From a phage, in the sequence record PZ738962.1: a DNA stretch of 64,000 bases; one strand, given 5' to 3'. Of this stretch, positions 1 through 64,000 are shown in pieces. The position numbers and the translations under genes were made by a program. Below the pieces are notes generated by a model that did not search any database, was not told the origin of the DNA, and worked only from the letters and a program-made list of their open reading frames with translations. How positions within the stretch are numbered: position 1 is the stretch's first letter; each line of letters begins with the position of its first letter.

Positions 1-40
1 TCAAGAGTCTGGCATTAAACTATATCATAAGGGTGCGCTA

Positions 41-1810
41 ATGATTGAACAATTAAACATCCACGAGATCCCACATGTTGACGGTGTACCAAGCGAAGGA
101 CAGCACCGTATTAACTGGATCAAGAATGGCGAATGTTTAAGCGCAGCAACGACACAGACTGGCAATGACGGGACGCTTAACCGCGCCCCGGTTGCAATTC
201 AAGAAAACGTTGCACGCGTAAACGAAAACGCAAAATCAACCGTCGCTAAAGTTAACGAGGTTGTAACGGCGGTTAACGATATTAAAACAACTTTAGGGGT
301 AATTTCTGACGGAAGTATCATTGATGTGGTTAACCAGACTGTCGCAAAAGTTGAATCCGTCGAAGATAACTTAGGAGAAACAGCAAGAACTCTACAAACA
401 ACGGTAGACGCTGTATCAGAACTTAACATCAAGATTGGTGATCGCCCCGCTGCCGATCCTAGCACAAGAACAATCTATGATGACATTTCTTTCATCAAAC
501 AAGAAATGGGTTCTTATCCTAACTTTAATATCAATGGTTCCCCTGATGCTGGCAGTTCCGGTTCTGGCATCAAATACCGAGTTATTCAGAATACCGCAGC
601 ATTAAATGACCACGGTCGCCGAATCATTCAGCTTGAAAACGACTGGCAAGATTCTGACGTAGGCGAGTTAACAAAACAAGTTAACAAAATGCGCAGTGAG
701 ATCGGCGACACGTCTCTTGCAACACAAGAAAATGTGTATGTTCGTCTCCGCACCAACGCAAGAAACATTGCTAACTTATCAAACGAAGTTCTAGAAGTCA
801 AGAAAGCAATTTTGTTTGATTCAATCCCTGATATCGGGACTAAAGTCACTACGCTGGAAACTAATTATGAACGTCTAAACAATGATGTTAATGGTGTAGA
901 TTCCGGTATTCGTCCTCGTCTTCTGGCTGTCGAGAATAAGATCGGAACGCCTCAATCGGCTGGAAGCATTGATTATCGATTAACCAACACAGAGCGAGAA
1001 TTTTTAGATCTTAAACAGGTTGTTGGTGTAAGCGGTGCTGACGGTTTGCGCGGTGAAGTTGTTCGACTTTCCAATGAGATTGGCACTGACAGCGATCGAC
1101 ATACTCTAGCCGGACGTATTAAAGTTGTAGAAAACACTCAGGGTCGGTTAGAAGCAAGCGTACAGGACATGGAACAGATTGTAGGTGATCGCGAATCAGG
1201 TTTGACCGCTGGCGTTATTAAACTATCAAGTGATATCTATGGCGATGATGGTTCAGAAGATCCATTTACTCAGAAAGGCGTGATTAAAATCGTCAAAGAG
1301 CTACAAACATCTAACGGAAACAAAGTAGATGATGTACCTGATGACGGTTTCCATTATCTGCGTAAGCGCGGAGAATGGGTGCAAGTTGCATATGCTGCTG
1401 GAGCATTTAAAAATACCGCAGATATTACGGTTGAACTGGACGAACAGGATGTTTATAAACCGATTCCGCTTAACGACATGGCGGAAGAAGTTAATGCGCG
1501 TCAAATGGTGAAAAGTGAATCTGTTATTACCGTTCAGGACAAAGGTTTATTCCGTTGTGTATTCCGTTGTGCTGTACAAGCTCAACATAATGCAACATTC
1601 ATTGTTGCGATTTTCAAAAATGGACAGATGATACATGAAGCGAAAAATGGTCATTACGGCACAGACGAATTGATCAGCTATTCTACCAGTGCTTTCCTAA
1701 ATATTGAAAAGGGCGATCAGATTAACATCCGTATTAAGGGTGTATCTGCCGAAGCAGTAGCACAGCCAGTACAAATTAAAGAGTTCCTCTTTGGGATTTC
1801 TCCGGTATAA
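41..1810 (+). CDS. wac: fibritin (whisker/neck fibre) with foldon-like motif and extra C-terminal domain
   Basis: 589 aa; N-terminus ...PHVDGVPSEGQHRINWIKNGE resembles T4 Wac N-terminus (recalled); foldon-like GFHYLRKRGEWV; about 140 aa follow the foldon; position upstream of gene 13. Confidence 0.7.
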   Translation: MIEQLNIHEIPHVDGVPSEGQHRINWIKNGECLSAATTQTGNDGTLNRAPVAIQENVARVNENAKSTVAKVNEVVTAVNDIKTTLGVISDGSIIDVVNQTVAKVESVEDNLGETARTLQTTVDAVSELNIKIGDRPAADPSTRTIYDDISFIKQEMGSYPNFNINGSPDAGSSGSGIKYRVIQNTAALNDHGRRIIQLENDWQDSDVGELTKQVNKMRSEIGDTSLATQENVYVRLRTNARNIANLSNEVLEVKKAILFDSIPDIGTKVTTLETNYERLNNDVNGVDSGIRPRLLAVENKIGTPQSAGSIDYRLTNTEREFLDLKQVVGVSGADGLRGEVVRLSNEIGTDSDRHTLAGRIKVVENTQGRLEASVQDMEQIVGDRESGLTAGVIKLSSDIYGDDGSEDPFTQKGVIKIVKELQTSNGNKVDDVPDDGFHYLRKRGEWVQVAYAAGAFKNTADITVELDEQDVYKPIPLNDMAEEVNARQMVKSESVITVQDKGLFRCVFRCAVQAQHNATFIVAIFKNGQMIHEAKNGHYGTDELISYSTSAFLNIEKGDQINIRIKGVSAEAVAQPVQIKEFLFGISPV

Positions 1811-1816
1811 GAAATT

Positions 1817-1840
1817 AAAGGGGCGTTAAGCCCCTTTTTC
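1817..1840 (+). terminator. GC hairpin (ggggc-gttaa-gcccc) plus T-run downstream of wac
   Basis: stem-loop followed by TTTTT read directly. Confidence 0.5.
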
Positions 1841-1856
1841 GTTTATAGGTGATATT

Positions 1857-2789
1857 ATGTCAGGATATGTAACCAATAACCCAAGAGAATTAAAAGACGC
1901 TATTCTGCGTCGTTTAGGCGCACCAGTAATTAACGTAGAAGTAACAGAAGACCAGATTTACGATTGTATTCAGAGAGCATTAGAACTCTATGGGGAATAT
2001 CATTTCGATGGTGTGAATAAAGGATATAAAGTATTTCGTGTTAGTGCAGAGCAAGCTCAACACGGGGTATTTGATTTGAGCGATTCTGGAGTATTCGCAG
2101 TAACTAAAATAATTCGAACAAACGTAGGTAGCGCGGCTACGATGGATGGTACTGCCGTTTATCCGTGGTTTACCGACTTTCTGTTGGGTTTAGCTGGTGT
2201 AAATGGCGGTTTAGGATCTGGCTGTAGTAAATTTTATGGTCCAAATGCAATGGGTGGTGATCTAGGATATTTCGAACAGCTTATGAGCTATCGAGCCACT
2301 ATGCAAAATATGCTTAATCCTCTTCCCGATTACTGGTATAACAGCGCAAACGGACAACTTAAGATTACAGGAAACTTCCGAGAAGGTGATCTCATTGTTG
2401 TTGAATTATATGTTAAAAGCTATGTAGACGTTCCTGATATGATCGGCGCGGTTGCTGGTTATGCTCATGCTGGAGGATGTTCTACCGCTGGCGGGATTAG
2501 CGCCGTTTATGATAATCCAACTGCTGGTTTAAGCGGGATTGTTGCTGGCATGGGACCAATCAGTGAGAACAAACAGGGCGCATATAATAACCGTTGGGTG
2601 AAAGATATGGCTACCGCCTTCACTAAGGAGGTTTGGGGGTCCATCATGGCTAAACATCAAGGTCTGCAATTACCCGGTGGTGTCACTGTTGATGGTATCC
2701 GAATCATTGAAGAAGCACGCGCCGACATTGAGAAATTGCGACAAGAACTAGAATTATTAGATCCTCCGTTCGGCATCCTCATGATTTGA
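1857..2789 (+). CDS. 13: neck protein gp13
   Basis: 310 aa; MSGY...[44 protein letters not shown] and C-terminal LLDPPFGIL match recalled T4 gp13. Confidence 0.85.
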
Positions 2790-2825
2790 TTTATTGGGGG
2801 ACTATTCCCCCATTTGGAGTAACAT

Positions 2826-3566
2826 ATGTTTAACAACACTCTTTTTGCTCGCCTTGAATCGCAAAAGGATTATGAGAATACACGACAAACAGAGATTCTC
2901 AATCCTTATGTTAACTTTCACAAATATACAAATACTCAGACGTTAGCCGACGTTATGGTCGCCGAAGCTATTCAGATGCGAGGTGTAGAATTATATTACA
3001 TCCCTCGTGAATTTGTCAAACCAGATATGATCTTTGGTGAGGATGTTCAAAGCAAATTTACTAAAGCATGGAAATTTGCGGCTTATATTAACTCATTTGA
3101 TGGGTATGAAGGAGCGGGTAATTTCTTCTCTAGTTTCGGGTATCAAGCTAATGATGAATTAACTTTTACGGTTAACCCCAACCTATTCAAGCATCAAGTA
3201 GATGATCAAGAGCCAAAATCAGGTGACTTAATTTATATTCCAATGAGTAATGATTTATTTGAAATTAATTACGTTGAGCCATATCAGCCGTTTTTTCAGG
3301 CTGGCAAAAATGCCATGCGTAAAATTATTGCAGAGAAATTCGTGTATAGCGGTGAGGAATTGCGACCAGAATTACAACGCAATGAGGGAATTAATGTTGA
3401 TGAGTTTGCGGATCTGGATCTTGCACCGATCACTAATCTGGACGGGTTAACAGATATCAACCTAGATCAGTACAAAGAAGATAAGCAATTCAGAAGCGAA
3501 GGACAAGATTTTATTGATCCGTTTGATCCTATTAATGGCAAGGGTTCACCTTTCGCCGATTTTTGA
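2826..3566 (+). CDS. 14: neck protein gp14
   Basis: 246 aa; synteny after gene 13; N-terminus LFARLE...NPYVN resembles T4 gp14. Confidence 0.7.
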
Positions 3567-3606
3567 TAAATACTTGTATTGATATAATATAAGGATCTAA
3601 TGACTT

Positions 3607-4362
3607 ATGAAAAACTATTATCTATACGAAATAAAGAACAATATAAATGGTAAGATATATGTTGGCATTCGTGGGTATGATGGTGACATAAGTCAAGATC
3701 CTTATATGGGTAGTGGATTGACTCTTAAGAGGTCTATTAAAAAGAACGGGATAGAAAACTTCACAAAAACAATTCTCAAAACGTTTGACTCATGGAAAGA
3801 GGCAAGGAAAGCAGAAAGAGAAATAGTTACAGAGGAATTTGTAAAAAGAGAAGATACCTATAATGTTTCGGTTGGTGGACAAGGTGGAAATACTCACGCT
3901 GGGATGAGCGAAGAACGAAGAAAACTTGCAAGCGAAAGACACGCAGAAGCAAACCGAAATAGAGTATGGAAGCAAGAATCTAGAGATAAGGTTAGCGCAA
4001 GATTCAAAGGTCATAAGCTATCACAGAAGCAGATAGACGCGCTAAAGAAGGCAAACACAGGAAGAAAGTTCACAGAAGAACACAAGTTCAAAATAGGTAA
4101 AACGTGGCGAGGAAAGAAACGACCAGATATAGGAGAGAAGGTTGCGGCAAAATTAACAGGGAGAAAACTACCCCCAGAACATGTGGCAGCAATAACGCAA
4201 AATACACCGAGAGGAAAACAACACTTTAGGGCAAAAAGATTCTTCATCGACGATATGGAATTTTATATTTTGAGTGACGCAGCTAAAATGTTTGGTATAA
4301 GTTATAAAACGGTTAAAGCTAGACTTCTCTCAGATAAGTTTCCTACATGGAGATATGAATAA
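3607..4362 (+). CDS. GIY-YIG homing endonuclease (Seg-like), free-standing between genes 14 and 15
   Basis: 251 aa; N-terminal YLYEIKNNINGKIYVGIRG (GIY...YIG-like); internal KFTEEHKFKIGKTWRGKKRP / KLTGRKLPPEHVAAIT repeat motifs; C-terminal helix-turn-helix-like tail; no T4 gene at this position. Confidence 0.65.
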   Translation: MKNYYLYEIKNNINGKIYVGIRGYDGDISQDPYMGSGLTLKRSIKKNGIENFTKTILKTFDSWKEARKAEREIVTEEFVKREDTYNVSVGGQGGNTHAGMSEERRKLASERHAEANRNRVWKQESRDKVSARFKGHKLSQKQIDALKKANTGRKFTEEHKFKIGKTWRGKKRPDIGEKVAAKLTGRKLPPEHVAAITQNTPRGKQHFRAKRFFIDDMEFYILSDAAKMFGISYKTVKARLLSDKFPTWRYE

Positions 4363-5196
4363 ATGTTTTCACATTTTTACAATTCGTCAATTAGACGGTA
4401 TATTGTATTGCTGGGTAATTTATTCTCCGGTGTACAAATTAAAAGGGTGCGTAGCGACGGTGAGCGTTTTATTAAAGTTCCTATCACCTACGCAAAGAAA
4501 GAAAAATTCATGATGAGTCTGGACAAATATAACAATATCTCAAGTGAGGAAGACGTAGCAAAGGTAGAAACTATTTTACCGCGTATGTGTCTTTCTTTGA
4601 TTGATATGACATACGCCCAGAACTTTAAAACCAATATTGCAAATAAGACAGTACCAAAATATACGGCTGATGGAATCAGGAGCGTAACACAATATAATCC
4701 TGTACCATATAAGTTTACTTTCGAGTTAGGGATTTATACGCGTAACGAAGATGATATGTTTCAAATAATTGAACAGATTCTTCCTTACTTCCAGCCTCAT
4801 TTTAACTGTAAGATTAAAGAACTACACGGTAATGATGTATGGATTGATCGAGATATTCAGGTCACAATTAGTTCTATTACTCCAGATGAACAGGTAGGCG
4901 AAGATAAGTTTTCTCGTCGTCGTCTTGAGTGGACCATTATGTTCGAATTTATCGGGTTTATATATCCTCCAGCTACCGACGTTAAGGGGGAAATCAGAAC
5001 GATTTATCTTGATTTTCATGCCAATTCTCGTGAATTGAATCCTAGCGGTAATTTTGAATCAGTGGATCACGAGGTCGTTAAACGTGACGTCGAGCAAGAA
5101 GATTGGGACGGAACTATCAAAGAATCATATTCTAGTGATATTCCAATACCAGTTGCACCGACTCCACCGGGTCCACGTATTGTAAGAGAATTTTAA
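4363..5196 (+). CDS. 15: tail sheath stabiliser / tail completion protein gp15
   Basis: 277 aa; MF.HFYNSS.RRY...VPITYAKKE.FMM...VAKVETILPR and DMFQIIEQILPYFQPHFN match recalled T4 gp15. Confidence 0.85.
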   Translation: MFSHFYNSSIRRYIVLLGNLFSGVQIKRVRSDGERFIKVPITYAKKEKFMMSLDKYNNISSEEDVAKVETILPRMCLSLIDMTYAQNFKTNIANKTVPKYTADGIRSVTQYNPVPYKFTFELGIYTRNEDDMFQIIEQILPYFQPHFNCKIKELHGNDVWIDRDIQVTISSITPDEQVGEDKFSRRRLEWTIMFEFIGFIYPPATDVKGEIRTIYLDFHANSRELNPSGNFESVDHEVVKRDVEQEDWDGTIKESYSSDIPIPVAPTPPGPRIVREF

Positions 5197-5209
5197 GAGG
5201 TATTTTATT

Positions 5210-8520
<3,311 letters not shown>

Positions 8521-8554
8521 ATACGATAATGCATAAAAAGATGAGGAAATTCTA

Positions 8555-10558
8555 ATGACTCTATTATCACCGGGTTTCGAAACGAAAGAAACTACTCTCT
8601 CCACTACCATTGTGCAATCTGCGACTGGTCGCGCTGCACTGGTAGGTAAATTCCAATGGGGTCCAGCTTTCCAGATTATTCAAGTAACTAATGAAGTTGA
8701 ATTAGTTAATAAATTTGGTCAGCCGGATAATAACACCGCAGACTATTTCATGAGCGGGGCTAACTTCCTCCAGTATGGCAATGACCTGCGTGTTGTTCGT
8801 GTATTGAATAAAGAAAAAGCGAAAAACGCAACTGCCCTAGCTGGTAACATCGAGTTTGAAATCACAAACGAAGGTTCAAACTATGAAGTAGGCGATACCA
8901 TCAAGATTAAACATAACCGTCAAGATATTGAAACGGCTGGTAAAGTAACTAAAGTTGATGGTGATGGTAAAGTTAAGGGCGTATTTATCCCAACTGGTAA
9001 AATTATCGCTCACGCTAAAGCAATCGGTGTATATCCAGAACTTGATGGCGGTTGGACGGCAGAGTTCACTTCTTCGTCAGGTAACGGTAGTGCGGCGCTG
9101 TCAGTAACTAAAATTGTTACTGATTCCGGTCTTCTGTTAACGGATCTGGAAACTTCCCGCGCCAATATCACAAATCAGACTTTCTTGACTAAACTCCAGA
9201 AGTATGATATGCCAGCGGTAAGCGCGATCTATGCTGGTGAGATTGGCAACTCGCTGGAAGTTGAAATTCTGGCACGTAGCGCGTTCAGTGGCGCGGTAGC
9301 ACCTGAATTAACTATATATCCGTTCGGCGGAACTCGTGCCGCAGCACGCAACCTGATTCCATATGCACCGCAGAATGATAATCAATATGCATTTATTGTT
9401 CGTCGCGATGGTGTTGTGGTAGAATCCTATGTACTGTCTACTCTGAAAGGGGATAAAGACGTATACGGCAATTCTATCTACATGGACGACTTCTTTGCTC
9501 GTGGTTCTAGCCAGTACATCTATGCAACCGCTCAAGGGTGGGTAGATGGTTTCAGTGGTATTATCTCTCTTGCTGGTGGTGTTTCTGCTAACGAAGCAAC
9601 GACTGCTGGTGTTGGTGCTGATCCGTTCATCGGTGCGATGATGCAAGGTTGGGATCTGTTTGCTGAACGAGAATCTATTCACGTAAACCTGTTGATCGCT
9701 GGTGCATGTGCTGGCGAAGGCGATGCGTTCTCTACCGTACAGAAACATGCTGTTTCCATCGGCGATGAGCGTCAGGATTGCTTAGTAATGGTTTCTCCGC
9801 CGCGTAGCACTGTTGTTAATATTCCGGTGACTACCGCAATTGATAACCTGATTGCATGGCGCGAAGGTTCAGGAAACTATAATGAAAACAACATGAACAT
9901 TAATACCACTTACGCGGTTATTGATGGTAACTACAAATATCAGTATGACAAATACAACGACGTAAACCGTTGGGTTCCGTTGGCTGCTGATATTGCTGGT
10001 TTGTGCGCTCGCACTGATGCTGTATCCCAGCCGTGGATGAGTCCGGCAGGTTATAACCGTGGACAGATCATGAACGTGGTTAAACTGGCAATTGAGCCTC
10101 GCAAGGCGCACCGCGATCGTCTGTATCAGGCCGCAATTAACCCGGTAATCGGTGCTGGTGGTGAAGGGTTTATCCTGATGGGTGATAAAACCGCTACGAC
10201 TGTTCCTAGCCCGTTTGACCGCATTAACGTTCGTCGTCTGTTTAACATGCTGAAAAAGAATATCGGCGATTCAAGCAAATACAAACTGTTTGAAAACAAT
10301 GATAACTTTACTCGCGCTTCCTTCCGTATGGAGGTTTCGCAATATCTCAGCACGATTCGCTCTCTGGGTGGCATTTATGACTTCCGAGTACAATGCGACA
10401 CCACGAATAACACGCCGGATGTAATTGATCGTAACGAATTTGTTGCTAGTATGTTCATCAAACCAGCAAAATCGATCAACTATATCATGCTCAATTTCAC
10501 TGCTGTTGCAACTGGTTCTGATTTTGACGAAATTATCGGTCCAGCTAACCAGGCATAA
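8555..10558 (+). CDS. 18: tail sheath protein gp18
   Basis: 667 aa; synteny and size (T4 gp18 about 659 aa). Confidence 0.85.
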   Translation: MTLLSPGFETKETTLSTTIVQSATGRAALVGKFQWGPAFQIIQVTNEVELVNKFGQPDNNTADYFMSGANFLQYGNDLRVVRVLNKEKAKNATALAGNIEFEITNEGSNYEVGDTIKIKHNRQDIETAGKVTKVDGDGKVKGVFIPTGKIIAHAKAIGVYPELDGGWTAEFTSSSGNGSAALSVTKIVTDSGLLLTDLETSRANITNQTFLTKLQKYDMPAVSAIYAGEIGNSLEVEILARSAFSGAVAPELTIYPFGGTRAAARNLIPYAPQNDNQYAFIVRRDGVVVESYVLSTLKGDKDVYGNSIYMDDFFARGSSQYIYATAQGWVDGFSGIISLAGGVSANEATTAGVGADPFIGAMMQGWDLFAERESIHVNLLIAGACAGEGDAFSTVQKHAVSIGDERQDCLVMVSPPRSTVVNIPVTTAIDNLIAWREGSGNYNENNMNINTTYAVIDGNYKYQYDKYNDVNRWVPLAADIAGLCARTDAVSQPWMSPAGYNRGQIMNVVKLAIEPRKAHRDRLYQAAINPVIGAGGEGFILMGDKTATTVPSPFDRINVRRLFNMLKKNIGDSSKYKLFENNDNFTRASFRMEVSQYLSTIRSLGGIYDFRVQCDTTNNTPDVIDRNEFVASMFIKPAKSINYIMLNFTAVATGSDFDEIIGPANQA

Positions 10559-10592
10559 TCAGTAAATTAGCATAGATTAAAAGTTAAATCAA

Positions 10593-10617
10593 GCGGGGAG
10601 AAAATCCCCGCTCTATT
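10593..10617 (+). terminator. hairpin gcgggga-gaaaa-tccccgc downstream of gene 18
   Basis: perfect 7 bp stem read directly; weak T-tract after. Confidence 0.4.
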
Positions 10618-10631
10618 AAGGAATATCAATT

Positions 10632-11126
10632 ATGGCACTCGATTTGAATGATATTACACGCGGTTTCGAGTCTGGCGATTTTGCTCGTCCTAACCTGTTT
10701 GAAGTTGAGATCCCGTATCTGGGGCAAAACTTTAAGCTGATGTGTAAGGCTGCGACTGTCCCGGCTGCTACCGTAGAAAAAATTGCTATAGGCTATCAAA
10801 ACCGTAAAATTAACATCGCTGGCGACCGTGTATACGACGACTGGACCATCACTGTATTCAACGATGACGCACACAAGATCCGTGATGCTATCGTTGCATG
10901 GAGCGATCAGACACACGGAACTGGTTCGGCGATCACGGGTGCAACTCCTGCACAATATAAGAAACAAGCTATTGTTCGTCAACTTAACCGTAACACCGAA
11001 TCAACTAGCGAAAAAACATTGTACGGTATTTTCCCGACCAACGTTGGTGAAGTAACCCTCGATTGGGAACAAAACAACGAAGTTGAAACGTTTGAAGTTA
11101 CTTTTGCTATCGATTGGGTAGAATAA
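10632..11126 (+). CDS. 19: tail tube protein gp19
   Basis: 164 aa; synteny and size. Confidence 0.8.
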   Translation: MALDLNDITRGFESGDFARPNLFEVEIPYLGQNFKLMCKAATVPAATVEKIAIGYQNRKINIAGDRVYDDWTITVFNDDAHKIRDAIVAWSDQTHGTGSAITGATPAQYKKQAIVRQLNRNTESTSEKTLYGIFPTNVGEVTLDWEQNNEVETFEVTFAIDWVE

Positions 11127-11138
11127 ATATATTATCAT

Positions 11139-11160
11139 GCGGGGAGAAGTTCCCCGCCTA
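11139..11160 (+). terminator. hairpin gcgggga-gaagt-tccccgc downstream of gene 19
   Basis: stem-loop read directly. Confidence 0.4.
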
Positions 11161-11184
11161 ATTTCTCCCAATTCGAGGTGAATA

Positions 11185-12750
11185 ATGTTTAGTAGATTAA
11201 AAATGCTTGCGCGTTGGGCTGATTTTGACAACGACAAATACGAAGAACAAATTAAAGATAAAGCAGAGTCTATCGCCGCACCTAAAAACAATGATGGTGC
11301 TACGGAAGTAGAAATTAATGATAATTTACCTGCTAGCGCGTGGAACTCTCTTACCCAGCAATTTTACAGCACCGACCAGAAAATCAGCACAACTAAGCAA
11401 TTAGTTAACACATATCGCGGTTTGATGAATAACCATGAAGTCGAAAACGCTGTACAAAATATCGTTAACGATGCGATTGTATTTGAAGAAGGTCATGAAG
11501 TTGTTTCATTAAATCTTGAGGCGACTGGCTTTAGTGAATCTGTAAAAGAGCGCATTCATGAAGAATTTAAAGATCTTTTAAACACTATCCAGTTTGATAG
11601 GCGCGGTCAGGATATGTTCCGTCGCTGGTATGTCGATTCTCGTATTTTCTTCCATAAAATCATCGGCAAAAATCCAAAAGATGGTATCGTAGAATTACGC
11701 CAGCTTGACCCACGTAATCTTGAATATGTTCGCGAGATCATTACAGAAGACACACCGGAAGGTAAAATTTATAAAGCAACGAAAGAATATTTCATTTACA
11801 CTGTAGGCAATAGCTCTTATTGCGCAGGTGGTCAAGTATTCTCTCCTAATAGTCGCGTTAAAATCCCGCGTAGTGCTATTACATACGCTCACAGCGGCTT
11901 GATGGATTGCGATGATAAATATATCATTGGTTATTTGCATCGGGCTGTTAAGCCAGCAAACCAGCTTAAATTGTTGGAAGACGCAATGGTCGTTTATCGT
12001 ATCACGCGTGCACCGGAACGCCGAGTGTTCTTTATTGATACCGGAAACATGAACAACCGCAAGGCTGCACAGCACATGAACTCAGTGGCACAGTCTTTTA
12101 AAAACCGCGTTGTTTATGATGCGTCGACTGGTAAACTTAAAAACCAGCAAGCAAATCTATCAATGACAGAGGACTACTGGTTACAGCGTCGAGATGGTAA
12201 AGCAATCACCGACGTTACTACTTTACCCGGTGCATCCGGTATGAGTGATATCGATGATATTCGCTACTTTAACCGTAAATTGTATGAAGCGTTGCGTGTA
12301 CCATTGTCACGCAGTAATCTCTCCGATGCTAATATGGTGATCGGTGGTGACGGTTCAGAAATTACTCGCGATGAGTTGGAATTTTCGAAATTCATTAGAA
12401 CTCTGCAATCACAGTTTTCGGAAGTATTGCGCGATCCTCTGAAATATAATCTGATTCTCAAAAATGTAATTACGGAAGACGATTGGGATCGTGAAATAAA
12501 TAATATCAAGGTGGTTTTCCATCGGGACTCTTATTATACAGAAGTTAAAGACGCGGAAATTTTAGAACGTCGAATCGGTCTAATCGAACGTATTACACCT
12601 TACATTGGTAAATATTTCTCTAACCAGACAGTGATGCGTGACATTCTGAAATATACCGATGACCAGATGGACACCGAGAAGAAACAGATCGAAGAAGAAG
12701 CGAACGATCCGCGCTTTAAACAAACTCCCGATGAAATAGAGGATTTTTAA
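11185..12750 (+). CDS. 20: portal vertex protein gp20
   Basis: 521 aa; FRRWYVDSRIFFHKII, IGYLHRAVKPANQLKLLEDA, MTEDYWLQRRDGKA match recalled T4 gp20. Confidence 0.9.
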   Translation: MFSRLKMLARWADFDNDKYEEQIKDKAESIAAPKNNDGATEVEINDNLPASAWNSLTQQFYSTDQKISTTKQLVNTYRGLMNNHEVENAVQNIVNDAIVFEEGHEVVSLNLEATGFSESVKERIHEEFKDLLNTIQFDRRGQDMFRRWYVDSRIFFHKIIGKNPKDGIVELRQLDPRNLEYVREIITEDTPEGKIYKATKEYFIYTVGNSSYCAGGQVFSPNSRVKIPRSAITYAHSGLMDCDDKYIIGYLHRAVKPANQLKLLEDAMVVYRITRAPERRVFFIDTGNMNNRKAAQHMNSVAQSFKNRVVYDASTGKLKNQQANLSMTEDYWLQRRDGKAITDVTTLPGASGMSDIDDIRYFNRKLYEALRVPLSRSNLSDANMVIGGDGSEITRDELEFSKFIRTLQSQFSEVLRDPLKYNLILKNVITEDDWDREINNIKVVFHRDSYYTEVKDAEILERRIGLIERITPYIGKYFSNQTVMRDILKYTDDQMDTEKKQIEEEANDPRFKQTPDEIEDF

Positions 12751-12990
12751 ATGAAACAATTTATCGAAGCAATTAAAACTCGCGATCTAACGCTGATCGA
12801 AAAAGAATTTGATAAGATCATGGAGGCTAAAAAAGCCCAGAGCATCGAATCTCAGCGTGTCGAAATCGCATCCAGTATCATGATCGAAGGTGAAGAAGAA
12901 AAAGACCGCGATGATGAAGATATGGAAGATGAGGACGACGAAGACGAAGATCACAAAGACGATAAAAAAGACAAAGAAGACGACGAATAA
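12751..12990 (+). CDS. 67: prohead core protein gp67
   Basis: 79 aa with highly acidic C-terminal tail; synteny. Confidence 0.6.
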   Translation: MKQFIEAIKTRDLTLIEKEFDKIMEAKKAQSIESQRVEIASSIMIEGEEEKDRDDEDMEDEDDEDEDHKDDKKDKEDDE

Positions 12991-13002
12991 TAGGAAGCCA
13001 AC

Positions 13003-13410
13003 ATGATTAAAGATTTTACTCCTAAAGCTGACTTAGAAACTTTTCTGCCGGAAGCACAGGAAAAATTGGACATGTTGGCTATGTTTGAGTCAGAAGAACT
13101 ATTGAAAATCGTTGAAGGTATCTCCGAGGATGAGCCGGAACTGGCGGTAGCAATGCTGTCTATCATCGACGGAATTACTGTAAATGAAGCAATGGTTAAA
13201 CATGTAAACGCACGCGGGGAAGTTGCACGTAAGAAAGATCGCAAAACCCGTGAGCGTAATGCTTACATGACTACTGGCCTAAGCAAAGCTAAACGCCGTC
13301 AAATTGCCCGTCGTGCTGCAAAAACCAAACGTGCAAATCCATCTATCGAGCGTCATGCGGAACGTAAGCGCAAAAAAGCAATGCGTAAACGTAAGGCGTT
13401 AGGATTATAA
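13003..13410 (+). CDS. 68: prohead core protein gp68
   Basis: 135 aa with basic C-terminus; synteny. Confidence 0.6.
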   Translation: MIKDFTPKADLETFLPEAQEKLDMLAMFESEELLKIVEGISEDEPELAVAMLSIIDGITVNEAMVKHVNARGEVARKKDRKTRERNAYMTTGLSKAKRRQIARRAAKTKRANPSIERHAERKRKKAMRKRKALGL

Positions 13411-13421
13411 CAGGAAACAAC

Positions 13422-14117
13422 ATGGAAAAGAACGAATTACTGATCGAACAATGGGGCGTTCCTTGTGCTCGCGGTAGTTCGTCATTGCTTGAATCATTTG
13501 ATGATAAGGCTACAGGAAATCTCTATATTCAAGGGATTTTCCTGCAAGCCGAAACGGTAAACCGCAATAAACGCTGGTATCCTCGCAGTGTTCTAGAAAA
13601 TGCGGTTACTAAATACATACATGAACAAGTTGAGACACATCAAGCTCTAGGCGAACTTAATCACCCAGCAAGAGCAATGCCAGATCCATCTAATGCTTGC
13701 ATCATAATTGAAAAATTATGGTGGGAAGGTAATAACGTGATGGGTAAAGCCCGTGTTATTGAAGGGGATAAAGGCGCAGGTGATAAACTTGCTGCACTGA
13801 TTCGCGCTGGCTGGATTCCTGGCGTTTCCTCCCGTGGGTTGGGTCGGTTGAAAGACTCTGGTCGCGGATACAATATTGTACAGGAAGGTTTTGTGTTGAC
13901 GGTTGGTGTTGATGTTGTATGGGGTCCGAGCGCACCAGATGCGTGGGTAACTCCGGTGGTTGAGTCAACGGATAGCGATTCTAGCGCGTCAGACGCACCA
14001 GAAATCGATAAAACCGAAAAAGTGACTAACCCTACAGCCTCACAACAAAACATCGTAGAATCGAATAATAGCGCGTTTATGGCGCTCGCAGAAGCGTTAT
14101 CTAAACGCTATAAATAA
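13422..14117 (+). CDS. 21: prohead core protease gp21
   Basis: 231 aa; synteny between 68 and 22. Confidence 0.7.
   Translation: MEKNELLIEQWGVPCARGSSSLLESFDDKATGNLYIQGIFLQAETVNRNKRWYPRSVLENAVTKYIHEQVETHQALGELNHPARAMPDPSNACIIIEKLWWEGNNVMGKARVIEGDKGAGDKLAALIRAGWIPGVSSRGLGRLKDSGRGYNIVQEGFVLTVGVDVVWGPSAPDAWVTPVVESTDSDSSASDAPEIDKTEKVTNPTASQQNIVESNNSAFMALAEALSKRYK
14109..14116 (+). promoter_or_regulatory. T4-type late promoter TATAAATA upstream of gene 22
   Basis: exact TATAAATA about 30 nt upstream of the gene 22 ATG. Confidence 0.5.
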
Positions 14118-14148
14118 TAACGTCGTTATCAACAAGAAGGTTATAACC

Positions 14149-14943
14149 ATGCTTAAAGAAATGCTGCTCGAAGAAGCAAAACAGATCACCGTAGACGTTG
14201 CTCTCGATGACCTGTTTGAATCCGTCGAACTGTCGCCGGAAGTAAAAGAAAATTTTGGTACTATCTACGCTCAGGCGGTAAAAGCTAATGCTGTTGCACT
14301 GGCAGAAAGCCACATTGAAAAAATCGCCGCTAAAGCCGATGAACTGGTAGAATCAAAGGTCGAAGAAGCACGCACCGAGATTGAAACCAAACTGTACGAA
14401 GATGCAGATAAATTCCTGAATCACTTAGGCGCTAAATGGCTGGCAGAAAATAAAGAAGCCGTCACCCGTAATATTAAAGCGGATCTGTGCGAATCCCTGA
14501 TTGGTTCTCTGAAAGATGTTTTCGTTACTCACAATGTTGTAGTACCGGAAGAATCTGTAGACGTTGTTGCTGAACTGGACGAAGCACTCAAAGAAGAAAA
14601 AGAAAAAACCTCCGAACTCTTTGATGCCAAACTGCAACTTGAAAGCGAAATTCGTGGCATGAAGCGCGAACAAGCGATCAATGAAAGCACTCGTGATCTT
14701 TCCGATACTCAGAAAGAAAAAGTAACCGCGCTGATTGAAGGTCTGGAATATAGCGAAACTTTCGATAAGAAATTAACTGCAATTGTCGAAATGGTTGCTA
14801 AGAAAGAAGACAAACCAGCGAAGATTGAAGAATCACTAAATACTGATGCCGACAAGCTGAATGTTATTGCAGAAGCTGTCGAAGAATCAGAGAAAAAGGC
14901 AACTGTAGATTCCGGCGTATCCCGCTACCTGAATTTCATCTAA
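14149..14943 (+). CDS. 22: prohead core scaffold protein gp22
   Basis: 264 aa, acidic coiled-coil composition; synteny. Confidence 0.75.
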   Translation: MLKEMLLEEAKQITVDVALDDLFESVELSPEVKENFGTIYAQAVKANAVALAESHIEKIAAKADELVESKVEEARTEIETKLYEDADKFLNHLGAKWLAENKEAVTRNIKADLCESLIGSLKDVFVTHNVVVPEESVDVVAELDEALKEEKEKTSELFDAKLQLESEIRGMKREQAINESTRDLSDTQKEKVTALIEGLEYSETFDKKLTAIVEMVAKKEDKPAKIEESLNTDADKLNVIAEAVEESEKKATVDSGVSRYLNFI

Positions 14944-14961
14944 TGTAATTCAAATCTACTT

Positions 14962-14969
14962 TATAAATA
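14962..14969 (+). promoter_or_regulatory. T4-type late promoter TATAAATA upstream of gene 23
   Basis: exact TATAAATA about 33 nt upstream of the gene 23 ATG. Confidence 0.6.
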
Positions 14970-15002
14970 CTTTAGGTTAACAACAAACAAGGTTTAAAGA
15001 AC

Positions 15003-16601
15003 ATGAAAACTACCAAAGAACTGATGGAAAAATGGTCCCCGCTGCTGGAGAACGAAAAACTGCCGGAAATCGCAACTGCGTCTAAGCAGAAACTGGTTGC
15101 TAAAATTCTGGAATCTCAGGAAGCGGATTTTGCTGTAGACCCGATCTATAAGGATGAAAAAGTTGTTGAAGCATTCGGTGGCTTTATCGCAGAAGCCGAA
15201 GTTGCTGGCGACCACGGTTATGACGCATCTCAGATCGCGGCTGGTCAGACTACTGGTGCAATCACTAACGTAGGTCCGGCTGTTATCGGTATGGTTCGCC
15301 GTGCTATTCCTAACCTGATCGCATTTGATATTTGTGGCGTTCAGCCGATGAGCACTCCGACTAGCCAGATCTTTGCAATCCGTTCTGTATACGGTCCAGA
15401 TCCGCTGGCAGGTGGCAATGCTCAGAATGTTCGTGAAGCATTCCATCCGATGTATGCGCCAGATGCTTTCCATAGCTCTCTTGCTGCTAAAGGTGCATCT
15501 GTAGGTTCTCCGAATGGGACTCCGTTTGCTAAACTAACTATCAATACTCAGATTGAAGCAGGTGATATTGTACACCACACCTTCGCAGAAACTGGCATTG
15601 CATATCTGCAAAACGTTACCGCTGGCGCAGTAACCCCGGCCAAATCTGGCAGCGAGTCCGAAGATGAAGTTGTCATGAAGCTGATGGAAGAAGGTAAACT
15701 GGCTGAAATCGCTTTCGGTATGGCGACTTCCATTGCCGAAATTCAGGAAGGCTTTAACGGTTCCAGCAATAACCCGTGGGCTGAAATGTCAATGCGTATT
15801 GACAAACAGGTTGTTGAAGCGAAATCTCGCCAACTGAAAGCCCGTTACTCTATCGAAGTTGCGCAGGATCTGCGTGCTGTACACGGTATGGATGCTGACG
15901 CTGAACTGAATGCTATCCTGGCTAACGAAGTTCTGCTGGAAATCAACCGTGAAATCGTTGACGTGATCAACTTTACCGCTCAGGTTGGTAAGACTGGTAT
16001 GACTCAGACCGTTGGTTCTAAAGCTGGTGTATTTGACCTGCAAGACCCGATCGATACTCGCGGTGCTCGTTGGGCTGGTGAATCCTTCAAATCTCTGATC
16101 TACCAGATCGACAAAGAAGCTGCTGAAATCGCTCGTCAGACTGGTCGCGGTGCTGGTAACTTTGTTATCGCTTCCCGTAACGTTGTAAACATTCTGGCTT
16201 CTGCTGATCAGGGTATCAGTCTTGCTATGCAGGGTGCTGCAAAAGGTCTGAATACCGACACCACTAAAGCTGTTTTCGCTGGTGTTCTGGCTGGTAAGTA
16301 CAAAGTGTTCATCGACCAGTATGCTCGTCAAGACTACTTCACCGTAGGTTACAAAGGCGACAACGAAATGGATGCTGGTATCTACTATGCTCCGTATGTT
16401 GCTCTGACTCCGCTGCGTGCAACTGATCCGCAGTCTTTCCACCCGGTTCTGGGCTTCAAGACTCGCTACGGCATCGGTATTAACCCGTTTGCAGACAGCA
16501 AATCCCAGGCACCGTCCGCTCGCATCACCTCCGGTATGTTGAGCAAAGACAGCGTAGGTAAAAACGCATACTTCCGTCGTGTATGGGTTAAAGGTTGCTA
16601 A
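15003..16601 (+). CDS. 23: major capsid protein gp23
   Basis: 532 aa; synteny; strongly biased codon usage typical of a highly expressed late gene. Confidence 0.9.
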   Translation: MKTTKELMEKWSPLLENEKLPEIATASKQKLVAKILESQEADFAVDPIYKDEKVVEAFGGFIAEAEVAGDHGYDASQIAAGQTTGAITNVGPAVIGMVRRAIPNLIAFDICGVQPMSTPTSQIFAIRSVYGPDPLAGGNAQNVREAFHPMYAPDAFHSSLAAKGASVGSPNGTPFAKLTINTQIEAGDIVHHTFAETGIAYLQNVTAGAVTPAKSGSESEDEVVMKLMEEGKLAEIAFGMATSIAEIQEGFNGSSNNPWAEMSMRIDKQVVEAKSRQLKARYSIEVAQDLRAVHGMDADAELNAILANEVLLEINREIVDVINFTAQVGKTGMTQTVGSKAGVFDLQDPIDTRGARWAGESFKSLIYQIDKEAAEIARQTGRGAGNFVIASRNVVNILASADQGISLAMQGAAKGLNTDTTKAVFAGVLAGKYKVFIDQYARQDYFTVGYKGDNEMDAGIYYAPYVALTPLRATDPQSFHPVLGFKTRYGIGINPFADSKSQAPSARITSGMLSKDSVGKNAYFRRVWVKGC

Positions 16602-16686
16602 TATAAGCCAATTCCTGAAAACTCCGGTCGGGTGCAATACCCGACTTATCATAAACCTTATGACAGTGTAAAGTGTTAATTCCAAA

Positions 16687-16715
16687 GGGAAGACTCGAAA
16701 GGGTCTTCCCTTTTT
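16687..16715 (+). terminator. rho-independent terminator after gene 23 (gggaagac-tcgaaa-gtcttccc-TTTTT)
   Basis: perfect 8 bp stem plus T5 read directly. Confidence 0.7.
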
Positions 16716-16731
16716 GCGTATTATAACCCGT

Positions 16732-16739
16732 TATAAATA
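16732..16739 (+). promoter_or_regulatory. TATAAATA late-promoter-like motif in the 23-24 spacer
   Basis: exact octamer just downstream of the gene 23 terminator. Confidence 0.35.
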
Positions 16740-17292
16740 AGGTTGCAAGCCTATATTCTATTGGGAGCGAAAATAGATACACACAACAAAGACAGGAAGA
16801 TGCAGAACATCGGTGGGTCGCGAGCCTAAATCCGGTGGCTATGATATGTGATTTCTTTTGATGCTGGATTTATTAAAACACAACAAACAATTCCACCAAT
16901 TTTCGTAGTAACTGCATGGCAAAGGGACCAATGAATGAAATGAGCGTTCATGTTGATATTGGGTCGGATAGATTTGGTAGATATACAGATCTGGTGTATG
17001 CCGACCTTGTTATGACATTCCAGTGTGACGCTAGCGGTAATTTTTGGTTTTGGTACGCTGTTCCCCGAATTAACCCAAAATTCTCCATAAGGAGGAATGC
17101 ATGAGTAAGAAAGAAAACAGCTATGTTATGACTCGTAAGGAATACAACGAATTGATGTTAGCATTAGCTTATGCAATTATTCGTTCTGATCATGCAATTA
17201 ATCTGGTAAACAAAGTTAACCGTAGCGTTGATAATGTTTCTAGGAAGAAGTAAGTTTATTTTTGGAATCCTTTGGATTCCTTTTTCTTTTTG

Positions 17293-17300
17293 TATAAATA
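17293..17300 (+). promoter_or_regulatory. T4-type late promoter TATAAATA upstream of gene 24
   Basis: exact TATAAATA about 38 nt upstream of ATG 17338. Confidence 0.55.
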
Positions 17301-17337
17301 TGATATATCCATTAAGGCAAATACAGGATTCATAAAC

Positions 17338-18579
17338 ATGACTCATATTTTTACTGAACTGTTGCGGGAATCTACTTCCTCAGTAGCTAACCAGACAGCG
17401 CGACCGCAACTATTATCATTAACTCGCGCGGTAAACAACCTGATTTTCTCTGATCTGGTAGCAATCCAGCCAACGGATCAACCAGTATCTGCATTGTACG
17501 GCCTACGTTATCTTAATCGTGATGGTCAGATGACTTTCCGAACTGCTGCGACCTACGGTGGCGCGGCTGGTGATCGCACAGAGATTGAAGAGTTTTCAAA
17601 AGAAAAATCTTATGACGAAGGCGCACTATTCAAATCAGGCGATGTTGTATACGAAGTTGTGACCGCTGGTACAGTCGGTGAAGATGCCGAAACTCCAGAA
17701 GCTGCAATCTTTAAAGGCGTAATGACAAACAAAATTCGTTTCTACAGCGATTGTGCATCGGTAGAATACTTTGAAGATAAAAACACCGAAATTTCGTCTA
17801 CCTCTATGCAGTTTGATAAATGGCAGGTTAATGTAGGTTCTCGTAAACTGAAAACCTCATTCACGACCGAATTGATGCAGGATCTTGAGGCAAGCCAAAT
17901 CAACTCTGAAAACTCTGTAATTGATCTTCTGGCTACTGTTGCTTCCGAAGAGATCAACAAAGATATTATTCAGAAGTTGATCACTGTATCATCTCGCTAT
18001 AAAATTAAAGGGATCACCCCTGATGGCGTACTTTCTCTCGTTAGCGTTCAGGATGCACCAACACAAGCGCGTGAACTTTACCGCTACGCGTGCGAAATGA
18101 GCAATCAAATGTTGCGTACTTCCTCCTTTGCTGGTACATACGTTTTGGCTTCTTCTCGCGTGGTTGGCCTCCTGCAATCTACCGGGTGGATGGAAGAAAC
18201 CGACAATGCTCTAAGCGAAGGTCGTCTACGTTGCGGTCTGGAAGTGTACGCAGACACGACAACACCTTTCGATTATATGCTCGTTGGTTGTAAGCACATG
18301 ATCGGTGATATGGAGAGTGTAGGTTCTCTGTTCTACTCCCCATATACAGAAGCCGACGGCGCTGGAGCGTATAAGAGCGTAATTGACCCTAATAGCTTCC
18401 AGCATCATGTAGCTATTATGAATCGTTATTCACTATCTGTCAACCCATACACATCAAAAGTTGATCAGGAAGAACACCAGGTCATCAAGGGTGACGATTG
18501 GGGTAAAATGGCTGGACGTTCAGAAATGTCCTACATTTTAGGAATCGAACTGCCACCGCTTGAGATTGACAACGCTTAA
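17338..18579 (+). CDS. 24: capsid vertex protein gp24
   Basis: ORF-track start 17272 is TTG; ATG at 17338 gives MTHIFTELLRES... collinear with recalled T4 gp24 (ELLREST..., RPxLxxLTRA, LEANG/LEASQ, NPYT). Confidence 0.85.
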   Translation: MTHIFTELLRESTSSVANQTARPQLLSLTRAVNNLIFSDLVAIQPTDQPVSALYGLRYLNRDGQMTFRTAATYGGAAGDRTEIEEFSKEKSYDEGALFKSGDVVYEVVTAGTVGEDAETPEAAIFKGVMTNKIRFYSDCASVEYFEDKNTEISSTSMQFDKWQVNVGSRKLKTSFTTELMQDLEASQINSENSVIDLLATVASEEINKDIIQKLITVSSRYKIKGITPDGVLSLVSVQDAPTQARELYRYACEMSNQMLRTSSFAGTYVLASSRVVGLLQSTGWMEETDNALSEGRLRCGLEVYADTTTPFDYMLVGCKHMIGDMESVGSLFYSPYTEADGAGAYKSVIDPNSFQHHVAIMNRYSLSVNPYTSKVDQEEHQVIKGDDWGKMAGRSEMSYILGIELPPLEIDNA

Positions 18580-19167
18580 CTAAATATCTAACCAAGACAA
18601 GTCAGATCCGCCCAAGATTTTTTCGACGGCGGATCTATTTTCTTGATGATATAAGTTAAAACATGGTATCCCATGTCTACGGGCAACATAAACAGCAATT
18701 CTAGTTCCTCCAGAAACGATTCCATTAACTTCTTTCGCCCAGAATATCACACAATCTACAGGATCATCAAGTGTCTCACCTAAGACTTGAGCAACATTTC
18801 TCGAAAACAGATTTTGCATGTATAACGGTATAGAACGAGGATTATCATAAACGTGTTCTAATTCATCCATCGCCAGATTTTTTTGTTCTAAGGTTTGCCA
18901 TGCAATCACATCATGACCGTTATGCTTGTGGTCATAAAACTTCCAATTTGGAATGAAAATTTTTCTATAATCTGGATCGTAATACTTCATGAAAGCATTG
19001 TCCATACCGTAAGCCCCTCCAGAATGCGCTACAACGCGATTTTCTGACAATACCCTCCCAATGGTACTAGCCATTATCAAAATGTCGCTAGGCGCTTTTC
19101 TAGAGCCGATTAAAGCACATCTACGAAGTGGTTTTACTCCAAATAGATCTTGTAACTGGTCAAACAT
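18580..19167 (-). CDS. DprA/Smf-like (SLOG-fold) protein
   Basis: 195 aa; ALIGSRKAPSD, HSGGAYGMD, SRNVAQVLG, GGTRIAVYVARRHGIPCFNL resemble the DprA Rossmann-like domain; good Shine-Dalgarno. Confidence 0.45.
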   Translation of the reverse strand: MFDQLQDLFGVKPLRRCALIGSRKAPSDILIMASTIGRVLSENRVVAHSGGAYGMDNAFMKYYDPDYRKIFIPNWKFYDHKHNGHDVIAWQTLEQKNLAMDELEHVYDNPRSIPLYMQNLFSRNVAQVLGETLDDPVDCVIFWAKEVNGIVSGGTRIAVYVARRHGIPCFNLYHQENRSAVEKILGGSDLSWLDI

Positions 19168-19320
19168 AATATTTCCTCCATAGAAAGCAATATCATACTA
19201 CAAGTTAATAACAAATACAAGTATCCGCGTAGCGGAAGCGAGCACAGCGAGCATTAAAAACACTTCCAGTAATTGATTAATAAATGTTCGAAACAAATTT
19301 TTATTATTCTATAAGATAAG

Positions 19321-19343
19321 TCTTCGTTTTGATCATAATTTAA
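19321..19343. repeat. direct repeat copy 1 (tcttcgttttgatcataatttaa) in the AT-rich intergenic region
   Basis: identical 23-mer recurs at 19469..19491. Confidence 0.5.
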
Positions 19344-19468
19344 ACATACATGTAAAACTACACAAAAGGATATCGCTTCGCGAACTCCTACGGAGTATAA
19401 CATTTGTGTTACAATATGTAGTGATTAATAATTAACCAAAGATACATTTTCTATGTTCTAAAGATCTT

Positions 19469-19491
19469 TCTTCGTTTTGATCATAATTTAA
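19469..19491. repeat. direct repeat copy 2 (tcttcgttttgatcataatttaa)
   Basis: identical to 19321..19343, 148 bp apart. Confidence 0.5.
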
Positions 19492-19544
19492 TCAAACAGT
19501 ATTAATATTGTGCATATGTAAACTAAAATTATGTTAATAATAGA

Positions 19545-19571
19545 TACAAAAAAGCCGCCCAGAAGGACGGC
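19545..19571 (-). terminator. rho-independent terminator (minus strand) after the 145 aa gene
   Basis: gccgcccagaaggacggc stem-loop followed by T-run on the minus strand. Confidence 0.6.
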
Positions 19572-19580
19572 TAATGTTAA

Positions 19581-20018
19581 TTATTTGTTGATAACGATCT
19601 GATTTCGGCGAATGGTAACATTACTCTTAGAGATGATCAGATCATCCGGCACTACGTTAGTTTTGTATGGTTGGAATCGAACAAGCATCTGATTGCGTTT
19701 AGACCCTTCCTTAATCTTGATTTCCATCTGGATATTGTTGCCTACGTGAGCAACCGCAATTTCACCTTTATTCTCATAGACCCACTTGCTGGTAACGTCT
19801 CCAGCAAAAGCCTTAATAACTTGCAATGCTTCGTCGTATGCGGTAGAGCTGTGAACTTTCAGAAGGCCAGCCGTAGCAAGACGGGAGCAGGTGATCGCCG
19901 GAGATTGCCAAACATCAACATTAATTTGCTCAATCAGAGTAACACCGCCCTGATCAACTGCTTTGAATGCTTCGAACATTGCCTTTTTCATTGCTACGTG
20001 GTTTTTACGGAATTTCAT
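19581..20018 (-). CDS. hypothetical protein
   Basis: 145 aa; ATG with GAGGTG Shine-Dalgarno. Confidence 0.45.
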   Translation of the reverse strand: MKFRKNHVAMKKAMFEAFKAVDQGGVTLIEQINVDVWQSPAITCSRLATAGLLKVHSSTAYDEALQVIKAFAGDVTSKWVYENKGEIAVAHVGNNIQMEIKIKEGSKRNQMLVRFQPYKTNVVPDDLIISKSNVTIRRNQIVINK

Positions 20019-20064
20019 AATTAGTCACCTCTATTGATTAGTTATTCAGAATATTAATTACAAA

Positions 20065-20340
20065 TCAGGACATTGCCCGTTTGAATGCGTCCATTATAAC
20101 AGTGTTATTTGGCTTGTCAACACGTTTTTGAACTTTATTTTTAAATTTTTTGTTGATGTGGTGTTTACGATAAACAACCTTTTCACGATTGGCGTAAGAC
20201 TCTCGTGCATCTTTTACCATCAACCATGCCTTAGCCGCATCTTGTCCGCTGATCCCGCCAATCTTCTTAGCAATATCAACAAAATTAAGACCGTGGTCTT
20301 CGCGTAGCATGTAAACCATTAACGCTGTTTTCTTGTCCAT
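20065..20340 (-). CDS. hypothetical protein, possible helix-turn-helix
   Basis: 91 aa; LNFVDIAKKIGGISGQDAAKAW looks like a helix-turn-helix. Confidence 0.35.
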   Translation of the reverse strand: MDKKTALMVYMLREDHGLNFVDIAKKIGGISGQDAAKAWLMVKDARESYANREKVVYRKHHINKKFKNKVQKRVDKPNNTVIMDAFKRAMS

Positions 20341-20537
20341 TACTTCGCCTCATTGACGATTAACAGGATAGTGATCAGTACCGGAAACTGGATCATGACA
20401 GTACCAAAAAACCGGATAAACGCATTTTCTGACTTCCACACATGACATGCGACTAGCTGATAGACCATTGTTGCAACCAAAGCCAGAAAATACATCTCGA
20501 TTGGTGCTTCTTTGATCAATCGTACAATCTCATTCAT
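20340..20537 (-). CDS. small membrane protein (two predicted transmembrane helices)
   Basis: 65 aa, hydrophobic segments; start overlaps stop of the downstream gene. Confidence 0.3.
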   Translation of the reverse strand: MNEIVRLIKEAPIEMYFLALVATMVYQLVACHVWKSENAFIRFFGTVMIQFPVLITILLIVNEAK

Positions 20538-20689
20538 ACTTCACCTCATACATTCATAAACACAACAACGAATAGGACAGTAACAGTTATTAAAGCCATT
20601 TTCAACCCCATATTCATAATATTTTCCTCATAAGGTAACGCCCTGTTGATGTGTGCCATTATAAGCCACTAAATCACACTGTCAAGCAC

Positions 20690-20721
20690 TAAAAACAAAA
20701 AAGCCACCCCGAAGGATGGCT
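20690..20721 (-). terminator. hairpin plus T-run (minus strand) downstream of hoc
   Basis: agccatccttcggggtggct then TTTTTTG on the minus strand. Confidence 0.45.
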
Positions 20722-20732
20722 GATAGATTTCA

Positions 20733-21947
20733 TTAAGCAGGATGCGTTTCACGAATGCGTAGAACTCGCTCTAACGTCTCTCGGTCCAGTTTATGTAACT
20801 TTTTGGACTGATACATGAAACCATTGCGAGATTCCATGCAAGTGCAATCACTATATTTTTCTTCCGCTGCCGCGATTGTCTCCAGATCTTTGGCGTACTT
20901 GCTGGTTGAATAAACTTCTCGGTTACGCCACTCTAACCCAGCCTCATTGAATTTAACAATCTCGTCAAATACCCACCATCCAATGTAGATAAATGAAGTT
21001 TTGCGCCACGGGATCGGGTGTACGTAACGAAACATTTTAACAACTTCCATTGAACATTTTCTACTTGTACTTGTTGCAACTTCTACTGTTTCATCTTCGA
21101 TCTGTTGATATAGTTTAGCAACACACCAGAATTTGGCTGTGTCATCGTAAGTAGCACTCTCTTTGAACAGATGACCGTCTGGCATGATAGAAAATCCTTC
21201 CTGTGCTTCGCCGACCTCACTACCGATCAGAGTCGGTGGCATTTGCCCTTCGCGCTGCAAATACCAGTTATATTTGATCGTCAAATTAGGCATACCGCTA
21301 GAATCGCCTACAATGTTCTCTGACACAACATAATTAAGTGATATCTCATTACCTAGTGCCACGGTCTTTGATTCCACCACATCCTGATCTACGTTCATTG
21401 TTGCCAGCATGATTTTAGTCGATGTGCTAGCGGCTGAATCTTCCGACTCACCCCACACTTTTACAGTATACACGCCGTTTTTATCTGCTGTAAATTCTTG
21501 GATCGTAATATCCTTTTTTGTGTCTATAACTTCTTCGCCCTTACTCCAACTATAATGTAGTTCATAGTTGTCTGATGGAGTCTTCCCACCCGAAAATTTT
21601 ACTGTTGCATGTAATTCTACGTTTGTTTGTGATGATACGTAGAAATGCTGCGGTTCGGTGATATTTACGATTAATTCAGCTTCTTCCATGAGGAAAACTT
21701 CAGATTCTACTGATGTCATCGTATCGGTATCCTGTACCGTTACTTTATAGCTACCCGCATTTTCACTTGTTGCGTCTGCTACAGTTAGCGTAGCTGTGCT
21801 ATTTTCATGCGGTTGGTCGTCTTTTGTCCATGTATATGTCAAATTGCTGGGTAATGGTTCGTCACCCGCTACAGTCGCCGTTAAGGTGAAACCATCTCCA
21901 GCAAGAAAACATCTTTTGTCAGATTTAATTGATACTGTGAAAGTCAT
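20733..21947 (-). CDS. hoc: Hoc-like outer capsid protein with Ig-like domains
   Basis: 404 aa; repeated beta-rich Ig-like segments (e.g. LTYTWTKDDQP...AGSYKVTV); position between 24 and uvsW as in T4. Confidence 0.65.
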   Translation of the reverse strand: MTFTVSIKSDKRCFLAGDGFTLTATVAGDEPLPSNLTYTWTKDDQPHENSTATLTVADATSENAGSYKVTVQDTDTMTSVESEVFLMEEAELIVNITEPQHFYVSSQTNVELHATVKFSGGKTPSDNYELHYSWSKGEEVIDTKKDITIQEFTADKNGVYTVKVWGESEDSAASTSTKIMLATMNVDQDVVESKTVALGNEISLNYVVSENIVGDSSGMPNLTIKYNWYLQREGQMPPTLIGSEVGEAQEGFSIMPDGHLFKESATYDDTAKFWCVAKLYQQIEDETVEVATSTSRKCSMEVVKMFRYVHPIPWRKTSFIYIGWWVFDEIVKFNEAGLEWRNREVYSTSKYAKDLETIAAAEEKYSDCTCMESRNGFMYQSKKLHKLDRETLERVLRIRETHPA

Positions 21948-22212
21948 ATAAAGCCACTCCCATAGAAAATCCGAATTTAATTAATTGAAATAGTTGATTG
22001 CCATCAACCAGATAACCATTGCGAGATTCCAATACATGAGTATTAGAATAGTGATGCAACGAGGCCGAAATAGTATCGATCTCGTCTGGGTATTTGTTCT
22101 GTTTGATGTAATACATTGATTTTGTTAGACATGTAGTATCCTCTTTTTAATTGCATAACGGAACTACAATTAAAATTATAACAAATATTTCACAACTTTT
22201 ATCACCCAAAAA

Positions 22213-22938
22213 TTACTTGAGTGTGTGGAATTGGCTGTGTTTAGTCTCTCGCACCTTGACAGACCCATCGCGTTTGATATAATAGATCAGCGACTTGAGG
22301 GTGTCGTGTACATACGCGTGCGGGAAACGCTCTGGATACTTCTTCCAATCTGGAGTATTAACGATCCAGTCGAAAATCCACCACGGACAGGAGTAGTAAC
22401 CACGACCGCCACCGATCAAGCAAATGGTCGGACGGAAGCCAGTAAGATCGCAAAATGAATCAGTGTCATGTGCTGGGGAACGATGCTCTGCTTCGTTAGA
22501 GAAAATGTTGGCTACCGGAGATTCCACTTTAACTTCCGGTGCTTCTTCAACATCTGACTTAACTTCTTCGACCACTGGTTCAACTGCCGGAGATTCTTCT
22601 TTTGTTTCTTCAATGACGATCTCAGGTTCTTTCATTGCTTCAACCAGAGACGGATCAACTTCGTCGAATACCACTTTATCATCTGCGGTGTCTGCTGCCA
22701 GAATAAGATCGTTAATACTGGTTCCTTCTGCCGGAGTTTCTTCTTCCATTTCGGAAGCCAGTTTAGTTAATTCTGTTTCTACGAACTCGATCATGTTCTC
22801 TAGCGAGAGCGTCTTTTTGACCTTTATATCAAATTGTTTTGCGTAGTCCGCTAATTCTGTTTTAGCGGCTTTCTGTGATTCTTTGTCGTCGGACGCCGCA
22901 ATAGCGCGGAGTTCTTCGAAATATTCTTTATCAAACAT
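22213..22938 (-). CDS. inh: Inh-like protein (assigned by position only)
   Basis: 241 aa, acidic central region; lies between hoc and uvsW as T4 inh does. Confidence 0.35.
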   Translation of the reverse strand: MFDKEYFEELRAIAASDDKESQKAAKTELADYAKQFDIKVKKTLSLENMIEFVETELTKLASEMEEETPAEGTSINDLILAADTADDKVVFDEVDPSLVEAMKEPEIVIEETKEESPAVEPVVEEVKSDVEEAPEVKVESPVANIFSNEAEHRSPAHDTDSFCDLTGFRPTICLIGGGRGYYSCPWWIFDWIVNTPDWKKYPERFPHAYVHDTLKSLIYYIKRDGSVKVRETKHSQFHTLK

Positions 22939-22964
22939 GTTATTCTCCTGATTGGGGGTGTTTG

Positions 22965-22972
22965 TATAAATA
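22965..22972 (+). promoter_or_regulatory. T4-type late promoter TATAAATA upstream of uvsW
   Basis: exact TATAAATA about 37 nt upstream of ATG 23009. Confidence 0.5.
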
Positions 22973-23008
22973 TTTGTATACTGTATTTATTGAGTGAGGC
23001 TATTCGCT

Positions 23009-24511
23009 ATGCAAGATATTAAAATTCACTTTCTGAACTACTCCCATGTTCAAATTGAATGTAGCGATTCAATTTTATTAGAAATGCGAGATTATTTTAG
23101 TTTTGAAGTCGAGGGAGCGCGATTTCAAAAAAGATTTAAGTATGGTGGATGGGATGGGCGTATTCGTCTTTTAGATTACAACGGAAAGCTGCCAATCGGC
23201 CTAACTAAAACCGTGGGAATCTTCGCTAAAAATATGGGCTATAGCGTATGGGTAGATCCTCGCTTATTCGAAAAAGAACAAGTTACAGAAGAAGAAATTA
23301 CAAAATGGTGTAATGACTTAGAATTATATTCCGGTGCTAACAGGATCACCCCGCATTGGTATCAATCAAAGGCCGTCTTTGAAGGTATTCATCATAAACG
23401 CCGTATGTTAGTTTTGCCTACGTCCGCTGGTAAATCTGCGATTGCTTGTATGTTGTCTCGTTGGTACTTAGAGAACTACGAAGGGAAAGTGTTGATCATC
23501 GTTCCTACCACGTCGCTAGTGCTGCAAATGCGTGATGACTTTGTTGATTATCGCCAGTTTCCTTATGAAGCAATTCATACTATCATGAGCGGTACTAGTA
23601 AACACGTAGGTGATCGCCTGATCGTTGTTAGTACGTGGCAATCTGCATGTAAACAACCTCGTGAGTGGTTCCAACAATTCGGGATGGTTATTGTTGACGA
23701 ATGTCATAAAGCCACTGCTAAAAACCTGCTAAACATCGTTACTGATATGGATCATTGCCAATTTAAGATCGGCATGACTGGTTCCCCTCGTGACGGGAAA
23801 GCTAACATGATGCAGTATGTCGGGCTTTTCGGTGATATTTCTAAGATCGTTAGCATTGACCGCCTGATGGAAGAAGGGCAGGTGACAAAACTGAAAATTA
23901 ACTGTCTTTTCCTTCGTTATACCGATGAGGAATGTAGCGCGGTTAAGGGGCGAGAATATGCGGAAGAGATCAAGTATATTACGTCTAACCCACGACGAAA
24001 TAAGTTTGCTTGTAATTTGGCGCTAAAACTCGCTAAGAAGGGCGAAAACGTATTCCTGATGTTCCGCAATACTAAGCACGGAAAACTTATGTATGACGCG
24101 TTACAGAAGGTACACGACAAGGTTTATTATATTGACGGTGGAGTTAAGACAGAAGAACGTGATGAATTTAAGAAAATGGCGGAGGGTGACACCGGGATCA
24201 TTTGTGTTGCGTCTTATGGTGTGTTCTCTACTGGTGTTTCAATTAAGAATTTGCACCATGTTATTTTCGGTCATCCAGTGAAGGAATCAACTATCGTTCG
24301 TCAGAGTATCGGTCGTGCATTGCGTAAACATGGTTCGAAAGACATTGCAACGGTTTGGGATCTTATAGATCATCTGGCGGTGAAGACAAAGAGCAAGAAT
24401 GCTAAGAAACAGTTTAGCCACCTTAATTATGCTCTTAAACATGCCCTTGAAAGAATAAAAATTTACAACACCGACCGATTTGAATATGTCACGAAAACCA
24501 TCGAGATTTAA
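23009..24511 (+). CDS. uvsW: UvsW DNA/RNA helicase (SF2)
   Basis: ORF-track start 22994 is GTG; ATG 23009 gives MQDIKIHF... as in T4 UvsW (MDIKVHF); Walker A LPTSAGKS, DECH box VIVDECHKA, KLKINCLFLRY. Confidence 0.9.
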   Translation: MQDIKIHFLNYSHVQIECSDSILLEMRDYFSFEVEGARFQKRFKYGGWDGRIRLLDYNGKLPIGLTKTVGIFAKNMGYSVWVDPRLFEKEQVTEEEITKWCNDLELYSGANRITPHWYQSKAVFEGIHHKRRMLVLPTSAGKSAIACMLSRWYLENYEGKVLIIVPTTSLVLQMRDDFVDYRQFPYEAIHTIMSGTSKHVGDRLIVVSTWQSACKQPREWFQQFGMVIVDECHKATAKNLLNIVTDMDHCQFKIGMTGSPRDGKANMMQYVGLFGDISKIVSIDRLMEEGQVTKLKINCLFLRYTDEECSAVKGREYAEEIKYITSNPRRNKFACNLALKLAKKGENVFLMFRNTKHGKLMYDALQKVHDKVYYIDGGVKTEERDEFKKMAEGDTGIICVASYGVFSTGVSIKNLHHVIFGHPVKESTIVRQSIGRALRKHGSKDIATVWDLIDHLAVKTKSKNAKKQFSHLNYALKHALERIKIYNTDRFEYVTKTIEI

Positions 24512-24516
24512 TAAAT

Positions 24517-24540
24517 AGGGGCTTTAATGCCCCTATATTC
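24517..24540 (+). terminator. hairpin ggggc-tttaat-gcccc after uvsW
   Basis: stem-loop read directly. Confidence 0.45.
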
Positions 24541-24554
24541 TACGGAGATTAAAA

Positions 24555-24791
24555 ATGATTAGCTTTAAACGTTTTTTGGTTGAGGCCGCTATTGACGGTT
24601 TCATGCGTAAGATTTATTCTTGTAATACTATCGAGGGATTAAATGAACTTGAGGCATATTATGAGAAGCGCAAGAAAGAAACAGAATTGAAACCTGCTGA
24701 TGATATTTCGATCCGTGATGCCATCGCTGGACGCCGTAAGCAACTGGAAGCGGACAACGAGCCGGAAGAGGAGCCGGAAGAGGATTTTTAA
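24555..24791 (+). CDS. uvsW.1: UvsW.1-like small acidic protein
   Basis: 78 aa; position immediately after uvsW. Confidence 0.5.
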   Translation: MISFKRFLVEAAIDGFMRKIYSCNTIEGLNELEAYYEKRKKETELKPADDISIRDAIAGRRKQLEADNEPEEEPEEDF

Positions 24792-24795
24792 GATA

Positions 24796-24829
24796 TAAAA
24801 AAGCCCCATCAATGATGGGGCAAAATAAA
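24796..24829. terminator. bidirectional terminator (A-run, gccccatc/gatggggc, A/T-run)
   Basis: hairpin flanked by A and T tracts between convergent genes. Confidence 0.6.
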
Positions 24830-25052
24830 CCAATTAAAATCGGTTATCAACAAATTACATTAACAGCATTGTTTGCTCTACGAGTTGTTCTTGTTCTTCG
24901 CCGTTCGCATCTTCACTAATCGAACGTTCTGTTACTAGCTGTAAGCAGTAGCCAGTGTGAACAACGCCGTTTTCTGTCTGGACGGATAACGCATCCTCGA
25001 CAGGTTGTTTACAACAAATACAGATTTTCATAAAAATTCCTCCTGCATGTAT

Positions 25053-25460
25053 TTAGCGACCAGATTCCAGCATACGCAATTCTATAGCATTCTTGATCGC
25101 AAAGCCACGAGATTTAACGATATCAAGTGCGCGACCAGCAAAATCCATTACCATCTGGTAATATGCAATTTTCGTATCAAGCGGTAAGATCTCGTCGTCT
25201 GCTGCCATGACAACTTTCAATTCTGATTTCTCATATTCAGCACGACACCAGTCATCACTACGGTTAGTGTAAAAATCAAGACGATTTTTCATAGCCTTTT
25301 TCTTTTTAGCCTCAAGAGCAATCGTCTCTCTTTTCGCCTCGCTGTAAATCCTTAACCACTTTGAGTATACTACCGGATTATTCAGCGCCTCCCATTGCAA
25401 CTTAGTCGCATCGATCTTCATGTCAGCTTCTAATTGTTCTTTCAAATCGTTTAGGTCCAT
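25053..25460 (-). CDS. uvsY: UvsY recombination mediator
   Basis: 135 aa; KLQWEALNNPVVYSKWL and IVKSRGFAIKNAIELR match recalled T4 UvsY. Confidence 0.85.
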   Translation of the reverse strand: MDLNDLKEQLEADMKIDATKLQWEALNNPVVYSKWLRIYSEAKRETIALEAKKKKAMKNRLDFYTNRSDDWCRAEYEKSELKVVMAADDEILPLDTKIAYYQMVMDFAGRALDIVKSRGFAIKNAIELRMLESGR

Positions 25461-25507
25461 AATATCCCCTTATTCACACTAAGACCTATATCATATCACA
25501 CACAAAA

Positions 25508-25894
25508 TCACTTTGCAAGTCTTATGCGTAGTTGTTCAAGATCATCTGGGTTATCTATTACTGAAAAGTAGATTGATACTATGATTGAGTTATCGTCGTA
25601 CTGCGGAGTTACTTCTACTGTCAGGTTTCGGACCCGTGGTTCATAGTTTCGGATCGCCTCATTGATGTTTTTTGATAAGGTATCCACTGTCAGTGGGTTC
25701 ATGTTCTCAAACAGTGATTTATTGAGATCGCATCCAAACAGTGGATCAAATGGACGAGACCCCTTGCGAGTAGTCACGATCAGTAGAATAGAATCCTTAA
25801 CCGCTTTAATCCCTATGTTCTTTTTAACGTCGTTATTCCACGATCTGGATATATTGAGATCCAAATCAGTATACATCTGATTAATAGTTGCCAT
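25508..25894 (-). CDS. 25: baseplate wedge protein gp25
   Basis: ORF-track start is TTG; ATG gives MATINQMYTDLD (T4 MANINKLYSDIDPEM); 128 aa. Confidence 0.8.
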   Translation of the reverse strand: MATINQMYTDLDLNISRSWNNDVKKNIGIKAVKDSILLIVTTRKGSRPFDPLFGCDLNKSLFENMNPLTVDTLSKNINEAIRNYEPRVRNLTVEVTPQYDDNSIIVSIYFSVIDNPDDLEQLRIRLAK

Positions 25895-25902
25895 GTTATA
25901 CC

Positions 25903-26532
25903 TCAAAGAATTTTAAGGAAACTGGATAGACCTGATAATGAATATACACCAGATTCCCCGCATTCGCACTTGATCGGTACTGCCAGCGTGATTTGATTTC
26001 TTGTTAGCTCGTCGATCACTTCTTCCACTTTATCCGTGGTAAGCATATCCAGCACGCGGTCAAAGTCCTGTGCGTTCAGGTCGTCTATATTGAATTGCTG
26101 ATCGCCGATCACGATATATTCGATACATGCAATTACCATCTGCATAATATCAACATCTTCTGTAAACTTAGGTTGACGAAACTTGATTTTTACTTGTCCT
26201 AAGTCTAGAATATATGGTTCAACTTCTGGTATCTGTGTGCGTGAAACATCAAGAGAGTATACTTTCTCTTTATTGCATACACCACACACCCAAGTAGCAT
26301 CAATTTTCATCTTATTGAGGCTGTGACACCATAAGAGAAGAAAAATATATTCTGCTTCGCATTTCTCTAGCTCTAATGCATTGATCCCCGTACATTCATG
26401 TATGATCTCTATAACAACCTCTGACAGCTTGCCAGTCTCTTTTGCTGCTACCAGTTTTTGAAATTCGCCGAAGGTGAAAGCACGGGCGTGTATCAACTTT
26501 TCGCCTAATTGGATCTTGAAAAAGTATTGCAT
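25903..26532 (-). CDS. 26: baseplate hub protein gp26
   Basis: 209 aa; synteny upstream of 25. Confidence 0.65.
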   Translation of the reverse strand: MQYFFKIQLGEKLIHARAFTFGEFQKLVAAKETGKLSEVVIEIIHECTGINALELEKCEAEYIFLLLWCHSLNKMKIDATWVCGVCNKEKVYSLDVSRTQIPEVEPYILDLGQVKIKFRQPKFTEDVDIMQMVIACIEYIVIGDQQFNIDDLNAQDFDRVLDMLTTDKVEEVIDELTRNQITLAVPIKCECGESGVYSLSGLSSFLKIL

Positions 26533-26574
26533 AATAAAACACCCTTTATAAACACATAGAATTATTTAGTATTT

Positions 26575-26582
26575 TATAAATA
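26575..26582 (+). promoter_or_regulatory. T4-type late promoter TATAAATA upstream of gene 51
   Basis: exact TATAAATA about 21 nt upstream of the gene 51 ATG. Confidence 0.5.
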
Positions 26583-26602
26583 CCCGAAAGGGGGATTATA
26601 CC

Positions 26603-27373
26603 ATGAATATTATCCGAATAAAACTACCGGAAGGTGTGCAGAGATTTAAACCATTCACGGTAAAAGATTATAGAGATTTCCTTCTGGTGTCAACTGAAAT
26701 TAAGATGAATCCAGAAGAAGAACAAACGATTCTTGATGAGCTATTAGAAGAAATATATCCAGACGTAGATCCGGCATTTCGTGAATATATTTTCCTGAAT
26801 GTCTTTACTAGTTCAATTGGTAAAACTAAGATACCGCTTTGTTTTACTTGCCCGACTTGCAACAAAGAAAGAAGAATGTTGCTTAACTTACAGGTTGAAG
26901 CACTAAAACCAATCGTTCTAGAGGCCGCAGGGCTTAAAATAACTTTCCGGTATGTTAAACCATCAACCGACTATGCAAAAACGTTTCTGGATGCGATAGA
27001 GCGTGTATCTGATGGTATTAATGACTATCTATGGACTGAATTGCCGGAAGAAGTTAGAGAACAGGTTATCGATTCAATCTCATTTTCTGAATTTGAAGAA
27101 GTTGTTAAGCAGATGCACACAATCAAGATCGAACAAAAGATATCTTGTTGTGAGAGTCATGACCTGAAATACATAGGTCTTCTTCCATTATTCAAATTGT
27201 TGTTGAATCCAGATGAGTTATTCATCTTTTATCGAATAAACCATCTATTGGCAAAATCAAATTATTCTATCAGTGATCTTATGGACATGTTGCCCGTCGA
27301 GAGAAACATTGCACTGACACTGGTCGAGAAAGACGTAAAAGAGGCAAACAATGCAAAGAACGGGGTTTCCTAA
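26603..27373 (+). CDS. 51: baseplate hub assembly protein gp51
   Basis: 256 aa; synteny. Confidence 0.65.
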   Translation: MNIIRIKLPEGVQRFKPFTVKDYRDFLLVSTEIKMNPEEEQTILDELLEEIYPDVDPAFREYIFLNVFTSSIGKTKIPLCFTCPTCNKERRMLLNLQVEALKPIVLEAAGLKITFRYVKPSTDYAKTFLDAIERVSDGINDYLWTELPEEVREQVIDSISFSEFEEVVKQMHTIKIEQKISCCESHDLKYIGLLPLFKLLLNPDELFIFYRINHLLAKSNYSISDLMDMLPVERNIALTLVEKDVKEANNAKNGVS

Positions 27374-28460
27374 TGTCTCAATAAAACTTTATCAGGATTA
27401 TGAGGCATTTCTAAATCATCGCTTTATAGAATTGGGTGCTACCTTTGTTACAATGACTCTGCGTGATTCGATTCGTGGGGTGAACGAAGGATTGTTGCAA
27501 TTCTATGATAATAAGGCGATGCATACAAAATTAAACGGGAGAGAGATCATTCAGATTTCGCTATCCACTGCTAATACAGATGAAGTGTTTAACCGAATCT
27601 ATGGGATCTCTCATAGTAATGTAACAATTGACCAAAAATCCGACAACATTTTAACATTCCAGTTAAAGAGCTATCACGAATCATTAAACCTTAAATTTTC
27701 TCGCTCATTGACAAATAACGCGGTTAATAACGTAACTAGCATGATTGATGCCATCTATAAGGAAGTTCCTTTATGGAAACCTACTATAAAGGGTGATAAC
27801 GTTGTTATTCCTCGTTGTCCGTGGGTTAGTACCATAAATGACTATATGGATTTTGTGAGGGCATACGGGCAAAGCGTAGAAACCGAGTCTTTCGTGTATT
27901 GCTGGGAAGATTTTGATGGTATAACGATCGCTGGACACGATACAATATTAAAAAATGAGCCAATACCAGCTATAATCTGTGAGCCTAGACTCATGGGGCA
28001 GTTTATTGATATGTCGCCTAATCTGATGGTTTTTAATTTCGAGTGGCAGACTAAGAGCAATGCTAAAGTTAAAAATTCATTTAGCAATGTGACATACACA
28101 ACTATTGATTTTGTTACTAAGCAGTATAATAAAATTATTGTTGGTAATGGGGATAACATTGCACACTTTGCTCATGGTGGCGCTTATGGCGATTTAACTT
28201 ATAAGAATGCGTTTTTGGAAGGTTCTAAACTTGCCACAATAGAACAATATGATTCATATGCTACCGCCGTGTGTCACGGTAATTTTTCGTTGCGCCCCGG
28301 TATGGTTATTCGATTCTTTGATGAGAAGCAACAAGCACGCAATGATTTTATTGTTGACGAAGTGGTGCATGAAATTAGCCGAGAGCAATCATTAACTCAC
28401 CTGTATATGATCGGTAACAGCGAAGAATTACAGGAAGTCAAATTTGAAGGTAAGATATAA
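27351..28460 (+). CDS. 27: baseplate hub protein gp27
   Basis: 369 aa; synteny. Confidence 0.7.
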   Translation: MQRTGFPNVSIKLYQDYEAFLNHRFIELGATFVTMTLRDSIRGVNEGLLQFYDNKAMHTKLNGREIIQISLSTANTDEVFNRIYGISHSNVTIDQKSDNILTFQLKSYHESLNLKFSRSLTNNAVNNVTSMIDAIYKEVPLWKPTIKGDNVVIPRCPWVSTINDYMDFVRAYGQSVETESFVYCWEDFDGITIAGHDTILKNEPIPAIICEPRLMGQFIDMSPNLMVFNFEWQTKSNAKVKNSFSNVTYTTIDFVTKQYNKIIVGNGDNIAHFAHGGAYGDLTYKNAFLEGSKLATIEQYDSYATAVCHGNFSLRPGMVIRFFDEKQQARNDFIVDEVVHEISREQSLTHLYMIGNSEELQEVKFEGKI

Positions 28461-28978
28461 TGACAGAAACTAAACCTATGTTAAAATTTGTTGTTCCTGT
28501 AAAAAAATTAGAGATAAACGGGAAACATATCAAGATCCCAAAAATGGGGATTAAGCAACATCGATTATTAAAAGATGTTCGTAGCTGTGATGAAACATTA
28601 AAGATTCTTCTTGATTCAATCTATCCTGGGTTAAACGCTGCCGAGTCTGAATTGGTTATGCTTAACCTTTGTGCGTTTAATGGTAAGTGTCAGGAAGAAA
28701 AAGATGGTCTTAAGCTGTCTGATGTGTATATTTGTACAGAGACTGAATTTACTTTAAATGGTAAAGTCTTTAAATTTAAAAATCCAATGTATACTTCTGA
28801 CCCCATTATCGATGACGCTGATTTCTTGAGTCATCATTATCACGATCCTAGTGTAGACTTCCATGATTTCCCAGCTTTTATTATGGATTGGGCTACAGGA
28901 TTAAGAAAAACTATTGCACTGGATACACCGGAAGGTACTATCTATGGTGGAATTAACATATTGGATCGCCTATCATGA
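28460..28978 (+). CDS. 28: baseplate hub protein gp28
   Basis: 172 aa; synteny. Confidence 0.6.
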   Translation: MTETKPMLKFVVPVKKLEINGKHIKIPKMGIKQHRLLKDVRSCDETLKILLDSIYPGLNAAESELVMLNLCAFNGKCQEEKDGLKLSDVYICTETEFTLNGKVFKFKNPMYTSDPIIDDADFLSHHYHDPSVDFHDFPAFIMDWATGLRKTIALDTPEGTIYGGINILDRLS

Positions 28979-30708
28979 ATGACGCATTAACATCATTTCG
29001 CGGGATGCGCAAGGAAGCGGAAGAAAACCCGATTGATAAACTGAACAAATTAGATAAACTTGATTCTATTGATAATTTGCAAGCCGCTACCGAATTGGTG
29101 GCGGAGACAGTGGAACAAAAATCTAATGAAGTTGTTGGTGCGGTAGAGGATAACACCGCAGCCAATGAATTGACGGCAGAGAATACCCAATCTACCGCTG
29201 GCAATACCCAAAAAACTTATGAAGAATTGCAAAAACTCAATAATTTCTCTTCTCAGATGAATGAGAAATTACGTGGTTTTGGTGTTATGATGGAACGTAG
29301 ATTTGGTGTTGTCAGTAAAATGGCTAGCGGTATTGGTGCGATTGAAGAAGCACTGAAAACCCAGGAACAACCGCAAACAATGCCATCACCTCAGCCAGTT
29401 TTGCCTACTGTACCGGAACAGCCTAATAATGACAACTATCAAGGTCTTCCAAAGAAAAAACCGGATGTTGAGGAACGGAAGAAAAAGAACGCCGCAGATA
29501 AGCGCAATGCGGATTCTATGGAAAATCTTCTTAAAGTTGTTCGTGGAGGATTTAAAGAAACCATAGGTATCTCTAATAAGGTCTTAGGGATGTTATTTAA
29601 GATCACCTTGACCGCTATGGCAGAAGCCGCAAAATGGGGCGCTATTTTGATGGGTATTGTTTTTGCCATTGATACCCTTATGATTCATTTCAGATATTGG
29701 AGTGATTTATTCGAAACAAAATTTGATGAATTTATGGATAAAGCCGGAGAATGGGCTGGACCAATTAGTGATATTCTAACAACTATTCGTCAAGTTCGAG
29801 ATTATTGGTCTAAAGGCGAATATGGAGAGTTAATTAAATCTCTTGTTATGGGTATTGGTGATGCATTCTATAAAACCTTTATCCAACTTGATCGAATTAT
29901 CACTACTGGTATTGCTAAAATTCTTCGCATGATCCCTGGTATGGGTGATTATGCCGATAAGTTAGAATATGGTGCTTTAAAATCTGCTGTCGCTCAAGGC
30001 TATACGCCAAATGAAAGAGAACTCGAATTAATGGATAAGGTCGAGTCTGAACACGAAGAGGACAAATACGGGGAGCGTACTGGTTGGACCGGAAAAGCCC
30101 GTGATATTGGTGAGGCTATCGGTGACTCCATTAAAGATAAAGTTAACGAGGGTCTTGTTAGTCTGGGCTGGAGAGATCAAAAGGATGTTGACGCAGAGAA
30201 GCGACAAGAAGAATTAAAACGCGGGGAATACAAGTCTGTTTCTGCTGAACAACGATCTGCTAGTCGTAAACTTAGAATTAAAAGCGAGGGCGCGATCAAT
30301 AATATTAATGAAGTTATGGAGAATTTGAGCGGTGACTATGACAAAGAAAGAATGGGAGAGTTGAAAAAGGATATTGATGTTTACCGTGAGCAAGTTCAAG
30401 ATCCTACATTAGTTGAAAGTGATCGTTCTCAGTTAGAGCGTCTTATTGAAAAATTTGATGAGATGTATGCTGATAAAACTAAGGGTGTGGTTCCAACTAA
30501 TCCTGTTCCTGCAACTGAAACGGAAACAGCAAAACAAGCGGAACGTACTGAACAAATGCAGAAACAAGCTGCAATCCAGCAACAAACGACAAATCAGACC
30601 TCAAACGTAAATAATACACAAATTGTAACAAACAATAGAACTATTAAACAGGGTGCACCAACAACTAGAATTGATGCTCCCGGTACAATTAATATGGGGA
30701 ACTTTTAA
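28975..30708 (+). CDS. 29: baseplate hub / tail length tape-measure protein gp29
   Basis: 577 aa; synteny. Confidence 0.7.
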   Translation: MNDALTSFRGMRKEAEENPIDKLNKLDKLDSIDNLQAATELVAETVEQKSNEVVGAVEDNTAANELTAENTQSTAGNTQKTYEELQKLNNFSSQMNEKLRGFGVMMERRFGVVSKMASGIGAIEEALKTQEQPQTMPSPQPVLPTVPEQPNNDNYQGLPKKKPDVEERKKKNAADKRNADSMENLLKVVRGGFKETIGISNKVLGMLFKITLTAMAEAAKWGAILMGIVFAIDTLMIHFRYWSDLFETKFDEFMDKAGEWAGPISDILTTIRQVRDYWSKGEYGELIKSLVMGIGDAFYKTFIQLDRIITTGIAKILRMIPGMGDYADKLEYGALKSAVAQGYTPNERELELMDKVESEHEEDKYGERTGWTGKARDIGEAIGDSIKDKVNEGLVSLGWRDQKDVDAEKRQEELKRGEYKSVSAEQRSASRKLRIKSEGAINNINEVMENLSGDYDKERMGELKKDIDVYREQVQDPTLVESDRSQLERLIEKFDEMYADKTKGVVPTNPVPATETETAKQAERTEQMQKQAAIQQQTTNQTSNVNNTQIVTNNRTIKQGAPTTRIDAPGTINMGNF

Positions 30709-31766
30709 TGAAAATTAGTGTTATCAATGATGCCGTTGATAGCTTTAAAGCGGGGGTTAAAACCTCCGCTGGTTTTACCTCAAAAAATAAAGGGAAAACA
30801 TTAACCGCTCAATTCCCCGCTGAACGTGCTAGCGGTAATGATGCTAGCGGTTATTATATCAACGACTTATATAATAATGGTCTGTTATTCACTGCATACG
30901 ATTATACATCTCGTACTACTGGTTCGTTGCGTGATTTCAGGAAAAAGAAAAATGTTGCTAGCGGTTTTGGTGGTAGCGTTAATATCGCTGGTTTTGATTT
31001 AAATTTGGGTGGGAGAAATGCTGCATTTGACCGAGAGGCAATTGCTAATATTCTTCTTCCTCGTAGTCAATCTGACGTTGACGCTGCTAGCCATAAGTTT
31101 AATGATGTTGGTGAATCTGTTATTTCTCGCGGTGGTGGTACTTTAGGCGGTGCTCTTTCTAATATGGCATCTACTGCCGTTTTTGGTGGTATCGAAAGTA
31201 TTACTGGTGGATACCTTGCCGATCACGGTGAACAGATTTATAATACTGCGCGAAGCATGTATGCTGGTGCTGACGCACGAACTAAAAACTACGTATGGCA
31301 TCTAACCCCACGTAGTATTGAAGACCTTCGCAATATTCTGATCATATACGAAACGTTTTTAGAGTTGTCTTATGGGTCTAGTGGTATTTCCAGCACCGCA
31401 AAAGAATTAAAAGCGGAAGTTGATGCGTGGTATAAAAATACACTATTGAGAAAATCCACCCCAGAGGAAGCGAAGAGAAATGATACTCTGTTTGAAGGGA
31501 TCACCGATTTTCTATCAAACGCAATTACTGTATCTAACCCGACAATATGGATGATCTCTAACTTCGGCAAGCGTACATCGTTTGAAGGGCGTAGCGATGC
31601 ATTTGGTCCCGCTCAGATCTCAAGTGTACGTCTGGACAAGTCGCCTGATGGTAAGTTTAATGGCCTTGCTATTTCTCCTAACTTGCCTAGTACATTTGTT
31701 CTGGAAGTATCATTTAGAGAGATCTTGACACTTTCCCGTGGTACTATATTTGGGAGTGCGGCATAA
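30708..31766 (+). CDS. 48: baseplate tail-tube cap protein gp48
   Basis: 352 aa; synteny. Confidence 0.7.
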   Translation: MKISVINDAVDSFKAGVKTSAGFTSKNKGKTLTAQFPAERASGNDASGYYINDLYNNGLLFTAYDYTSRTTGSLRDFRKKKNVASGFGGSVNIAGFDLNLGGRNAAFDREAIANILLPRSQSDVDAASHKFNDVGESVISRGGGTLGGALSNMASTAVFGGIESITGGYLADHGEQIYNTARSMYAGADARTKNYVWHLTPRSIEDLRNILIIYETFLELSYGSSGISSTAKELKAEVDAWYKNTLLRKSTPEEAKRNDTLFEGITDFLSNAITVSNPTIWMISNFGKRTSFEGRSDAFGPAQISSVRLDKSPDGKFNGLAISPNLPSTFVLEVSFREILTLSRGTIFGSAA

Positions 31767-32698
31767 TGTTTGATTTAAATGACTTTAACGAACAAGCCGC
31801 TAACCTTGACTTTCAGCGATCCAACTTATTCAGCGTGGCATTTGCCACCACTCCAAGTAATAAGACACAAGCGATCCTAGAAAGTATGGGCGGGGCGGTA
31901 TATGATATTATACCAAATGCATTAAATGACTATTTCGGGATTACTCGTGGTGATTATACTGACGCATTAACAAATCTTGCTGTACAGGGTGTTAGGCGTG
32001 CTGTTGATTCATCTGGTGTCAAAAAGTATCTTTTAGGTGCAATGTCATCCCGCGTAGTTCAATCTCTTCTGGGGCAATTTGATGTTGGTACATATGCGCT
32101 TGACTGGTTCAATATGGCATATAAGACAAGCGGTCTTCTGGTGTATGCTGTTAAGGTTCCAGAAAACAGATTGAATTATGAAATGGACCGTAACCACAAT
32201 GCGCCAAACATTCGAATTACCGGACGTGATTTTGATCCGCTTGTATTGAGCTTTAGAATGGACTCTAGCGCATCAAACTATAGAGCAATGCAGGATTGGG
32301 TTAACTCAGTAGAAGACCCCGTCACAGGGCTTCGTGCGCTTCCTGTTGACGTTGAAGCGGATATTCAGGTCAACTTACATAACCGAATGGGAGTCCCTCA
32401 CACGATCATGATGTTTAATGGTTGTGTTCCTGTCGGTGTGAGTGCACCGGAATTAACCTATGAAAACAACAACGAAATTACAACATTCGATGTTACTTTT
32501 GCGTATAGGACTATGCAAACTGGTGCTGTAGGAGAGCAAGCCGCGCGAGAATGGATTGAGGATAAGGCAATAAACGCAATAACAAACACTTTCGGCAATA
32601 ATTTACTTGATAGTGGGTTATCTGCTGCTGGTAATGCTTTATCGCGTCTAAATGGCGTTGGTGGACGTGTGGTGAATACTGTCACTAACTGGTTCTGA
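31766..32698 (+). CDS. 54: baseplate tail-tube initiator gp54
   Basis: 310 aa; synteny. Confidence 0.7.
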   Translation: MFDLNDFNEQAANLDFQRSNLFSVAFATTPSNKTQAILESMGGAVYDIIPNALNDYFGITRGDYTDALTNLAVQGVRRAVDSSGVKKYLLGAMSSRVVQSLLGQFDVGTYALDWFNMAYKTSGLLVYAVKVPENRLNYEMDRNHNAPNIRITGRDFDPLVLSFRMDSSASNYRAMQDWVNSVEDPVTGLRALPVDVEADIQVNLHNRMGVPHTIMMFNGCVPVGVSAPELTYENNNEITTFDVTFAYRTMQTGAVGEQAAREWIEDKAINAITNTFGNNLLDSGLSAAGNALSRLNGVGGRVVNTVTNWF

Positions 32699-32704
32699 TA
32701 AACG

Positions 32705-32734
32705 AAAGGCGGGGATTATCCCCGCCTTTTTATT
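32705..32734. terminator. bidirectional terminator ggcgggga-ttat-tccccgcc with flanking A/T runs
   Basis: perfect 8 bp stem plus T5; between convergent gene 54 and the minus-strand lipoprotein gene. Confidence 0.65.
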
Positions 32735-33215
32735 TTGCTAAATCATTGCAATATTTTAGTGCCTTAGTTTGAAATTCTGCGCTGTTAAGTTCTTCATAAC
32801 GGTCATAATCACCGTTTAATGCTGCCTTTCTTGCTTCTTGCTCTATCTGCATGTCAGACATGATAATACAGCGATCCCGCGCTTTCATCTTCTCAAGTTG
32901 TATAGACTCTTCTTTCTGCTTGCGCAATTCTTCTTGACGCTTCTTTTCTTCTTGTGCTTTCTCTTCCCGCGCTTCTTTGATTGCATCCTTGAACATCTGC
33001 GTTTGTGGTGCTAAACCAACTTTAACGCGATCCACGTCTCGACGTTCCATTTTAGAAATAAAGCATGATTCGATCTGATCATCACTTGCATATGCTGCTT
33101 TACATTCACGAAGCAAGAAAACCGGATCTGATTTAGCATTCATCATAGCTTCCATGTTGGCACAACCAGTAAGCATGAATGCAGCCGCAAGACCAATCAG
33201 TTTAATCATTTTCAT
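32730..33215 (-). CDS. putative lipoprotein
   Basis: 161 aa; signal peptide with lipobox LTGC; charged K/E-rich segment; start overlaps stop of the upstream ART gene (ATGA). Confidence 0.5.
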   Translation of the reverse strand: MKMIKLIGLAAAFMLTGCANMEAMMNAKSDPVFLLRECKAAYASDDQIESCFISKMERRDVDRVKVGLAPQTQMFKDAIKEAREEKAQEEKKRQEELRKQKEESIQLEKMKARDRCIIMSDMQIEQEARKAALNGDYDRYEELNSAEFQTKALKYCNDLAK

Positions 33216-34036
33216 TTAGTCACCTCACCGAAAATTGTAAATTGTCTACGATTCTCATCGCCGAAAGATTCTACTACGTCGTTTACCTTGACGCAAGTCC
33301 CTCGCGGTAAAATTACTTCACATTCGCAAGGGTTCCATGCAATTGACCCAACAACAAAACCTTTATGATCTTTTACGTCAATTACCCATGATACATTACA
33401 AGAATGTTGCATCTTTCCGGTCATTGATTCATATCGATTCTCACAATAAAGGCTAGTGCTGTTTGATAGCCATCCTCCAAAGATGATCGGTGTCATGCTG
33501 GTAGATACAAAGTTTTTAAAGGTAAACTCCTTATCTTCAATGATACGCTCTATTGTCTGAATGTCAAGATGTTGACCTCGATAAAGAGTACCGTTTAACT
33601 TTTCGGTTTTATCCATGACACAATCCATCAAATCAACAATCTCTGATATCTCATCGGTCATGTCTTCTTCCCCTAAGAGAGCACCATTTACCCATTCGTA
33701 TTGTTCAGACACATAATCACAGATTGCATTATATTCTGCTGGGGTTATGTTGTTATGTTTGTAATGTTTGAATACATTATCTCCAAAGTCTTCGGAGTGT
33801 ACTTCATACATCACATTAATGATTTTCTTGACAAATCCATAATCTTGTGTCTCGCGCTCAAGGAAGCGGATAACCTTCACATAATCATCAAAGTTAATCT
33901 GATCGCTGATCATCTCAGTGATCATGTAACCATTAATCCCCTCAATGTCATATGTTTCGATGTAATTATCCATACGTTCCATCATTGATTCGCGTGATTC
34001 TTCTGAAAGACGAAAATCCTGTAATTTCTTGAACAT
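33212..34036 (-). CDS. Alt-like ADP-ribosyltransferase paralog
   Basis: 274 aa; TLYRGQ...FTFKNFVSTSMTPIIFGGW...CECEVILPRG parallels Alt ILYRGM...FYFKNYVSTSLAPNIFGGW...ECEILLPRG (R-S-ExE motifs). Confidence 0.6.
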   Translation of the reverse strand: MFKKLQDFRLSEESRESMMERMDNYIETYDIEGINGYMITEMISDQINFDDYVKVIRFLERETQDYGFVKKIINVMYEVHSEDFGDNVFKHYKHNNITPAEYNAICDYVSEQYEWVNGALLGEEDMTDEISEIVDLMDCVMDKTEKLNGTLYRGQHLDIQTIERIIEDKEFTFKNFVSTSMTPIIFGGWLSNSTSLYCENRYESMTGKMQHSCNVSWVIDVKDHKGFVVGSIAWNPCECEVILPRGTCVKVNDVVESFGDENRRQFTIFGEVTK

Positions 34037-34049
34037 TTTAAACCTCCCA

Positions 34050-34090
34050 TATAACAGAAAACGGGGCTAGTATAAAACTAGTCCCCGTTT
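34050..34090 (-). terminator. long hairpin after alt (minus strand)
   Basis: acggggctagt...actagtccccgt stem followed by T-rich run on the minus strand. Confidence 0.5.
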
Positions 34091-34114
34091 GAGTCAACCA
34101 TTATTTCTTAAAAA

Positions 34115-36166
34115 TTACATTTTAAATTTATCTGGCATTGCGTCTACAGATACCAGATCAGCGATAAGCTGACGTAGAGTTGCCTTATCTGCTTTCTTAC
34201 GTTCGGTTTTAGCTTCGCTAATGAAGCTGGAGAAAGACAGGTCAGAAGCAGGTTTAATAACACCTTCACGGATGAATGCATCACCGTCCGCGATCATCTC
34301 GCCAGATTCTTGTAATGCTGCCAGTTCATTTTTGTTCATAATATGTGCCTCAATGTAATAAGTTTCTTGTGAATCCGTCGATGCCGTAGCACGAGTTACC
34401 GTATCAAAGGATAACACAACACCGCGAGGAAGTAAAATCTCGCATTCTTTGTAAGCAAATGCTTTGTTACCTACTGGCAATACAGGGATGTTTTCCGCGC
34501 CAGCAATGGAGAAAGCAACATTAGCGCCACCTTCACCGCGAGAGCCAGCCATAGAATCAACACCAGCAACGGCACTAGCCACGTTTGCATTCCAGCCGCC
34601 AAAAATGTTAGGTGCAAGGGAAGTGCTCACATAGTTTTTAAAGTAAAACGCTTTTTGCTTACGTGCAGTTTCCCACATTTGCGACCGGAAGTCCATACCA
34701 CGATACAGAATAGTACCCGGATCAAGTTTAACGCCATAGTTGGAGAAGGCATTATCCAGTGCATCGCACATCTTGACCAATTCTTCTGGATCTGCGATGC
34801 CTTCAAACTCTTCCAGCTTACGGTCGGTTAGGAAGTTGTTCATATTGATGTATGCTGCATCGGCATATTCGCTCAACACAAAACCTTCCGCGCCTGGCAG
34901 ATCAAGATCAATATCTGCCATCATTTCACCCATGTTGCTAGCAATTGCTTCAAACATACCGGACGCAACATTACGTAGGGCATCGGTTTTAATCTGGGTG
35001 ATATGACTACGCAGCATTTCAGCTTTTACATCTGCTGGCATAGACTGGTCTACTCGATCCATTGCCAGGACGGTGATCTTGTTTTCGAATACTTCCTCGC
35101 TCATGATTTCTTTTAAGCGTTTGACCGAGGCTGCGATAACTTCCGCAGACAATGGATCATATTGATCCTGAACTTTTACCAGTTCGCTTACTGCGTATTT
35201 TGCATCGGCTTCGCTTTCAAAAATAGTACGCATGAAACCATAGCGAGTGATAATATCACTTGTCCAGTCATTCAGAGAACGAGCGGTTGAACGTTCTAAG
35301 GCTTGACGGTCAATCAGAGTATTAAACTGTTTCTTAGGTTCTGCTTCGGTGATATCTTCTTCCGGTTTAAGATTAATTTTTTCTGGATGATTCACATAGT
35401 CGCTGTTATAGGTCGCTTGAGTTTTCAGCATTTCTTCTTTAGTCAAACGAGATTTAGCCGCTACGCGTTGTTCTGCTTCCGCGTTTCGTTCTTCTTCTGA
35501 CACAAGACTAGCCGCATATGCCTCATCTTTAGTCAGAGATTCACCAGTAGCCTTAGATACCCAGCGATCACCTAAATCACTTTCTACTTTAGTGAACAAG
35601 GATTCATCAAGTTTAATCCCTTTAATCTTATCAATCGCCATCCCGCGACGCTTGACAACAACTAAAGCGATCTTTTTGCTGGTCATTACTTCCTGCTGGA
35701 ATACTTCAAACTTCGGTGTACGACGCACCAAACGCTCTATAACGCGCTTAACCAGTTCGGTCTTACCTTTCATGCGGGATACGTTAAAACGGAACATAAC
35801 AGCGTCTAATTGCGCTTTACGGGCTGTTTCCATAACCACATCAAAAGCACTTGACATAACTGCAATCGGGTTATCGCCTAGACCATTTTTAAGCTGTACA
35901 ATACGACCGCTTTTGTTCATTTCGCACAGTACAACATGTGCGGTCTTGTCACCCATACGAATGATTTTAGGTGTTTTGTTGGTGAAGTTACAAAGACGGA
36001 CAATCACATCTTTATCGCGTGTCTGTACTGCAAAAAGTTGTTTAGGATTCTGCTTAGGCTTTAAGCACTGTATCGGAGCAATACTGCCAAAGTTTTCTTC
36101 CTCTTCCGTCAACAGCCATTTCTCGAAAGATTCAATCATTAGATCGTCGATTTCTAAGTTAAACAT
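34115..36166 (-). CDS. alt: Alt ADP-ribosyltransferase (injected internal head protein)
   Basis: 683 aa (T4 Alt about 682); C-terminal ART motifs YRG / STS / ECEILLPRG; position after gene 54. Confidence 0.8.
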   Translation of the reverse strand: MFNLEIDDLMIESFEKWLLTEEEENFGSIAPIQCLKPKQNPKQLFAVQTRDKDVIVRLCNFTNKTPKIIRMGDKTAHVVLCEMNKSGRIVQLKNGLGDNPIAVMSSAFDVVMETARKAQLDAVMFRFNVSRMKGKTELVKRVIERLVRRTPKFEVFQQEVMTSKKIALVVVKRRGMAIDKIKGIKLDESLFTKVESDLGDRWVSKATGESLTKDEAYAASLVSEEERNAEAEQRVAAKSRLTKEEMLKTQATYNSDYVNHPEKINLKPEEDITEAEPKKQFNTLIDRQALERSTARSLNDWTSDIITRYGFMRTIFESEADAKYAVSELVKVQDQYDPLSAEVIAASVKRLKEIMSEEVFENKITVLAMDRVDQSMPADVKAEMLRSHITQIKTDALRNVASGMFEAIASNMGEMMADIDLDLPGAEGFVLSEYADAAYINMNNFLTDRKLEEFEGIADPEELVKMCDALDNAFSNYGVKLDPGTILYRGMDFRSQMWETARKQKAFYFKNYVSTSLAPNIFGGWNANVASAVAGVDSMAGSRGEGGANVAFSIAGAENIPVLPVGNKAFAYKECEILLPRGVVLSFDTVTRATASTDSQETYYIEAHIMNKNELAALQESGEMIADGDAFIREGVIKPASDLSFSSFISEAKTERKKADKATLRQLIADLVSVDAMPDKFKM

Positions 36167-36204
36167 TTTATATCCTCTAGTTGATAACCTATAAACCTAT
36201 ATTT

Positions 36205-36228
36205 ATGAAAAAGGGGCTTAACGCCCCC
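36205..36228 (-). terminator. hairpin ggggc-ttaac-gcccc plus T-run (minus strand)
   Basis: read directly; downstream of the 70 aa gene. Confidence 0.45.
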
Positions 36229-36233
36229 ATTTA

Positions 36234-36446
36234 TTATAATGCACCATCGAGCAATTGCTCTAAGGTGTATCCTGAATAGTCTTTTTCAATCAGGATATAT
36301 TTTCCTACTCGTTTAATACAACCGCGCATTTCAACGTATTCTGCGTAGTTGATGGTACGAGTTGTTCCATCTTCCAGTAATGCAGTACCGATTTCGTTAA
36401 TGCGGTCATAAGTTACGTCGGTAATGATGATTTCGATGTTAGCCAT
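36234..36446 (-). CDS. hypothetical small protein
   Basis: 70 aa; ATG with Shine-Dalgarno; promoter cassette upstream. Confidence 0.4.
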   Translation of the reverse strand: MANIEIIITDVTYDRINEIGTALLEDGTTRTINYAEYVEMRGCIKRVGKYILIEKDYSGYTLEQLLDGAL

Positions 36447-36482
36447 TTGATACTCCTTAGTAGTTCGTTTCGGTATGGGTGT

Positions 36483-36511
36483 ATTATGATATACACCCTC
36501 TGTTATGTCAA
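36483..36511 (-). promoter_or_regulatory. sigma70-like early promoter (minus strand TTGACA-17-CATAAT)
   Basis: plus strand shows attatg...tgtcaa; sits about 37 nt upstream of the 70 aa gene start. Confidence 0.5.
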
Positions 36512-36517
36512 CAACTT

Positions 36518-36697
36518 TTAGAACATTTTTGAAATCAATTCTGCTTTGATTTCGCAGAGAACATCTAAAGATTTCTCGTCACCCGCTTTTGCTGCTTCTG
36601 CTTGCATTTTTGAAATGGCTTCAATGTCAGTGCAATTATAAGCCGCTTGAACTTTAGCGATTGCGATGATTGCCGATTCGATGGTTAAGTGTTTCAT
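36518..36697 (-). CDS. hypothetical small protein (59 aa, below ORF-track cutoff)
   Basis: hand-translated MKHLTIESAIIAIAKVQ...; ATG preceded by AGGAGAATCAAAC. Confidence 0.35.
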   Translation of the reverse strand: MKHLTIESAIIAIAKVQAAYNCTDIEAISKMQAEAAKAGDEKSLDVLCEIKAELISKMF

Positions 36698-36731
36698 GTT
36701 TGATTCTCCTAGTTCGTTTCGGTATGTGTGT

Positions 36732-36761
36732 ATTATAGGGGATCTCCGATCCCCCTGTCAA
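36732..36761 (-). promoter_or_regulatory. promoter-stem-loop cassette (TTGACA, palindromic GGGGGATCGGAGATCCCC spacer, TATAAT)
   Basis: consensus -35 and -10 hexamers on the minus strand with 18 nt palindromic spacer. Confidence 0.6.
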
Positions 36762-36768
36762 CAACTTT

Positions 36769-37287
36769 TTAGTTATTTTTTAATTGCTCATCTTGCAATA
36801 GGGCAATCACATGCTGGCGATGTTCTTCCGATTGAGGAACACCGAAAAAGTTTGTTTTGTAGAAATACTCTAATCGGTCTTCTCGTGTGCTCTCTTCCAT
36901 CATGATCGCGGGTAGTCCGAGATTTCGGAAACGTCGCTTTTCTGCTGACGTAAAATCACTGTAATACAACATAGAATCATCATTACCAGCAATGCTAAAC
37001 TCATCTTTCATAAAGGAGAATATTGCGTTTAAACGCTGTTTACCGTCCACGATTTCGATCTCATAGCGAGAGCCATCATCAATCTTAGCCATTGCGATAG
37101 CACCAACCGGAAAATCATTAATCAGGTTTTCGATAAACATACGTTTGTTTTCGGTGTCCCATACCAAAGGACGCTGATAATCTGGGTTCATGTTGATATA
37201 GCCATCTTCTAACCACGCCTCATAAACAGAGATGACAAAGTTTTTAGTATTGGTATAGTAACGGCGTTTAGGCGTTAAACGGTTCAT
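36769..37287 (-). CDS. DUF262 / ParB-Srx-like domain protein (stand-alone)
   Basis: ORF-track start is TTG; ATG at 37287 has AGGAGA Shine-Dalgarno and abuts the upstream stop; motifs NPDYQRPLVW and VDGKQRLNAI (DGQQR-like). Confidence 0.55.
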   Translation of the reverse strand: MNRLTPKRRYYTNTKNFVISVYEAWLEDGYINMNPDYQRPLVWDTENKRMFIENLINDFPVGAIAMAKIDDGSRYEIEIVDGKQRLNAIFSFMKDEFSIAGNDDSMLYYSDFTSAEKRRFRNLGLPAIMMEESTREDRLEYFYKTNFFGVPQSEEHRQHVIALLQDEQLKNN

Positions 37288-37288
37288 G

Positions 37289-37621
37289 TTATAGTCTCCT
37301 GAATGGATCATCACGTAAATCAATATCTTTTAAGAACTCATCCCATGAATGTCGGATATTGTTCTTAATTCTCCAGATAAGCGCAGGGATTGAACGCTCT
37401 CCCATCTGGAAGTATGGATCATATGATCCGTATGCCCAATATGCTACTACAATTCCACAATCAGCGCAATAATATTCTATTTCACTTGCTGGCGACCAAA
37501 GTCCATCAATATGATCAGTGATCTTGCTTTCGATGTTATGGCTATGACAATCAGGGCAACGGATGCAATGACCTTGTTTATCGTAATTTGACGTTAGCGA
37601 ATACTTAAACAATCTCATCAT
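37289..37621 (-). CDS. zinc-ribbon protein
   Basis: 110 aa; CIRCPDC...YYCADCG (two CxxC pairs); translationally coupled on both sides. Confidence 0.5.
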   Translation of the reverse strand: MMRLFKYSLTSNYDKQGHCIRCPDCHSHNIESKITDHIDGLWSPASEIEYYCADCGIVVAYWAYGSYDPYFQMGERSIPALIWRIKNNIRHSWDEFLKDIDLRDDPFRRL

Positions 37622-38334
37622 AGATCCTTATTTGCTTCAAATACTGCCTTTGCGAATCCTCGCGGGGTAAGTGACCTGATAGTCTTTGTTTTCGTTCCTT
37701 TCCCGCCTAGCTTAGAATGCTGTTTACTGTACCCTTTATTAATCTGCAACGGTTTCTTTTCTGGCATTATAAAGCCTTGTCCGGTCCATAAGCAAGTCTT
37801 TTTCGGGTACATATCACGGGCGGCGATATACTCAGGAAACGTAGGATGTTTATCATCTTCCGGCAAATAACCGCCATATTCCCACGGATGTAACATGTAA
37901 TCAGGCTTACGCCACATACTAGAGATAACGCTTACAGGATTCTCTATCATGTAGGGAACTCCTAGCCATTCACCCAAATAAGCGGTTATTTTAGCTGCCC
38001 GTACATCATGAACTTGAATCAATGGTCCTTGTTCTCGTTTCTTTCGTTCAAAGTGTGCAGCGCCACTAACAGCTAAATTGGTGCACGGTGGGAATGCAAA
38101 GATAATATCCGGTTTCCCCCATTCAAGGTCCATTGCTCTTTCTAGCCAGTTCAAATCAATCCATGTGTTTACATAGGTAATGTTTGGGTGTTCAAATCTG
38201 GTATTATACTTTTTGTATGTGCCGTGGTCGCCATCGTCAGCATTAAAGCAGATCACCTTATGACCTGCTTTAGCCCATTCTAGCCCCATTATCCCCGATC
38301 CGTCAAAGTTACAGAATATTAATTTTTGTTTCAT
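37618..38334 (-). CDS. minimal C5-cytosine-methyltransferase-like protein (no obvious target-recognition domain)
   Basis: 238 aa; motif I-like FCNFDGSGIMG, motif IV-like IIFAFPPCTNLAVSG (Pro-Cys), motif VI-like YMIENPVSV, motif IX-like RSLTPRGFAKAV; collinear with M.HhaI motif order (recalled). Confidence 0.45.
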   Translation of the reverse strand: MKQKLIFCNFDGSGIMGLEWAKAGHKVICFNADDGDHGTYKKYNTRFEHPNITYVNTWIDLNWLERAMDLEWGKPDIIFAFPPCTNLAVSGAAHFERKKREQGPLIQVHDVRAAKITAYLGEWLGVPYMIENPVSVISSMWRKPDYMLHPWEYGGYLPEDDKHPTFPEYIAARDMYPKKTCLWTGQGFIMPEKKPLQINKGYSKQHSKLGGKGTKTKTIRSLTPRGFAKAVFEANKDL

Positions 38335-38576
38335 ATACGCCCCTTTAATCCAACACAGATTTTAGAAGGTTCTTTGCCGTGCCACATTAAGTAAAGTCCG
38401 TTAATGCGGCCTTGTTTTGTATATGATTCTTTTCTGATCTTCTTATAGTGTCGTGCTTCCTCAACTGATTGTTTAGAATACCAATCATAAAGGAAGAGGC
38501 ACAAAGGCCAACCATTAGCGGCCTTAATGCAGTTATTAAGAAATTCCTTATTGCGTTTAATTAATTTTCTTTTCAC
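38331..38576 (-). CDS. hypothetical protein (GTG start overlapping upstream stop)
   Basis: 81 aa; 4 nt overlap (GTGA) with upstream gene. Confidence 0.35.
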   Translation of the reverse strand: MKRKLIKRNKEFLNNCIKAANGWPLCLFLYDWYSKQSVEEARHYKKIRKESYTKQGRINGLYLMWHGKEPSKICVGLKGRI

Positions 38577-38824
38577 GCTGCCCCCATTGGTTTGATAGTA
38601 ACAGAATCTAAAAGACCTTTGTTAGCCAGTTCGCGGCAAGTTTTCAGATCCGCAACTTCCCAGCCAGCCGCAATCAGGTTATCAATCAGGCTGTTAGCAA
38701 CTTCTTCGCTCATGAAAGAGCACTGTTTGCCGATGGTGTAGCGTACACGCTGTAATTTCAGTTTACGGAAGCCTTTAACGTTCAGGTCTTTAGCGATTTT
38801 CTTTGCGGTTTCGATGTTAGCCAT
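38573..38824 (-). CDS. hypothetical protein, first gene of the five-gene operon
   Basis: 83 aa; ATG with AGGAGAATCAAAC; promoter cassette about 40 nt upstream. Confidence 0.45.
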   Translation of the reverse strand: MANIETAKKIAKDLNVKGFRKLKLQRVRYTIGKQCSFMSEEVANSLIDNLIAAGWEVADLKTCRELANKGLLDSVTIKPMGAA

Positions 38825-38864
38825 TGTTTGATTCTCCTAAGTGGTATCTCGTCTTGATGGTTGT

Positions 38865-38893
38865 ATTGTAGGGGAGTTATCCTCCCCTGTCAA
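38865..38893 (-). promoter_or_regulatory. promoter-stem-loop cassette (TTGACA, GGGGAGGATAACTCCCC, TACAAT)
   Basis: palindromic 17 nt spacer between near-consensus hexamers. Confidence 0.55.
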
Positions 38894-38907
38894 CACTTTT
38901 TATAAAA

Positions 38908-39075
38908 TTATTTGTTAATTTCCGGTGCGTTGCTCGGATAGTAACCTTCTTTAACACCCAGATATTTTGCAACCATCCCTACAATCTTCTGTGCTACTAC
39001 AATGTCAAATTTCAGATAATCTTCGCCGTGGGTTTCAATGATATATGCTTCACATGCTGCTTTAGTCTCGAACAT
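38908..39075 (-). CDS. small protein (55 aa), paralog of 42193..42360
   Basis: hand-translated MFETKAACEAYIIETHGEDYLKFDIVVAQKIVGMVAKYLGVKEGYYPSNAPEINK. Confidence 0.4.
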   Translation of the reverse strand: MFETKAACEAYIIETHGEDYLKFDIVVAQKIVGMVAKYLGVKEGYYPSNAPEINK

Positions 39076-39108
39076 TTTGATTCTCCTATATCTCGTTGGT
39101 ATGTGTGC

Positions 39109-39137
39109 ATTATAGGGGATCTCCCGATCCCCGTCAA
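39109..39137 (-). promoter_or_regulatory. promoter-stem-loop cassette (TTGACG, GGGGATCGGGAGATCCCC, TATAAT)
   Basis: read directly. Confidence 0.55.
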
Positions 39138-39151
39138 CAACTTTTTTAAAA

Positions 39152-39433
39152 TTATTCGTGATTAGTTTCGATATTGTGCATTTTGCACCAGTTTAGCCAA
39201 TCACCCAGATCCTGATAGTTAATGCTTTTATCTGCTGCCATCGTTTTTGTCTTGATACCCATATGTGCGTTATGAGTAAGCATTTTTACAGTGAACTCAA
39301 TTTTATCACCTTTAGCTTTAACATCAACCAGTTTGGTCCACTGGCTACCAGCGCCGCGAATGTTCATACCAACGATGTTTCCGATGTATGCTTCTTTGTT
39401 TTTCAGGATTTCGGTTGCTTTGATGAATTTCAT
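39152..39433 (-). CDS. hypothetical protein
   Basis: 93 aa; Shine-Dalgarno plus ATG; cassette upstream. Confidence 0.45.
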   Translation of the reverse strand: MKFIKATEILKNKEAYIGNIVGMNIRGAGSQWTKLVDVKAKGDKIEFTVKMLTHNAHMGIKTKTMAADKSINYQDLGDWLNWCKMHNIETNHE

Positions 39434-39466
39434 TTTTGATTCTCCAGTTCGTTTCGGTATGGGTGT

Positions 39467-39495
39467 ATTATGCTATGTTCTTACTTTGGTGTCAA
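39467..39495 (-). promoter_or_regulatory. sigma70-like early promoter (TTGACA-17-CATAAT)
   Basis: read directly. Confidence 0.5.
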
Positions 39496-39503
39496 CAACT
39501 TTT

Positions 39504-39773
39504 TTAGATATTTTCAGAAATAAATTTTAAAACTTGACGTAAATGTTTCTCATCTTTGATAGTCGCCGGAAGTTCTTCTTTTACTTCCTGTGCAAGATAG
39601 ATATTTCCGTTCCAAGTGAAAGATCCGTCTTCGTTTACGCGATAGCTGAACATCCACTCGCAATCATTTTCGATTTCATATACACACAGAAGGGTGTAAT
39701 CGTTAAAGCTATTGATTTCAAGGTCGAAGCCGTGACGTTTTGCAAAGTTGGTAGTGGTTTTAGTCAGTGCCAT
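39504..39773 (-). CDS. hypothetical protein
   Basis: 89 aa. Confidence 0.45.
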   Translation of the reverse strand: MALTKTTTNFAKRHGFDLEINSFNDYTLLCVYEIENDCEWMFSYRVNEDGSFTWNGNIYLAQEVKEELPATIKDEKHLRQVLKFISENI

Positions 39774-39813
39774 TGTTTGATTCTCCTAAGTGGTATCTCG
39801 TTTCGATGGGTGT

Positions 39814-39842
39814 ATTATGCTATAGGCGTGATCTGGTGTCAA
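39814..39842 (-). promoter_or_regulatory. sigma70-like early promoter (TTGACA-17-CATAAT)
   Basis: read directly. Confidence 0.5.
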
Positions 39843-39863
39843 CAACTTTTTTTAATTTTTTGG

Positions 39864-39892
39864 AAATAAAAAAGCCGACACTAAGGTCGGCT
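39864..39892 (-). terminator. hairpin agccgac...gtcggct plus T-run (minus strand)
   Basis: read directly; downstream of 39900..40208. Confidence 0.5.
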
Positions 39893-39899
39893 AATAAAA

Positions 39900-40208
39900 T
39901 CATTTAGACAAGTAATCATTCTGTGCAATACGGTCGGCGTATGCTGGTGTTACGTCAATCGCAATCACTTTAACGCGTGCTTTCTTGCGACCTGGGTTTT
40001 CTCGTAACCAGTGCTCATGACCGTGAACATTTTTATACTTTGATGCTTCTTCAAATGTACGGATCGGACCTGGATAATCTGCGTAAAGGATCTCTAGGTC
40101 TTCGGTGATGTAAAAATATACATCATAATTACTGTTCTCTAGTTTAAGCAGAGACTTTCGGAACATTGGGAGATTTTCGCGGGTAAATTCAAAGATATTA
40201 TCTTTCAT
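39900..40208 (-). CDS. H-x-H-W family protein, member A
   Basis: 102 aa; YDVYFYITEDL...HGHEHW...KVIAIDV. Confidence 0.5.
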   Translation of the reverse strand: MKDNIFEFTRENLPMFRKSLLKLENSNYDVYFYITEDLEILYADYPGPIRTFEEASKYKNVHGHEHWLRENPGRKKARVKVIAIDVTPAYADRIAQNDYLSK

Positions 40209-40231
40209 AGTATTATCCTCAATAGTTTGAT

Positions 40232-40258
40232 GAAAAGGGGTGGGGCTTAACGCCCCGT
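40232..40258 (-). terminator. hairpin ggggc-ttaac-gcccc plus T-run (minus strand)
   Basis: read directly. Confidence 0.45.
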
Positions 40259-40261
40259 ATA

Positions 40262-40549
40262 TTAAAACAGTCCTTCCTGTACACCGTAGTAGAGTTCATC
40301 GCTGATAATTTCATTAATGCGACGGTGTGCATATTCCTGATTTGCGAAGTTATCAGCAAGTTCTACTTTAGTTTCTCCGTCATGAGTCCATTTAGTGATA
40401 ACTTTACCATCTGCAAATTTGAAGTTGAACTCTTTAGCTACTGCATCGCGTACCAGACGTGCGAACTTGTTATTACGGATTGCATTATCGGTTTCGTGTG
40501 CAGCGTGAGCGAATTTGTTAACTTTCAGAGTGATAGTAATGTATGCCAT
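40262..40549 (-). CDS. hypothetical protein (paralog of 43575..43886)
   Basis: 95 aa; shares VR.A.AKEFN.K motif with 43575..43886. Confidence 0.45.
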   Translation of the reverse strand: MAYITITLKVNKFAHAAHETDNAIRNNKFARLVRDAVAKEFNFKFADGKVITKWTHDGETKVELADNFANQEYAHRRINEIISDELYYGVQEGLF

Positions 40550-40595
40550 AATTTGATTCTCCTAGTTAGAAAGTGTATCTCGTTTCGATGGGTGT

Positions 40596-40624
40596 ATTAT
40601 GCTATACACCCGATCTTATGTCAA
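40596..40624 (-). promoter_or_regulatory. sigma70-like early promoter (TTGACA-17-CATAAT)
   Basis: read directly. Confidence 0.5.
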
Positions 40625-40630
40625 CACTTT

Positions 40631-40909
40631 TTATAAAATAATTTTTTGATATTTTTCTATGATGTTTGTGTAGGTCACGTCAACCGCTAGCACCGTTGCT
40701 TCGAATCCACCGTTTAGCCAATGGCTATGATCATGATCGTGAAAGAAACCAAGACCAGTACGAAGACCTTCTTTATATTCGGCGCGTACATTTAGATCAT
40801 CATCGATAAACAGATAAAACCATGAATTTTTACTAGGATTGATGATACAACCTTTCAGATTAGGGAGAATATCACGACTAAGAATAAACTTATCACCTAC
40901 TTTGAACAT
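40631..40909 (-). CDS. H-x-H-W family protein, member B
   Basis: start moved to ATG at 40909 (GAGGA Shine-Dalgarno); WFYLFIDDDL...HDHSHW...TVLAVDV. Confidence 0.5.
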   Translation of the reverse strand: MFKVGDKFILSRDILPNLKGCIINPSKNSWFYLFIDDDLNVRAEYKEGLRTGLGFFHDHDHSHWLNGGFEATVLAVDVTYTNIIEKYQKIIL

Positions 40910-40913
40910 AATA

Positions 40914-41234
40914 TTAGTCCTCATTTATAAGGTCAAACCAATTGTTTTTCGCATAATGCTTAATGCGTGCTTGATCTGCTTCCGCTGGTGATAGATTCCA
41001 TGCAACCACTACAACTTCTGACGCATCGTCATCCGTTTCTGATACCCAATGATTGTGATTCATACAGTTATTTGCGATCGAGTGAGCAAATGATTTCATC
41101 ACTGGAGACGTATAATCATAGTAACGGATTTTCAGATTTTCATCAACGTACAAATAGATCGTATAAGGTTTATATTCAGTAACCAGTAACAGACAGTTAC
41201 GCAATTCTGGGAAAATCTTTTTAGTTAATTTCAT
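40914..41234 (-). CDS. H-x-H-W family protein, member C
   Basis: start moved to ATG at 41234 (GAGGA Shine-Dalgarno, directly after upstream stop); YTIYLYVDENL...MNHNHW...VVVAWN. Confidence 0.45.
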   Translation of the reverse strand: MKLTKKIFPELRNCLLLVTEYKPYTIYLYVDENLKIRYYDYTSPVMKSFAHSIANNCMNHNHWVSETDDDASEVVVVAWNLSPAEADQARIKHYAKNNWFDLINED

Positions 41235-41235
41235 T

Positions 41236-41454
41236 TTATAATCCTCGGTCGCGGCTATAGTACACGGTACGCCATACAATTTCATGTTTCGTGTCGCTCC
41301 AGCACACGATCTCATTTACTCTTAAATCTTTGTTATCAACAAAAGATGAACATTGTGACGCTTCTTTCATCATTTTATCTGCTGTTTTCTCATCAAATAC
41401 AGCACAGATTTCTTTATACACTCGATAATCTTTGAATTGACTCTGAATACCCAT
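41236..41454 (-). CDS. hypothetical small protein (paralog of 41414..41671)
   Basis: 72 aa; shares F.EKMM..AS.C.SF with the next gene. Confidence 0.4.
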   Translation of the reverse strand: MGIQSQFKDYRVYKEICAVFDEKTADKMMKEASQCSSFVDNKDLRVNEIVCWSDTKHEIVWRTVYYSRDRGL

Positions 41455-41671
41455 AATTCACACCATTCCAACCAATTGTTTTTGAGAAAACGTTTATCCA
41501 CTGTTGAGTGTAACATGTTTCTTTCCATGATACAATACGAGTAGAATAATGGTTTTTGTTTCCAGAAAAGGACGGGCATTTTGATGCATCTTCCATCATC
41601 TTTTCGGCGAACTCTGGTGCGTATACTCGCAGGATCTGTTGATATGCTTTGTATTCTTTAAATTTGCTCAT
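41414..41671 (-). CDS. hypothetical small protein (paralog of 41236..41454)
   Basis: start moved to ATG 41671 (AAGGT Shine-Dalgarno). Confidence 0.4.
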   Translation of the reverse strand: MSKFKEYKAYQQILRVYAPEFAEKMMEDASKCPSFSGNKNHYSTRIVSWKETCYTQQWINVFSKTIGWNGVNYGYSESIQRLSSV

Positions 41672-41936
41672 AATCATTCACTACCTTATCAGCTTCTTTT
41701 GTTGTTTTTACATCAACTGCGATAACTCGTAAAGGTTCGTCATGGTTCCACCAGTGGTCATGAATATCAGCTTGTGATTTATCACCAAAGGAATCACGAA
41801 TATCATTTTTACATTTATAGCTAATGTGACCTTCATAGTCAACATAAAGGTAATTATCGAAAATCGGCGTTTTTAAGATCATACCGAAAAATCTTTCTTT
41901 GTGTGTCTTATCCAGCGTTGCAGTAATTCGCATCAT
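41658..41936 (-). CDS. H-x-H-W family protein, member D
   Basis: 92 aa; NYLYVDYEG...IHDHWW...RVIAVDV. Confidence 0.5.
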   Translation of the reverse strand: MMRITATLDKTHKERFFGMILKTPIFDNYLYVDYEGHISYKCKNDIRDSFGDKSQADIHDHWWNHDEPLRVIAVDVKTTKEADKVVNDYEQI

Positions 41937-41948
41937 AATATATTCCTC

Positions 41949-42128
41949 TTAGAAAGGGATGGTCATTTCTTGAGCTTGTACATTCTCGTTAGGATTAAAC
42001 TTCATCCAGCCGATATTGTCTACCAGCATATGCACATTTTTATCATATCCTACGTGAGTAGTCAACACTAAATGTGCTTTATCTTCAATGATGAGTTCCA
42101 TGTACTTCTGAACTTCGATAGCTTTCAT
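41949..42128 (-). CDS. hypothetical small protein (59 aa, below ORF-track cutoff)
   Basis: hand-translated MKAIEVQKYMELIIEDKAHLVL...; Shine-Dalgarno plus ATG; cassette upstream. Confidence 0.3.
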   Translation of the reverse strand: MKAIEVQKYMELIIEDKAHLVLTTHVGYDKNVHMLVDNIGWMKFNPNENVQAQEMTIPF

Positions 42129-42160
42129 TTTGATTCTCCGTTTGTTGTCTTGATGGGAGT

Positions 42161-42189
42161 ATCTTACTACTCCCTTTAATCATTGTCAA
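42161..42189 (-). promoter_or_regulatory. promoter-stem-loop cassette (TTGACA, palindromic GGGAGTAGTA spacer, TAAGAT)
   Basis: read directly; same cassette type as 51787, 52294. Confidence 0.45.
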
Positions 42190-42192
42190 CTA

Positions 42193-42360
42193 TTATTTGT
42201 TAATTTCTGGTGCGTTGCTCGGATAGTAACCTTCTTTAACACCCAGATATTTTGCGACCATTCCGGTGATCTTCTGTGCTACTACGATATCGAATTTCAG
42301 GTAATCTTCACCGTGGTTTGCTACAATGTATGCTTCGCATTCTGCTTTAGTCTGGAACAT
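42193..42360 (-). CDS. small protein (55 aa), paralog of 38908..39075
   Basis: ORF-track start 42447 runs through the promoter; ATG 42360 gives MFQTKAECEAYIVANHGEDYLKFDIVVAQK... Confidence 0.4.
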   Translation of the reverse strand: MFQTKAECEAYIVANHGEDYLKFDIVVAQKITGMVAKYLGVKEGYYPSNAPEINK

Positions 42361-42394
42361 TTTTGATTCTCCTATATCTCGTTGGTATGTGTGC

Positions 42395-42423
42395 ATTATA
42401 GGGGATCGGTGATCCCCTGTCAA
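42395..42423 (-). promoter_or_regulatory. promoter-stem-loop cassette (TTGACA, GGGGATCACCGATCCCC, TATAAT)
   Basis: perfect consensus hexamers, 17 nt palindromic spacer. Confidence 0.6.
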
Positions 42424-42430
42424 CAACTTT

Positions 42431-42739
42431 TTATTCTTCATCTTCATTTTTATCTTTATATGCGTACTTCATAAATTTGTCTGCTACTTTGTCCGCGTTT
42501 TCAGGTTCGACGTCTGACGCTAGGACAACAGCTAGTTCGGTTTTGTCGTTTCCATCATACCAATGATTATGAGTGTCGTTTTCTTCGATATAAAACGAAT
42601 CATTTGGAGTTGTGCGACAATATACGTCTAAATTCCCGTCGATATAAAAGATCCAATCCGAATACAAAATGATTGCTTTAGCCAGATTTTTATTGTCTCT
42701 TACAAAAGGTTCCGCGACAAATAGCTTAGTATGTTCCAT
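42431..42739 (-). CDS. H-x-H-W family protein, member E
   Basis: start moved to ATG 42739 (GAGGA Shine-Dalgarno); WIFYIDGNL...DTHNHW...LAVVLASDV. Confidence 0.5.
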   Translation of the reverse strand: MEHTKLFVAEPFVRDNKNLAKAIILYSDWIFYIDGNLDVYCRTTPNDSFYIEENDTHNHWYDGNDKTELAVVLASDVEPENADKVADKFMKYAYKDKNEDEE

Positions 42740-42755
42740 AGTATTTTCCTCAAAA

Positions 42756-42947
42756 TTATACAGCTTCGTAAACTTCCCAATGTCCAACACCAGCACGCTT
42801 AACGAAAAGGTTTTCTTTGATGTTATTCATAAACGTCTGGATGGATTTAATGCGGTTTGAAGGTTTCCAGTCTTCGTTGGCATTGCGTCGATACATCATA
42901 ACATTACCAGTTCGCTTATATTCAGCAACCATTTTAAGACCACACAT
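42756..42947 (-). CDS. hypothetical small protein
   Basis: 63 aa; GAGGA Shine-Dalgarno. Confidence 0.4.
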   Translation of the reverse strand: MCGLKMVAEYKRTGNVMMYRRNANEDWKPSNRIKSIQTFMNNIKENLFVKRAGVGHWEVYEAV

Positions 42948-43003
42948 AATATTATCCTCAATTTGTGGGAGAGTATTACCCTCCCGATTATTGTTATACT
43001 ACA

Positions 43004-43306
43004 TTACGCAAAATGGCGTGTCAATGCTTCTTTTGCTGTTCCGCTAAGATTCTCGATCTCTCCTGGCATAACATCAACCGCAAGAACTTCTACAACATCC
43101 TCTGATCCTAACCAGTGAGTATGACCTTTGTAGAACTTGATATCCCATTTATCGCTATCGCTAGCCCACCACACATCACCGTCGATAAAGTTGATGTAAA
43201 GCACACTACGCCACATTGAATTAATTACTTTCAATACTGCGCCTTTCATCTCTTCCACGGTGTGGTCTTCCATTTTGAAGACCTCGCCTACCTTAACTTT
43301 TGCCAT
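43004..43306 (-). CDS. H-x-H-W family protein, member F
   Basis: 100 aa; LYINFIDGDVW...KGHTHW...EVLAVDV. Confidence 0.5.
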   Translation of the reverse strand: MAKVKVGEVFKMEDHTVEEMKGAVLKVINSMWRSVLYINFIDGDVWWASDSDKWDIKFYKGHTHWLGSEDVVEVLAVDVMPGEIENLSGTAKEALTRHFA

Positions 43307-43323
43307 TTAGTCACCTCTCTTTA

Positions 43324-43503
43324 TTACATAACAATCACGCCCGCCGTTGAAAGTTGATGTTTCAACTGAGCATTTTCTGCTACCGTCAAATCAATGATTT
43401 CTTGTGACGCTGCAATCATATAGCCATTGGTGATATTGTTTTGCATCAGTTCAATGGTTTCTTCGTTGTAGCGGATTTTAGCGATGATTTCGTTGAAGTT
43501 CAT
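43324..43503 (-). CDS. hypothetical small protein (59 aa)
   Basis: ORF-track start runs into the promoter; ATG 43503 with AGGAGAATCAATT. Confidence 0.35.
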   Translation of the reverse strand: MNFNEIIAKIRYNEETIELMQNNITNGYMIAASQEIIDLTVAENAQLKHQLSTAGVIVM

Positions 43504-43537
43504 AATTGATTCTCCTAGTTCGTTTCGGTATGTGTGT

Positions 43538-43566
43538 AGTATAGGGGATCGGTGATCCCCTGTCAA
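43538..43566 (-). promoter_or_regulatory. promoter-stem-loop cassette (TTGACA, GGGGATCACCGATCCCC, TATACT)
   Basis: read directly. Confidence 0.55.
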
Positions 43567-43574
43567 CAACTTTT

Positions 43575-43886
43575 TTAAAGTTTTTCCATGATAACGGTCA
43601 TAATTACATCTTCTGCGCGAGCGGTCAGATTATCAGCGTCAGCATGTGGGCGGCTGGTTGTTACAGAGATAACACCGTTGCGCACTGGTTTGATGTTGAT
43701 ATCAAGATGATCCGCGAAACGTTCGCCAGTTACAGAATGAATTTTGGTGTTAAATTCTTTTGCCAGTGCCTTGCGAACTTCACGAATCAGGGTAGCGTTT
43801 TTCAGTTGGTTCTCCGCGCTCATGGTCTTCTGGGTGTTCATGGTTCCGTCGAAGTCAATCATTGGCAGCGTTACGATGTATTTCAT
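43575..43886 (-). CDS. hypothetical protein (paralog of 40262..40549)
   Basis: start moved to ATG 43886 (MKYIVTLPM...); shares KEFN.K motif. Confidence 0.45.
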   Translation of the reverse strand: MKYIVTLPMIDFDGTMNTQKTMSAENQLKNATLIREVRKALAKEFNTKIHSVTGERFADHLDINIKPVRNGVISVTTSRPHADADNLTARAEDVIMTVIMEKL

Positions 43887-43931
43887 TTTTGATTCTCCGT
43901 TTAAGAAAGTGTGTTTCGTTTTGATGTGTGT

Positions 43932-43960
43932 AGTATAGGGGATCACCGATCCCCTGTCAA
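43932..43960 (-). promoter_or_regulatory. promoter-stem-loop cassette (TTGACA, GGGGATCGGTGATCCCC, TATACT)
   Basis: read directly. Confidence 0.55.
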
Positions 43961-43972
43961 CAACTTTTTGAA

Positions 43973-44449
43973 TTATTTTTCTTGATGCTCGCGATCGTAC
44001 TTTTCGAAATAAAATTCTACTGGCTGGTCGTGGATTGACAGCAAGCCAAAGCGTTTAGCCGCTCGCAATCCCATATTGCGCTGAATGTACTTCTGGAAGT
44101 TCTCGCGTATACACTTACGCCAGTATTCTAAGCCCATACAGCTTTTATAAAGATTGCATTGCACACACGCCGGATTCATGTTATCAAGTATATCATGCTC
44201 CGGTTTATGCATTCCTACAACCTTATATTTCCATGATCCATCATCATTACGGGCAATTCGTCCATTTTCATCATAGACTACCTTTGAGCGTCGCAATACT
44301 GGTTTGATGTGGTCCGCGTGCCAGCGATCCCCTAGTTCCTCGCCACAATAGGCACAACGTCCACCATATTTCATTTTCAGGATCTGGCGTTGCTCTTTCT
44401 TTGACAATTTTTTAGGTTTAGGGGCTTTCGCCCCTTCATTATCACACAT
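43973..44449 (-). CDS. HNH homing endonuclease (Mob-like), free-standing upstream of ligase
   Basis: 158 aa; CAYCG...HADHIKP...N...CVQCN (HNH with zinc-binding Cys pairs); stop overlaps ligase start region. Confidence 0.65.
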   Translation of the reverse strand: MCDNEGAKAPKPKKLSKKEQRQILKMKYGGRCAYCGEELGDRWHADHIKPVLRRSKVVYDENGRIARNDDGSWKYKVVGMHKPEHDILDNMNPACVQCNLYKSCMGLEYWRKCIRENFQKYIQRNMGLRAAKRFGLLSIHDQPVEFYFEKYDREHQEK

Positions 44450-45938
44450 CGAATACCTCTTTTACTGTATTTGCAGTGGTCTTGTCGTAGCGAATACGTT
44501 TGATGATTGGGAGAAATAAAGAGAACTCCGGTTCATCTTCTTTACGTGATTTGCTGCGGATATACCCGTTGCATGTCATCTCAATGACTTTTCCAATCAG
44601 GTTATGACGGTCAGCCCATAACATTTCTCGGTCGAGTTCATTTCGACGATCGAACGGAATTACACGTTCGATACCATCATCACCTTTTTCGGTTGTAGTG
44701 TCGGTTAATCCCGATCCGGTGTTAGTCATCATTCGTCCGCACGCACTACGGACAGTAAAACCGCCTACCTTATTGGGGTCTTTACTATGCGGATATACAT
44801 CAACAATTTCCGCGTCGAAGTCAATCACTTCTTTAAATTTAACCTGATCTTTACTACGGCGATCTTCAAATACACCATGTAAATTTTTAAGGATAATACC
44901 TTCTAAGCCCATGTTGACATAACGATGATATACTTCGCGAGCTTCATCGATATTGTTAACTACAGTGTTTTCGATGATCTGAACACGAGGATCGTTAAGT
45001 TCTTCAACAATCTGTTTTAGTTCTTCGAATCGATCTTTATATTGCTTCGTTGCTTTCTCGTTTCCGTAATACACATCACGGTCGATAACATCCCAGACAG
45101 TGTAAACAATACATTGGGCTTCTTCTTTTGGAATAGTTCCTTTAAGTGATTTGTTGAGGATACCATTTCCGGTCTGACGATCTGCAACAACGGATTCTTT
45201 CACTGCTTCCGCTACTGGCGTTAATGGCATTTCCTCTTCTTCAAATATCCATGACAGAGTACCATCATAAACGCTTTCAACGAAGTTCTGCGCTGGTGTT
45301 TGAGAAAGGGTAGGCATATATACCAATTCGCCATCTAGAACAATTCCACGGCCTCGTAGACGCTCTAAAACCGCAAACAAATCATCAAGCCCTTGATAGG
45401 TATTACCTGAGCGGGTATAGATTGCTAATGTTTCCCCGTCAATATCAGCCATACCACGAGCGCCATCGCTTTTAAGTTGTGCATACGCCGGATACTTGAT
45501 ATTAGCAATCGTCTTATCAGAACATGACGATGCAAGGTGGCACGGTTGCTGGGGGATCAGTTTCTTCCATACCTTGTTTGCAGTGGTAGCGGAACAGCCG
45601 CATTCCAGATCACGATTCAGGACCATCATTGCAACTTTAGCATCATCCTCTGACAAGCAAGTCAGAGTATCGGTAACTAGTTGTAATGCTGCATTACCAG
45701 TTACTTGACGCGTGGCAAGTTTATTTTTAAAGACCTGTAATGCACCGGATAAAGACAATACAGACGAATAGCGAGACGGTTTATCGTATTTCTTTACGCC
45801 AAACGTAACCTGTTTGCAATATGCCAGATAAAAGCATTCTTTCAGCGTTTCATTGCTTGCTGATTCTTTCAGAATCTTTTCTTTCAGCGATGTTTTGTCT
45901 GTTGCTGCAAGCTGATTAATGATATTAAGAATTGACAT
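44442..45938 (-). CDS. 30: ATP-dependent DNA ligase gp30
   Basis: ORF-track start is GTG; ATG 45938 with GAGGTG Shine-Dalgarno; adenylation motif AQLKSDGAR (KxDG); collinear with recalled T4 ligase. Confidence 0.9.
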   Translation of the reverse strand: MSILNIINQLAATDKTSLKEKILKESASNETLKECFYLAYCKQVTFGVKKYDKPSRYSSVLSLSGALQVFKNKLATRQVTGNAALQLVTDTLTCLSEDDAKVAMMVLNRDLECGCSATTANKVWKKLIPQQPCHLASSCSDKTIANIKYPAYAQLKSDGARGMADIDGETLAIYTRSGNTYQGLDDLFAVLERLRGRGIVLDGELVYMPTLSQTPAQNFVESVYDGTLSWIFEEEEMPLTPVAEAVKESVVADRQTGNGILNKSLKGTIPKEEAQCIVYTVWDVIDRDVYYGNEKATKQYKDRFEELKQIVEELNDPRVQIIENTVVNNIDEAREVYHRYVNMGLEGIILKNLHGVFEDRRSKDQVKFKEVIDFDAEIVDVYPHSKDPNKVGGFTVRSACGRMMTNTGSGLTDTTTEKGDDGIERVIPFDRRNELDREMLWADRHNLIGKVIEMTCNGYIRSKSRKEDEPEFSLFLPIIKRIRYDKTTANTVKEVFDV

Positions 45939-46404
45939 TTTCACCTCGTTTTGTTAAACGTTCACGAATATCATTGAGGATACTACAAAATTCCGATTCA
46001 GTCAATATAGTCTTTAACGGATCAGTTCCACCTATACTATGACGTAATTTCTTATTTCCGGTAGCGAGTAATGCTTTACAAAATTCTGGGTTATTCCGTG
46101 CCATCGTAACAAATGCCAGATGTACCAGTCTGTAATAATGCTCACTCATTCGATGAATCGGGCGACCCTGAAAATATAACATGTGATTCTCAATCTTTTC
46201 AGTTCTTCCGGTTCTTTTTGCTTTGCCACCGTGCATCAAAAAGATTTCTCTTTGTCTCTGAGGGTTCTTAAATCTTAGCCCCTGTAAAAATCCTTCTGTG
46301 CTGTTAATATCGCAGCCAAATAAACGGAATGGTCTTTTATTGAAATTACTCAATTCACCCGATGGATAGGGTCCACCCGCATAGATATCAATTTCAGAAG
46401 TCAT
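45925..46404 (-). CDS. NADAR (YbiA-like) domain protein
   Basis: 159 aa; YAGGPYPSGELSNF...STEGFLQGLRF...EFCKALLATGNKKL parallels E. coli YbiA FYS..FSNFA...TSEHYFQAQKF...ELRALLLATAP (recalled). Confidence 0.55.
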   Translation of the reverse strand: MTSEIDIYAGGPYPSGELSNFNKRPFRLFGCDINSTEGFLQGLRFKNPQRQREIFLMHGGKAKRTGRTEKIENHMLYFQGRPIHRMSEHYYRLVHLAFVTMARNNPEFCKALLATGNKKLRHSIGGTDPLKTILTESEFCSILNDIRERLTKRGENVNS

Positions 46405-46558
46405 TGAAACTAATCTCGCTAATCAGAGAGAACGGATCATAATCGTCATTAGGAATATCGATAGTAATCGAATGAGGATTTACCCATACACCAAACTGGT
46501 CTTCTTCGGTGAATACTTCGGTATGGATTTCGTGGATGTTTACATTCATAGTTTTCAT
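46394..46558 (-). CDS. hypothetical small protein
   Basis: ORF-track start is TTG; ATG at 46558 with AAGGA. Confidence 0.3.
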   Translation of the reverse strand: MKTMNVNIHEIHTEVFTEEDQFGVWVNPHSITIDIPNDDYDPFSLISEISFNDF

Positions 46559-46599
46559 AATAAATTCCTTAATAATCAATAACTTACAAAATCATATAG

Positions 46600-46628
46600 C
46601 CAAAATATAGGCGGGATTATTTCCCGCC
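46600..46628 (-). terminator. hairpin ggcggga-ttattt-tcccgcc downstream of gene 31 (minus strand)
   Basis: read directly. Confidence 0.45.
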
Positions 46629-46639
46629 GTTTAAAATCA

Positions 46640-46963
46640 TTAACCGTAAACTACCACAATATTCTGTTTGTGCGTTACAGTCCATTTCAGGTCGATCTCT
46701 TCTTCCTTCTTAACGCCGTTAATAACGTCTGGATGAGGAACTTTATTCATCTTGCCATGTGGCAGTAGAACAGTTTTACCCAGCAATTCTTTATCTACCG
46801 TCTCGCCAATATCAATAATCTTACCTACCAGCGGAATCTCGCCCATAGTGCGCTTTTGCTCAATAATGATCCCCATAGAGCTTTTTACTTCTGTCCCTGC
46901 GCTTTCTGCTTTAGCTTCAATGATCACATAGTCACCAAGCGCTTTAGGAGTTTTAACGGTCAT
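46640..46963 (-). CDS. 31: GroES-like co-chaperonin gp31
   Basis: 107 aa; GroES-like beta-rich sequence with mobile-loop-like Gly-rich segment; position after ligase. Confidence 0.7.
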   Translation of the reverse strand: MTVKTPKALGDYVIIEAKAESAGTEVKSSMGIIIEQKRTMGEIPLVGKIIDIGETVDKELLGKTVLLPHGKMNKVPHPDVINGVKKEEEIDLKWTVTHKQNIVVVYG

Positions 46964-47004
46964 AATTTTATTACCTCTTCAAATCAATACAGTTTAATGA
47001 TGAA

Positions 47005-47319
47005 TTATTTATAAATTTCGACGATCTGCGCTGGAGTCAGCCCGTCTACATTAATCAGACTATCAAGCCCAAAACTACGGAAACCTTCAACTGCAATTTC
47101 ATATACTGGCAAAGATGTTTCTGATTCTTTACGCGGTTTTTCAACATTCGGAACTAACCACTTTTCGTATGTTTCAAACGGCATCAGTGCCGGATCTCGC
47201 GTGGCGATCATCTCACGGACAGTACCATCTTTCTTAGTAAACTGAAAAGAGTGAGTACCGACCGAAAACATTTTCTTTAGTGCTTCACGAAGTGCGATAT
47301 TATCAACTTGTTCAGTCAT
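47005..47319 (-). CDS. hypothetical protein
   Basis: ORF-track start is TTG; ATG at 47319. Confidence 0.4.
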   Translation of the reverse strand: MTEQVDNIALREALKKMFSVGTHSFQFTKKDGTVREMIATRDPALMPFETYEKWLVPNVEKPRKESETSLPVYEIAVEGFRSFGLDSLINVDGLTPAQIVEIYK

Positions 47320-47818
47320 TATCAATACCCTTCAAATCAGTCAATAATGCTTTTGGAATACGCGTGATTGTAATATCTGCATTATTCAGAATATCAGCCC
47401 AATCACGCCCACCATTTCGATCATATGTGTCGCAATAGTATAGATGTTTAATACCACTGTTTGCAATTGCTTTAGCGCAATCTGGACACGGTGAAGCAGT
47501 ACACCACATACTAGCGCCTTCAATCGATACACCGCTACGGGCAGCAAACAAAATAGCATTTAATTCAGCATGAATCTCGTTTTTCTGTGACCATGCACTA
47601 TGCTCTGGTCGTTTTTCTGGGATCATTTTGCCGTCATCATCCAGCCAACCGTTTTTATGTGCATGACAGCTACAATTTACTTGCCCTGCTGGAGTTCCGT
47701 TAAATCCAGTAGAAATGATTCGCCCGTCTTTTTCGATCAGTGCGCCTACCTTCCACGAAACGCATTTAGAGTTCTTTGCGATTAGATAGGCGATCTGCAT
47801 GTAAGTTTGTGACAACAT
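47312..47818 (-). CDS. cd: dCMP deaminase
   Basis: 168 aa; zinc-binding HAE (EIHAELNA) and PCxxC (SPCPDCAKAI) motifs. Confidence 0.8.
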   Translation of the reverse strand: MLSQTYMQIAYLIAKNSKCVSWKVGALIEKDGRIISTGFNGTPAGQVNCSCHAHKNGWLDDDGKMIPEKRPEHSAWSQKNEIHAELNAILFAARSGVSIEGASMWCTASPCPDCAKAIANSGIKHLYYCDTYDRNGGRDWADILNNADITITRIPKALLTDLKGIDND

Positions 47819-47839
47819 AATATAATCCTCACATATTAA

Positions 47840-48043
47840 TTAACCGTATACGCGAAAGTATTCTACTGATCCGTCGCTATACTGTTTTACATTGAATGTA
47901 TTCACGCCATGATCATTGCTCATAATGACATACACACTGCGACGCTCATCACTAAACGGGTTAACTGGTGCTGGTTCAATTTCAACATTAAAACCACGTT
48001 TAGCAAGTGCTTCGCCTAATTTCTTGAGTTTATCGGTAAACAT
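47840..48043 (-). CDS. hypothetical small protein
   Basis: 67 aa. Confidence 0.35.
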   Translation of the reverse strand: MFTDKLKKLGEALAKRGFNVEIEPAPVNPFSDERRSVYVIMSNDHGVNTFNVKQYSDGSVEYFRVYG

Positions 48044-48921
48044 TAAAAGTCTCCGTAGTTAACCTGAAAACATTCTACACCAATTGAGCGATACATGTCA
48101 ACCACTTGATCACGGTCATCTACCGCCAAAACAACATGATAACGCGGTGCAATTTCAGAGAAGAAGATCTCTTTCTTCACTTCATGATCAGGACGACGAT
48201 CATTAGTTTCACGTTGAAAGTGATCACTCGGTTCAATACCCTGTTCACGCAACCATTGCAGAGTATCTTCTTCGCAAACATCCTCACGCCCTGAGCATGT
48301 AATGATACGATAACCATTATCACGATACAGTTTAAGCATTTCGACCACTTGCGGACGAGGTTTATCTTCTTTGACCTTTGTCCAGTCAAACGGATGACGA
48401 CCGCCCTTATCCGCTAATGTCCCATCAATATCAAAGATCACTGCCTTTGGCAGCATGGTATTCGGTTTGTATACTTCTTGACCCATATATTCCTGCATCA
48501 GATAAAATTGGTTGCGCAAATGAGAAAGTGGAATTGCTTTCTCACCGCGATAGAAATTACGTTTCTTTAGTGTCTCAAATGATTCATTGAACACTTGTTC
48601 AGTATACACCGCGTTAAATTCTTTTGCAAGTTCTTTGTAGAATACACGATGTTTTTCTTTCAGGTTGGTATCGGAGATAATGATACTCAATCCGCGTGAT
48701 AGAGTCTCACGAGCAATCATTCTCTGAATAGACTCTACCAGCTTTTCTTTTTCCTTAGTATACTTGTATTTCAAATGTGAGTCAACACCAAACAACATAA
48801 GACGAAGATCATCACGATTCACATTACGATAATTACTAAACCGTTTACATGTTTCCATCGCCCATGTAGTTTTACCGGACCCAGAACAACCAACGGTTAA
48901 AATCACTTCACATTTCGGCAT
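48043..48921 (-). CDS. pseT: polynucleotide 5'-kinase / 3'-phosphatase
   Basis: ORF-track start is GTG; ATG 48921 with AGGAGA; Walker A GCSGSGKTTWA; phosphatase motif VIFDIDGTL; C-terminal QVNYGDF as in T4. Confidence 0.85.
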   Translation of the reverse strand: MPKCEVILTVGCSGSGKTTWAMETCKRFSNYRNVNRDDLRLMLFGVDSHLKYKYTKEKEKLVESIQRMIARETLSRGLSIIISDTNLKEKHRVFYKELAKEFNAVYTEQVFNESFETLKKRNFYRGEKAIPLSHLRNQFYLMQEYMGQEVYKPNTMLPKAVIFDIDGTLADKGGRHPFDWTKVKEDKPRPQVVEMLKLYRDNGYRIITCSGREDVCEEDTLQWLREQGIEPSDHFQRETNDRRPDHEVKKEIFFSEIAPRYHVVLAVDDRDQVVDMYRSIGVECFQVNYGDF

Positions 48922-49373
48922 TATTTCTCCTTCGGTTTGCACCGTTCCTCATTAAGTTCTTTTCGATAATAACACATGATCAACTTACTTTCAAGTGTAT
49001 ATCTCTTAATATCCGCAAGCCAGACTCTGAATTTTTGGGAGTCCTCCCACGACATAGAAACTCTAGGTTTACCGTCTATTGTATCCACTTTCAGGTCAAT
49101 GTCAACTTTTTCTATTGGTGCTGGTAGTGGTGGATGTAATTTCGGTTCCTGTGAATAATGGTCCATTGTACACGAAGAAAGCGCAAATACAATAGGCAAA
49201 GCGAAGACATGGATTATGGAGGTCTGAAAATTCTTATGTGCTTTCTTAAACATCCAGTGTATCACGAAAATTGAAAACACCATCAGGATAATAATGCTTG
49301 CACCTATCCACAGATAATCAACCAGATTAAAATTGCTTATCTGCTCTTGTGTAGGCAATATTTCTATGCTCAT
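48921..49373 (-). CDS. membrane protein
   Basis: 150 aa; N-terminal transmembrane helix; stop overlaps pseT start (ATGA). Confidence 0.4.
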   Translation of the reverse strand: MSIEILPTQEQISNFNLVDYLWIGASIIILMVFSIFVIHWMFKKAHKNFQTSIIHVFALPIVFALSSCTMDHYSQEPKLHPPLPAPIEKVDIDLKVDTIDGKPRVSMSWEDSQKFRVWLADIKRYTLESKLIMCYYRKELNEERCKPKEK

Positions 49374-49693
49374 TTAGTAGCCTCCTTTAATTCTTCGGTA
49401 AACTCCTTAAATGAGTCATTAAGCTGTTTCTCTACCAACTTGGGTTTTTGTGCTACTACATAGCCTCGTGTAGCGTCTTTCATTGCTTTGTTTTGTTCTT
49501 CCGCAAACTTAGTTCTTATTCCGTACATCTCCTTTTGTAGTGAGTCTACGACCTTCATCTTTTCATCGGTCTTTTTCTTATACTCTGTAAATTCCTGATT
49601 CAGTCGATCTACCTCCTTTTTATTTTCCCACCACATATTACCACCTACCCCTAGCAACACAGAGATGATAACAATGTATATCAGCTTTGACAT
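49370..49693 (-). CDS. small membrane-anchored protein
   Basis: ORF-track start is TTG; ATG 49693 gives MSKLIYIVIISVLLGVGG... Confidence 0.35.
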   Translation of the reverse strand: MSKLIYIVIISVLLGVGGNMWWENKKEVDRLNQEFTEYKKKTDEKMKVVDSLQKEMYGIRTKFAEEQNKAMKDATRGYVVAQKPKLVEKQLNDSFKEFTEELKEATK

Positions 49694-49702
49694 ATTACCC
49701 CC

Positions 49703-49731
49703 AACGACAAAAGGCGGGGAACTAGCCCCGC
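49703..49731 (-). terminator. hairpin gcgggg-aactag-ccccgc downstream of rnlA (minus strand)
   Basis: read directly. Confidence 0.45.
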
Positions 49732-49737
49732 TTATTA

Positions 49738-50907
49738 TTACCAATCAATCTTATCCGCCGGAATAAGTTTCTTATAATTCCGTAGATAGTAAGTTTTCAT
49801 TGAATCCAGAATACGGTCATAATCAAGACCATCAAATGCAATCATCAGACACATGAAAATATATGCTTGTGCATCACCATGTTTACGTGATTCGATAGTC
49901 GCATTTGATGCATATGTCTTTCTGTCTTCTCCCGCGTGTGCGTTATAAAATTCTGTTGCTGTCGTGAAGGCATTGCGAAGAATAGACCTGAATGCTTCCT
50001 CGAATAGCTCGATTCGTTCCAGTGCTTCCGGTTCGCCTTCATATGCAGCACGCAAATCATCGGTTTCGCTTTCTACGACATAGTAGATCAGGTTATTAGG
50101 AAACATCGATGTGTTTTTAATGTTATGCACACCAATATACCATTCACTCTTCACTTTGAACATTTGACCGTCTTTAGTGCGTGCAACAATTCCTTCGATA
50201 CCTTCTGCGGTCCGAACTTCATCAAGAATATTGCTAAAACGCGCTGAATCAACCTGTAACGCATTTACCAGATGAGGACGTAGGATTGCGTCAGAAAATA
50301 GCATTTGATGCGGTACGTACTCTCCTGTGACGTTATGGCGTACATTCAGAAGTGTTAGCGACGGTTCAGAATATTCTACAACAATTCGGTTGCTGGGTGC
50401 TGTATATTCAAAGTTGAAAGTATAATCAGACCCAATATCAGCAATCTTAGCGCGTAGATCCGCATACTTCTCTGAATACAGAAGACCGTTTGCTCTCTCT
50501 GCCTGGCTTGAGTACAAGGCCGCTTTAGACTTCAACTGAACATAGCCGTTATCAATGTAGGTGCTTACTAGACTACCGTCCATTTTGTCCATGACCATTT
50601 CCACATCTTCCGGCTTAAAGCGAGCGCGATCATTCTCGCCTAAATTAAAAAACTTCTCCATAGGACGAGATGCAATGCGGACCGGACGACCTTTATCGTC
50701 AATTTCAAACATGATCCCGCGACACTCTAACGCATCTGGTTTATTCCACATTTCCGGTTTGCTCAAGTACAGATAACTAAAAATGCGCATACGGGTTTGC
50801 ATCGCCGTAATTTCATCTTTGTAATAGAACGTATCAGATCCGTCACATAGTGCCATCAGATTTTTGAACAATGCTAAAACTTTTTTGTTGTTTTCTTTTG
50901 TTGACAT
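49738..50907 (-). CDS. rnlA: RNA ligase 1
   Basis: 389 aa; ALECRGIMFEIDDKGRPVRIASRPMEKFFNL and KxDG motif MDKMDGSLVSTY match recalled T4 RnlA. Confidence 0.85.
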   Translation of the reverse strand: MSTKENNKKVLALFKNLMALCDGSDTFYYKDEITAMQTRMRIFSYLYLSKPEMWNKPDALECRGIMFEIDDKGRPVRIASRPMEKFFNLGENDRARFKPEDVEMVMDKMDGSLVSTYIDNGYVQLKSKAALYSSQAERANGLLYSEKYADLRAKIADIGSDYTFNFEYTAPSNRIVVEYSEPSLTLLNVRHNVTGEYVPHQMLFSDAILRPHLVNALQVDSARFSNILDEVRTAEGIEGIVARTKDGQMFKVKSEWYIGVHNIKNTSMFPNNLIYYVVESETDDLRAAYEGEPEALERIELFEEAFRSILRNAFTTATEFYNAHAGEDRKTYASNATIESRKHGDAQAYIFMCLMIAFDGLDYDRILDSMKTYYLRNYKKLIPADKIDW

Positions 50908-51304
50908 AATTTGTGTTCCATTCTGGTTTAAATTTGGTGATCAAAACAGGTTCTTCGATATCGGCAGTGCTTATAATATCCTTACCCGTTGGATTCTCGA
51001 TGTACAACTCAAAGCACTGTCGGTAATAGAATGTTACTGTCTTACCTTCCTCTAGCGCCTTATGAATATTCTTACTCTTGCGAGTATCCGCTGTTGGTGT
51101 TTGTCTGTTAATGCTAGTCCGGTAATAATTGATCCGCTTTCTGAGATTGACAGTCTGACCAATGTATACCAGTTCATCATCAACAACAATAGCGTAAAGA
51201 ACATTTAAACGGTTCTTCTGAGGCGGCAGAATCACATCACCATCTTTACACTCTAAACATGAATATTTAACGAATCCATAGTTTTCTATTAGCTCATTAA
51301 TCAT
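50843..51304 (-). CDS. denA: endonuclease II (GIY-YIG family)
   Basis: 153 aa; NVLYAIVVDDELVYIGQTVNLRKRINYYRTSINR nearly identical in pattern to recalled T4 EndoII. Confidence 0.85.
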   Translation of the reverse strand: MINELIENYGFVKYSCLECKDGDVILPPQKNRLNVLYAIVVDDELVYIGQTVNLRKRINYYRTSINRQTPTADTRKSKNIHKALEEGKTVTFYYRQCFELYIENPTGKDIISTADIEEPVLITKFKPEWNTNYVNKRKQQKSFSIVQKSDGTM

Positions 51305-51321
51305 TATCCTTTCCTCACGTC

Positions 51322-51348
51322 ACAACAAAGGCGGGATTTCTCCCGCCC
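51322..51348 (-). terminator. hairpin ggcggga-tttc-tcccgcc (minus strand)
   Basis: read directly. Confidence 0.45.
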
Positions 51349-51354
51349 ACCTTA

Positions 51355-51753
51355 TTAACTTTCCAGAATATCGCGAGCTTCGTTACGCTCCTTGATGATT
51401 TTCAGGACAAATTCCAGTTTTTCTTTGTTCAGCGTTCCATTTTCCATTGCTTCTTCGACGGTAAACACTCCGCCACCTTGCCCGTATACAGTGACAGTGA
51501 TTTCACCTAACATCGTGGTATGAAAACCGCCAATTTTCGGTGATTCGAAAGAAACAATTACCTCGCGAACAGTATTACCGTCGTTGATTTCTGAGAGGGT
51601 AATGTCGTTTTTGTAGGCGGTTGCTTTAACCATACGGATCAGCATAGTCTGATCTGGGGAGATGGTCATTTTGTCCATTGCATGTTGCAATGCAGCGTAA
51701 CCGAAAACTTTAACGAAGTCCAGAACGTCTTTGCGAGTTTGAAATTTAATCAT
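51355..51753 (-). CDS. hypothetical protein
   Basis: 132 aa; cassette promoter upstream. Confidence 0.4.
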   Translation of the reverse strand: MIKFQTRKDVLDFVKVFGYAALQHAMDKMTISPDQTMLIRMVKATAYKNDITLSEINDGNTVREVIVSFESPKIGGFHTTMLGEITVTVYGQGGGVFTVEEAMENGTLNKEKLEFVLKIIKERNEARDILES

Positions 51754-51786
51754 CTTGATACTCCTTAGTTGTTTTGGTATGGGAGT

Positions 51787-51815
51787 ATCTTACTACTCCC
51801 GTGATATGCTGTCAA
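51787..51815 (-). promoter_or_regulatory. promoter-stem-loop cassette (TTGACA, palindromic GGGAGTAGTA spacer, TAAGAT)
   Basis: read directly. Confidence 0.45.
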
Positions 51816-51824
51816 CTGCTTTTT

Positions 51825-51974
51825 TTATGCAACCGCAAACATCAACATTTGAACATTCTTGGCTGTCTGGCTTTCAAAGTTCTGACATTCTTTGATAATG
51901 TCCTCTACTTTCTCGCCGGAGATCTCCGCGTAAGTTTCGATTGCCATTTTCAGTACCGCGTCAAAGTTGTTCAT
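51825..51974 (-). CDS. hypothetical small protein (49 aa)
   Basis: hand-translated MNNFDAVLKMAIETYAEISGEKVEDIIKECQNF...; AGGAGAATCAA Shine-Dalgarno. Confidence 0.3.
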   Translation of the reverse strand: MNNFDAVLKMAIETYAEISGEKVEDIIKECQNFESQTAKNVQMLMFAVA

Positions 51975-52012
51975 TTGATTCTCCTTAAAGTGTATTTCGT
52001 TTCGATGGGGGT

Positions 52013-52041
52013 ATATTACTACCCCCGTTTCATGCTGTCAA
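52013..52041 (-). promoter_or_regulatory. promoter-stem-loop cassette (TTGACA, palindromic GGGGGTAGTA spacer, TAATAT)
   Basis: read directly. Confidence 0.45.
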
Positions 52042-52260
52042 CTACTTTTTAATGACAAGTTCGAATTTTGCTACCTTGCGTCCTCGTTTATTGAAAGCAA
52101 CCCACGGACGGTTTTCAATGTAGAACAATTCTTCGCCAATAATGAATACTGGCTGATTGTAAAGGCGACCCATCAGGTCACGCTGGCGAATGGTAGTAGA
52201 TTCGTATACTTCTCCTACTACAAAGTGTTTGCTGATAGAGTCGGTGCAAGTAAATTTCAT
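52042..52260 (-). CDS. hypothetical small protein
   Basis: 72 aa. Confidence 0.35.
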   Translation of the reverse strand: MKFTCTDSISKHFVVGEVYESTTIRQRDLMGRLYNQPVFIIGEELFYIENRPWVAFNKRGRKVAKFELVIKK

Positions 52261-52293
52261 TTTGATTCTCCTTTGTTTCGTTTCGATGGGAGT

Positions 52294-52322
52294 ATCTTAC
52301 TACCCCCGTTATTCAGTGTCAA
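52294..52322 (-). promoter_or_regulatory. promoter-stem-loop cassette (TTGACA ... TAAGAT)
   Basis: read directly. Confidence 0.45.
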
Positions 52323-52329
52323 CTACTTT

Positions 52330-52548
52330 TTACTTGTTGTATTCATTCCACCACTGGGTGAGCTTATCAATTATTTTTGTGTTTCTATCCAACTTCTCCC
52401 ACCGTTTTCTAGGGTTTATCAACCGGAATAGGTAAGGTGTACTTGTTAAGTGAACTCGGTCAATGTAGTGATTGATGTACTGCTTTTCAATTCTAAGTTT
52501 CATCTTTTTACGATGAAAATGTGCAATGACTTGTTCTTCTGTTTCCAT
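52330..52548 (-). CDS. hypothetical small protein
   Basis: 72 aa. Confidence 0.35.
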   Translation of the reverse strand: METEEQVIAHFHRKKMKLRIEKQYINHYIDRVHLTSTPYLFRLINPRKRWEKLDRNTKIIDKLTQWWNEYNK

Positions 52549-52572
52549 ATGTTCCTCCGTTTCGATGTGCGT

Positions 52573-52601
52573 ATTATGCTATGGCAAGATCAGATTGTCA
52601 A
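52573..52601 (-). promoter_or_regulatory. sigma70-like early promoter (TTGACA-17-CATAAT)
   Basis: read directly. Confidence 0.5.
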
Positions 52602-52648
52602 CACCCAATAACAAAAAAGTCGCCACTATGGGCGACTTTGAACAAACA

Positions 52649-53125
52649 TTAATCATGACCGTGATTTGCAATATCCGCTCGCGTCTTATCTTTGTGATTT
52701 CCTACGTCAAAGACACGATAACCATTTTCACGCAAAACTTTAATCACTTCTGGGTTATCCTCAAAGACTCCGACAACTTCATCTTTATCAAAGGATTTAA
52801 TTACCTCTAATTTGATGTGATAGTCTTTACGGGAATCGGTACGGCCTCTCATAAAGATTTTATCAAAACACACCCAGTTAGAAATTAACCAATCAATTGT
52901 TTCCATGTAAGCATGTGAACTTCGTCCGGTGAGGATGTAAATCAAATGCCCGTTGTCGGAAAGAGCATTAATAACACGAATTACATCGTAAATGGGGGAA
53001 TCTCCCCCACATGCTTTGTTATATTCGATCCATGACTCGACTTTATCAAGATTTTCGGTTGGCATCTTTGCTAGTCGATGTGTTGGATCTGTGATCGTAA
53101 AATCTAAATCGACAAAATATATCAT
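52649..53125 (-). CDS. HAD-superfamily phosphatase-like protein
   Basis: 158 aa; N-terminal VDLDFTIT (DxDxT motif I); start overlaps nrdB stop. Confidence 0.45.
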   Translation of the reverse strand: MIYFVDLDFTITDPTHRLAKMPTENLDKVESWIEYNKACGGDSPIYDVIRVINALSDNGHLIYILTGRSSHAYMETIDWLISNWVCFDKIFMRGRTDSRKDYHIKLEVIKSFDKDEVVGVFEDNPEVIKVLRENGYRVFDVGNHKDKTRADIANHGHD

Positions 53126-54282
53126 AGATATTTCCCGAATCGGTTGTAGTCGTCATCTGTTAAATCGGTATTAACCTGAGATACCAGATACATAATCTCT
53201 ACTTCCTGCGCTGCATTCTGTACTTCGTCAGAGTTCAACCATTTACGCATCCACGGTAACGGATGACGACGAACACTAAACGGGCTTTTCAGTCCGGCAG
53301 CACGCATACGGGAATCTGCCAGGTATTCTACATAGGTTTTCAGAATTTCCGGTGACAGGTTAGGAATTGCCCCCATTGCGAATAGGTGGTCTACCCATTC
53401 TTTTTCTTGCTCGACAACATCCAGAAAGATTTTCGTTGCTTCGCCTTCAAGTTCTTCCGCAATCTGTTTCCACTCATCACCATCAACCCCCGTTTGCCAT
53501 TGACGAATAATGTATTGTGTTCCTTTTAAGTGAAGTTGTTCATCACGCGCAATAAATTTCATGATCTTCGCGTTACCTTCCAGTAAACCACGTTCGGCAA
53601 AGCTGAAAGTACATGCAAAGGACACATAAAAACGGATTGCTTCCAGTGCATTTACGCAGTGTGCACACAGATAAATCGAAGCCATCAGATCTCGTTTTGT
53701 ATCTTCAAAAAATCTTCTTGCATCATCTAATGCTGTCTGGTCGTCTCGTTCTTCCCAATAGCGGAGATCTTCTTTTGCATTCTCATACTTACGAATCCAA
53801 TAAAGAACATCATCATAATATTTCCCGATAGATTCCGCTCGCTTCATGATAGCAGGGTTATCGATGATCTGGTCGAACTCACTAGCCGGATCAATGAAAC
53901 AGTTACGCATAATGTGTGTATAGCTTCGGCTATGAATCGTTTCGCTGAATGTCCATGTTTGCAACCATGTATCGAGAGTTGGATCAGATACAATTGGACC
54001 AAATGCTGCGGACGGTGCGCGACCTTGAATAGAATCAAGTAATGTCTGATACTTCAAGTTTTCAGTAAAGAAACGCTTTTCAACGTCACCCATATTAAGA
54101 TATTGAATGCGGTCGGTTGCAAGTGAAATTTCTTCTGGACGCCAGAAAAATGACAATTGCTTTTCGATCAGTTCTTCAAATACTTGATGACGCTGAATAT
54201 CATAGCGAGCGATACCCAACCCACTACCCAGAAACATCGGTTCGTTCATAATATCAACATGTTCGCGGTTAAATACGCTCAT
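53122..54282 (-). CDS. nrdB: ribonucleotide reductase small (beta) subunit
   Basis: 386 aa; ferritin-like diiron / tyrosyl-radical protein; uninterrupted ORF. Confidence 0.9.
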   Translation of the reverse strand: MSVFNREHVDIMNEPMFLGSGLGIARYDIQRHQVFEELIEKQLSFFWRPEEISLATDRIQYLNMGDVEKRFFTENLKYQTLLDSIQGRAPSAAFGPIVSDPTLDTWLQTWTFSETIHSRSYTHIMRNCFIDPASEFDQIIDNPAIMKRAESIGKYYDDVLYWIRKYENAKEDLRYWEERDDQTALDDARRFFEDTKRDLMASIYLCAHCVNALEAIRFYVSFACTFSFAERGLLEGNAKIMKFIARDEQLHLKGTQYIIRQWQTGVDGDEWKQIAEELEGEATKIFLDVVEQEKEWVDHLFAMGAIPNLSPEILKTYVEYLADSRMRAAGLKSPFSVRRHPLPWMRKWLNSDEVQNAAQEVEIMYLVSQVNTDLTDDDYNRFGKYL

Positions 54283-54297
54283 TAATTCACCTCACTA

Positions 54298-54465
54298 TCA
54301 CTTTTTAACACAAAAGAACTTAGTATTTCTGTTTATTTCGCTATCCTGCTGCAATTCCTGCACAGCTTCAAAACAATTTTGATATGATGAAAACTCTACG
54401 CTGGTAACAGTTCCTTTATTATATACTCCTACGCTAACGGAAAGCAATAACCATAATGTAGCCAT
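54298..54465 (-). CDS. small hydrophobic-N-terminus protein (55 aa), tandem paralog
   Basis: hand-translated MATLWLLLSVSVGVYNKGT...; ATG overlaps upstream stop (TAATG). Confidence 0.35.
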   Translation of the reverse strand: MATLWLLLSVSVGVYNKGTVTSVEFSSYQNCFEAVQELQQDSEINRNTKFFCVKK

Positions 54466-54638
54466 TAGTTCACCTTTTGTTTTTCAACGCAATATAGATT
54501 CATAAAGCGTTTATTGTCTTCGCGGATAATCTCGCGAGCTTTAACGCAATCCTGCTTTGTTGCAAATTCAATGCTTGACATATTTCCGTAATTATACATT
54601 GAATTGCTGATTGCAATCAATAACCATACAGTAGCCAT
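54465..54638 (-). CDS. small hydrophobic-N-terminus protein (57 aa), tandem paralog
   Basis: hand-translated MATVWLLIAISNSMYNYGN...; TAATG overlap on both sides. Confidence 0.35.
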   Translation of the reverse strand: MATVWLLIAISNSMYNYGNMSSIEFATKQDCVKAREIIREDNKRFMNLYCVEKQKVN

Positions 54639-54640
54639 TA

Positions 54641-54806
54641 TCCGACAACCTCAAAACATTTATCATCAGGAAGAATCGCCCATTCTACACCATATTCATC
54701 CTCGACGTAGTAGCAAGTCCCATCATGTCGAGCATCATATTCATCACCAACAACAAAGCTATCAGCTAGTTCAAAAATCTACAGCAACACATTTTAATTT
54801 GGTCAT
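54641..54806 (-). pseudogene. small gene interrupted by a frameshift in an A5/T5 run
   Basis: ATG 54806 with GAGGA Shine-Dalgarno reads MTKLKCVAVDF then stop; the adjacent frame is open to 54641. Confidence 0.3.
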
Positions 54807-54837
54807 AATAAAATCCTCACTTGTTTTTGATGGTTGT

Positions 54838-54866
54838 ATTATAGCGGGGAGAAATCCCCGCGTCAA
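54838..54866 (-). promoter_or_regulatory. promoter-stem-loop cassette (TTGACG, CGGGGATTTCTCCCCGC, TATAAT)
   Basis: read directly. Confidence 0.5.
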
Positions 54867-54874
54867 CACTTATT

Positions 54875-57118
54875 TTACAGCTTGCAAGATGAGCACTCGC
54901 TAGCGTCTTCCGTACCATCTGCACCGTCGCGAACGTTCGCATAATACAGGGTTTTCAGACCGTAATATTGAGCAAACAACATATCATCTAATACATCAGC
55001 AATATCGACTTTACCAGTCTTATAAGTGCTTGGATCATAGGATGTATTGGAACTAATCGCCTGATCCACAAACTTCTGCATGATTGCTGCCAGTGTCAGA
55101 TAAGGCTTGTTACCTTTCTTGATCAGTGTCCAAAGCAGGTCAATAACATCAGCATTATTCTCTACGTTCGGAATAACCTGATTAAATTGTCCTTCTTTCG
55201 ATCCTTTAACCGATACAATCCCGCGAGGCGGTTCAATACCGTTTGTGCTGTTAGATACCTGAGAAGACGACTCACAAGGCATCAGCGCCGACAGTGTACT
55301 GTTACGAATGCCATATTTTTTCAGGTCTTCGCGCAGTTCTTCCCAATCCATCTCATACACCGGATCAACCAGTTCATCTACTGTCTTTTTGTACCAGTCG
55401 ATAGGCAGTTCACCGCGACCATAACGTGTTTCATGCATCAGTTCGCAAGCACCCTTCTCTTTAGCCAGTTGCACACTAGCCTTAATCAGAGCATATTGCA
55501 AGCGTTCAAACGTTTTATGCGTAAACTCGCTAGCGTCTTCATATGTGAAGAAATTATCTGCTAGATATGATGCAAAGTTAGTCACACCAACACCCAGAGA
55601 GCGACGTTTTTTGGCTGTCAGAGCTTGTTCTACAGGATAATCCTGATAATCTAACAGGTTGTCCAGTGCACGCACCATAACCATAGCAATGCGTTCTACT
55701 TCTTCCATATTTTCGATATCAAAGTTTCCTAAAACATATGCTGCCAAAGTACATAGGCTGATCTCTGAATCATCACGACCCATCGGTTTTGTAGGCAGAG
55801 CAATTTCACAACACAGGTTAGATTGTTTAATCGGTGCTACATTACGAATAAACGCCCCGTGATTGTTCATGTTGTCTGTGAACGTTGGGTAGATTCGACC
55901 AGTGTTAAAACGTTCAATTGCCACCGCTAAAAACAGGTCTTCGGCTTTAACACGAGTTTTACGAACACTCGGATCTTTTTCCAGTTTTTCGTAAAGCTGG
56001 CGGAAACCTTCCTCATCTCGGAAGTACAGATCCCACAACAAGCCACCCGCAACATCTGGACTAAACAGAGTAATGTAATCCCGTTTAAGGAATCGCTCTA
56101 CCATCAGGTTATTAATCTGTACGCCGTAGTCAAGATGACGAATGCGGTTATCTTCCACGCCCTTATTGTTCTTTAACACAATCAGACTTTCAAACTCTAA
56201 ATGCCACATTGGGTAATAGAGTGTCGCTGCCCCGCCACGAATACCGCCTTGTGAGCATGACTTAACGGCAGTCTGAAAATGTTTCCAGAATGGGATAACG
56301 CCAGTATGACGAACTTCACCATGCCCGATCTTAGATCCTTCCGCGCGAATCATACCAGCATTGATACCGATACCAGCACGCTTGCTAATATACTTGATGA
56401 TTGCATTTGCTGTTTCGTTGATGCCCTGCAATGAGTCATCACTTTCAATCACCACACACGAACTAAATTGGCGTGTTGGGGTACGCACACCTGCCATAAT
56501 CGGAGTAGGCAGAGAGATTTGCTTATTCGCAACAGCATTATAAAAATCAATCACATGTTCAAGTCGATTTTCTGTCTCTTCTTGATGCAAGCACATACCG
56601 ATCAGCATATACGCAAATTGCGGTGTTTCGATGATTTTCTTAGTGCTGCGATCCTGAACAAGATATTTCTCTTTTAACTGCATCGCACCAGCATAGGTCA
56701 TTTTAAAATCAAGTTTATGGTCGATGAATTTCTCCAGATATTCCACTTCTTCACGGGAATATTTTTGCAGAATTTCGCGATCATATTTTCCGGTTGCAAT
56801 ATTACGCTCAATATGGCTATAAAAATCAATAGGTTGGAATTGACCGTATACTGATTTGCGAAGCGCGAACATTGCAAGGTTACTTGCTACATATTGATAA
56901 TCGGGTGTTTCGACAGTAATGTTATCTGCTGCGACCTTAATCAATACTTTCTGGATATCATTGGTAGACATACCTTCTGTCAGAAGTGGTTCAACCATAT
57001 CAAACAATTCATATGGATCAACGTTATGACCTTCGGCTGCCGCTTCCAGAATTTTCATTACTTTTTCTTTTTCAAACGGAACAGTCAGACCGGAAGACTT
57101 AACAACATTTTTAATCAT
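54875..57118 (-). CDS. nrdA: ribonucleotide reductase large (alpha) subunit
   Basis: 747 aa; class Ia motifs including NLCCEIALP; uninterrupted ORF. Confidence 0.9.
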   Translation of the reverse strand: MIKNVVKSSGLTVPFEKEKVMKILEAAAEGHNVDPYELFDMVEPLLTEGMSTNDIQKVLIKVAADNITVETPDYQYVASNLAMFALRKSVYGQFQPIDFYSHIERNIATGKYDREILQKYSREEVEYLEKFIDHKLDFKMTYAGAMQLKEKYLVQDRSTKKIIETPQFAYMLIGMCLHQEETENRLEHVIDFYNAVANKQISLPTPIMAGVRTPTRQFSSCVVIESDDSLQGINETANAIIKYISKRAGIGINAGMIRAEGSKIGHGEVRHTGVIPFWKHFQTAVKSCSQGGIRGGAATLYYPMWHLEFESLIVLKNNKGVEDNRIRHLDYGVQINNLMVERFLKRDYITLFSPDVAGGLLWDLYFRDEEGFRQLYEKLEKDPSVRKTRVKAEDLFLAVAIERFNTGRIYPTFTDNMNNHGAFIRNVAPIKQSNLCCEIALPTKPMGRDDSEISLCTLAAYVLGNFDIENMEEVERIAMVMVRALDNLLDYQDYPVEQALTAKKRRSLGVGVTNFASYLADNFFTYEDASEFTHKTFERLQYALIKASVQLAKEKGACELMHETRYGRGELPIDWYKKTVDELVDPVYEMDWEELREDLKKYGIRNSTLSALMPCESSSQVSNSTNGIEPPRGIVSVKGSKEGQFNQVIPNVENNADVIDLLWTLIKKGNKPYLTLAAIMQKFVDQAISSNTSYDPSTYKTGKVDIADVLDDMLFAQYYGLKTLYYANVRDGADGTEDASECSSCKL

Positions 57119-57187
57119 ATTACCTCACTTCATATTTTAGCAGGAACAAGTTTATCCTCCATATTGGGGGCTTTCGCCCCCCTTTGT

Positions 57188-58420
57188 TTATACTGCCATT
57201 TGAGCGGTGATTGCTGGATGGCTTTGATAGTTGTGAATTTTAAAGTCTTTCGGAGTCTTTGTCAATACCTCATCTAAAGATTTAAATTCCGGCAACTCAA
57301 TCGTTGGTTTATCAAACGGAACACGGCTTAACTGTTCCATAACTTGATCAAAATGGTTTTTGTAAATGTGAGTATCTCCACCAGAGAAAATCAGTTCTCC
57401 TACCTCAAGATCACACATTTTCGCTATGATGTGAGTTAACAGCGCATAGCTGGCGACGTTAAAGGGCAAGCCTAAAAAGCTGTCTACGCTTCGCTGAAAC
57501 CACATACAAGACAGTTTACCTTCATTGACGTAGAATTGCACGAAAGGATGACATACACCTAATACAGCATTATGTGTTCCTTGTACGTTCCATGAGTCAA
57601 TGATGATACGTCGATCCGTTGGATTGTTTTTAATTTGTTCAATCACGTTTTGTAACTGGTCTTCCCAAATCTTCGGTCGATAGACATATTCTTCATCGTC
57701 TTTAGTGCTCGATGTGTCTACGTCCATACTAGCAAAGATCGTGGTATCTGGCGCTAAAATATCCCCGCCCAGATAATCACTATCAAGCAGATAACCGAAA
57801 TAACCATCATCTACCCATTCCTGGAATCCCCACAAGCAATATGCATCATTAACAAAATTAGATTGAGTCTTCCAGTGGTCTGCTACTAAGAATTGATTAT
57901 ATTCAGAATCAAACTCTTCATAACGCATACCACGCCAGATAGCACATAAACGGTCTTCTGTTTCATTGGTTGGCGTAAAGTCTTCTACCCACGGGTGCTT
58001 AAATGTATGTGCATATTTGCTCTTAACGCGCTTAATTTTGATTTCACCGTGTGGATGAATCGGTTTGCGTCGCCATGCCATACCATACATATTGCCGACA
58101 TTATAACCATTGAATCGCAAAGGATTCTTTTCTTTCATATCAAGACAGTTGCCGCGCCAAATGTCGAAGGCTTCTTCGTCAAACTTACCGCGTGTAATTT
58201 CCTGTAAGCGACGGCGGTCAAGTGATCCCTCCATAAACCATAGCAATTCGCCAATTACAGAGGCTGTAGCCATCTTTTTAGTGGTCAGTAATGGGAAACC
58301 CTTGCTTAAATCAATTCGCATCTCTGCGCCGAATTTAGATAGCGTACCTACCCCAGTTCGGTCTTCACGAGGCCATCCATTATCAAGAACATCACGCAAT
58401 AGTTTCAAATATTCTTTCAT
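57188..58420 (-). CDS. td: thymidylate synthase with a large internal insertion
   Basis: 410 aa; FPLLTTKK, YGMAWRR, DRRIII, active-site LGVCHPFVQFYV, C-terminal HPAITAQMAV; about 125-130 aa inserted between YG..WR and DRRII relative to T4 Td (286 aa). Confidence 0.8.
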   Translation of the reverse strand: MKEYLKLLRDVLDNGWPREDRTGVGTLSKFGAEMRIDLSKGFPLLTTKKMATASVIGELLWFMEGSLDRRRLQEITRGKFDEEAFDIWRGNCLDMKEKNPLRFNGYNVGNMYGMAWRRKPIHPHGEIKIKRVKSKYAHTFKHPWVEDFTPTNETEDRLCAIWRGMRYEEFDSEYNQFLVADHWKTQSNFVNDAYCLWGFQEWVDDGYFGYLLDSDYLGGDILAPDTTIFASMDVDTSSTKDDEEYVYRPKIWEDQLQNVIEQIKNNPTDRRIIIDSWNVQGTHNAVLGVCHPFVQFYVNEGKLSCMWFQRSVDSFLGLPFNVASYALLTHIIAKMCDLEVGELIFSGGDTHIYKNHFDQVMEQLSRVPFDKPTIELPEFKSLDEVLTKTPKDFKIHNYQSHPAITAQMAV

Positions 58421-58688
58421 CCCACATCACCTTTTTCTTATTGATTGCTTTCTTACGCAGTTTTGCTACTGTCTCGTCAATATCGATAAAGACAACGCCA
58501 CGGTCGAATATAGTAGCAGGTCTTGATATATCGCTATTTTCTTGCACAGGAAGCCATGATGCGCTCGCTTCATCATAGAGATATTGTAAACCGTAATAAT
58601 CTACGGCTACTGCGTAGTTTTCACTGGTAGCCGTCCATAATTGAATAATACCGACTTTCATTATTGTTCCCGTCCGCAATGTAAACAC
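58392..58688 (-). CDS. hypothetical small protein
   Basis: ORF-track start is GTG; alternative ATG at 58661. Confidence 0.3.
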   Translation of the reverse strand: MFTLRTGTIMKVGIIQLWTATSENYAVAVDYYGLQYLYDEASASWLPVQENSDISRPATIFDRGVVFIDIDETVAKLRKKAINKKKVMWDERIFETIA

Positions 58689-58754
58689 CGACTACCAGCA
58701 AACATCAAAGATTCACCACAATGTTTGCACTCATAATCTGTCAGAATTTTCATG

Positions 58755-59324
58755 TTACGCCTTCTTACGTTCTAAAATTTGTTCGCTGATCAGGTAATCA
58801 TCAAGGAAGTAATTATGTTCTTCTTTTGTTGCAAAGTCAAAATATAATTCCTGAATCATTTCCTTAGAGATACCAACATCATATTCAAATGGATCGTTGA
58901 CCCCTGAACGTTGAACATACGTTAACACAATACGGTCCGCAAAGTCAACCGCTTTTTCAATCAGGGAAGGTCCGCCGATAACACTTACCAAACTTTGCGT
59001 TTTCTCCAGGACTTTTAACAGATCCTTTAATTCAATTCCAGTATACACATTAGGCTGGTCGCCGTTTTTTGCTTTCGGTGTCGGCTTGCTGGCATCGGTA
59101 CTAATAACCACATTAAGACGACCTTCCAGTGCTTTAGGCAGACTTTCAAAGGTATTACGTCCCATTACAACCGCCGCAAGATCAACATCTCCCATAGTGC
59201 GCATTTTAAAGTTTTCCATGTCCTTTTTGATTGGACGTCCCCACGGTAAACCGCCTTTAAAACCAAAAGCCCAATTTTCATCTGACATTTTAGTGTCACC
59301 AATCGCAAATACACATTGAATCAT
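58755..59324 (-). CDS. frd: dihydrofolate reductase
   Basis: 189 aa; N-terminal IQCVFAIG...GGLPWG... DHFR-like; position next to td. Confidence 0.75.
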   Translation of the reverse strand: MIQCVFAIGDTKMSDENWAFGFKGGLPWGRPIKKDMENFKMRTMGDVDLAAVVMGRNTFESLPKALEGRLNVVISTDASKPTPKAKNGDQPNVYTGIELKDLLKVLEKTQSLVSVIGGPSLIEKAVDFADRIVLTYVQRSGVNDPFEYDVGISKEMIQELYFDFATKEEHNYFLDDYLISEQILERKKA

Positions 59325-59339
59325 AATATAAATCTCCCA

Positions 59340-59669
59340 TCAAATCAGTTTGAAATAGTTTTCGTTTACATTTTCTTCTGTGATTGCTGTCTTAAATTCT
59401 TGACCGTTATCCTGTGTGATGAAATAACGGTCAGAATAATCACGAAAACGTTTTAAGTGAGATACCCCAACATTAACACCATTTTCCCAAAAACGAAAGG
59501 TAATCATTTTTGGTTCATATCGATAGTCGCTTGTTAACACAGTACCATCACCGCGACGGGCTTCATAAACCGTAATACATTCACGATTAGCGGCTTTTAG
59601 GCATTCTTCAATAGTGCCGCACGAGATAATACTTACTTTTTCATCTACGATTTGTTCTACAGTCCACAT
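59340..59669 (-). CDS. hypothetical protein
   Basis: 109 aa. Confidence 0.4.
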   Translation of the reverse strand: MWTVEQIVDEKVSIISCGTIEECLKAANRECITVYEARRGDGTVLTSDYRYEPKMITFRFWENGVNVGVSHLKRFRDYSDRYFITQDNGQEFKTAITEENVNENYFKLI

Positions 59670-59700
59670 AATATAATCCTCTCTTTGTTTCGATGTTTGT

Positions 59701-59728
59701 ATTATACATCATCTGTGTTCGGCGTCAA
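59701..59728 (-). promoter_or_regulatory. sigma70-like early promoter (TTGACG-16-TATAAT)
   Basis: read directly. Confidence 0.45.
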
Positions 59729-60054
59729 CCTTTTTGTTCCATGAAAAGCGGTGCTGTTTCTTCTTTCAGTTTAATAACTAGCGCGGAAACTTCATCAAGA
59801 AAATCTTTTTCCATATGAGCAAGCATTGATTTAGAATCTTTGATGACTTTCAAAGAATATTCACTTAGATTTCCTTTTCCTAACAATAATGCAGGATACA
59901 CACTATGTGGGATCTCTATTTCATGATATTCGCTCATAGTATAATATTTGTGAATTTTTAAATCTATATTTCTTCGTTGTACGTCCACATCAGCAATGAC
60001 ATACAGAAGTTCGATTTTATCACTTTTCTGGGAAAGGGTAGCATTCAAAAACAT
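59725..60054 (-). CDS. hypothetical protein
   Basis: 109 aa. Confidence 0.4.
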   Translation of the reverse strand: MFLNATLSQKSDKIELLYVIADVDVQRRNIDLKIHKYYTMSEYHEIEIPHSVYPALLLGKGNLSEYSLKVIKDSKSMLAHMEKDFLDEVSALVIKLKEETAPLFMEQKG

Positions 60055-60083
60055 TGTTAATCCTCCGTTGTTTCGATATGTGC

Positions 60084-60111
60084 ATTATACACTATTGCGT
60101 TACGCTGTCAA
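60084..60111 (-). promoter_or_regulatory. sigma70-like early promoter (TTGACA-16-TATAAT)
   Basis: read directly. Confidence 0.45.
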
Positions 60112-61098
60112 CTCTTTTTCAAAAGTTTTTACGATATACATGATAGTGCTCAATTCAGACGGCGCTACTGTTTCGGTCCAGCCATCCGGCATATCTTCTT
60201 TTGAGATATAGGAAGTTTTACCTTTCATCGCTTCCTTGATCTTGTTCTCTAATTCTAAGATCTTTTGACCGTCTTGTAAAGTCAATTCATAAAAGATCTC
60301 GTGGTCGAATTTAGATTTCGCTGATTGAGCTTTTATTCTATCCTTTGTGGTTCTATTTGTTATACCAAATTTAACACCAAAAAATAAACCATTATTCAAC
60401 AATTTTTGGACATAAAAAGTTCCTTGTCTTGACGGAACGTAACCATATTTCGCACATTTACTACATCTATTACCACTTTCGAATCCAGTTATTGTTGGCG
60501 TAAACTTGTGTCCGTTGCAGCATTGTAGATTTAATTTTGTTTTATTTCCTACCCAATCACCAATAAACCCACTAAACTTTATATTTTCTTTACCAAATAT
60601 TGGCTTTAATCTTTGTAAATAATCTTCTTTTGTTATTGACTTTAATTCTTTAAGTTTATCGGCTTTACATTCGGGGCAACGACAACCGCTATTAAATGTA
60701 TCAATAGTTGGTGTAAACTTATGTCCCTTGTTACATTGTAGATTAAGTCTTGTTAGTTTTCCCTTCCATTCACCAATAAATCCATTGAATGTTATATTTT
60801 CCCTGTAAAATATTGGCTTGAATCTTTGCAAATAATCTTCTTTTGTTATTTTTGTGTATGCACATTTAGGACAGCGTCGACCACTATTAAAACTGTCGAT
60901 TCTTGGGGTGAATGTGTGTCCGTTGGTGCACTGTAGATGTAATTTTGTTCTATTCCCCCTCCACTCACCAATAAACCCGTTAAATATTATACCTTCCGAT
61001 AGACAAACTTCCATGATATTTGACTGATAATCTCCCGGTAATTTTGTTCTCCCGGATTTATAAACTAGTTCAATCTCATGCGCTTGACGTACTAACAT
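60100..61098 (-). CDS. protein with three tandem zinc-ribbon-like repeats and a C-terminal GIY-YIG-like (T5orf172-type) domain
   Basis: start moved to ATG 61098 (GGAGGA Shine-Dalgarno); three repeats F(N/S)GFIG.W.G..T.L.LQC..GH.FTP.I..F.SG.RC..C; C-terminal GTFYVQ...GVKFGITNRTTKDRIKAQ. Confidence 0.5.
   Translation of the reverse strand: MLVRQAHEIELVYKSGRTKLPGDYQSNIMEVCLSEGIIFNGFIGEWRGNRTKLHLQCTNGHTFTPRIDSFNSGRRCPKCAYTKITKEDYLQRFKPIFYRENITFNGFIGEWKGKLTRLNLQCNKGHKFTPTIDTFNSGCRCPECKADKLKELKSITKEDYLQRLKPIFGKENIKFSGFIGDWVGNKTKLNLQCCNGHKFTPTITGFESGNRCSKCAKYGYVPSRQGTFYVQKLLNNGLFFGVKFGITNRTTKDRIKAQSAKSKFDHEIFYELTLQDGQKILELENKIKEAMKGKTSYISKEDMPDGWTETVAPSELSTIMYIVKTFEKELTA
60442..60990 (-). repeat. 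three tandem direct repeats of about 190-210 bp within the coding sequence
   Basis: near-identical DNA blocks (e.g. ccaataaa...ttatattttc...aatattggctt...aatctttg.aaataatcttcttttgttat) seen three times. Confidence 0.55.
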
Positions 61099-61129
61099 AT
61101 TTTTTATCCTCCATTGTTTCGATGTGTGC

Positions 61130-61157
61130 ATTATACATTACCACATAAGCATGTCAA
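61130..61157 (-). promoter_or_regulatory. sigma70-like early promoter (TTGACA-16-TATAAT)
   Basis: read directly; -10 overlaps the ORF-track start of the downstream ORF. Confidence 0.45.
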
Positions 61158-61218
61158 CATCTTTTCATAAATTTTTAGGCAATAAAAAAGCCTCCCCGAA
61201 GGAAGGCTTTAAAATTCA

Positions 61219-62187
61219 TTACATCCCTAACAGAGCGTCAAGATCATCCAGATCAGAAGCGGAGGAAGTACCGCCACCCAGGTCCAGAGATGCCATCAGG
61301 TCATCAGCGGAAGAATCTAACGCCGTGCTAGCTGCGTTAATACCAACTACAGTGCTAGCTGCGGTCATACCAGAATCGAATGCATTCATCTGTGCGTCAA
61401 AATCGTCAAGCTGGCTGTTAATCGCTGCCGCAGCACTGGAAGCCGCAGCACCAGCTACCATAGAAACGCCCATAGTTTTCTTAAATTTGGTTTCCAGTTC
61501 ATCGAACGGTTTAAACTGGCTAGGCGCTACAATCTCACTCAGATCAACCATGTTTTCCATCAGATATTTCTGATATGCTTCGTCTTCAATTTTCGGAAGC
61601 TGTGATTGCTGCATGAAACGAGAATCATCATAGTTCTGGTGTTTATCAACCTTCTTAGCTTTCAGGAGGAAGTTAGCACCAGAGAACACACAAGTTACAT
61701 CTACCGGAACTTCGCCCATATCGGTATTCACGTTCACCATTGCAACGATCTTATCATAAATTTTCTGACCGAAGCGGAATTTGAATACCTTACCTTCATT
61801 TTCTGGTGCTTGAGGATCTTTCAGTACCAGAATGTTTGCGTAGTAAGACGCTTTACGCTTAATCAGTTGCCATTCGGTTTTATCGGTATTGTACAAGTCT
61901 TTTTCGTTAATATATTTGCACACAGGGCAAGAATCAAAATCACCGTGGGTGCTGGAGCAGTTTTCCCAATACCATTTGCCATTAACTTTGAAGGAATGGT
62001 TTACCAGTTTCACAATCGGCAGACCGTCTTCTGTCTTAGACGGCAGGAAGCGAATCAGGGCTTCACCGTTACCTGCTGCATCAGTCTTAATCTTCCACTC
62101 TTTCGGATCTTCTTTGGAGAAACCGTTGCCACCTTTCAGTGCGGCCAGTTGAGCTTGCAGTTTGGAAGAATCTTGGCGTTTAAACAT
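61219..62187 (-). CDS. 32: single-stranded DNA-binding protein gp32
   Basis: ORF-track start is GTG; ATG gives MFKRQDSS...; FLPSK...VNH.FK.NGKWY.E.CSSTHGD.DSCPVC, acidic C-terminal SDLDDLD match recalled T4 gp32. Confidence 0.9.
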
Positions 62188-62223
62188 ATTCACTATTCCT
62201 TCTTTTGATTAATTTACTAGACT

Positions 62224-62251
62224 ATTATACAGATTTAAATTTACTTGTCAA
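62224..62251 (-). promoter_or_regulatory. sigma70-like promoter upstream of gene 32 (TTGACA-16-TATAAT)
   Basis: read directly. Confidence 0.45.
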
Positions 62252-62928
62252 CTATTTGTTTCGGCTTTTAATTGAGATATTTCTTTACACTCTTTAACTA
62301 CTTTAACAAATAATGCTCTTGCTTTTGCGGCGTCAATAACAAGTAGTTTCTTGTACGCCTTCATTTTAACACTATAAGTTTGCCAAATCAAGTCTTTGGC
62401 TACCTTGTCGTGTTCGTCGATTATATTTAGAAAGCTATCTAACAACATAAACGACTCAAACGATATAATCCGATTTTGCAGTAGTTTAAAGATACCGCTA
62501 GTTTCGGTTGCGGGATTATATGTAATTAGCTCTTTAAGAGTAACCCCGCGTTTCTCTGAGAAGTATACAAGACTTTTAATGTCATCGTCAAATCGTGTTG
62601 CCGCATCAGTGATTTTACCGATGTACTCCATGTAAAACCCGTATGCGTCAACATCGGTGATTTCACCTACCCATGCATCGGTATTAGCTACCAGATTGCT
62701 TAGGAATAGGAAGTATAATTCTCTTAGATTGTACTTTTCCGCTAATTTTGCGAAATAATACTTATCTCTGCGTTTATTGAATGCGGCATCAGACAACCGC
62801 ATCCTCCAATTGTATTTTACGCAATCATAACGCCCGTTCATGTGAGCTTTCATCATGCAATATAACATATACACAGATTTAGCATTAATTCGCATATCTG
62901 GATCTGGAGGAAGACGGTTTCTGATCAT
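62248..62928 (-). CDS. 59: gp59 helicase loader
   Basis: 226 aa; KSVYMLYCMMKAHMNGRYD.VKYNW.MR.SDAA..KRRDKY.F.KL.EKY and IFKLLQ..IISFE.F.LLDSFLNIID.HD match recalled T4 gp59. Confidence 0.85.
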   Translation of the reverse strand: MIRNRLPPDPDMRINAKSVYMLYCMMKAHMNGRYDCVKYNWRMRLSDAAFNKRRDKYYFAKLAEKYNLRELYFLFLSNLVANTDAWVGEITDVDAYGFYMEYIGKITDAATRFDDDIKSLVYFSEKRGVTLKELITYNPATETSGIFKLLQNRIISFESFMLLDSFLNIIDEHDKVAKDLIWQTYSVKMKAYKKLLVIDAAKARALFVKVVKECKEISQLKAETNS

Positions 62929-62937
62929 ACATACCCC

Positions 62938-63207
62938 TTAAATATCGAGAGTGTTGGTCGGTTCGTCGATCACTCCCTTCCTGAGCGTTCTATTTACTAT
63001 ACATTCTTGTGTGATCTTGTCAATAATGGACACCGGAATATATTTCTGATAGTGACCATATTCTATAGAGTTTTCCTCTACAAACTGAGTTGTCGCTTCA
63101 AGATAAGTCAATCCCTCTTCAACAACCAGTTTTTCGATTGCAAGACCGTTTGCTGTTTTATTCGCGGCTTTTACCGCATGTTCATTAAGCATTGAACACC
63201 CGATCAT
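62938..63207 (-). CDS. 33: late transcription co-activator gp33
   Basis: 89 aa; IEKLVVEEGLTYLEATTQFVEENSI...NTLDI parallels T4 gp33 IEKMVEEFGMSYLEATTAFLEENSI...NTLDF. Confidence 0.65.
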   Translation of the reverse strand: MIGCSMLNEHAVKAANKTANGLAIEKLVVEEGLTYLEATTQFVEENSIEYGHYQKYIPVSIIDKITQECIVNRTLRKGVIDEPTNTLDI

Positions 63208-63460
63208 AGAGTTCTACTGCTTCATCGCGTTCTGCTTCGAAGGTTTCGCGCTGTTGCTGGTGATACAGTTTAAACAGAATGCCCCACATTTTACCATCTA
63301 CGCCTAATTCTTCTTTAGCACGCTGTTTGATCTCTTTGATCTTATCGCCATATGCTTCTTGAATGGTTTTCTGATCGCTGGCTTCTTTAATCAGTTGTGC
63401 CAGGGTATTTCCGTGCACTGCTTCGTCAAATACTACTTTTTCTTTTTTCTGTTCAGTCAT
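63185..63460 (-). CDS. dsbA: DsbA-like double-stranded DNA-binding protein (by position)
   Basis: 91 aa; position upstream of 33 as in T4. Confidence 0.45.
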   Translation of the reverse strand: MTEQKKEKVVFDEAVHGNTLAQLIKEASDQKTIQEAYGDKIKEIKQRAKEELGVDGKMWGILFKLYHQQQRETFEAERDEAVELYDRVFNA

Positions 63461-63464
63461 AATA

Positions 63465-64000
63465 TTAACCCTCTTTCGTCATTAATTGAAAACCACGTTC
63501 AGCTTTTGAAATTTCGCTAGGACTTAAATCGTCACCAACATATTCTAGCATCATTTCTCGGATAATGTCAAGTGCTTTTTCATCACCTGATTTTAACTCG
63601 AACTCAAGTTCATAGTGAGCCTCTCCCATTCTTTCGCCGACTTTGCAATAATAGAAAGTGTCTTTGCACATTTCCACTATAGCACCCTCAAGGTCAAGTG
63701 TCAATGACTTACGGTATGTCATTACTTGCAATAAAGGAACGATAAGGTCGGAGTTTACGCCTAGACTATCAACATAATGATAGAAATCATCCATTGTTGA
63801 AAAAGTAATTTCTTCTCGGTTGAAGAGTCCAGATTCACTATCACCTATTTTGACCATGATCAATGATCTATTAACGTCAAGTCGAGCATAAATTCCTTTT
63901 CGACGCAGTGCATGATCTTCGGTATCATAATAAAATTCGTGTTTTAGAGTGTTAGCACGATCTACTAGATTGTATCCGTCATACATTGCTACCCACAAAT
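63465..64000 (-). CDS. hypothetical protein, probably truncated by the window end
   Basis: ORF-track start at 63998 is TTG and the frame stays open to the window edge. Confidence 0.35.
   Translation of the reverse strand, partial: LWVAMYDGYNLVDRANTLKHEFYYDTEDHALRRKGIYARLDVNRSLIMVKIGDSESGLFNREEITFSTMDDFYHYVDSLGVNSDLIVPLLQVMTYRKSLTLDLEGAIVEMCKDTFYYCKVGERMGEAHYELEFELKSGDEKALDIIREMMLEYVGDDLSPSEISKAERGFQLMTKEG

Follow-up and report, generated by a model that had tools for sequence, protein, structure and literature searches.

A foldon-like hairpin followed by a predicted C1q/TNF-like head in the fibritin of an RB49-like phage

The wac gene of the phage deposited as sequence record PZ738962.1 encodes an RB49-type fibritin, in which the foldon-like motif is followed by one more globular domain, predicted to have a C1q/TNF-like fold and below called the head. 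Taken together, the foldon-like hairpin and the head on balance probably constitute a trimerisation nucleus and a distal docking tip, the most likely partner of the latter being the long tail fibres. The analysed stretch of DNA, 64,000 nucleotides in length, is called here the window; coordinates of the features are given in Table 1.

The gene is the first open reading frame of the window, with 589 codons and a TAA stop codon at 1808–1810. Its ATG shares one nucleotide with the stop codon of the upstream gp12 gene, gp13 starts at 1857, and the frames downstream of wac match T4-type gp13, gp14, gp15, gp16, gp17 and gp18. The gp12-wac-gp13 order is also observed in RB49, JSE and ECD7. A megablast search with the wac frame yielded 58 phage genomes, all of them from Krischvirus, that is, RB49-like coliphages; the DNA identity is 99.0% for RB49 wac and reaches 99.8% for other isolates. 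The protein differs from RB49 Wac at nine amino-acid positions (98.5% identity), it matches the PHROGs family phrog_1056, 'fibritin neck whisker', with E 2.4e-187, and T4 fibritin (2bsg) aligns to its residues 6–427 with E 3.9e-50. Judging by homology and gene position, the frame encodes Wac, the fibritin of an RB49-like Krischvirus phage, and, given the same locus and the same length of 589 aa, the protein can be regarded as essentially the same as RB49 Wac (NP_891719 / AAP04366). Seven nucleotides past the stop codon there is the hairpin proper of a terminator-like element (1817–1837), and then a T-run.

Table 1. The wac gene and its parts in the window (aa, residues of Wac; positions are those of the window)
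Feature	Position	Strand	Basis
wac (RB49-type fibritin, neck whisker/collar fibre)	41..1810	+	homology, ORF, gene position
N-terminal neck-attachment domain, about aa 1–60	41..220	+	T4 fibritin structures 1ox3, 2ibl
Fibrous shaft, about aa 61–431	221..1333	+	unbroken T4 fibritin alignment over aa 6–427
Foldon-like beta-hairpin motif VPDDGFHYLRKRGEWVQV, aa 432–449	1334..1387	+	Pfam Fibritin_C, PDB foldon chains, model
Extension, aa 450–589: 3-residue linker and predicted C1q/TNF-like 10-strand jelly-roll head	1388..1807	+	
Head domain, aa 453–589 (about 137 residues)	1397..1807	+	
ECD7 breakpoint interval, gene nt 1398–1431, aa 466–477	1438..1471	+	window-like upstream, JSE-like downstream
Terminator-like hairpin AAAGGGGCGTTAAGCCCCTTT and T-run	1817..1845	+	consensus scan, sequence; putative terminator function

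Two structures of the N-terminal domain of T4 fibritin, PDB 1ox3 and 2ibl, align to aa 7–84 (E about 2e-15). In T4, the binding partner of this domain is domain III of gp13 (PMC12929629). Judging by the alignment with T4 fibritin, the shaft is a homologue of the latter's segmented coiled coil.

The core of the foldon-like motif, GFHYLRKRGEWVQV, occupies aa 436–449 (nt 1346–1387). The Pfam domain Fibritin_C (PF07921) is recognised at aa 368–451 with E 6.5e-31 and 106.8 bits (the cut-off is 21), the match spanning profile positions 2–92 of 93, and when the 168-aa C-terminal fragment is taken in isolation, the foldon part is still found at E 3.2e-6. A profile of the last 168 residues of the family matched in the PDB only the T4 foldon chains and foldon fusion tags, and did so always at profile positions 7–28 (22 positions), which correspond to aa 428–449; nothing was retrieved for the head. 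Residues 456–480 of T4 fibritin are aligned to aa 425–449, with 10 of the 25 positions identical and the core P-DG--Y-RK-GEWV kept. In the AlphaFold2 model described below, the motif forms a beta-hairpin (model strands 17–21 and 24–28). Hence the resemblance to the foldon, as seen in these matches, is beyond chance. Moreover, no other part of the C-terminal region of Wac is conserved as strongly as the foldon-like segment. Averaged over its columns, conservation reaches 0.98 in Krischvirus and 0.85 in a set of 12 homologues, versus 0.73 and 0.55, respectively, for the residues directly upstream. By this measure the segment is under constraint and is not a relic.

The initial annotation stated that the foldon-like motif is followed by about 140 residues, whereas T4 fibritin ends near its foldon. 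Both parts of this statement hold. From residue 450, whose codon begins at nt 1388, the same frame runs for 140 residues to the terminal IKEFLFGISPV; T4 fibritin (487 aa) stops seven residues past the aligned foldon, and therefore about 135 residues of Wac are absent from T4. The length of 589 aa is the same in all 58 matching phage records, the metagenomic homologues, down to 30% identity, have 587–591 aa, and both the motif and the head are kept in homologues with the gp12-wac-gp13 synteny at 53%, 41% and 30% identity. Measured against the JSE allele, the head has a dN/dS of 0.18, compared with 0.08 for the shaft, and the extension, judging by this ratio, is under purifying selection. That the foldon is the true C-terminus and the rest results from a missed stop codon, a frameshift or a fused downstream gene is practically impossible, as there is a single open frame of constant length both in genomes and in metagenomic contigs, the sequence is under purifying selection, the globular model is confident, the stop codon is followed by a terminator-like hairpin, the fibritin of RB49 has been produced and investigated at the protein level (PMC3797505), and no support for a wrong stop or frame was found.

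The initial annotation presented the extension as an unusual discovery. However, an extended C-terminal domain is an already published feature of RB49 fibritin (2005, 2013), and the gene considered here is 99% identical to RB49 wac; as a discovery, the extension thus has little weight. The RB49-type fibritin with an expanded C-terminal domain was reportedly described by Letarov et al. in 2005. This work is cited for the RB49-type fibritin by Letarov & Krisch in 2013, in whose classification RB49 represents one of eight types of the fibritin C-terminus, the types sharing a conserved N-terminus and shaft and differing by a swapped C-terminal module (PMC3797505). According to the same source, the small foldon alone is enough for folding and trimerisation only in the T4 and JS98 fibritins, whereas trimerisation and folding of RB49 fibritin require sequences within its expanded C-terminal domain (PMC3797505). 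A paper of 2022 considers the C-terminal moiety of RB49-like Wac to be unrelated to T4 (PMC9569957); the conserved foldon-like hairpin ahead of the head qualifies this view.

The C-terminal part of Wac, aa 422–589, was modelled as a monomer with AlphaFold2, the input being 11 aligned family members at 20–85% identity. The model (mean pLDDT 86, pTM 0.77) consists of the hairpin and then ten strands, and thus the extra beta-rich globular domain, anticipated from the sequence in the initial annotation, is indeed predicted. Comparison with predicted viral structures by Foldseek produced 442 matches at E≤1e-3, many of them annotated as C1q-domain or collagen-repeat phage proteins. Two Pfam domains are visible in Wac at scores lower than the respective cut-offs, BclA_C (PF18573) with E 2.4e-4 and 21.4 bits (cut-off 38) and C1q (PF00386) with E 0.022 and 15.4 bits (cut-off 23.7); BclA_C is matched in eight of the 11 family members, the best E being 3.7e-7. 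The head is predicted to be a 10-strand antiparallel jelly roll of the C1q/TNF/BclA type, and since the Pfam scores of Wac do not reach the curated cut-offs, this assignment rests on a monomer model built from 11 sequences. In the literature searched, the coverage being limited, we found no assignment of a C1q/TNF-like fold to any fibritin.

Proteins of the C1q/TNF/BclA fold family are trimeric, and heads of this kind are commonly found capping trimeric fibres. As fibritin is a trimer too (PMC3797505), we infer that the head packs as a trimer.

The second-best structural match to the model of the motif with the head is BFVD A0A1J0MHA5, a stand-alone, uncharacterised protein of 159 aa from Klebsiella phage KPV15 (E 6.6e-11, 23% identity, TM 0.72–0.76).

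Sequence searches with the head revealed little beyond fibritins. A search of the PDB sequences with the head alone gave just a chance-level match to CTLA-4 (E 0.71). The same query in a word-indexed homologue search produced two 110-aa fragments, and in tblastn, 58 records, all of them Krischvirus fibritins, the head of RB49 Wac being 98% identical to that of the window. An exhaustive phmmer comparison with 1.84 billion representatives recovered the head's own fibritin family and one weak match (P0025); besides the latter, nothing in that collection outside this family could be detected as a sequence relative of the RB49-type head, and no donor lineage was identified.

The window fibritin can be compared with several known systems. 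With T4 fibritin (2bsg, 1aa0 and the foldon 1rfo) it shares the N-terminal domain, the shaft and the core of the foldon-like hairpin. In the T4/JS98 subtype the foldon is situated at the C-terminal end, whereas in the window Wac 140 residues lie beyond the motif; and while the foldon alone nucleates the trimer in T4, the 140 additional residues of the RB49 type are reported as required for folding. Other C-terminal modules are those of JS98 (two foldons), RB43 (Ig-like domains) and Aeh1 (a large domain and a chaperone). The C1q/TNF/BclA heads (PF00386 and PF18573; 4oul, 1wck, 1rj7) have, by prediction, the same fold at 8–20% sequence identity. The stalk of the C1q and BclA proteins is collagen-like, whereas that of the window Wac is an alpha-helical coiled coil with the foldon-like hairpin, and no Gly-X-Y repeats are present in the sequence upstream of the head. 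Finally, the tail needle knob of Sf6 and HS1, from the P22-like phages (3rwn, 4k6b), belongs to a different virion protein, gp26, has a 7-strand variant of the fold and, unlike the window Wac, no foldon-like element.

The divergence of wac within the genus is uneven along both the genome and the gene. When RB49 and JSE are compared, gp9, gp13, gp14, gp15 and gp16 are 97–100% identical, whereas the identity of gp11, gp12 and Wac is 73–78%, and that of gp10 is 90% overall. The dS values are 0.9–1.7 for wac versus 0.2 for gp13, and therefore wac and the short-tail-fibre genes are assigned to one old allele block. As a whole, this anciently diverged block of RB49 and JSE is formed by gp10, gp11, gp12 and wac (dS about 1–1.7), and it is situated amid neighbours with 97–100% identity.

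In ECD7, the wac gene (6654–8423 in the ECD7 locus, L003) was analysed by sliding-window DNA identity, positions of mismatches and protein identity per segment. Nucleotides 1–1398 of the gene are of the window type, with seven mismatches, whereas the region from about nt 1431 to the stop codon is 98–100% identical to JSE. This pattern identifies ECD7 wac as a natural chimera, in which a recombination patch of approximately 340 nt has replaced most of the head. Judging by such comparisons, the head acts as a module that can be exchanged, its alleles not being tied to the genes for the knee of the tail fibre.

The following model of the Wac function may be suggested. The N-terminal domain would tie the Wac trimer to the gp13 neck ring, and the long segmented coiled coil would form the whisker, or collar fibre. 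The trimer of the hairpin and the head would provide a nucleus for C-terminal registration and folding, with the coiled coil zipping up from there, so that in the RB49-type fibritins the hairpin and the head would jointly fulfil the function that in T4 belongs to the 27-residue foldon alone. At the whisker tip, the exposed surface would be that of the head instead of a bare foldon, and the tip would dock the long tail fibres, both during attachment and while they are held retracted. Docking of the long tail fibres at the whisker tip is the most likely option by analogy with T4, where the C-terminal end of fibritin touches the tail fibre near the knee (PMC3797505). No published experiment on the whisker–fibre contact in RB49 was found in the literature searched.

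A small hint in favour of docking comes from Serratia phage 92A1. RB49 has an enlarged gp36 of 496 aa, and 92A1 contains a full-length match to it, with 33% identity over 97% of the query; this is the only match from outside Krischvirus among the 60 listed, beyond which there are about eight more records with the coverage of at least 80%. The Wac protein of 92A1 (25860–27635 in locus L007) has 591 aa, is 30% identical to that of the window and has the same foldon-like motif and head. The pairing of this type of Wac with this type of gp36 may reflect a contact between them, but shared ancestry would explain it equally well. When the C-terminal part of gp36 is used as a query in other genera, its first 44 residues turn out to be a common tail-fibre motif, and the matches are thus unspecific.

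Within Krischvirus, the head alleles were compared with gp35, gp36 and the gp37 N-terminus, and no covariation was observed. In ECD7, JK32 and their relatives, a head with about 80–81% identity goes with a gp36 that is 97–99.8% identical to RB49 (99.8% in ECD7 and JK32); in phage kvi the identity is 97% for the head, 92.9% for gp36 and 53% for the gp37 N-terminus, and gp35 is 94–100% identical throughout the Krischvirus phages compared. Hence there is no within-genus support for a co-evolving contact between the head and the tail fibre. Still, the missing covariation does not refute docking, as the fibre might be contacted by the invariant portion of the head. Almost no variation within the genus is seen in the C-terminal half of this domain, with the E–F loop and strands F, G and H; the variation is concentrated in aa 459–498 and in strand E.

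A possible, if not very likely, alternative is an accessory adhesin or lectin function of the head, in which the whisker tips, with no need for the long tail fibres, reversibly bind a component of the host surface, for example LPS or O-antigen sugars; such binding would concentrate the virion at the cell or sense the surface. The initial annotation, which suggested a receptor-binding or sensor domain, proposed a comparison with fibre tips, and the predicted fold is indeed one that is common among the receptor-binding tips of phages. Adhesion would also agree with the position of wac in the anciently diverged allele block alongside gp11 and gp12, with the recombinational swap of the head alone in ECD7 and the lack of coupling between its alleles and the tail-fibre genes, and with the dN/dS of the head being about twice that of the shaft. 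On the other hand, the value of 0.18 still means clear purifying selection, there are few allele classes and no hypervariable tip, and the near-invariant half of the head includes the E–F loop. Letarov & Krisch suggested that the Ig-like domains in the fibritin of RB43 play a similar role (PMC3797505), and k-mers associated with LPS-sugar specificity map in part to the fibritin gene beside gp12 (bioRxiv 10.64898/2026.04.02.716166), which may be due to linkage. At that, T4 fibritin has no known host-binding role (PMC3741392), and the sole experimental statement that we found about the RB49 C-terminal domain concerns folding and trimerisation (PMC3797505).

In a more specific form of this explanation, which we regard as unlikely, because of the head, the whiskers and collar fibres of RB49-like phages would serve as a second organ for sensing the host, which, like a lectin, would bind a surface glycan of E. 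coli. The few ancient alleles of the head would then persist and be exchanged through recombination, as seen in ECD7, with or without the LPS-binding cassette of gp12. If true, this would help to explain the broad host range and the O-antigen tolerance of RB49-like phages.

It is rather improbable that the head is only a cap for folding and stability, in other words a bigger foldon without any partner, with its variation produced by neutral drift and by hitch-hiking with the gp12 cassette. The published biochemistry indeed ascribes to this domain only a role in trimerisation (PMC3797505), and head alleles are interchangeable between backgrounds that differ in the shaft and the tail fibres. Besides, infectivity of the P22-like phages is not lost when the TNF-like knob of their coiled-coil needle is swapped or when the T4 foldon takes its place (PMC3741392). 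However, a domain of about 137 residues, with constant length from 30% to 99% identity and conserved surface loops, is more than is needed to nucleate a trimer, for which a 27-residue foldon suffices, and the equivalent tip of T4 does have a partner (PMC3797505). Hence a nucleus for trimerisation that also serves as a docking tip for the long tail fibres is the reading that we prefer.

What is added here to the published descriptions is, in the first place, the predicted C1q/TNF/BclA-type fold of the RB49-type fibritins' C-terminal domain, then the strong conservation of the foldon-like hairpin preceding it, and, finally, the recombination patch in ECD7 that is limited to the head, with the head as an exchangeable module. 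Residues 432–589 form a concrete construct for asking whether tail fibres, host glycans or nothing is bound. As a natural unit for trimerisation, of the "foldon plus head" kind, the motif with the head may also be suggested as a candidate.

Putative mobile elements were noticed among the genes downstream of wac and in related phages. The large terminase subunit gp17 (5704–8520) has 938 aa in the window versus 607 aa in RB49, being 99.7% identical outside an insert of 331 aa (nt 6196–7188, aa 165–495). This insert lies inside the Walker A motif and divides it (SRQLGK / ... THN / T); it has a LAGLIDADG match, and the His-Asn at its end, followed by Thr, makes it intein-like. The gp17 protein of ECD7 has 938 aa as well.

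Between gp14 and gp15 there is a frame of 251 aa (3607–4362), identified as a free-standing homing endonuclease, since it features a DNA-binding domain of the I-TevI type and a weak match to SegE GIY-YIG. It is present in JSE and absent from RB49, and ECD7 has instead a segC-like endonuclease between gp13 and gp14.

In the metagenomic contig that encodes one of the proteins of the analysis (P0018; locus L006), gp17, at 10819–13770, is apparently split into two frames, one of 569 aa and one of at least 459 aa. Endonuclease-like Pfam matches are found in the former, to Phage_endo_I, a weak one, and to Tn7_TnsA-like_N. Judging by these matches, this is another insertion of a mobile element into gp17 in a related phage.

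Follow-up and report, generated by a model that had tools for sequence, protein, structure and literature searches.

The intronless homing of T4 SegA, SegB, SegC, SegE, SegF and SegG provides the mechanistic precedent for free-standing homing endonuclease genes (HEGs) of the GIY-YIG family; several of the T4 Seg proteins are proven nucleases, and the free-standing enzymes of T4 usually cleave hundreds of base pairs away from their own genes (Edgell et al. 2010, PMC2988022). For the phages of the RB49/JSE group (Krischvirus), a published tally gives JSE one seg-like GIY-YIG HEG and RB49 no such gene (Petrov et al. 2010, PMC2993671, Table 5). We have described here a gene of this kind in a 64,000-nucleotide stretch of a Krischvirus genome (the window; sequence record PZ738962.1). 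It is a known and already annotated selfish gene, 100% identical to JSE EpJSE_00154 ('homing endonuclease'), and literature searches returned no paper on the activity of the 251-residue product, no biochemical or genetic data, and no cleavage or homing assay. What is new in the present analysis is the exact structure of the allele, the recoded N-terminus of gp15, and the contrast in sequence diversity between the gene and its surroundings, and we do not expect these to surprise a specialist.

The gene and its protein

The open reading frame occupies 3607..4362 on the plus strand, stop codon included, and runs from an ATG to a TAA to encode 251 residues. It is intergenic and oriented as its neighbours are, with gene 14 to its left (2826..3566, plus strand; neck or head-closure protein, PF11649 E = 6.8e-102, PHROG 679, annotated as gp14 in RB49 and JSE) and gene 15 to its right (4363..5196, plus strand; tail sheath stabiliser, PF16724 E = 2.2e-97, PHROG 227). 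The gap from gene 14 is 40 nt, and at the other end the TAA is joined directly to the gene 15 ATG (TAAATG), which bears out the statement in the first-pass annotation, made from the letters alone, that the gene sits tightly between the two. That annotation was also correct that T4 has no gene here, as the T4 genome has a 41-nt spacer, free of annotated features, from the end of gene 14 at 95325 to the start of gene 15 at 95367. The coordinates are exact, the same 756-nt CDS being called in the GenBank annotations of JSE, TB34, SAP, FL20, MIZ4, AV108 and G2494, and the product is identical throughout to those of JSE, TB34, SAP, FL20, AV108 and G2494. The frame is intact and full-length in every carrier, and its G+C content is not distinct from that of the flanks. 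The 251-residue ORF is a real gene; the initial observation is confirmed, and the interpretation placed upon it is supported.

The N-terminal 95 residues (3607..3891, plus strand) constitute a GIY-YIG nuclease domain, as indicated by a sub-threshold PF19835 match, identity with the T4 Seg proteins, hhalign, Foldseek, and a pLDDT above 90 in the structural model. The motif YLYEI...KIYVGIRG, read at the outset as the GIY...YIG signature, does align with the corresponding I-TevI segment 'IYQIKNTLNNKVYVGSAK', and the two boxes (Y-L-Y7 ... I-Y18-V-G20, against I-Y6 ... V-Y17-V-G19 in I-TevI) have the spacing of ~10–11 residues seen in the GIY-YIG superfamily. In hmmsearch, hhalign and BLASTP alignments Y7 of the GIY box and Y18-V-G20 of the YIG box correspond to I-TevI Y6 and Y17-V-G19, and in the hhalign and BLASTP alignments N86 corresponds to N90, Y85-N86 being aligned with Y89-N90. 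Residues Y7, Y18, G20, E70 and N86, all present here, are invariant in a family alignment of 33 homologues. E70 is the putative counterpart of I-TevI Glu75, in a register that varies by a few residues between alignments (E70, E72 or E76). The hhalign alignment has a gap opposite I-TevI residues 24–32, such that the helix with Arg27 and His31 is absent and an Arg27 equivalent is not placeable; the candidates are Arg22, which is subclade-specific, Arg42 or Lys46. This ambiguity is common to the whole Seg-type subfamily, the T4 Seg proteins included. Arg22 stands where the T4 Seg proteins have a conserved His, and the Arg variant is common to the Seg-like HEGs found at the gene 13/14 junction of other Krischviruses; because these are independent and intact genes of related phages, we regard Arg22 as a trait of the subclade rather than a sign of decay.

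The profile matches to this domain differ in strength. PF19835 (SegE_GIY-YIG) matches residues 5–79 with E = 7.8e-4 and a score of 20.1 bits, below its cutoff of 25 bits, and PF01541 is not among the matches. One or other of PF01541 and PF19835 is found in homologues of the protein, and the Pfam GIY-YIG cutoff is a classification threshold, not a biological feature. PHROG 314 ('homing endonuclease') matches with E = 1.3e-46, and TIGR01453 ('group I intron endonuclease') with E = 3.7e-10 and a score of 40.2 against a cutoff of 56.05. Profile and fold evidence taken together favours the assignment, with the DNA-binding profile PF20987 above its cutoff and PHROG 314 strong; the Pfam GIY-YIG and NUMOD3 matches, taken by themselves, fall below threshold. 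Pairwise BLASTP with the Seg proteins of the T4 record, in which similarity covers the N-terminal ~95–140 residues, gives 45% identity over 118 residues for SegB (E = 5e-27), 42% for SegC (E = 1e-26), 41% for SegD (E = 4e-26), 45% for SegE (E = 1e-19) and 34% for SegA (E = 2e-15), with weak similarity only to SegF and none of significance to SegG.

The relationship with I-TevI is supported by hhalign, in which a 33-sequence profile matches I-TevI with 93% probability. A single-sequence phmmer search of the PDB gave no match at E ≤ 1, and the 33-homologue profile recovered I-TevI only, through its GIY-YIG motif (E = 0.085), so that a comparison of folds was needed to settle the point. An AlphaFold2 model has a mean pLDDT of 82, rising above 90 in both terminal domains, residues 1–95 included. 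In a Foldseek search of the PDB it matches the I-TevI catalytic domain (1MK0, 1LN0) with probability 1.0, TM(target) of 0.65–0.67 and rmsd of 3.3–4.2 Å, and the catalytic and DNA-binding domains of I-TevI are the sole convincing matches, those from rank 5 onward having E ≥ 1 and probability ≤ 0.07.

Beyond the nuclease domain, five or six basic repeats resembling NUMOD3 form a linker (residues ~98–199; 3898..4203, plus strand), in which units of ~17 residues follow a G-[RHK]-K-x-[ST/P] register recognised by eye. These are the internal repeated basic motifs noted on first inspection, and PF07460 (NUMOD3) matches one stretch of them, residues 152–173, below its cutoff (E = 2.8e-3, 18.0 bits against 20.4). 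The AlphaFold2 model predicts five periodic helices in the linker, at 102–118, 123–133, 140–150, 157–169 and 175–183. The tail of the protein, described initially as helix-turn-helix-like, is an I-TevI-type helix-turn-helix (HTH) DNA-binding domain (residues 203–250; 4213..4356, plus strand) that matches PF20987 (I-TevI_DNA-bd) above its cutoff (E = 1.4e-7, 31.7 bits against 27), aligns with I-TevI residues ~205–242 in BLASTP, and matches the solved structure 1I3J in Foldseek with probability 0.99. The linker lacks a zinc finger, the sequence being free of Cys throughout, and some homologues have a CxxC...HxxxC tail instead of the HTH. The protein is an I-TevI-like modular build of GIY-YIG domain, NUMOD3-like linker and C-terminal HTH.

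Occupied and empty alleles

Comparison and alignment of eight occupied and 11 empty junctions define the occupied allele as a block of 806 nt (3575..4380, plus strand) that stands in place of 36 nt, CATAAACAAGGGGGTCAAATGTTCGGTTGGCACTAT, in HEG-less relatives, where the junction reads ...GATAAATACT / CATAAACAAGGGGGTCAAATGTTCGGTTGGCACTAT / AATTCG.... The block is composed of a 32-nt leader (3575..3606, plus strand, by direct reading of the sequence), the 756-nt ORF, and the first six codons of gene 15 (4363..4380, plus strand) in recoded form, ATGTTTTCACATTTTTAC (MFSHFY) as against ATGTTCGGTTGGCACTAT (MFGWHY) in the empty allele. HEG-less junctions exist, in keeping with the designation of the gene as a mobile insertion. 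One refinement is needed: rather than a simple insertion there is an exchange of 36 bp for 806 bp, with recoding of the start of gene 15. MFGWHY is present in every empty allele examined, diverged ones included, and T4 has MFGYFY. We considered the diverged empty alleles of 011D4, ELT4, phiS, PHB13 and an IMG/VR contig as potential immune variants and rejected them, as their changes are synonymous only and all encode MFGWHY. Exact-match scans of IMG/VR and JGI metagenomes with the recoded gene 15 start (ATGTTTTCACATTTTTACAATTCG) gave no match, and thus neither a 'recoded but HEG-less' allele nor a donor lineage was found in them.

The gene is present in nine of 58 related GenBank records, namely JSE (two records), TB34, SAP, G2494, FL20, AV108, MIZ4 and MIZ5. 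In a census with a 116-nt probe that spans the RB49 junction, the junction is broken in the same nine records that tblastn identified, and the uninterrupted 14/15 junctions of the other 49 Krischvirus records are the empty sites that a mobile gene would be expected to leave among its relatives. The carriers share at least 99.6% amino acid identity, and all other tblastn matches in the phage collection are below 60%. In public assemblies, 66 indexed blocks contain the exact protein, and all ten of the places listed have gp14 on one side of it and gp15 on the other; a gp15 scan of IMG/VR yielded three loci, all of them empty. The gene is carried by a minority of RB49/JSE-like coliphages and appears to have spread among them recently.

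Among the GenBank carriers the block differs at 0–2 of 806 nt, with differences at up to 49 of 760 nt in gene 14 and at 27–35 of 1350 nt in the gene 15–16 flank. Across 18 carriers, ten of which were retrieved through exact protein identity, such that non-synonymous diversity in the block is biased downward and synonymous sites are free to vary, pi is 0.0013 in the block compared with 0.024 in the left and 0.018 in the right flank, and there are five segregating sites in the block compared with 75 to its left and 19 to its right. Block diversity is thus 13- to 18-fold below that of the flanks, synonymous sites included. The flanks of the carriers are mosaic, and those of the window are closest to the HEG-less FL37 (5 + 3 differences), with the carrier JSE far more distant (49 + 27). 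Neither vertical inheritance nor purifying selection at the protein level would give such a pattern of low block diversity on mosaic backgrounds, and one young allele at one site on several diverged mosaic backgrounds fits what recent homing would predict. Preferential inheritance in mixed infections would accord with these population data, which bear on it indirectly.

The block contains the sole positions that differ consistently between eight carriers and 15 non-carriers, and the 740 nt on its left and 1340 nt on its right contain no fixed differences between these two groups. Co-conversion tracts, sought as HEG-linked SNPs in the flanks, were not found, and polymorphisms common to both classes begin within 16–20 nt of the block edges (at 3555 and 4396).

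Putative expression signals, proposed homing and alternative readings

The leader contains an extended -10-like sequence, TGATATAAT (3580..3588), followed by AAGGA (3591..3595), which resembles a Shine-Dalgarno sequence and lies 11 nt before the ATG. A promoter scan scores no better than a 9/12 sigma-70 match at the leader, the matches upstream of the gene being weak, and we regard the leader as a putative promoter. The T4 late-promoter consensus TATAAATA does not occur in positions 1..8515 of the window. The RNA that covers the ribosome-binding site and start codon folds into no more structure than expected by chance (z = -0.07), which lends no support to translational sequestration of the I-TevI style. 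At the distal end of the gene, direct reading of the last HEG codons reveals a GGAG (4349..4352, plus strand) 10 nt upstream of the gene 15 ATG, and this is likely to be the gene 15 ribosome-binding site, replacing the GGGGG of the empty allele. We also note a perfect sigma-70 consensus (TTGACA, 18-nt spacer, TATAAT; 12/12) antisense within gene 14, at 2990..3019 on the minus strand.

We think it likely that the ORF is a free-standing homing endonuclease of the T4 Seg (SegA–E) branch of the GIY-YIG family, with an I-TevI-like architecture, and that it moves by intronless homing. By analogy with the characterised T4 enzymes, a HEG-carrying and a HEG-less Krischvirus would co-infect one cell, the C-terminal HTH and the NUMOD3 repeats would bind the HEG-less genome at or near the 14/15 junction, and the tethered GIY-YIG domain would make a double-strand break. 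Recombination-dependent phage repair would then copy the 806-bp block from the carrier, converting the empty allele. The element is arranged in such a way that the essential gene 15 is spared, with a likely substitute ribosome-binding site, the abutting TAAATG, and a functional gp15 N-terminus kept.

Immunity of the carrier genomes is probable, since the block takes the place of the 36 bp that cover the intergenic region and codons 1–6 of gene 15, and the recoded gene 15 start is a candidate for target-site immunity. Since carriers must avoid cutting themselves and the swapped 36 bp constitute the sole difference between the alleles, the recognition site most likely overlaps the intergenic region and the start of gene 15, which would be unusual for a Seg enzyme. 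However, the cuts of T4 free-standing HEGs are usually distant (PMC2988022), such that the enzyme may have a target beyond the swapped 36 bp, and either a more distant target or tolerated self-cleavage may apply. It is quite possible, if short of probable, that the endonuclease cuts at its own insertion site, in the ribosome-binding site and start of gene 15, with MFSHFY as the immunity determinant, unlike the T4 Seg enzymes. Cutting at this position would explain the lack of gene-linked markers in the flanks. If true, it would provide a tidy natural system for the study of target choice by a free-standing HEG and of its recoding of an essential structural gene at the start, and it would fit a wider hot spot for nuclease and intein insertions in the neck–terminase module of Krischvirus.

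Three rival readings were considered. The gene could be an inactive or domesticated relic that no longer cleaves, kept only because without it the essential gene 15 would lose its ribosome-binding site and start context, and spread by ordinary recombination and hitch-hiking. Gene 15 does draw both its GGAG and its TAAATG junction from the 3' end of the ORF, embedded signals favouring HEG retention are known in T4 (PMC2988022), and the protein has both an Arg22 in place of the T4 Seg His and the unplaceable Arg27 equivalent. Nonetheless we consider a relic unlikely, because the ORF is full-length in all carriers with the family-invariant catalytic Tyr, Tyr, Glu and Asn intact, and the Arg variant is also found in the independent and intact 13/14-junction HEGs. 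The 13- to 18-fold deficit of diversity in the block, which extends to synonymous sites, likewise argues for recent transfer into several backgrounds and not for slow decay. Alternatively, the nuclease could serve mainly as a weapon or a tool of genome remodelling, through marker exclusion of co-infecting relatives or through local recombination or amplification, its own propagation being incidental. Localised marker exclusion is a known effect of Seg enzymes (PMC2988022), SegB is reported to promote amplification of anti-defence loci (PMC13096335), and several independent HEG and intein insertions are present in the Krischvirus neck–terminase module. Yet nothing separates this proposal from plain homing, with which it is not mutually exclusive, and the absence of HEG-linked flanking markers gives no sign of extended marker exclusion around the site; we judge it quite improbable as the main role.

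The G2494 record labels the gene a 'group I intron endonuclease', which would make it intron-encoded, and for this there is the weak TIGR01453 match (E = 3.7e-10) and the overall similarity to I-TevI. However, with a score of 40.2 the TIGR01453 match falls short of its cutoff, an Rfam search of 2800..5300 gave no intron match at E ≤ 1, genes 14 and 15 are complete and separate ORFs, and the junction in the empty allele is an ordinary spacer between genes. With no split host gene and no intron RNA we reject this reading as exceedingly unlikely and regard the G2494 label as wrong. The lack of an Rfam intron, and the location between two complete genes, also uphold the first-pass description of the gene as free-standing.

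Returning to the preferred interpretation of a Seg-like enzyme that moves by intronless homing, the significance beyond correct annotation is small, and the locus is one more case of intronless homing shaping the genomes of T4-like phages. Nevertheless, an 806-bp occupied and a 36-bp empty allele, in natural carriers and non-carriers that are ~99% identical in their flanks, offer a ready-made experimental system for mapping the target of a Seg-like enzyme. The block also bears on phage-therapy genomics, in which many Krischvirus isolates are candidates, as it explains one recurrent presence/absence difference between otherwise near-identical phages.

Neighbouring insertions and known systems

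Other insertions are found in the same region of these genomes. Three different Seg-like HEGs, of 271, 311 and 194 residues, occupy the 13/14 junction in various Krischviruses, lying at 1649..2464 in the extracted loci of MIZ4 (L009) and Makalu_001 (L014), at 1573..2508 in that of E26 (L019) and at 220..804 in that of phiS (L023); positions 2790..2825 of the window are the empty equivalent of this site. The gene for gp17, the terminase large subunit (5704..8520 in the window), encodes 938 residues instead of 607 as a consequence of an insertion at 6196..7188. This adds 331 residues in-frame and splits the Walker A motif (SRQLGK|T), starting with ALDVNTP (Ala1) and ending with IPTHN followed by Thr, and it matches LAGLIDADG_3 with E = 2e-5. 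It is an intein with a homing-endonuclease core and, by its motifs H-I-W, VKCIQV and T-H-N, looks like a class 3 'WCT' intein. Of 64 related records, 12 have the intein (AV108, MIZ4/5, FL15, FL04, ELT3, kvi, ECD7, PTE-Eco09 and Makalu_002/003 among them), and it is absent from JSE, RB49 and FL37. In the annotations of TB34, SAP, kaaroe and JK32 gp17 is represented by two overlapping CDS (1752 + 1380 nt), which points to an insertion in the terminase gene other than the intein of the window. Together, the 13/14-junction HEGs and the gp17 insertions mark the neck–terminase module as a hot spot for nuclease genes.

Two further observations concern the virion genes near the locus. In G2494 gene 15 has a 55-nt insertion near window position 4688 that divides gp15 into two annotated CDS, which could reflect an error of sequencing or assembly, or else a genuine break in an essential gene. 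The fibritin (wac) ORF of the window (41..1810) has Fibritin_C at residues 368–451 followed by ~130 residues with weak BclA_C and C1q-like matches (E = 0.01–0.14), and the sequence suggests an extra C-terminal globular domain.

The closest described counterparts of the gene are EpJSE_00154 of JSE (YP_002922226.1) and the corresponding genes of TB34, SAP, FL20, AV108 and G2494, which share 100% amino acid identity with it and the same 806-nt block at the same position; the gene of MIZ4/5, at 99.6% amino acid identity, has the block and the 14/15 position in common as well. There is no difference from JSE at the level of the gene, but the genome of the window is a different mosaic, with flanks nearest to FL37, TB34 and SAP, and it contains the gp17 intein that JSE is without. 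The closest full-length relatives in the phage collection are the Seg-like HEGs at the Krischvirus 13/14 junction (311 residues in E26; 271 in MIZ4, Makalu_001 and PHB13; 194 in phiS), with 32–42% identity and E down to 4e-41. These have the 'VG[VIM]R' variant in common with the window protein and lie at an adjacent intergenic site within the same virion-gene module, although they are other genes at another junction, and are absent from the window.

The resemblance to T4 SegA–E consists of a nuclease domain that is 34–45% identical, with the Y-M-G-S-G and ...NF.K.IL... motifs in common, and of free-standing, intergenic genes that are co-oriented with their neighbours and sporadically distributed. 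The insertion site differs, as there is nothing between T4 genes 14 and 15, and the window protein has Arg22 for the Seg His, a loop two residues longer, a longer NUMOD3 linker and a clear I-TevI-type HTH, its activity being putative. Moreover, allele-specific sequence is found here solely at the insertion site, whereas T4 Seg enzymes usually cut hundreds of base pairs away (PMC2988022). With I-TevI, the endonuclease of the T4 td intron, the protein shares the GIY-YIG domain, the extended linker and the C-terminal HTH, with 23% identity in an end-to-end BLASTP alignment, and its predicted fold matches both solved I-TevI domains. It differs in that the gene is not intron-encoded, the linker is without the zinc finger that is the distance determinant of I-TevI, and the helix with Arg27 and His31 is absent from the alignment.

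Follow-up and report, generated by a model that had tools for sequence, protein, structure and literature searches.

A stand-alone DprA-type SLOG protein of an RB49-like phage with a C-terminal tail that resembles sliding-clamp ligands

Among described proteins, bacterial DprA is the nearest in fold and profile to the phage protein considered here. In Helicobacter pylori DprA (HpDprA), two motifs form a small pocket with positive charge into which a single ssDNA base fits, and ssDNA is bound effectively only by a dimer whose interface (P183, L196, and F205) overlaps the RecA-binding surface (PMC3950713). Viral SLOG proteins were surveyed by Iyer, Burroughs, Anantharaman, and Aravind (PMC7824862, PMC9503650), and these are the PHROG 768 family itself. 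They are stand-alone proteins of medium and large phages, tied to Macro, NADAR, and DUF4326 domains and sporadically to nucleic-acid enzymes; most are placed in a YpsA-like clade, and soluble ADPr derivatives are favored as their ligands. Two of these partner types are represented in T4 by AdfN (NADAR) and AdfM (Macro), which shield phage DNA from ADP-ribosylation by DarT (PMC11257639; bioRxiv 10.1101/2025.11.20.689424). The T4 sliding clamp, gp45, is bound by the C-terminal tails of gp43, gp33, and gp55, which sit on flexible linkers and can be exchanged for one another as clamp ligands (PMC2988020).

We analyzed a 64,000-nt stretch of phage DNA (sequence record PZ738962.1; hereafter the window), the source of which is an RB49-like T-even phage. 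The initial annotation had proposed a DprA/Smf-like protein of 195 aa encoded on the minus strand next to the capsid vertex gene. The ORF is real, with a full-length match to phrog_768, many homologues, and 100% identity to the corresponding RB49 protein. The gene and its immediate surroundings are as follows.

Positions 18580–19167, minus strand: gene for the 195-aa protein (PHROG 768; stand-alone DprA-type SLOG domain), an ATG-initiated ORF in the ORF listing
Positions 19174–19179, minus strand: Shine-Dalgarno sequence GGAGGA, read from the sequence, 6 nt upstream of the ATG
Positions 17338–18579, plus strand: gene 24 (capsid vertex protein), as annotated in the KFS-EC record (98.4% identity), with start and stop codons checked

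The proposed adjacency was confirmed: gene 24 and the 195-aa ORF are convergent and their stop codons abut (TAA at 18577–18579 and TAG at 18580–18582). It carries no link to the capsid, however; the location is a plastic region of T-even genomes, and gene 24 is context only, outside the system of the 195-aa protein. The gene order in the window is 24, the 195-aa ORF, three small ORFs, hoc, inh, and uvsW, and that of T4 is 24, rnlB, 24.2, 24.3, hoc, inh, segE, and uvsW, in agreement with the earlier remark that T4 has rnlB and small ORFs at this place. Within the window the finding is an ordinary one, the gene being identical to that of RB49; family membership and the DprA-like annotation are already known and are carried by RefSeq.

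The 195-aa protein is a stand-alone SLOG (Rossmann) domain of the DprA type. It matched phrog_768, "DprA-like DNA recombination-mediator protein," over aa 15–187 (profile positions 4–181 of 191; E = 1.2e-60), and the domain core was delimited as follows.

Positions 18652–19125, minus strand: Rossmann/SLOG core, aa 15–172

The AF2 model (pLDDT 93.9) has the Rossmannoid SLOG fold, with the three-layer alpha/beta architecture that characterizes the superfamily and its glycine-rich loops, one behind each of strands 1 and 2 and one behind a late strand. Across 130 representatives of the PHROG 768 family, Pfam DprA gave weak matches in 90 (best E = 8e-7) and SLOG LDcluster4 matched 18, and no match to LOG (Pfam Lysine_decarbox) or YpsA was obtained among them. 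Comparison with a DprA alignment by hhalign covered 145 columns (probability 88.9%; E = 2.4e-6). The lack of any match to a SLOG-family profile, named in the initial annotation as grounds for refutation, was thus checked and did not apply. A PDB search with the single sequence returned HpDprA at best (E ∼0.7); with a profile the E value fell to 3e-4, but only the N-terminal 50 residues were aligned. These profiles and the fold indicate DprA, whereas most viral SLOGs were assigned to the YpsA-like clade by Iyer et al. The DprA resemblance put forward by the initial annotation therefore stands at the level of the domain, but the protein is not a bona fide DprA: PF02481 scored 22.3 bits (cut-off 29.6) over aa 15–60 only, TIGR00732 scored 14.4 bits (cut-off 191), and the single-domain protein has neither a SAM nor a DML1/winged-helix domain. 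Its core of approximately 170 residues is also shorter than the approximately 205 residues of DprA.

The motifs quoted in the initial annotation, GSRKAPSD, HSGGAYGMD, and GGTRIAVYVA, lie at aa 21–28, 48–56, and 153–162, respectively. The GSR, SGxAxGxD, LxxRN, and (S/G)G(S/T) loops of bacterial DprA/Smf (PF02481; 3maj, 4ljk, and 3uqz) are in register with the following elements of the phage protein.

Positions 19099–19107, minus strand: ssDNA-binding motif 1, G21-S22-R23 (HpDprA G50–R52; G-S/T/A-R of PMC3950713)
Positions 19000–19023, minus strand: glycine-rich loop S49-G-G-A-Y-G-M-D56, equivalent to SGxAxGID of DprA and aligned to Smf S142–D149
Positions 18796–18810, minus strand: ssDNA-binding motif 2, L120-F-S-R123-N124 (HpDprA F140–N144; F/L/Y-x-x-R-N/D of PMC3950713)
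Positions 18703–18711, minus strand: G153-G154-T155 loop, placed by profile alignment on the DprA SGS loop that holds HpDprA G164

Conservation was counted over the same 130 representatives. In motif 1 the Gly is present in 130/130, Ser, Ala, or Thr in 126/130, and the Arg in 128/130; in motif 2 the Arg is present in 130/130, Asn or Asp in 127/130, and Leu or Phe at position -3 in 118/130. The entire GGT loop is invariant (130/130), as are G50 and D56 of the glycine-rich loop, in which S49, A52, and G54 reach at least 96% conservation. The third ssDNA-contacting Arg of HpDprA (R170) is not conserved among these representatives. LOG proteins share the motif PGGxGTxxE, which includes a catalytic Glu. 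No Glu occurs three residues after Thr155 in the 195-aa protein (SGGTRIAV), and this position (158) is Ala in 124/130 members, whereas the LOG cytokinin-riboside 5'-monophosphate phosphoribohydrolases and the ThsA SLOG sensor carry the catalytic or ligand-binding Glu. The profile alignment stops at Smf residue 252, short of the DprA dimer interface and RecA-binding region, and at the interface position the AF2 model has only a short helix (aa 175–185). The pattern of conservation indicates that the ssDNA base pocket of DprA is kept in the phage protein, with a free nucleotide as an alternative occupant that it could hold. Either of the functions offered by the initial annotation, ssDNA handling or the sensing or degradation of a nucleotide signal, is possible, and the two match the predictions published in PMC7824862 and PMC9503650.

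Beyond the core, AF2 confidence along the C-terminal tail drops to a pLDDT of 78 and then 55, and the protein ends in a sequence that resembles those of clamp ligands. The tail and a reference clamp-binding tail inside the window are located as follows.

Positions 18583–18612, minus strand: flexible linker and hydrophobic-acidic tail GGSDLSWLDI, a candidate gp45-binding epitope by sequence resemblance
Positions 62938–63192, minus strand: gene for gp33, the late-transcription co-activator, with the C-terminus …TNTLDI

The gp45 ligands of T4-type phages have in common with the 195-aa protein a hydrophobic-acidic extreme C-terminus on a flexible linker, and the ending -LDI/-FDI is shared with gp43, gp33, and a DNA methyltransferase of the same phage. 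The globular domain of the 195-aa protein is unrelated to the polymerase and the transcription factors that carry such tails. An ending of the form [hydrophobic]-D-I was present in four of the 269 ORFs of the proteome, namely gp43, gp33, a DNA methyltransferase, and the 195-aa protein, against 0.43 expected by chance. A predefined tail motif, short and in its permissive definition fitting 7% of the proteome, was found in 22/32 members of the T4-like subfamily compared with 20/269 proteome ORFs, and at the viral loci in 12/71 SLOG ORFs compared with 48/1,216 other ORFs (p = 5e-5); these counts overstate independence because the family members are related. The SLOG tail also changes together with the tail of the cognate gp43 in Krischvirus, the Jiaodavirus-type phages, KP15, and RB43. 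Judged by sequence, it is similar to the tails with which gp43 and gp33 of the same phage bind the clamp, and it varies along with them; the T4-like members appear to be attached to the replication clamp. The putative clamp-type tail is confined to the T4-like subfamily, and the host beta-clamp motif QLxLF, considered for the non-T4-like and cellular members, showed no enrichment (1/130, 1/80, and 1/79). The gp45 gene itself is not encoded within the 64-kb window. No earlier report of the tail resemblance was found in the literature searched, and the available text of PMC7824862 and PMC9503650 makes no mention of a clamp-type tail.

Genes of the PHROG 768 family count among the more frequent accessory genes in large virulent phages, with at least 1,355 GenBank phage records and at least 4,319 clusters at 50% identity. 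Members of the family belong to phages and mobile elements, and their partners are ADPr-processing enzymes in place of the competence genes that accompany bacterial DprA. A NADAR, Macro, or DUF4326 domain was fused to the SLOG domain or encoded on its strand no more than 5 kb away in 24/46 cellular and 12/50 viral clusters, counts that agree with the associations given by Iyer et al.; the cellular loci, many of them GC-rich, comprised 80 SLOG genes, with neighbors taken from all ORFs. The fused NADAR domains include the DarT1-antitoxin type (PF22397, E = 3e-28), and fusion partners that act on DNA are RecJ and, inside a giant polyprotein, an AlkB-like oxygenase. NAD-salvage and Nudix genes are neighbors in some phages (NadV in L022, NMNAT and NUDIX elsewhere), so that a small-molecule role fits equally well. 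A conserved operon partner was sought by clustering the neighbors in 77 viral loci (39 lineages), and none was found outside Straboviridae; lineages were counted by greedy clustering at 70%, single-linkage clustering having over-merged them into 15. The phage of the window encodes both NADAR and Macro genes, at least 27 kb from the 195-aa gene, and the clamp tail is absent from both of their products. The idea that the SLOG protein replaces NADAR in Krischviruses was dropped: a NADAR HMM found none in the genome of the phage of the window, but phmmer with T4 gp30.3 found the clear orthologue given here.

Positions 45925–46404, minus strand: unlinked NADAR gene of the gp30.3/AdfN type (phmmer versus T4 gp30.3, E = 7.8e-24; phrog_652)

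The explanation that we favor, with a probability of about 40%, is that the 195-aa protein is a clamp-tethered binder of ssDNA or nucleotide lesions that serves DNA repair or counter-defense and is not a loader of RecA or UvsX. In T4-like phages, the last seven to eight residues would act on their flexible linker as a gp45-binding peptide, as in gp43, gp33, and gp55; were this peptide to bind gp45, it would keep the protein attached to clamps that are loaded on phage DNA. There, at replication or recombination intermediates, the protein may bind ssDNA that has become exposed or a modified nucleotide within ssDNA. The family-wide context suggests that the function is bound up with ADP-ribose chemistry on nucleic acids, that ssDNA lesions could be recognized by the protein or presented by it to ADP-ribosyl-glycohydrolases of the NADAR/Macro type, and that its role may be counter-defense against DarT-type toxins or related attacks. 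UvsX, UvsY, and gp32 are all encoded in the phage genome, and we do not expect the protein to load a RecA-type recombinase because UvsY already fills that role. A more elaborate form of the proposal is fork-associated surveillance, in which the DprA-type base pocket, tethered to the clamp, would recognize ADP-ribosylated or otherwise modified ssDNA bases and either hand them to NADAR/Macro proteins or remove them itself. This form, which we hold to be rather doubtful, would make the protein a new phage counter-defense part against DNA-modifying toxins such as DarT and a new class of clamp client. The literature searched yielded no binding or genetic study of a phage member of the family. The label "DNA recombination-mediator," routine for the family, is probably misleading. 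If the favored explanation is correct, a DNA-recognition component joins the anti-DarT toolkit, the client list of the T4 clamp widens, and a widespread annotation is corrected.

Several other roles were weighed against a clamp-tethered DNA binder. Iyer et al. 2022 (PMC9503650) predicted a function on soluble ADP-ribose nucleotides beside Macro, NADAR, Nudix, and DUF4326 proteins. The protein would then be a sensor, sponge, or hydrolase of ADP-ribose-derived nucleotides from host immunity (cADPR isomers, ADPr-1''P, or other NAD+ derivatives), which the strong family association with NADAR, Macro, and DUF4326 and the NadV, NMNAT, and NUDIX neighbors support. We nevertheless consider it unlikely, given the Ala at the LOG Glu position, profiles that point to DprA and not to LOG, YpsA, or ThsA-type SLOGs, and the conservation of both DprA ssDNA motifs. 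Moreover, ADP-ribosylated DNA has by now been established as a target of the NADAR and Macro partners, the RecJ and AlkB-like fusions exist, and a protein that binds small molecules would have no evident need of a clamp-binding-type tail. The same ssDNA motifs and the proximity to DprA in fold and profile would suit a true recombination mediator that coats ssDNA and loads UvsX or host RecA as bacterial DprA does; an additional ssDNA-binding role was suggested in a jumbo-phage survey (PMC7824862), and uvsW and uvsY lie approximately 4 kb and 6 kb, respectively, from the gene. This is quite improbable in a phage that already has UvsX, UvsY, and gp32 and for a protein in which the region of the DprA dimerization and RecA-binding surface cannot be aligned, whose scores fall under the Pfam cut-off and far under that of TIGR00732 (14 bits versus 191), and whose family-wide partners are ADPr-processing enzymes and not recombinases.

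Binding of ssDNA is also required for the antitoxin activity of ShosA (PMC12961424), and AdfN and AdfM provide precedent for orphan antitoxins in phages. The phage protein might on this basis replace labile ShosA or PsyrA, both of them DprA-like antitoxins, when host expression is shut off and so neutralize abortive infection by ShosTA or PsyrTA. We judge this very improbable: the PADLOC matches (E = 4e-5 and 3.5e-4) are limited to the shared N-terminal motifs at aa 15–61, similarity to ShosA does not exceed that to ordinary DprA, the protein lacks the SAM domain and extra C-terminal helix of ShosA, and its dimer and RecA-binding residues cannot be aligned. Nor does it have a partner toxin gene; neither PRTase nor RecQ-like toxin genes were found beside phage or cellular homologues. 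An accessory function in RNA repair, alongside RnlB (RNA ligase 2) and with nicked RNA or repair by-products as the substrate, is suggested by gene order. The gene directly follows rnlB in KP15, RB43, kv_tblp8, and Gravdalen and a similarly sized unannotated ORF in JD18; in kv_tblp8, Gravdalen, KP15, and JD18 its start and the preceding stop overlap, and rnlB is a neighbor in 4/39 viral lineages. However, because all of the rnlB-adjacent cases belong to Straboviridae, the adjacency is shared synteny. T4 has rnlB at this place without the SLOG gene, Krischviruses carry the gene but have no rnlB beside it, and no link to rnlB was seen outside Straboviridae at viral or cellular loci, making this role extremely unlikely.

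The signals for expression of the gene were examined upstream of the Shine-Dalgarno sequence, where two elements were assigned.

Positions 19192–19220, minus strand: weak candidate sigma-70-type promoter, TTGTAT-17 nt-TATGAT, picked by eye
Positions 19553–19572, minus strand: intrinsic terminator with an 8-bp stem, 6 GC pairs, and a T-run, which ends the upstream transcription unit

The consensus scanner reported no strong promoter between the terminator (19572–19553) and the ATG, and the promoter at 19192–19220 remains a candidate because its score is under the threshold of the scanner. A search of the gene flanks against Rfam at E ≤ 1 returned no structured RNA, only sub-threshold noise of at most 21 bits compared with gathering scores of at least 75. 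The terminator opens a PeSL-like cassette (for the concept, see PMC2839356) and is separated from the 195-aa gene by a gap of 413 nt.

The window phage is a Krischvirus, an RB49-like T-even phage, and its DprA-like gene lies as follows:

18580-19167, minus strand: DprA-like ORF in the ORF listing, ATG start, 195 aa
6 nt 5' of this ORF, minus strand: GGAGGA ribosome-binding site, from sequence reading

All of the motifs quoted in the initial annotation were located in the product (GSRKAPSD, aa 21-28; HSGGAYGMD, aa 48-56; GGTRIAVYVA, aa 153-162), which is 100% identical to the RB49 protein. The surrounding 3.5 kb shares 99.5% identity with Escherichia phage kvi, and 59 records match it at ≥90%. 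The gene is convergent with capsid vertex gene 24 (plus strand), the TAA/TAG stops abutting directly at 18577-18582 with no terminator between the two genes. The gene order in the window (24, DprA-like ORF, three small ORFs with function-less labels [phrog_15652, 1566, and 16558], hoc, inh, uvsW) corresponds to that of T4 (24, rnlB, 24.2, 24.3, hoc, inh, segE, uvsW), so its described position beside the vertex gene, where T4 has rnlB and small ORFs, is correct.

The assignment of the protein to a DprA/SLOG type, as first proposed, was borne out by its family match, by profile-profile comparison, and by its predicted fold. The full-length match was to phrog_768, "DprA-like DNA recombination-mediator protein" (E = 1.2e-60). 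The sole Pfam match was to DprA (PF02481; 22.3 bits, below the gathering score of 29.6, aa 15-60 only), TIGR00732 scored 14 bits (cut-off, 191), and PADLOC weakly matched the N-terminal part to the DprA-like antitoxins PsyrA and ShosA. Profile-profile comparison with an alignment that joins Escherichia coli Smf to four DprA or ShosA domains of solved structure spanned the whole Rossmann core (145 columns, Smf 108-252) with 88.9% probability and E = 2.4e-6. When 130 diverse family members were scanned one by one, Pfam found DprA weakly in 90 (best E = 8e-7) and SLOG LDcluster4 in 18, with no LOG or YpsA match in any. HMMER, run exhaustively on 1.84 billion representative proteins, yielded 4,319 clusters at E ≤ 1e-3, the majority stand-alone proteins of about 180 aa, and tblastn found members in 1,355 records of phages whose hosts include Klebsiella, Pseudomonas, Escherichia, Aeromonas, Vibrio, and Acinetobacter. 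An AlphaFold2 model built from a 32-sequence alignment (mean pLDDT 93.9; the final 15 residues drop first to 78, then to 55) scored 13.1 and 12.6 against DprA (3maj and 4ljk), 12.0 against a MoCo-carrier protein, 11.7 against TM1055, 11.2 against both YpsA and ShosA, 10.4-10.9 against LOG enzymes, and 9.7 against the ThsA SLOG domain; Foldseek ranked the known structures identically. Because both orderings put DprA first, the modeled protein is a SLOG-superfamily domain with DprA as its closest characterised relative, by a modest margin. The gene is thus real and conserved with a DprA-type SLOG fold; the gene, the family, and the "DprA-like" label are already in RefSeq and PHROGs, and the SLOG/ADPr context is published.

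The PGGxGTxxE motif is catalytic in the LOG family. It is absent from the phage protein, the Glu position being Ala in 124 of the 130 members, and the protein also lacks DprA's SAM and DML1 domains, so that neither the LOG catalytic residue nor the DprA accessory domains are present. In the Helicobacter pylori DprA-ssDNA structure solved by Wang et al., two motifs, G-S/T/A-R (HpDprA G50-R52) and F/L/Y-x-x-R-N/D (F140-N144), build a small positively charged pocket that takes one ssDNA base (PMC3950713). Their equivalents in the phage protein are G21-S22-R23 and L120-F-S-R123-N124, with G21 and R123 found in 130/130 representatives, R23 in 128/130, N/D124 in 127/130, and L/F three positions before R123 in 118/130; an invariant G153-G154-T155 is the counterpart of the HpDprA G164 loop. 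The third ssDNA contact, HpDprA R170, is not conserved, and the dimer interface required for effective ssDNA binding (P183, L196, and F205; PMC3950713) falls outside the alignable part. At the residue level the ssDNA pocket of DprA is conserved, and we conclude that the ligand pocket is predicted to work like that of the DprA Rossmann domain in a protein that stands outside DprA proper.

The C terminus of the protein resembles a sliding-clamp ligand. Members of the T4-like subfamily have disordered C termini closing with hydrophobic-acidic peptides (SLDFLI, DLDWLL, NLDFLM, FDIFSL; SDLSWLDI in the window phage). The C-terminal clamp ligands of gp43 (DNA polymerase), gp33 (late-transcription co-activator), and gp55 can replace one another and are borne on unstructured linkers (PMC2988020); in KFS-EC, a close relative whose complete genome was examined, they read …SLTDLFDI, …TNTLDI, and …SLDQFYEIEN, respectively. 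Of its 269 non-overlapping ORFs, four end in [LFWMIVY]-D-I against 0.43 expected from composition: gp43, gp33, a DNA methyltransferase (…LSDLFDI), and the DprA-like protein. Among window ORFs of at least 50 aa, a hydrophobic-D-I ending was found only in the DprA-like protein and in gp33:

62938-63192, minus strand: gp33 gene, C terminus …TNTLDI, the same -LDI ending as in the DprA-like protein

The KFS-EC methyltransferase (18934-19773, plus strand, outside the window) ends in …ALSDLFDI, nearly a copy of the gp43 terminus …SLTDLFDI, which suggests that this enzyme may be clamp-tethered as well. A permissive tail definition, set before counting, was matched by 22/32 T4-like subfamily members, 27/130 members family-wide, and 20/269 proteome ORFs (including gp43, gp55, a clamp-loader subunit, gp32, and UvsX), and in viral loci by 12/71 SLOG ORFs versus 48/1,216 other ORFs (Fisher p = 5e-5), counts that involve a short motif and related family members. 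SLOG and polymerase tails also show a lineage-specific likeness when paired within the same genomes:

Krischvirus: gp43 SLTDLFDI, SLOG DLSWLDI
Jiaodavirus-type (JD18 and seven IMG/VR genomes): gp43 SL(L/D/E)(D/N)MFDF, SLOG (R/K/T)FDIF(S/A)L
KP15: gp43 SLNDLFGDW, SLOG TLDFLW
RB43: gp43 SLNTLFGDDW, SLOG TLDFLWC

Since enrichment of a beta-clamp-type motif was seen neither in cellular nor in non-T4-like members, the tail is an add-on specific to phages carrying a gp45-type clamp. The NADAR and Macro proteins of this phage lack a clamp-type tail. As sequence evidence, the clamp-ligand-like endings make clamp binding by the DprA-like protein likely. The tail, of which the literature searched held no mention, makes the function of the protein directly testable.

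Across the family, domain fusions say more than gene neighborhood does. Several proteins of about 320-330 aa fuse NADAR to SLOG, others join SLOG to DUF4326 or RecJ, and giant polyproteins add YAcAr SLOG, LDcluster4 SLOG, and NADAR domains to it. Four giant SLOG-bearing ORFs (1,269 to 3,056 aa) on IMG/VR contigs, similar to the "polyvalent" anti-defence proteins that phages and conjugative elements encode, were scanned with Pfam:

L076:1051-10221: DUF7831 and DUF4326
L068:3643-7983: AlkB-like 2OG-Fe(II) oxygenase
L032:55-8631: no further domain
L024:3319-7128: no further domain

Across 80 bacterial and archaeal loci, NADAR, Macro, and DUF4326 recurred as co-directional neighbors or fusion partners. 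ORFs of 691-692 aa in three Vicinamibacteria and Acidobacteria MAGs (L125, L135, and L152) carry SLOG at aa 200-360; the one scanned with Pfam (L125:3463-5541, 692 aa) joins a DarT1-associated NADAR antitoxin domain (PF22397, E = 2.7e-28) to SLOG and a YAcAr SLOG. Counted with locally built HMMs after greedy clustering at 70%, a partner was fused or within 5 kb in 24 of 46 cellular clusters, all on the same strand (19 fused or adjacent), and in 12 of 50 viral clusters, 11 on the same strand and nine with Macro (one fused or adjacent). The family-wide linkage to these three domains is strong. Among the 77 IMG/VR loci, which fall into 39 lineages at the 60% identity level, those outside the T4-like phages share no conserved neighbor; in T4-like loci the recurrent neighbors were capsid genes and rnlB.

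We propose that the DprA-like protein, tethered to gp45 on phage DNA, would bind ssDNA, or a modified nucleotide within it, at replication or recombination intermediates and would act in ADP-ribosylation-connected repair or counter-defence rather than in recombinase loading. The counts above agree with the account that Iyer et al. gave of viral SLOGs, predicting that these process or sense soluble ADPr derivatives (PMC9503650); in that rival reading the protein would be a sensor or hydrolase for such derivatives. NADAR enzymes have since been found to strip ADP-ribose from guanine in DNA (PMC11543638, PMC11125620), T4 gp30.3 (AdfN) neutralises DarTG1 (PMC11257639), and the T4 macrodomain Tk.4 (AdfM) neutralises DarTG2 (bioRxiv 10.1101/2025.11.20.689424); because these factors counter DNA ADP-ribosylation, the partner domains now point no less to ADP-ribosylated DNA than to small molecules. 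A classical recombination mediator is the rival suggested by the family label, and an earlier study from that group took the DprA/Smf proteins of jumbo phages for additional ssDNA binders (PMC7824862); no mediator is missing here, since KFS-EC encodes UvsX, UvsY, and gp32.

Mimicry of a ShosA/PsyrA antitoxin is a further rival; the weak PADLOC matches to these antitoxins are confined to the N-terminal part, and ShosA scores below DprA in the fold comparison. A partnership with Rnl2 could be read from the position of rnlB directly 5' of the SLOG gene in kv_tblp8, Gravdalen, KP15, and RB43 (an unannotated ORF of similar size in JD18), the SLOG start overlapping the preceding stop in all of these except RB43; as the locus is the T4 rnlB locus, this adjacency is shared synteny. 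The literature searched held no experimental study of any phage member, and the interpretation first offered for the gene is supported.

This phage has SLOG, NADAR, and Macro genes, all unlinked. The single KFS-EC macrodomain protein is at the tk.4 position (E = 6e-28 to a locally built Macro HMM), and the NADAR gene, missed by our first locally built NADAR HMM, is an orthologue of the NADAR-type anti-DarTG1 factor of T4 (PMC11257639):

45925-46404, minus strand: gp30.3/AdfN orthologue, 159 aa, beside the DNA ligase gene (phmmer E = 7.8e-24 versus T4 gp30.3)

Its presence led us to reject replacement of NADAR by the SLOG protein in Krischviruses. The gene is "hypothetical" in related records and of "unknown function" in PHROGs (phrog_652).

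The record of phage Skers (MW748999.1) labels the DprA-like ORF, at 2079-2666, a "putative RNA ligase"; the protein has no RNA-ligase similarity, so the label was probably carried over by position from T4 rnlB. RB43ORF250w (NC_007023.1, 299-733) is annotated from an internal Met as 144 aa without the GSR region, which points to a wrongly called start or to truncation of the gene. In a JD18-like IMG/VR contig, a SLOG ORF of just 147 aa with an unrelated C terminus (…WRDESSC) may reflect a frameshift, sequencing error, or ORF-calling artefact.

Upstream of the gene, a 413-nt non-coding gap follows the terminator of the preceding unit, and the sole promoter candidate directly 5' of the gene is the weak TTGTAT-17-TATGAT:

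19572-19553, minus strand: strong terminator closing the upstream unit (terminator scan)
19313-19350 and 19461-19498: 38-nt direct repeat inside the gap, 87% identical, 148 nt apart
20721-20702 then 20685-20658, minus strand: terminator (AGCCATCCTTCGGGGTGGCT plus T-run), then consensus sigma-70 promoter (TTGACA-16-TATAAT)

Both repeat copies include TAAATTATGATCAAAACGAAGA, and the repeat has no Rfam match. Terminator-promoter units, noted at 20658-20721 and 19553-19572, lie on either side of the small ORFs that separate hoc from the DprA-like gene; they match the PeSL cassettes that mediate modular gene shuffling around hoc in RB49 and phi1 (PMC2839356), which fits a locus that is plastic among T-even phages.

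Follow-up and report, generated by a model that had tools for sequence, protein, structure and literature searches.

The three ADP-ribosyltransferases of phage T4 are the textbook example of a phage that takes over its host by modifying proteins. Alt is a head-packaged RNA polymerase ADP-ribosyltransferase, whereas ModA and ModB (~200 aa) are small R-S-ExE transferases that stand alone and are expressed from early promoters once infection has begun. Duplications are frequent at the alt locus: T4 carries alt.-1 and alt.-2, copies of Alt residues 1-117 only; Aeromonas phage 44RR carries ORF187c and ORF188c, paralogs that have lost the catalytic motifs; and Moonvirus NM4.3 has a tandem alt pair. 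A regulatory element relevant to this locus is the PeSL (promoter-early stem-loop), a sigma-70 early promoter with its -10 box inside a terminator hairpin. At the envelope level, phage exclusion factors include T5 Llp, phi80/N15 Cor, Ltp of Streptococcus phage TP-J34, and T4 Imm and Sp. RB49 ORF183c was grouped with the alt-locus duplicates by Nolan et al. 2006 (PMC1524935), and the protein is annotated as 'similar to C-terminal part of T4 Alt protein'. The enzyme paralog is therefore already annotated and published, having been described as an alt paralog in 2006, and the locus changes no current concept.

The window analysed here (the whole 64,000-nucleotide stretch of phage DNA, PZ738962.1) comes from an RB49-type (Krischvirus) T4-like phage, and 59 phage records match it at 95-100% DNA identity. 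The first-pass annotation had described three minus-strand ORFs as one ADP-ribosyltransferase cluster, and all three lie exactly where it placed them: alt, a 274-aa paralog that we call ART2, and a 161-aa lipoprotein. RB49-type records encode both small proteins in identical form. We read the locus as two separately regulated units rather than one 'ART cluster', with ART2 expressed early and the lipoprotein acting in exclusion, and we give this explanation as a whole a probability of roughly 55%. New here are the division between an alt gene behind a late-type promoter and an ART2/lipoprotein pair behind a PeSL, the ordinary nature of the gene overlap in this genome, and the orphan lipoprotein family with its exchanged alleles. 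The features, in the order in which the minus strand is read, are as follows.

36212..36228, minus strand: hairpin terminator before alt (GGGGGCGTTAAGCCCC and a T-run), ending the upstream early genes; found by sequence scan and in the Nolan 2006 list (Additional file 6, 'alt<--RB49ORF185c')
36200..36207, minus strand: late-promoter-like motif CATAAATA, ~34 nt upstream of the alt ATG; putative function
34115..36166, minus strand: alt, 683 aa, full-length Alt ortholog and R-S-ExE ADP-ribosyltransferase (PHROG 802, Pfam PF03496, T4 Alt alignment)
34059..34097, minus strand: PeSL-type composite element, promoter and hairpin between alt and ART2
33212..34036, minus strand: ART2 (identical to RB49p183), 274-aa paralog with the catalytic half of Alt; R153, S178-T-S180, E238-x-E240
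32730..33215, minus strand: lipoprotein precursor (RB49p182), 161 aa; predicted signal peptide and lipobox in codons 1-18 (33215-33162), mature part modelled as all-helical, four conserved Cys
32733..33182, minus strand: exchangeable cassette that codes for the mature lipoprotein (roughly codon 12 to the stop), defined by allele comparison and the dS jump in relative L024
32704..32730, no strand assigned: bidirectional hairpin terminator common to the lipoprotein gene and the convergent gene 54, with a 12-bp stem holding 7 GC pairs ('54-><-RB49ORF182c' in Nolan 2006)

The alt product has the full-length Alt architecture (~680 aa including the N-terminal ~330-aa region). It matches PHROG 802 (E=1e-178) and Pfam PF03496 (E=2e-9, 37.4 bits), is 27% identical to T4 Alt over 695 aligned positions (E=1e-60), and carries the motifs LYR489G, S512-T-S514 and E574-C-E576-ILLPRG. 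The gene adjoins gene 54, the position it has in T4, and a hairpin followed by a late-type motif lies 5' of it at the same relative position (CATAAATA in the window, TATAAATA in T4 and TCTAAATA in the metagenomic relative L017). Late promoters of RB49 show poor conservation of the first T (PMC1524935). Because this hairpin and late-type promoter motif precede the gene, we infer that alt is made late; by analogy with T4, its product would be packaged in the head and injected.

ART2 belongs by sequence to the same enzyme family, an assignment far beyond chance because the PF03496 match reaches 59.3 bits against a cutoff of 23.4 (E=4e-16) and PHROG 15144 is matched at E=3e-198. BLAST aligns it with T4 Alt residues 413-593 at 31% identity over 181 aa (E=9e-23), and its motifs (LYR153G, S178-T-S180 and E238-C-E240-VILPRG) fall on T4 LYRS, STS and EME in the correct order and spacing. 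The catalytic signature earlier described as common to both window proteins stands at the level of these residues, though not as the string 'ECE(V/I)LLPRG', since the paralog reads ECEVILPRG. Across five ART2 lineages that are only 31-45% identical the catalytic residues are invariant. The dN/dS of ART2 is ~0.03-0.05, a sign of strong purifying selection, the gene has a good Shine-Dalgarno sequence, and every relative found has an intact ORF of 264-288 aa. The AF2 model (pLDDT 81.8, pTM 0.79) matches Vis, Certhrax, C3bot, CDTa and iota Ia in a Foldseek search of PDB (E ~1e-10, probability 1.0), pointing to a C3/Vis/iota-type ART fold. On the strength of the Pfam match, the aligned and invariant catalytic residues, the confident ART-fold model and the strong purifying selection, ART2 is very probably a second active R-S-ExE ADP-ribosyltransferase, in agreement with the first-pass annotation. 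It would most likely be a mono-ADP-ribosyltransferase specific for arginine and newly synthesised at an early stage of infection. That ART2 is instead an inactive, decaying remnant of an alt duplication, comparable to T4 alt.-1 and alt.-2, would suit a locus so prone to duplication and has a precedent in the motif-less 187c and 188c of 44RR, but the retained catalytic residues, the low dN/dS, the uniformly intact ORF and the good Shine-Dalgarno sequence leave this idea hardly credible.

The relationship of ART2 to Alt is one of partial coverage. ART2 spans only positions 330-602 of the 674-position PHROG 802 profile of the Alt family, lacking the N-terminal ~330 aa and the C-terminal tail; its N-termini differ between lineages, and the ART2 proteins group in a single clade that excludes every full-length Alt. 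ART2 is an ancient duplicate of the Alt helical-linker and catalytic domains with the whole R-S-ExE active site kept. It shares with T4 Alt the catalytic core and the R, STS and ExE residues, and differs in consisting of the C-terminal helical and catalytic part only, in its early-type promoter and in its separate clade. Whereas the T4 duplicates at this locus keep N-terminal fragments, ART2 keeps the complementary catalytic half, intact, and unlike the other alt-locus duplicates it is conserved as a distinct family (PHROG 15144). It has no significant BLAST similarity to ModA or ModB and descends from Alt, not Mod. RB49 carries a single Mod-like gene, the ModB-like RB49p014 (E=1e-7 to 9e-10), which lies beside srd and is separate from ART2; BLAST and tblastn searches of RB49 gave nothing that matches ModA. 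The first-pass annotation had overlooked the existing annotation of the paralog and its published description (PMC1524935). A well-sampled therapeutic phage genus would thereby have a different solution from that of T4, combining a packaged Alt with an early enzyme derived from Alt and only one Mod, and ART2 offers an easily testable candidate for the evolution of target choice after duplication.

Evidence on timing comes from the alt/ART2 intergenic region, which has every PeSL component: an AT-rich stop region, sigma-70 boxes, a stem-loop overlapping the -10, and a Shine-Dalgarno sequence with ATG. The -35 box TTGACT (34097-34092) and the -10 box TATACT (34074-34069) are separated by a 17-nt spacer, and a hairpin at 34090-34059 overlaps the -10 and is followed by TTTTCTGTT, with a fold of -22.9 kcal/mol (z=-2.3). 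The -35/17 nt/-10 arrangement and the hairpin are kept in L013, L016 and L017/L018 with a covarying stem, and L015 keeps the -35 box only, in a 26-nt gap. About 20 similar promoter/hairpin modules occur in the early region of the window, and the TB34 record annotates a terminator at the PeSL site. On the minus strand from 33061 to 36199 there is no late-promoter motif of the TATAAATA type with one mismatch or fewer. Nolan 2006 independently predicted an early promoter, Pe:112388, at this gap, with a weak score of 9.3 against 33-39 for neighbouring promoters. The element matches the PeSL definition in PMC2839356, where promoter and terminator activities are shown experimentally for other PeSL copies. 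All components of the RB49/phi1 PeSL cassettes (Arbiol et al. 2010; Comeau et al. 2014) are present, yet compared with the main family this copy is weaker and less canonical (TTGACT/TATACT), has no conserved leader and sits at the border of the late structural module; it was not found named in the accessible portions of those two papers.

Because this conserved promoter-plus-hairpin element precedes them, ART2 and the lipoprotein gene probably form an early transcription unit, in which the PeSL would end alt transcription and start an early bicistronic message. Late read-through from alt could also matter, since the predicted early promoter scores weakly. Given the probable early unit and the missing N-terminal ~330 aa of Alt, we infer that ART2 works more like ModA/ModB than like packaged Alt, an analogy of timing only; it may modify host transcription or translation proteins as they do while descending from the Alt lineage.

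A rather unlikely alternative is that ART2 is a second head-packaged and injected transferase, made by late read-through of an alt terminator that leaks, directed to the prohead and processed by the gp21 protease at an N-terminal L-x-E. The T4 capsid-targeting sequence is MKTYQEFIAE, which the ART2 N-terminus MFKKLQDFRLSE, ending in L-S-E, loosely resembles; the gene also comes directly after a late gene, beside late structural genes, and its predicted early promoter is the weak one described above. The concept of a capsid-targeting sequence (CTS) is set out in PMC9958956, and PMC9503650 makes the case that packaging is common for Alt/VIP2 ARTs in T4-like contexts, which would favour the same view. 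Yet the ART2 N-terminus varies among orthologs, the N-terminal region of Alt is missing, a strong hairpin with a T-run separates alt from ART2, and the sigma-70 promoter is kept at the same place in divergent lineages. A literature search found no Krischvirus virion proteome that mentions ART2. An early ART2 in a unit separate from alt remains the preferred reading.

The ART2 TGA stop (33214-33212) overlaps the lipoprotein ATG (33215-33213) as ATGA, with GAGGTG 5 nt upstream of the ATG. This first ATG is, by sequence comparison, the true start, because the relative JK32 reads MKIIK. The overlap and the LTGC lipobox had both been described correctly, but the pairing is not the unusual one that had been supposed: in the RB49 stretch 78-128 kb, equivalent to most of the window, 22 of the 72 same-strand neighbouring pairs overlap, in six cases likewise by 4 nt, and among relatives the ART2/lipoprotein junction ranges from an 8-nt overlap to an 11-nt gap. 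ART2 is followed immediately by the lipoprotein gene in every lineage recovered (L012, L013, L015-L018, L024 and L026).

Lipoprotein alleles A, B and C are 28-33% identical and occur in phages that are otherwise 95-100% identical, beside ART2 copies that are 98-100% identical. Recombination breakpoints fall repeatedly at the ART2/lipoprotein junction, dS jumps there (L024), and the lipoprotein travels with gp54, gp48 and gp29. These comparisons indicate that the lipoprotein is exchanged as a cassette between related phages while ART2 stays nearly unchanged. They also bear on the proposal that ART2 and the lipoprotein are a functional pair, whether a toxin with its protector or an envelope-directed ADP-ribosylation system, with translational coupling setting the stoichiometry. 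Such a pair would account for the order kept in every lineage recovered, for the ATGA or 8-nt overlap in most of them, and for a lipoprotein never found without ART2 upstream. However, adjacency says little where T4-like gene order is generally conserved, overlaps are commonplace in the RB49-type genome, and this one is lost in L013 and L015. The lipoprotein is predicted to be exported, whereas ART2 carries no signal peptide and NAD+ is found in the cytoplasm; the ~30% identical alleles beside nearly identical ART2 argue against co-adaptation; the dS jump and the linkage to gp54, gp48 and gp29 separate the genes further; and 44RR and Moonvirus have Alt paralogs without any lipoprotein. We regard a functional pair as highly unlikely. 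The suggested envelope-associated function is not supported for the transferase itself, given the lack of a signal peptide on ART2, the paralogs without lipoprotein and the breakpoints between the genes. ART2 and the lipoprotein probably share timing rather than a joint mechanism.

The 161-aa protein is a convincing predicted lipoprotein. Its precursor has a positively charged n-region (MKMIK), a hydrophobic h-region (LIGLAAAFM) and a lipobox ending at L-T-G-C18, then Ala19 at +2, where we looked for [LVI][ASTVI][GAS]C followed by a residue other than Asp. All alleles read L[TNVF]GC and then A or S, and the family conserves the lipobox, Ala/Ser at +2, four Cys and G-[DN]-Y. The model (pLDDT 87) is all-helical, and its residues 72-133 make up a 62-residue helix with many E, K and R. 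Among 1.84 billion proteins the family has no more than 12 representatives, every recovered locus being in a T4-like phage context, and sequence, profile and fold searches found no relative of known function, so that it is, as far as sequence and model go, a tiny, phage-only, all-helical orphan family. Its dN/dS of 0.10 is an average that denotes purifying, not diversifying, selection, and the gene is therefore functional. The protein would be sorted by Lol to the outer membrane, facing the periplasm, as a helical protein that is stapled by disulfides and has a long charged helix.

Our best guess, drawn from the precedent of Llp, Cor, Ltp, Imm and Sp, is that the lipoprotein is a superinfection exclusion factor, which would most likely alter the infected cell's envelope to counter other phages through superinfection exclusion or entry blocking. 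Like these factors it is phage-encoded, predicted to be exported and probably early. Other points in common are that it varies between close relatives and belongs to a lytic phage, whose genome has no detectable Imm or Sp (tblastn against RB49 gave no Imm and only a spurious Sp match). It differs in resembling none of them in sequence or fold, the PHROG Cor match covering the signal peptide only. The receptor-matched specificity expected from Llp and Cor is also lacking, since the allele does not co-vary with the phage's own gp37 tip or gp38 adhesin: both gp38 types are found with each of the alleles A, B and C (gp38 was typed in 7 of the 8 allele B/C phages, G37-3 not being among those listed), and all eight allele B/C phages are in the gp37-tip comparison, where they span 47-93% identity to RB49. 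The exclusion role is one of analogy only, because the protein has no relative of known function, does not co-vary with gp37 or gp38 and is under purifying selection.

The same lack of correlation with receptor-binding proteins would suit some other envelope effector, such as an Lpp-like tether between outer membrane and peptidoglycan, a periplasm spacer, an accessory to lysis timing or a factor that keeps progeny from adsorbing to cell debris. Braun's lipoprotein has a C-terminal Lys, as do most members of this family, and the long charged helix would fit as well. Two alleles end in Asn rather than Lys, however, and RB49 already has spanins (pseT.2, pseT.3) and rI, so we consider this group of functions unlikely and retain the exclusion factor as the preferred reading.

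A bolder version of the exclusion reading, which we put forward as doubtful, is that the lipoprotein, a helical protein anchored in the outer membrane, founds a new T4-like class of exclusion or entry-blocking factors replacing the missing Imm/Sp and swapped as a cassette, with ART2 as an Alt-derived early transferase filling the role of the missing ModA. The swap would be ORF-sized, with the conserved signal-peptide DNA and the terminator as recombination anchors, and would serve to escape or impose exclusion among co-circulating relatives. The lipoprotein is in any case a small and inexpensively testable candidate for a new Krischvirus factor that acts between phages at the envelope level. 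Phage cocktails make use of Krischviruses, and exclusion between their members would matter in practice.

We also considered a spanin and rejected it: the protein has no C-terminal hydrophobic segment, its gene neighbours are ART2 and gene 54, and the pseT.2/pseT.3 spanins lie elsewhere in RB49. RB49p182 is the only clear lipobox ORF in a regex scan of the whole RB49 genome, and the W115 record annotates the gene as 'putative lipoprotein'.

The 3.9-kb region matched 59 phage records at 95–100% DNA identity in a DNA search, and both the 274-aa Alt-like protein (ART2) and the 161-aa lipoprotein were identical to their counterparts in RB49-type records; the phage is a Krischvirus, an RB49/Phi1-type relative of T4. 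Three minus-strand ORFs, convergent with the late baseplate genes 29, 48 and 54, lie exactly at the coordinates assigned in the first-pass annotation:

34115–36166, minus strand: alt, 683 aa
33212–34036, minus strand: ART2, 274 aa, identical to RB49p183
32730–33215, minus strand: lipoprotein, 161 aa, corresponding to RB49p182

The ART2 stop codon overlaps the lipoprotein start in the sequence ATGA, with GAGGTG 5 nt upstream, and we take the first ATG as the true lipoprotein start because the JK32 protein begins MKIIK.

On sequence and predicted structure, ART2 reads as a bona fide ADP-ribosyltransferase (ART)-fold protein with an intact active site. Profile searches matched it to Pfam PF03496 (E=4e-16) and to PHROG 15144, 'ADP-ribosyltransferase' (E=3e-198). 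In a MAFFT alignment that included T4 Alt, ModA and ModB, R153, S178-T-S180 and E238-x-E240 lined up with the catalytic residues of Alt. The AlphaFold model (pLDDT 82, pTM 0.79) matched Vis, Certhrax, C3, CDTa and iota-toxin Ia with probability 1.0 in a structure search. All three catalytic motifs are kept in five metagenomic lineages where ART2 is only 31–45% identical, and pairwise dN/dS is 0.03–0.05. Together, the Pfam match, aligned motifs, model, conservation and dN/dS lend good support to the earlier proposal that ART2 is probably a second active ART. The Aeromonas phage 44RR differs: its Alt paralogs, ORF187c and ORF188c, have lost the catalytic motifs. Neighbour-joining analysis of the catalytic region placed the ART2 proteins in a single clade, outside every full-length Alt, and they therefore represent an old, maintained gene rather than a fresh duplicate.

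ART2 spans only positions 330–602 of the Alt family profile, lacking the N-terminal ~330 residues of Alt as well as its C-terminal tail. Its own N-terminal L-S-E (…RLSE) resembles a T4 capsid-targeting sequence or gp21 cleavage site, which would imply packaging into the head, but the N-termini of ART2 are not conserved across lineages and the capsid-targeting idea is thereby weakened. A weak match of ART2 to PHROG 595, 'head maturation protease' (E=3e-5, PHROG scan), likely reflects ART-domain fusions in some PHROG 595 members; it fits published head-protein/ART fusions and is no evidence for ART2 packaging. The view that ART2 replaces the Mod enzymes proved only partly right: just ModA is missing, with no homolog found by tblastn in the whole RB49 genome, and a single ModB-like gene, RB49p014, keeps the YRG and E-R-E motifs. 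Since RB49 has this one ModB-like gene and no ModA match, it carries three ARTs like T4, in a different set.

The two ART genes differ in their upstream regions. Upstream of alt, a hairpin terminator is followed by CATAAATA; T4 alt has TATAAATA in the same hairpin arrangement, and the metagenomic relative L017 has TCTAAATA. This motif would fit late expression, as in T4, and a motif scan found no late-type motif upstream of ART2. The alt/ART2 gap has an AT-rich stop region and the boxes TTGACT and TATACT, set 17 nt apart, with a strong hairpin (34090–34059) overlapping the -10 box; a T-run and the Shine-Dalgarno sequence and start codon of ART2 complete the element. An early promoter, Pe:112388, was predicted independently between alt and ART2 with a weak score (Nolan et al. 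2006, PMC1524935), and the TB34 annotation marks a terminator at this gap. The same promoter-hairpin design recurs in the relatives L013, L016 and L017/L018, with better boxes (TTGACA) and, in L017, a stem that differs in sequence. By its sequence, the element has the promoter-early stem-loop (PeSL) architecture described for RB49 and phi1, other copies of which were found by experiment to act as promoters and terminators (PMC2839356). ART2 and the lipoprotein would then be co-transcribed early as a bicistronic unit that is insulated from alt. RNA initiated past the -10 box would not include the hairpin's 5' arm and hence would not be terminated at this site, and ART2 would be made de novo early, like ModA/ModB, rather than packaged.

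Around 20 copies of such an early-promoter module occur in the early region of the window, on the minus strand at 36483–55000 (for example 36761–36732, 36511–36483, 38893, 39137, 40624, 42423, 43566, 43960, 51815–52322 and 54866). They take the form AAAAGTTGTTGACA, a GC-rich hairpin located within the spacer or overlapping the -10 box, TATAAT and a leader CACACATACCGAAAC, with local fold energies of -11 to -14 kcal/mol, and match PeSL elements published for RB49 and phi1. Separately, a near-consensus sigma-70 match lies within the ART2 coding sequence (33540–33567, minus strand; TTGACA, 16 nt, TATCAT; 11 of 12 positions), which may in principle drive the lipoprotein alone or may have arisen by chance.

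The lipoprotein signal (MKMIK, a hydrophobic core, L-T-G-C18 and Ala at +2) predicts sorting to the outer membrane. The mature protein was modelled with confidence as all-helical (pLDDT 87) with a charged helix of 62 residues; conserved features are cysteines 38, 51, 116 and 156, an R/K-D…G motif and G-[DN]-Y. A profile search returned only 12 matches among 1.84 billion representative proteins. Neither PLSDB plasmids nor, by pattern scan, 185,579 GTDB genomes contained a match, and a statement of Arbiol et al. was thus not reproduced in these collections. In every recovered context the gene order is alt, the short ART, the lipoprotein and then convergent gp54, gp48 and gp29.

An unusual coupling of ART2 and lipoprotein, read in the first-pass annotation as pointing to an envelope function, is unsupported as stated, because overlaps are common, the junction varies and the lipoprotein is swapped without ART2. 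In the equivalent RB49 stretch, 22 of the 72 same-strand neighbouring pairs overlap (six by 4 nt), and the ART2/lipoprotein junction in relatives varies between an 8-nt overlap and an 11-nt gap. In eight Krischvirus records the lipoprotein allele is only 28–33% identical to that of the window, next to ART2 proteins that are 98–100% identical. Against phage E26, DNA identity drops to ~45% only where the mature lipoprotein is encoded, the flanks remaining at 95–100%; in Whisky and JK32 the divergent block runs on into genes 54, 48 and 29; and in L024, the ~83% allele lineage, dS rises from 0.2–0.3 in alt/ART2 to 0.8–1.3 in the lipoprotein, gp54, gp48 and gp29. These divergence patterns therefore mark the ART2/lipoprotein junction as a recurrent recombination breakpoint, and such independent exchange argues against a co-adapted enzyme-partner pair. 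The mean pairwise dN/dS of the lipoprotein is ~0.10, which shows that it is functional; this value denotes purifying selection, and positive selection was rejected. The diversity of its alleles stems from exchange of the cassette, not from fast divergence in place.

Breakpoints recur where the lipoprotein gene begins, in the conserved DNA that encodes the signal peptide (L024 6180–7486 and L005 2501–3013, each compared with the window). For L024, L026 and Whisky/JK32, three of the four cases, the divergence level of the lipoprotein is that of gp54, gp48 and gp29, not that of ART2.

T5 Llp, phi80 Cor, TP-J34 Ltp and T4 Imm and Sp offer an analogy for the lipoprotein, and our best guess is that it alters the envelope so as to exclude other phages. 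In favour are its probable early co-expression, its differences among closely related phages and the fact that neither Imm nor Sp is detectable in RB49: tblastn of the whole genome gave no Imm homolog, and the sole match to Sp (E=0.05), within gene 41, appears spurious. Superinfection immunity in Krischviruses may therefore depend on other proteins. A receptor-masking version failed in one prediction: the allele does not co-vary with the gp37 tip or the gp38 adhesin, and both gp38 types, as well as gp37 tips that vary widely, accompany each of alleles A (RB49), B (E26) and C (Whisky/JK32). Instead of exclusion, the lipoprotein may serve as an Lpp-like tether, affect lysis timing or protect progeny from cell debris.

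The alt locus is especially prone to duplication: in T4, alt.-1 and alt.-2 are copies of Alt residues 1–117, 44RR has three Alt-like genes, and Moonvirus NM4.3 has two full-length alt copies followed by DUF5498 (T4 Alt.-3). The alt/gene 54 slot holds complementary leftovers that differ by genus (T4 117–132 kb against window 32730–34036). T4 has the N-terminal 117-residue copies (alt.-1, alt.-2) and DUF5498 (alt.-3), whereas Krischviruses have the catalytic half of Alt and the lipoprotein, and 44RR and Moonvirus have extra, full-length Alt copies. The lipoprotein showed no similarity to Alt.-3 of the same slot.

ART2 as a second ART is already present in the literature and annotations. RB49ORF183c, 44RRORF188c and T4 alt.-1/alt.-2 were described as paralogous alt duplications (Nolan et al. 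2006, PMC1524935), the RB49 RefSeq note calls ART2 'similar to C-terminal part of T4 Alt protein', several records annotate it as 'ADP-ribosyltransferase', and W115 annotates the following gene as 'putative lipoprotein'. Our additions are modest: a proposed early/late split of both ART genes via a PeSL that is conserved, the evidence that ART2 is ancient and monophyletic, and the lipoprotein as a phage-only orphan swapped as an ORF-sized cassette.

Further ORFs lie nearby on the window. A 184-aa ORF (RB49p187; 36769–37323, minus strand) matches the N-terminal DUF262 of GmrSD type IV restriction enzymes (PF03235, E=4e-20) without the C-terminal nuclease domain; such a phage-borne half enzyme could be a decoy or inhibitor. 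The 238-aa ORF at 37618–38334 (minus strand) had no Pfam match at E≤0.01 and is annotated in relatives (RB49p189, TB34) as a DNA (C-5 cytosine) methyltransferase; it adjoins a 110-aa ORF (37289–37621) with a weak zinc-ribbon match. Finally, OK283618.1, an 87-kb record named 'Listeria phage LPML1', matched the RB49 gp37 tail-fibre tip at 49% identity over 93% of the query, which is odd for a Gram-positive phage, and the record may be mislabelled or chimeric.
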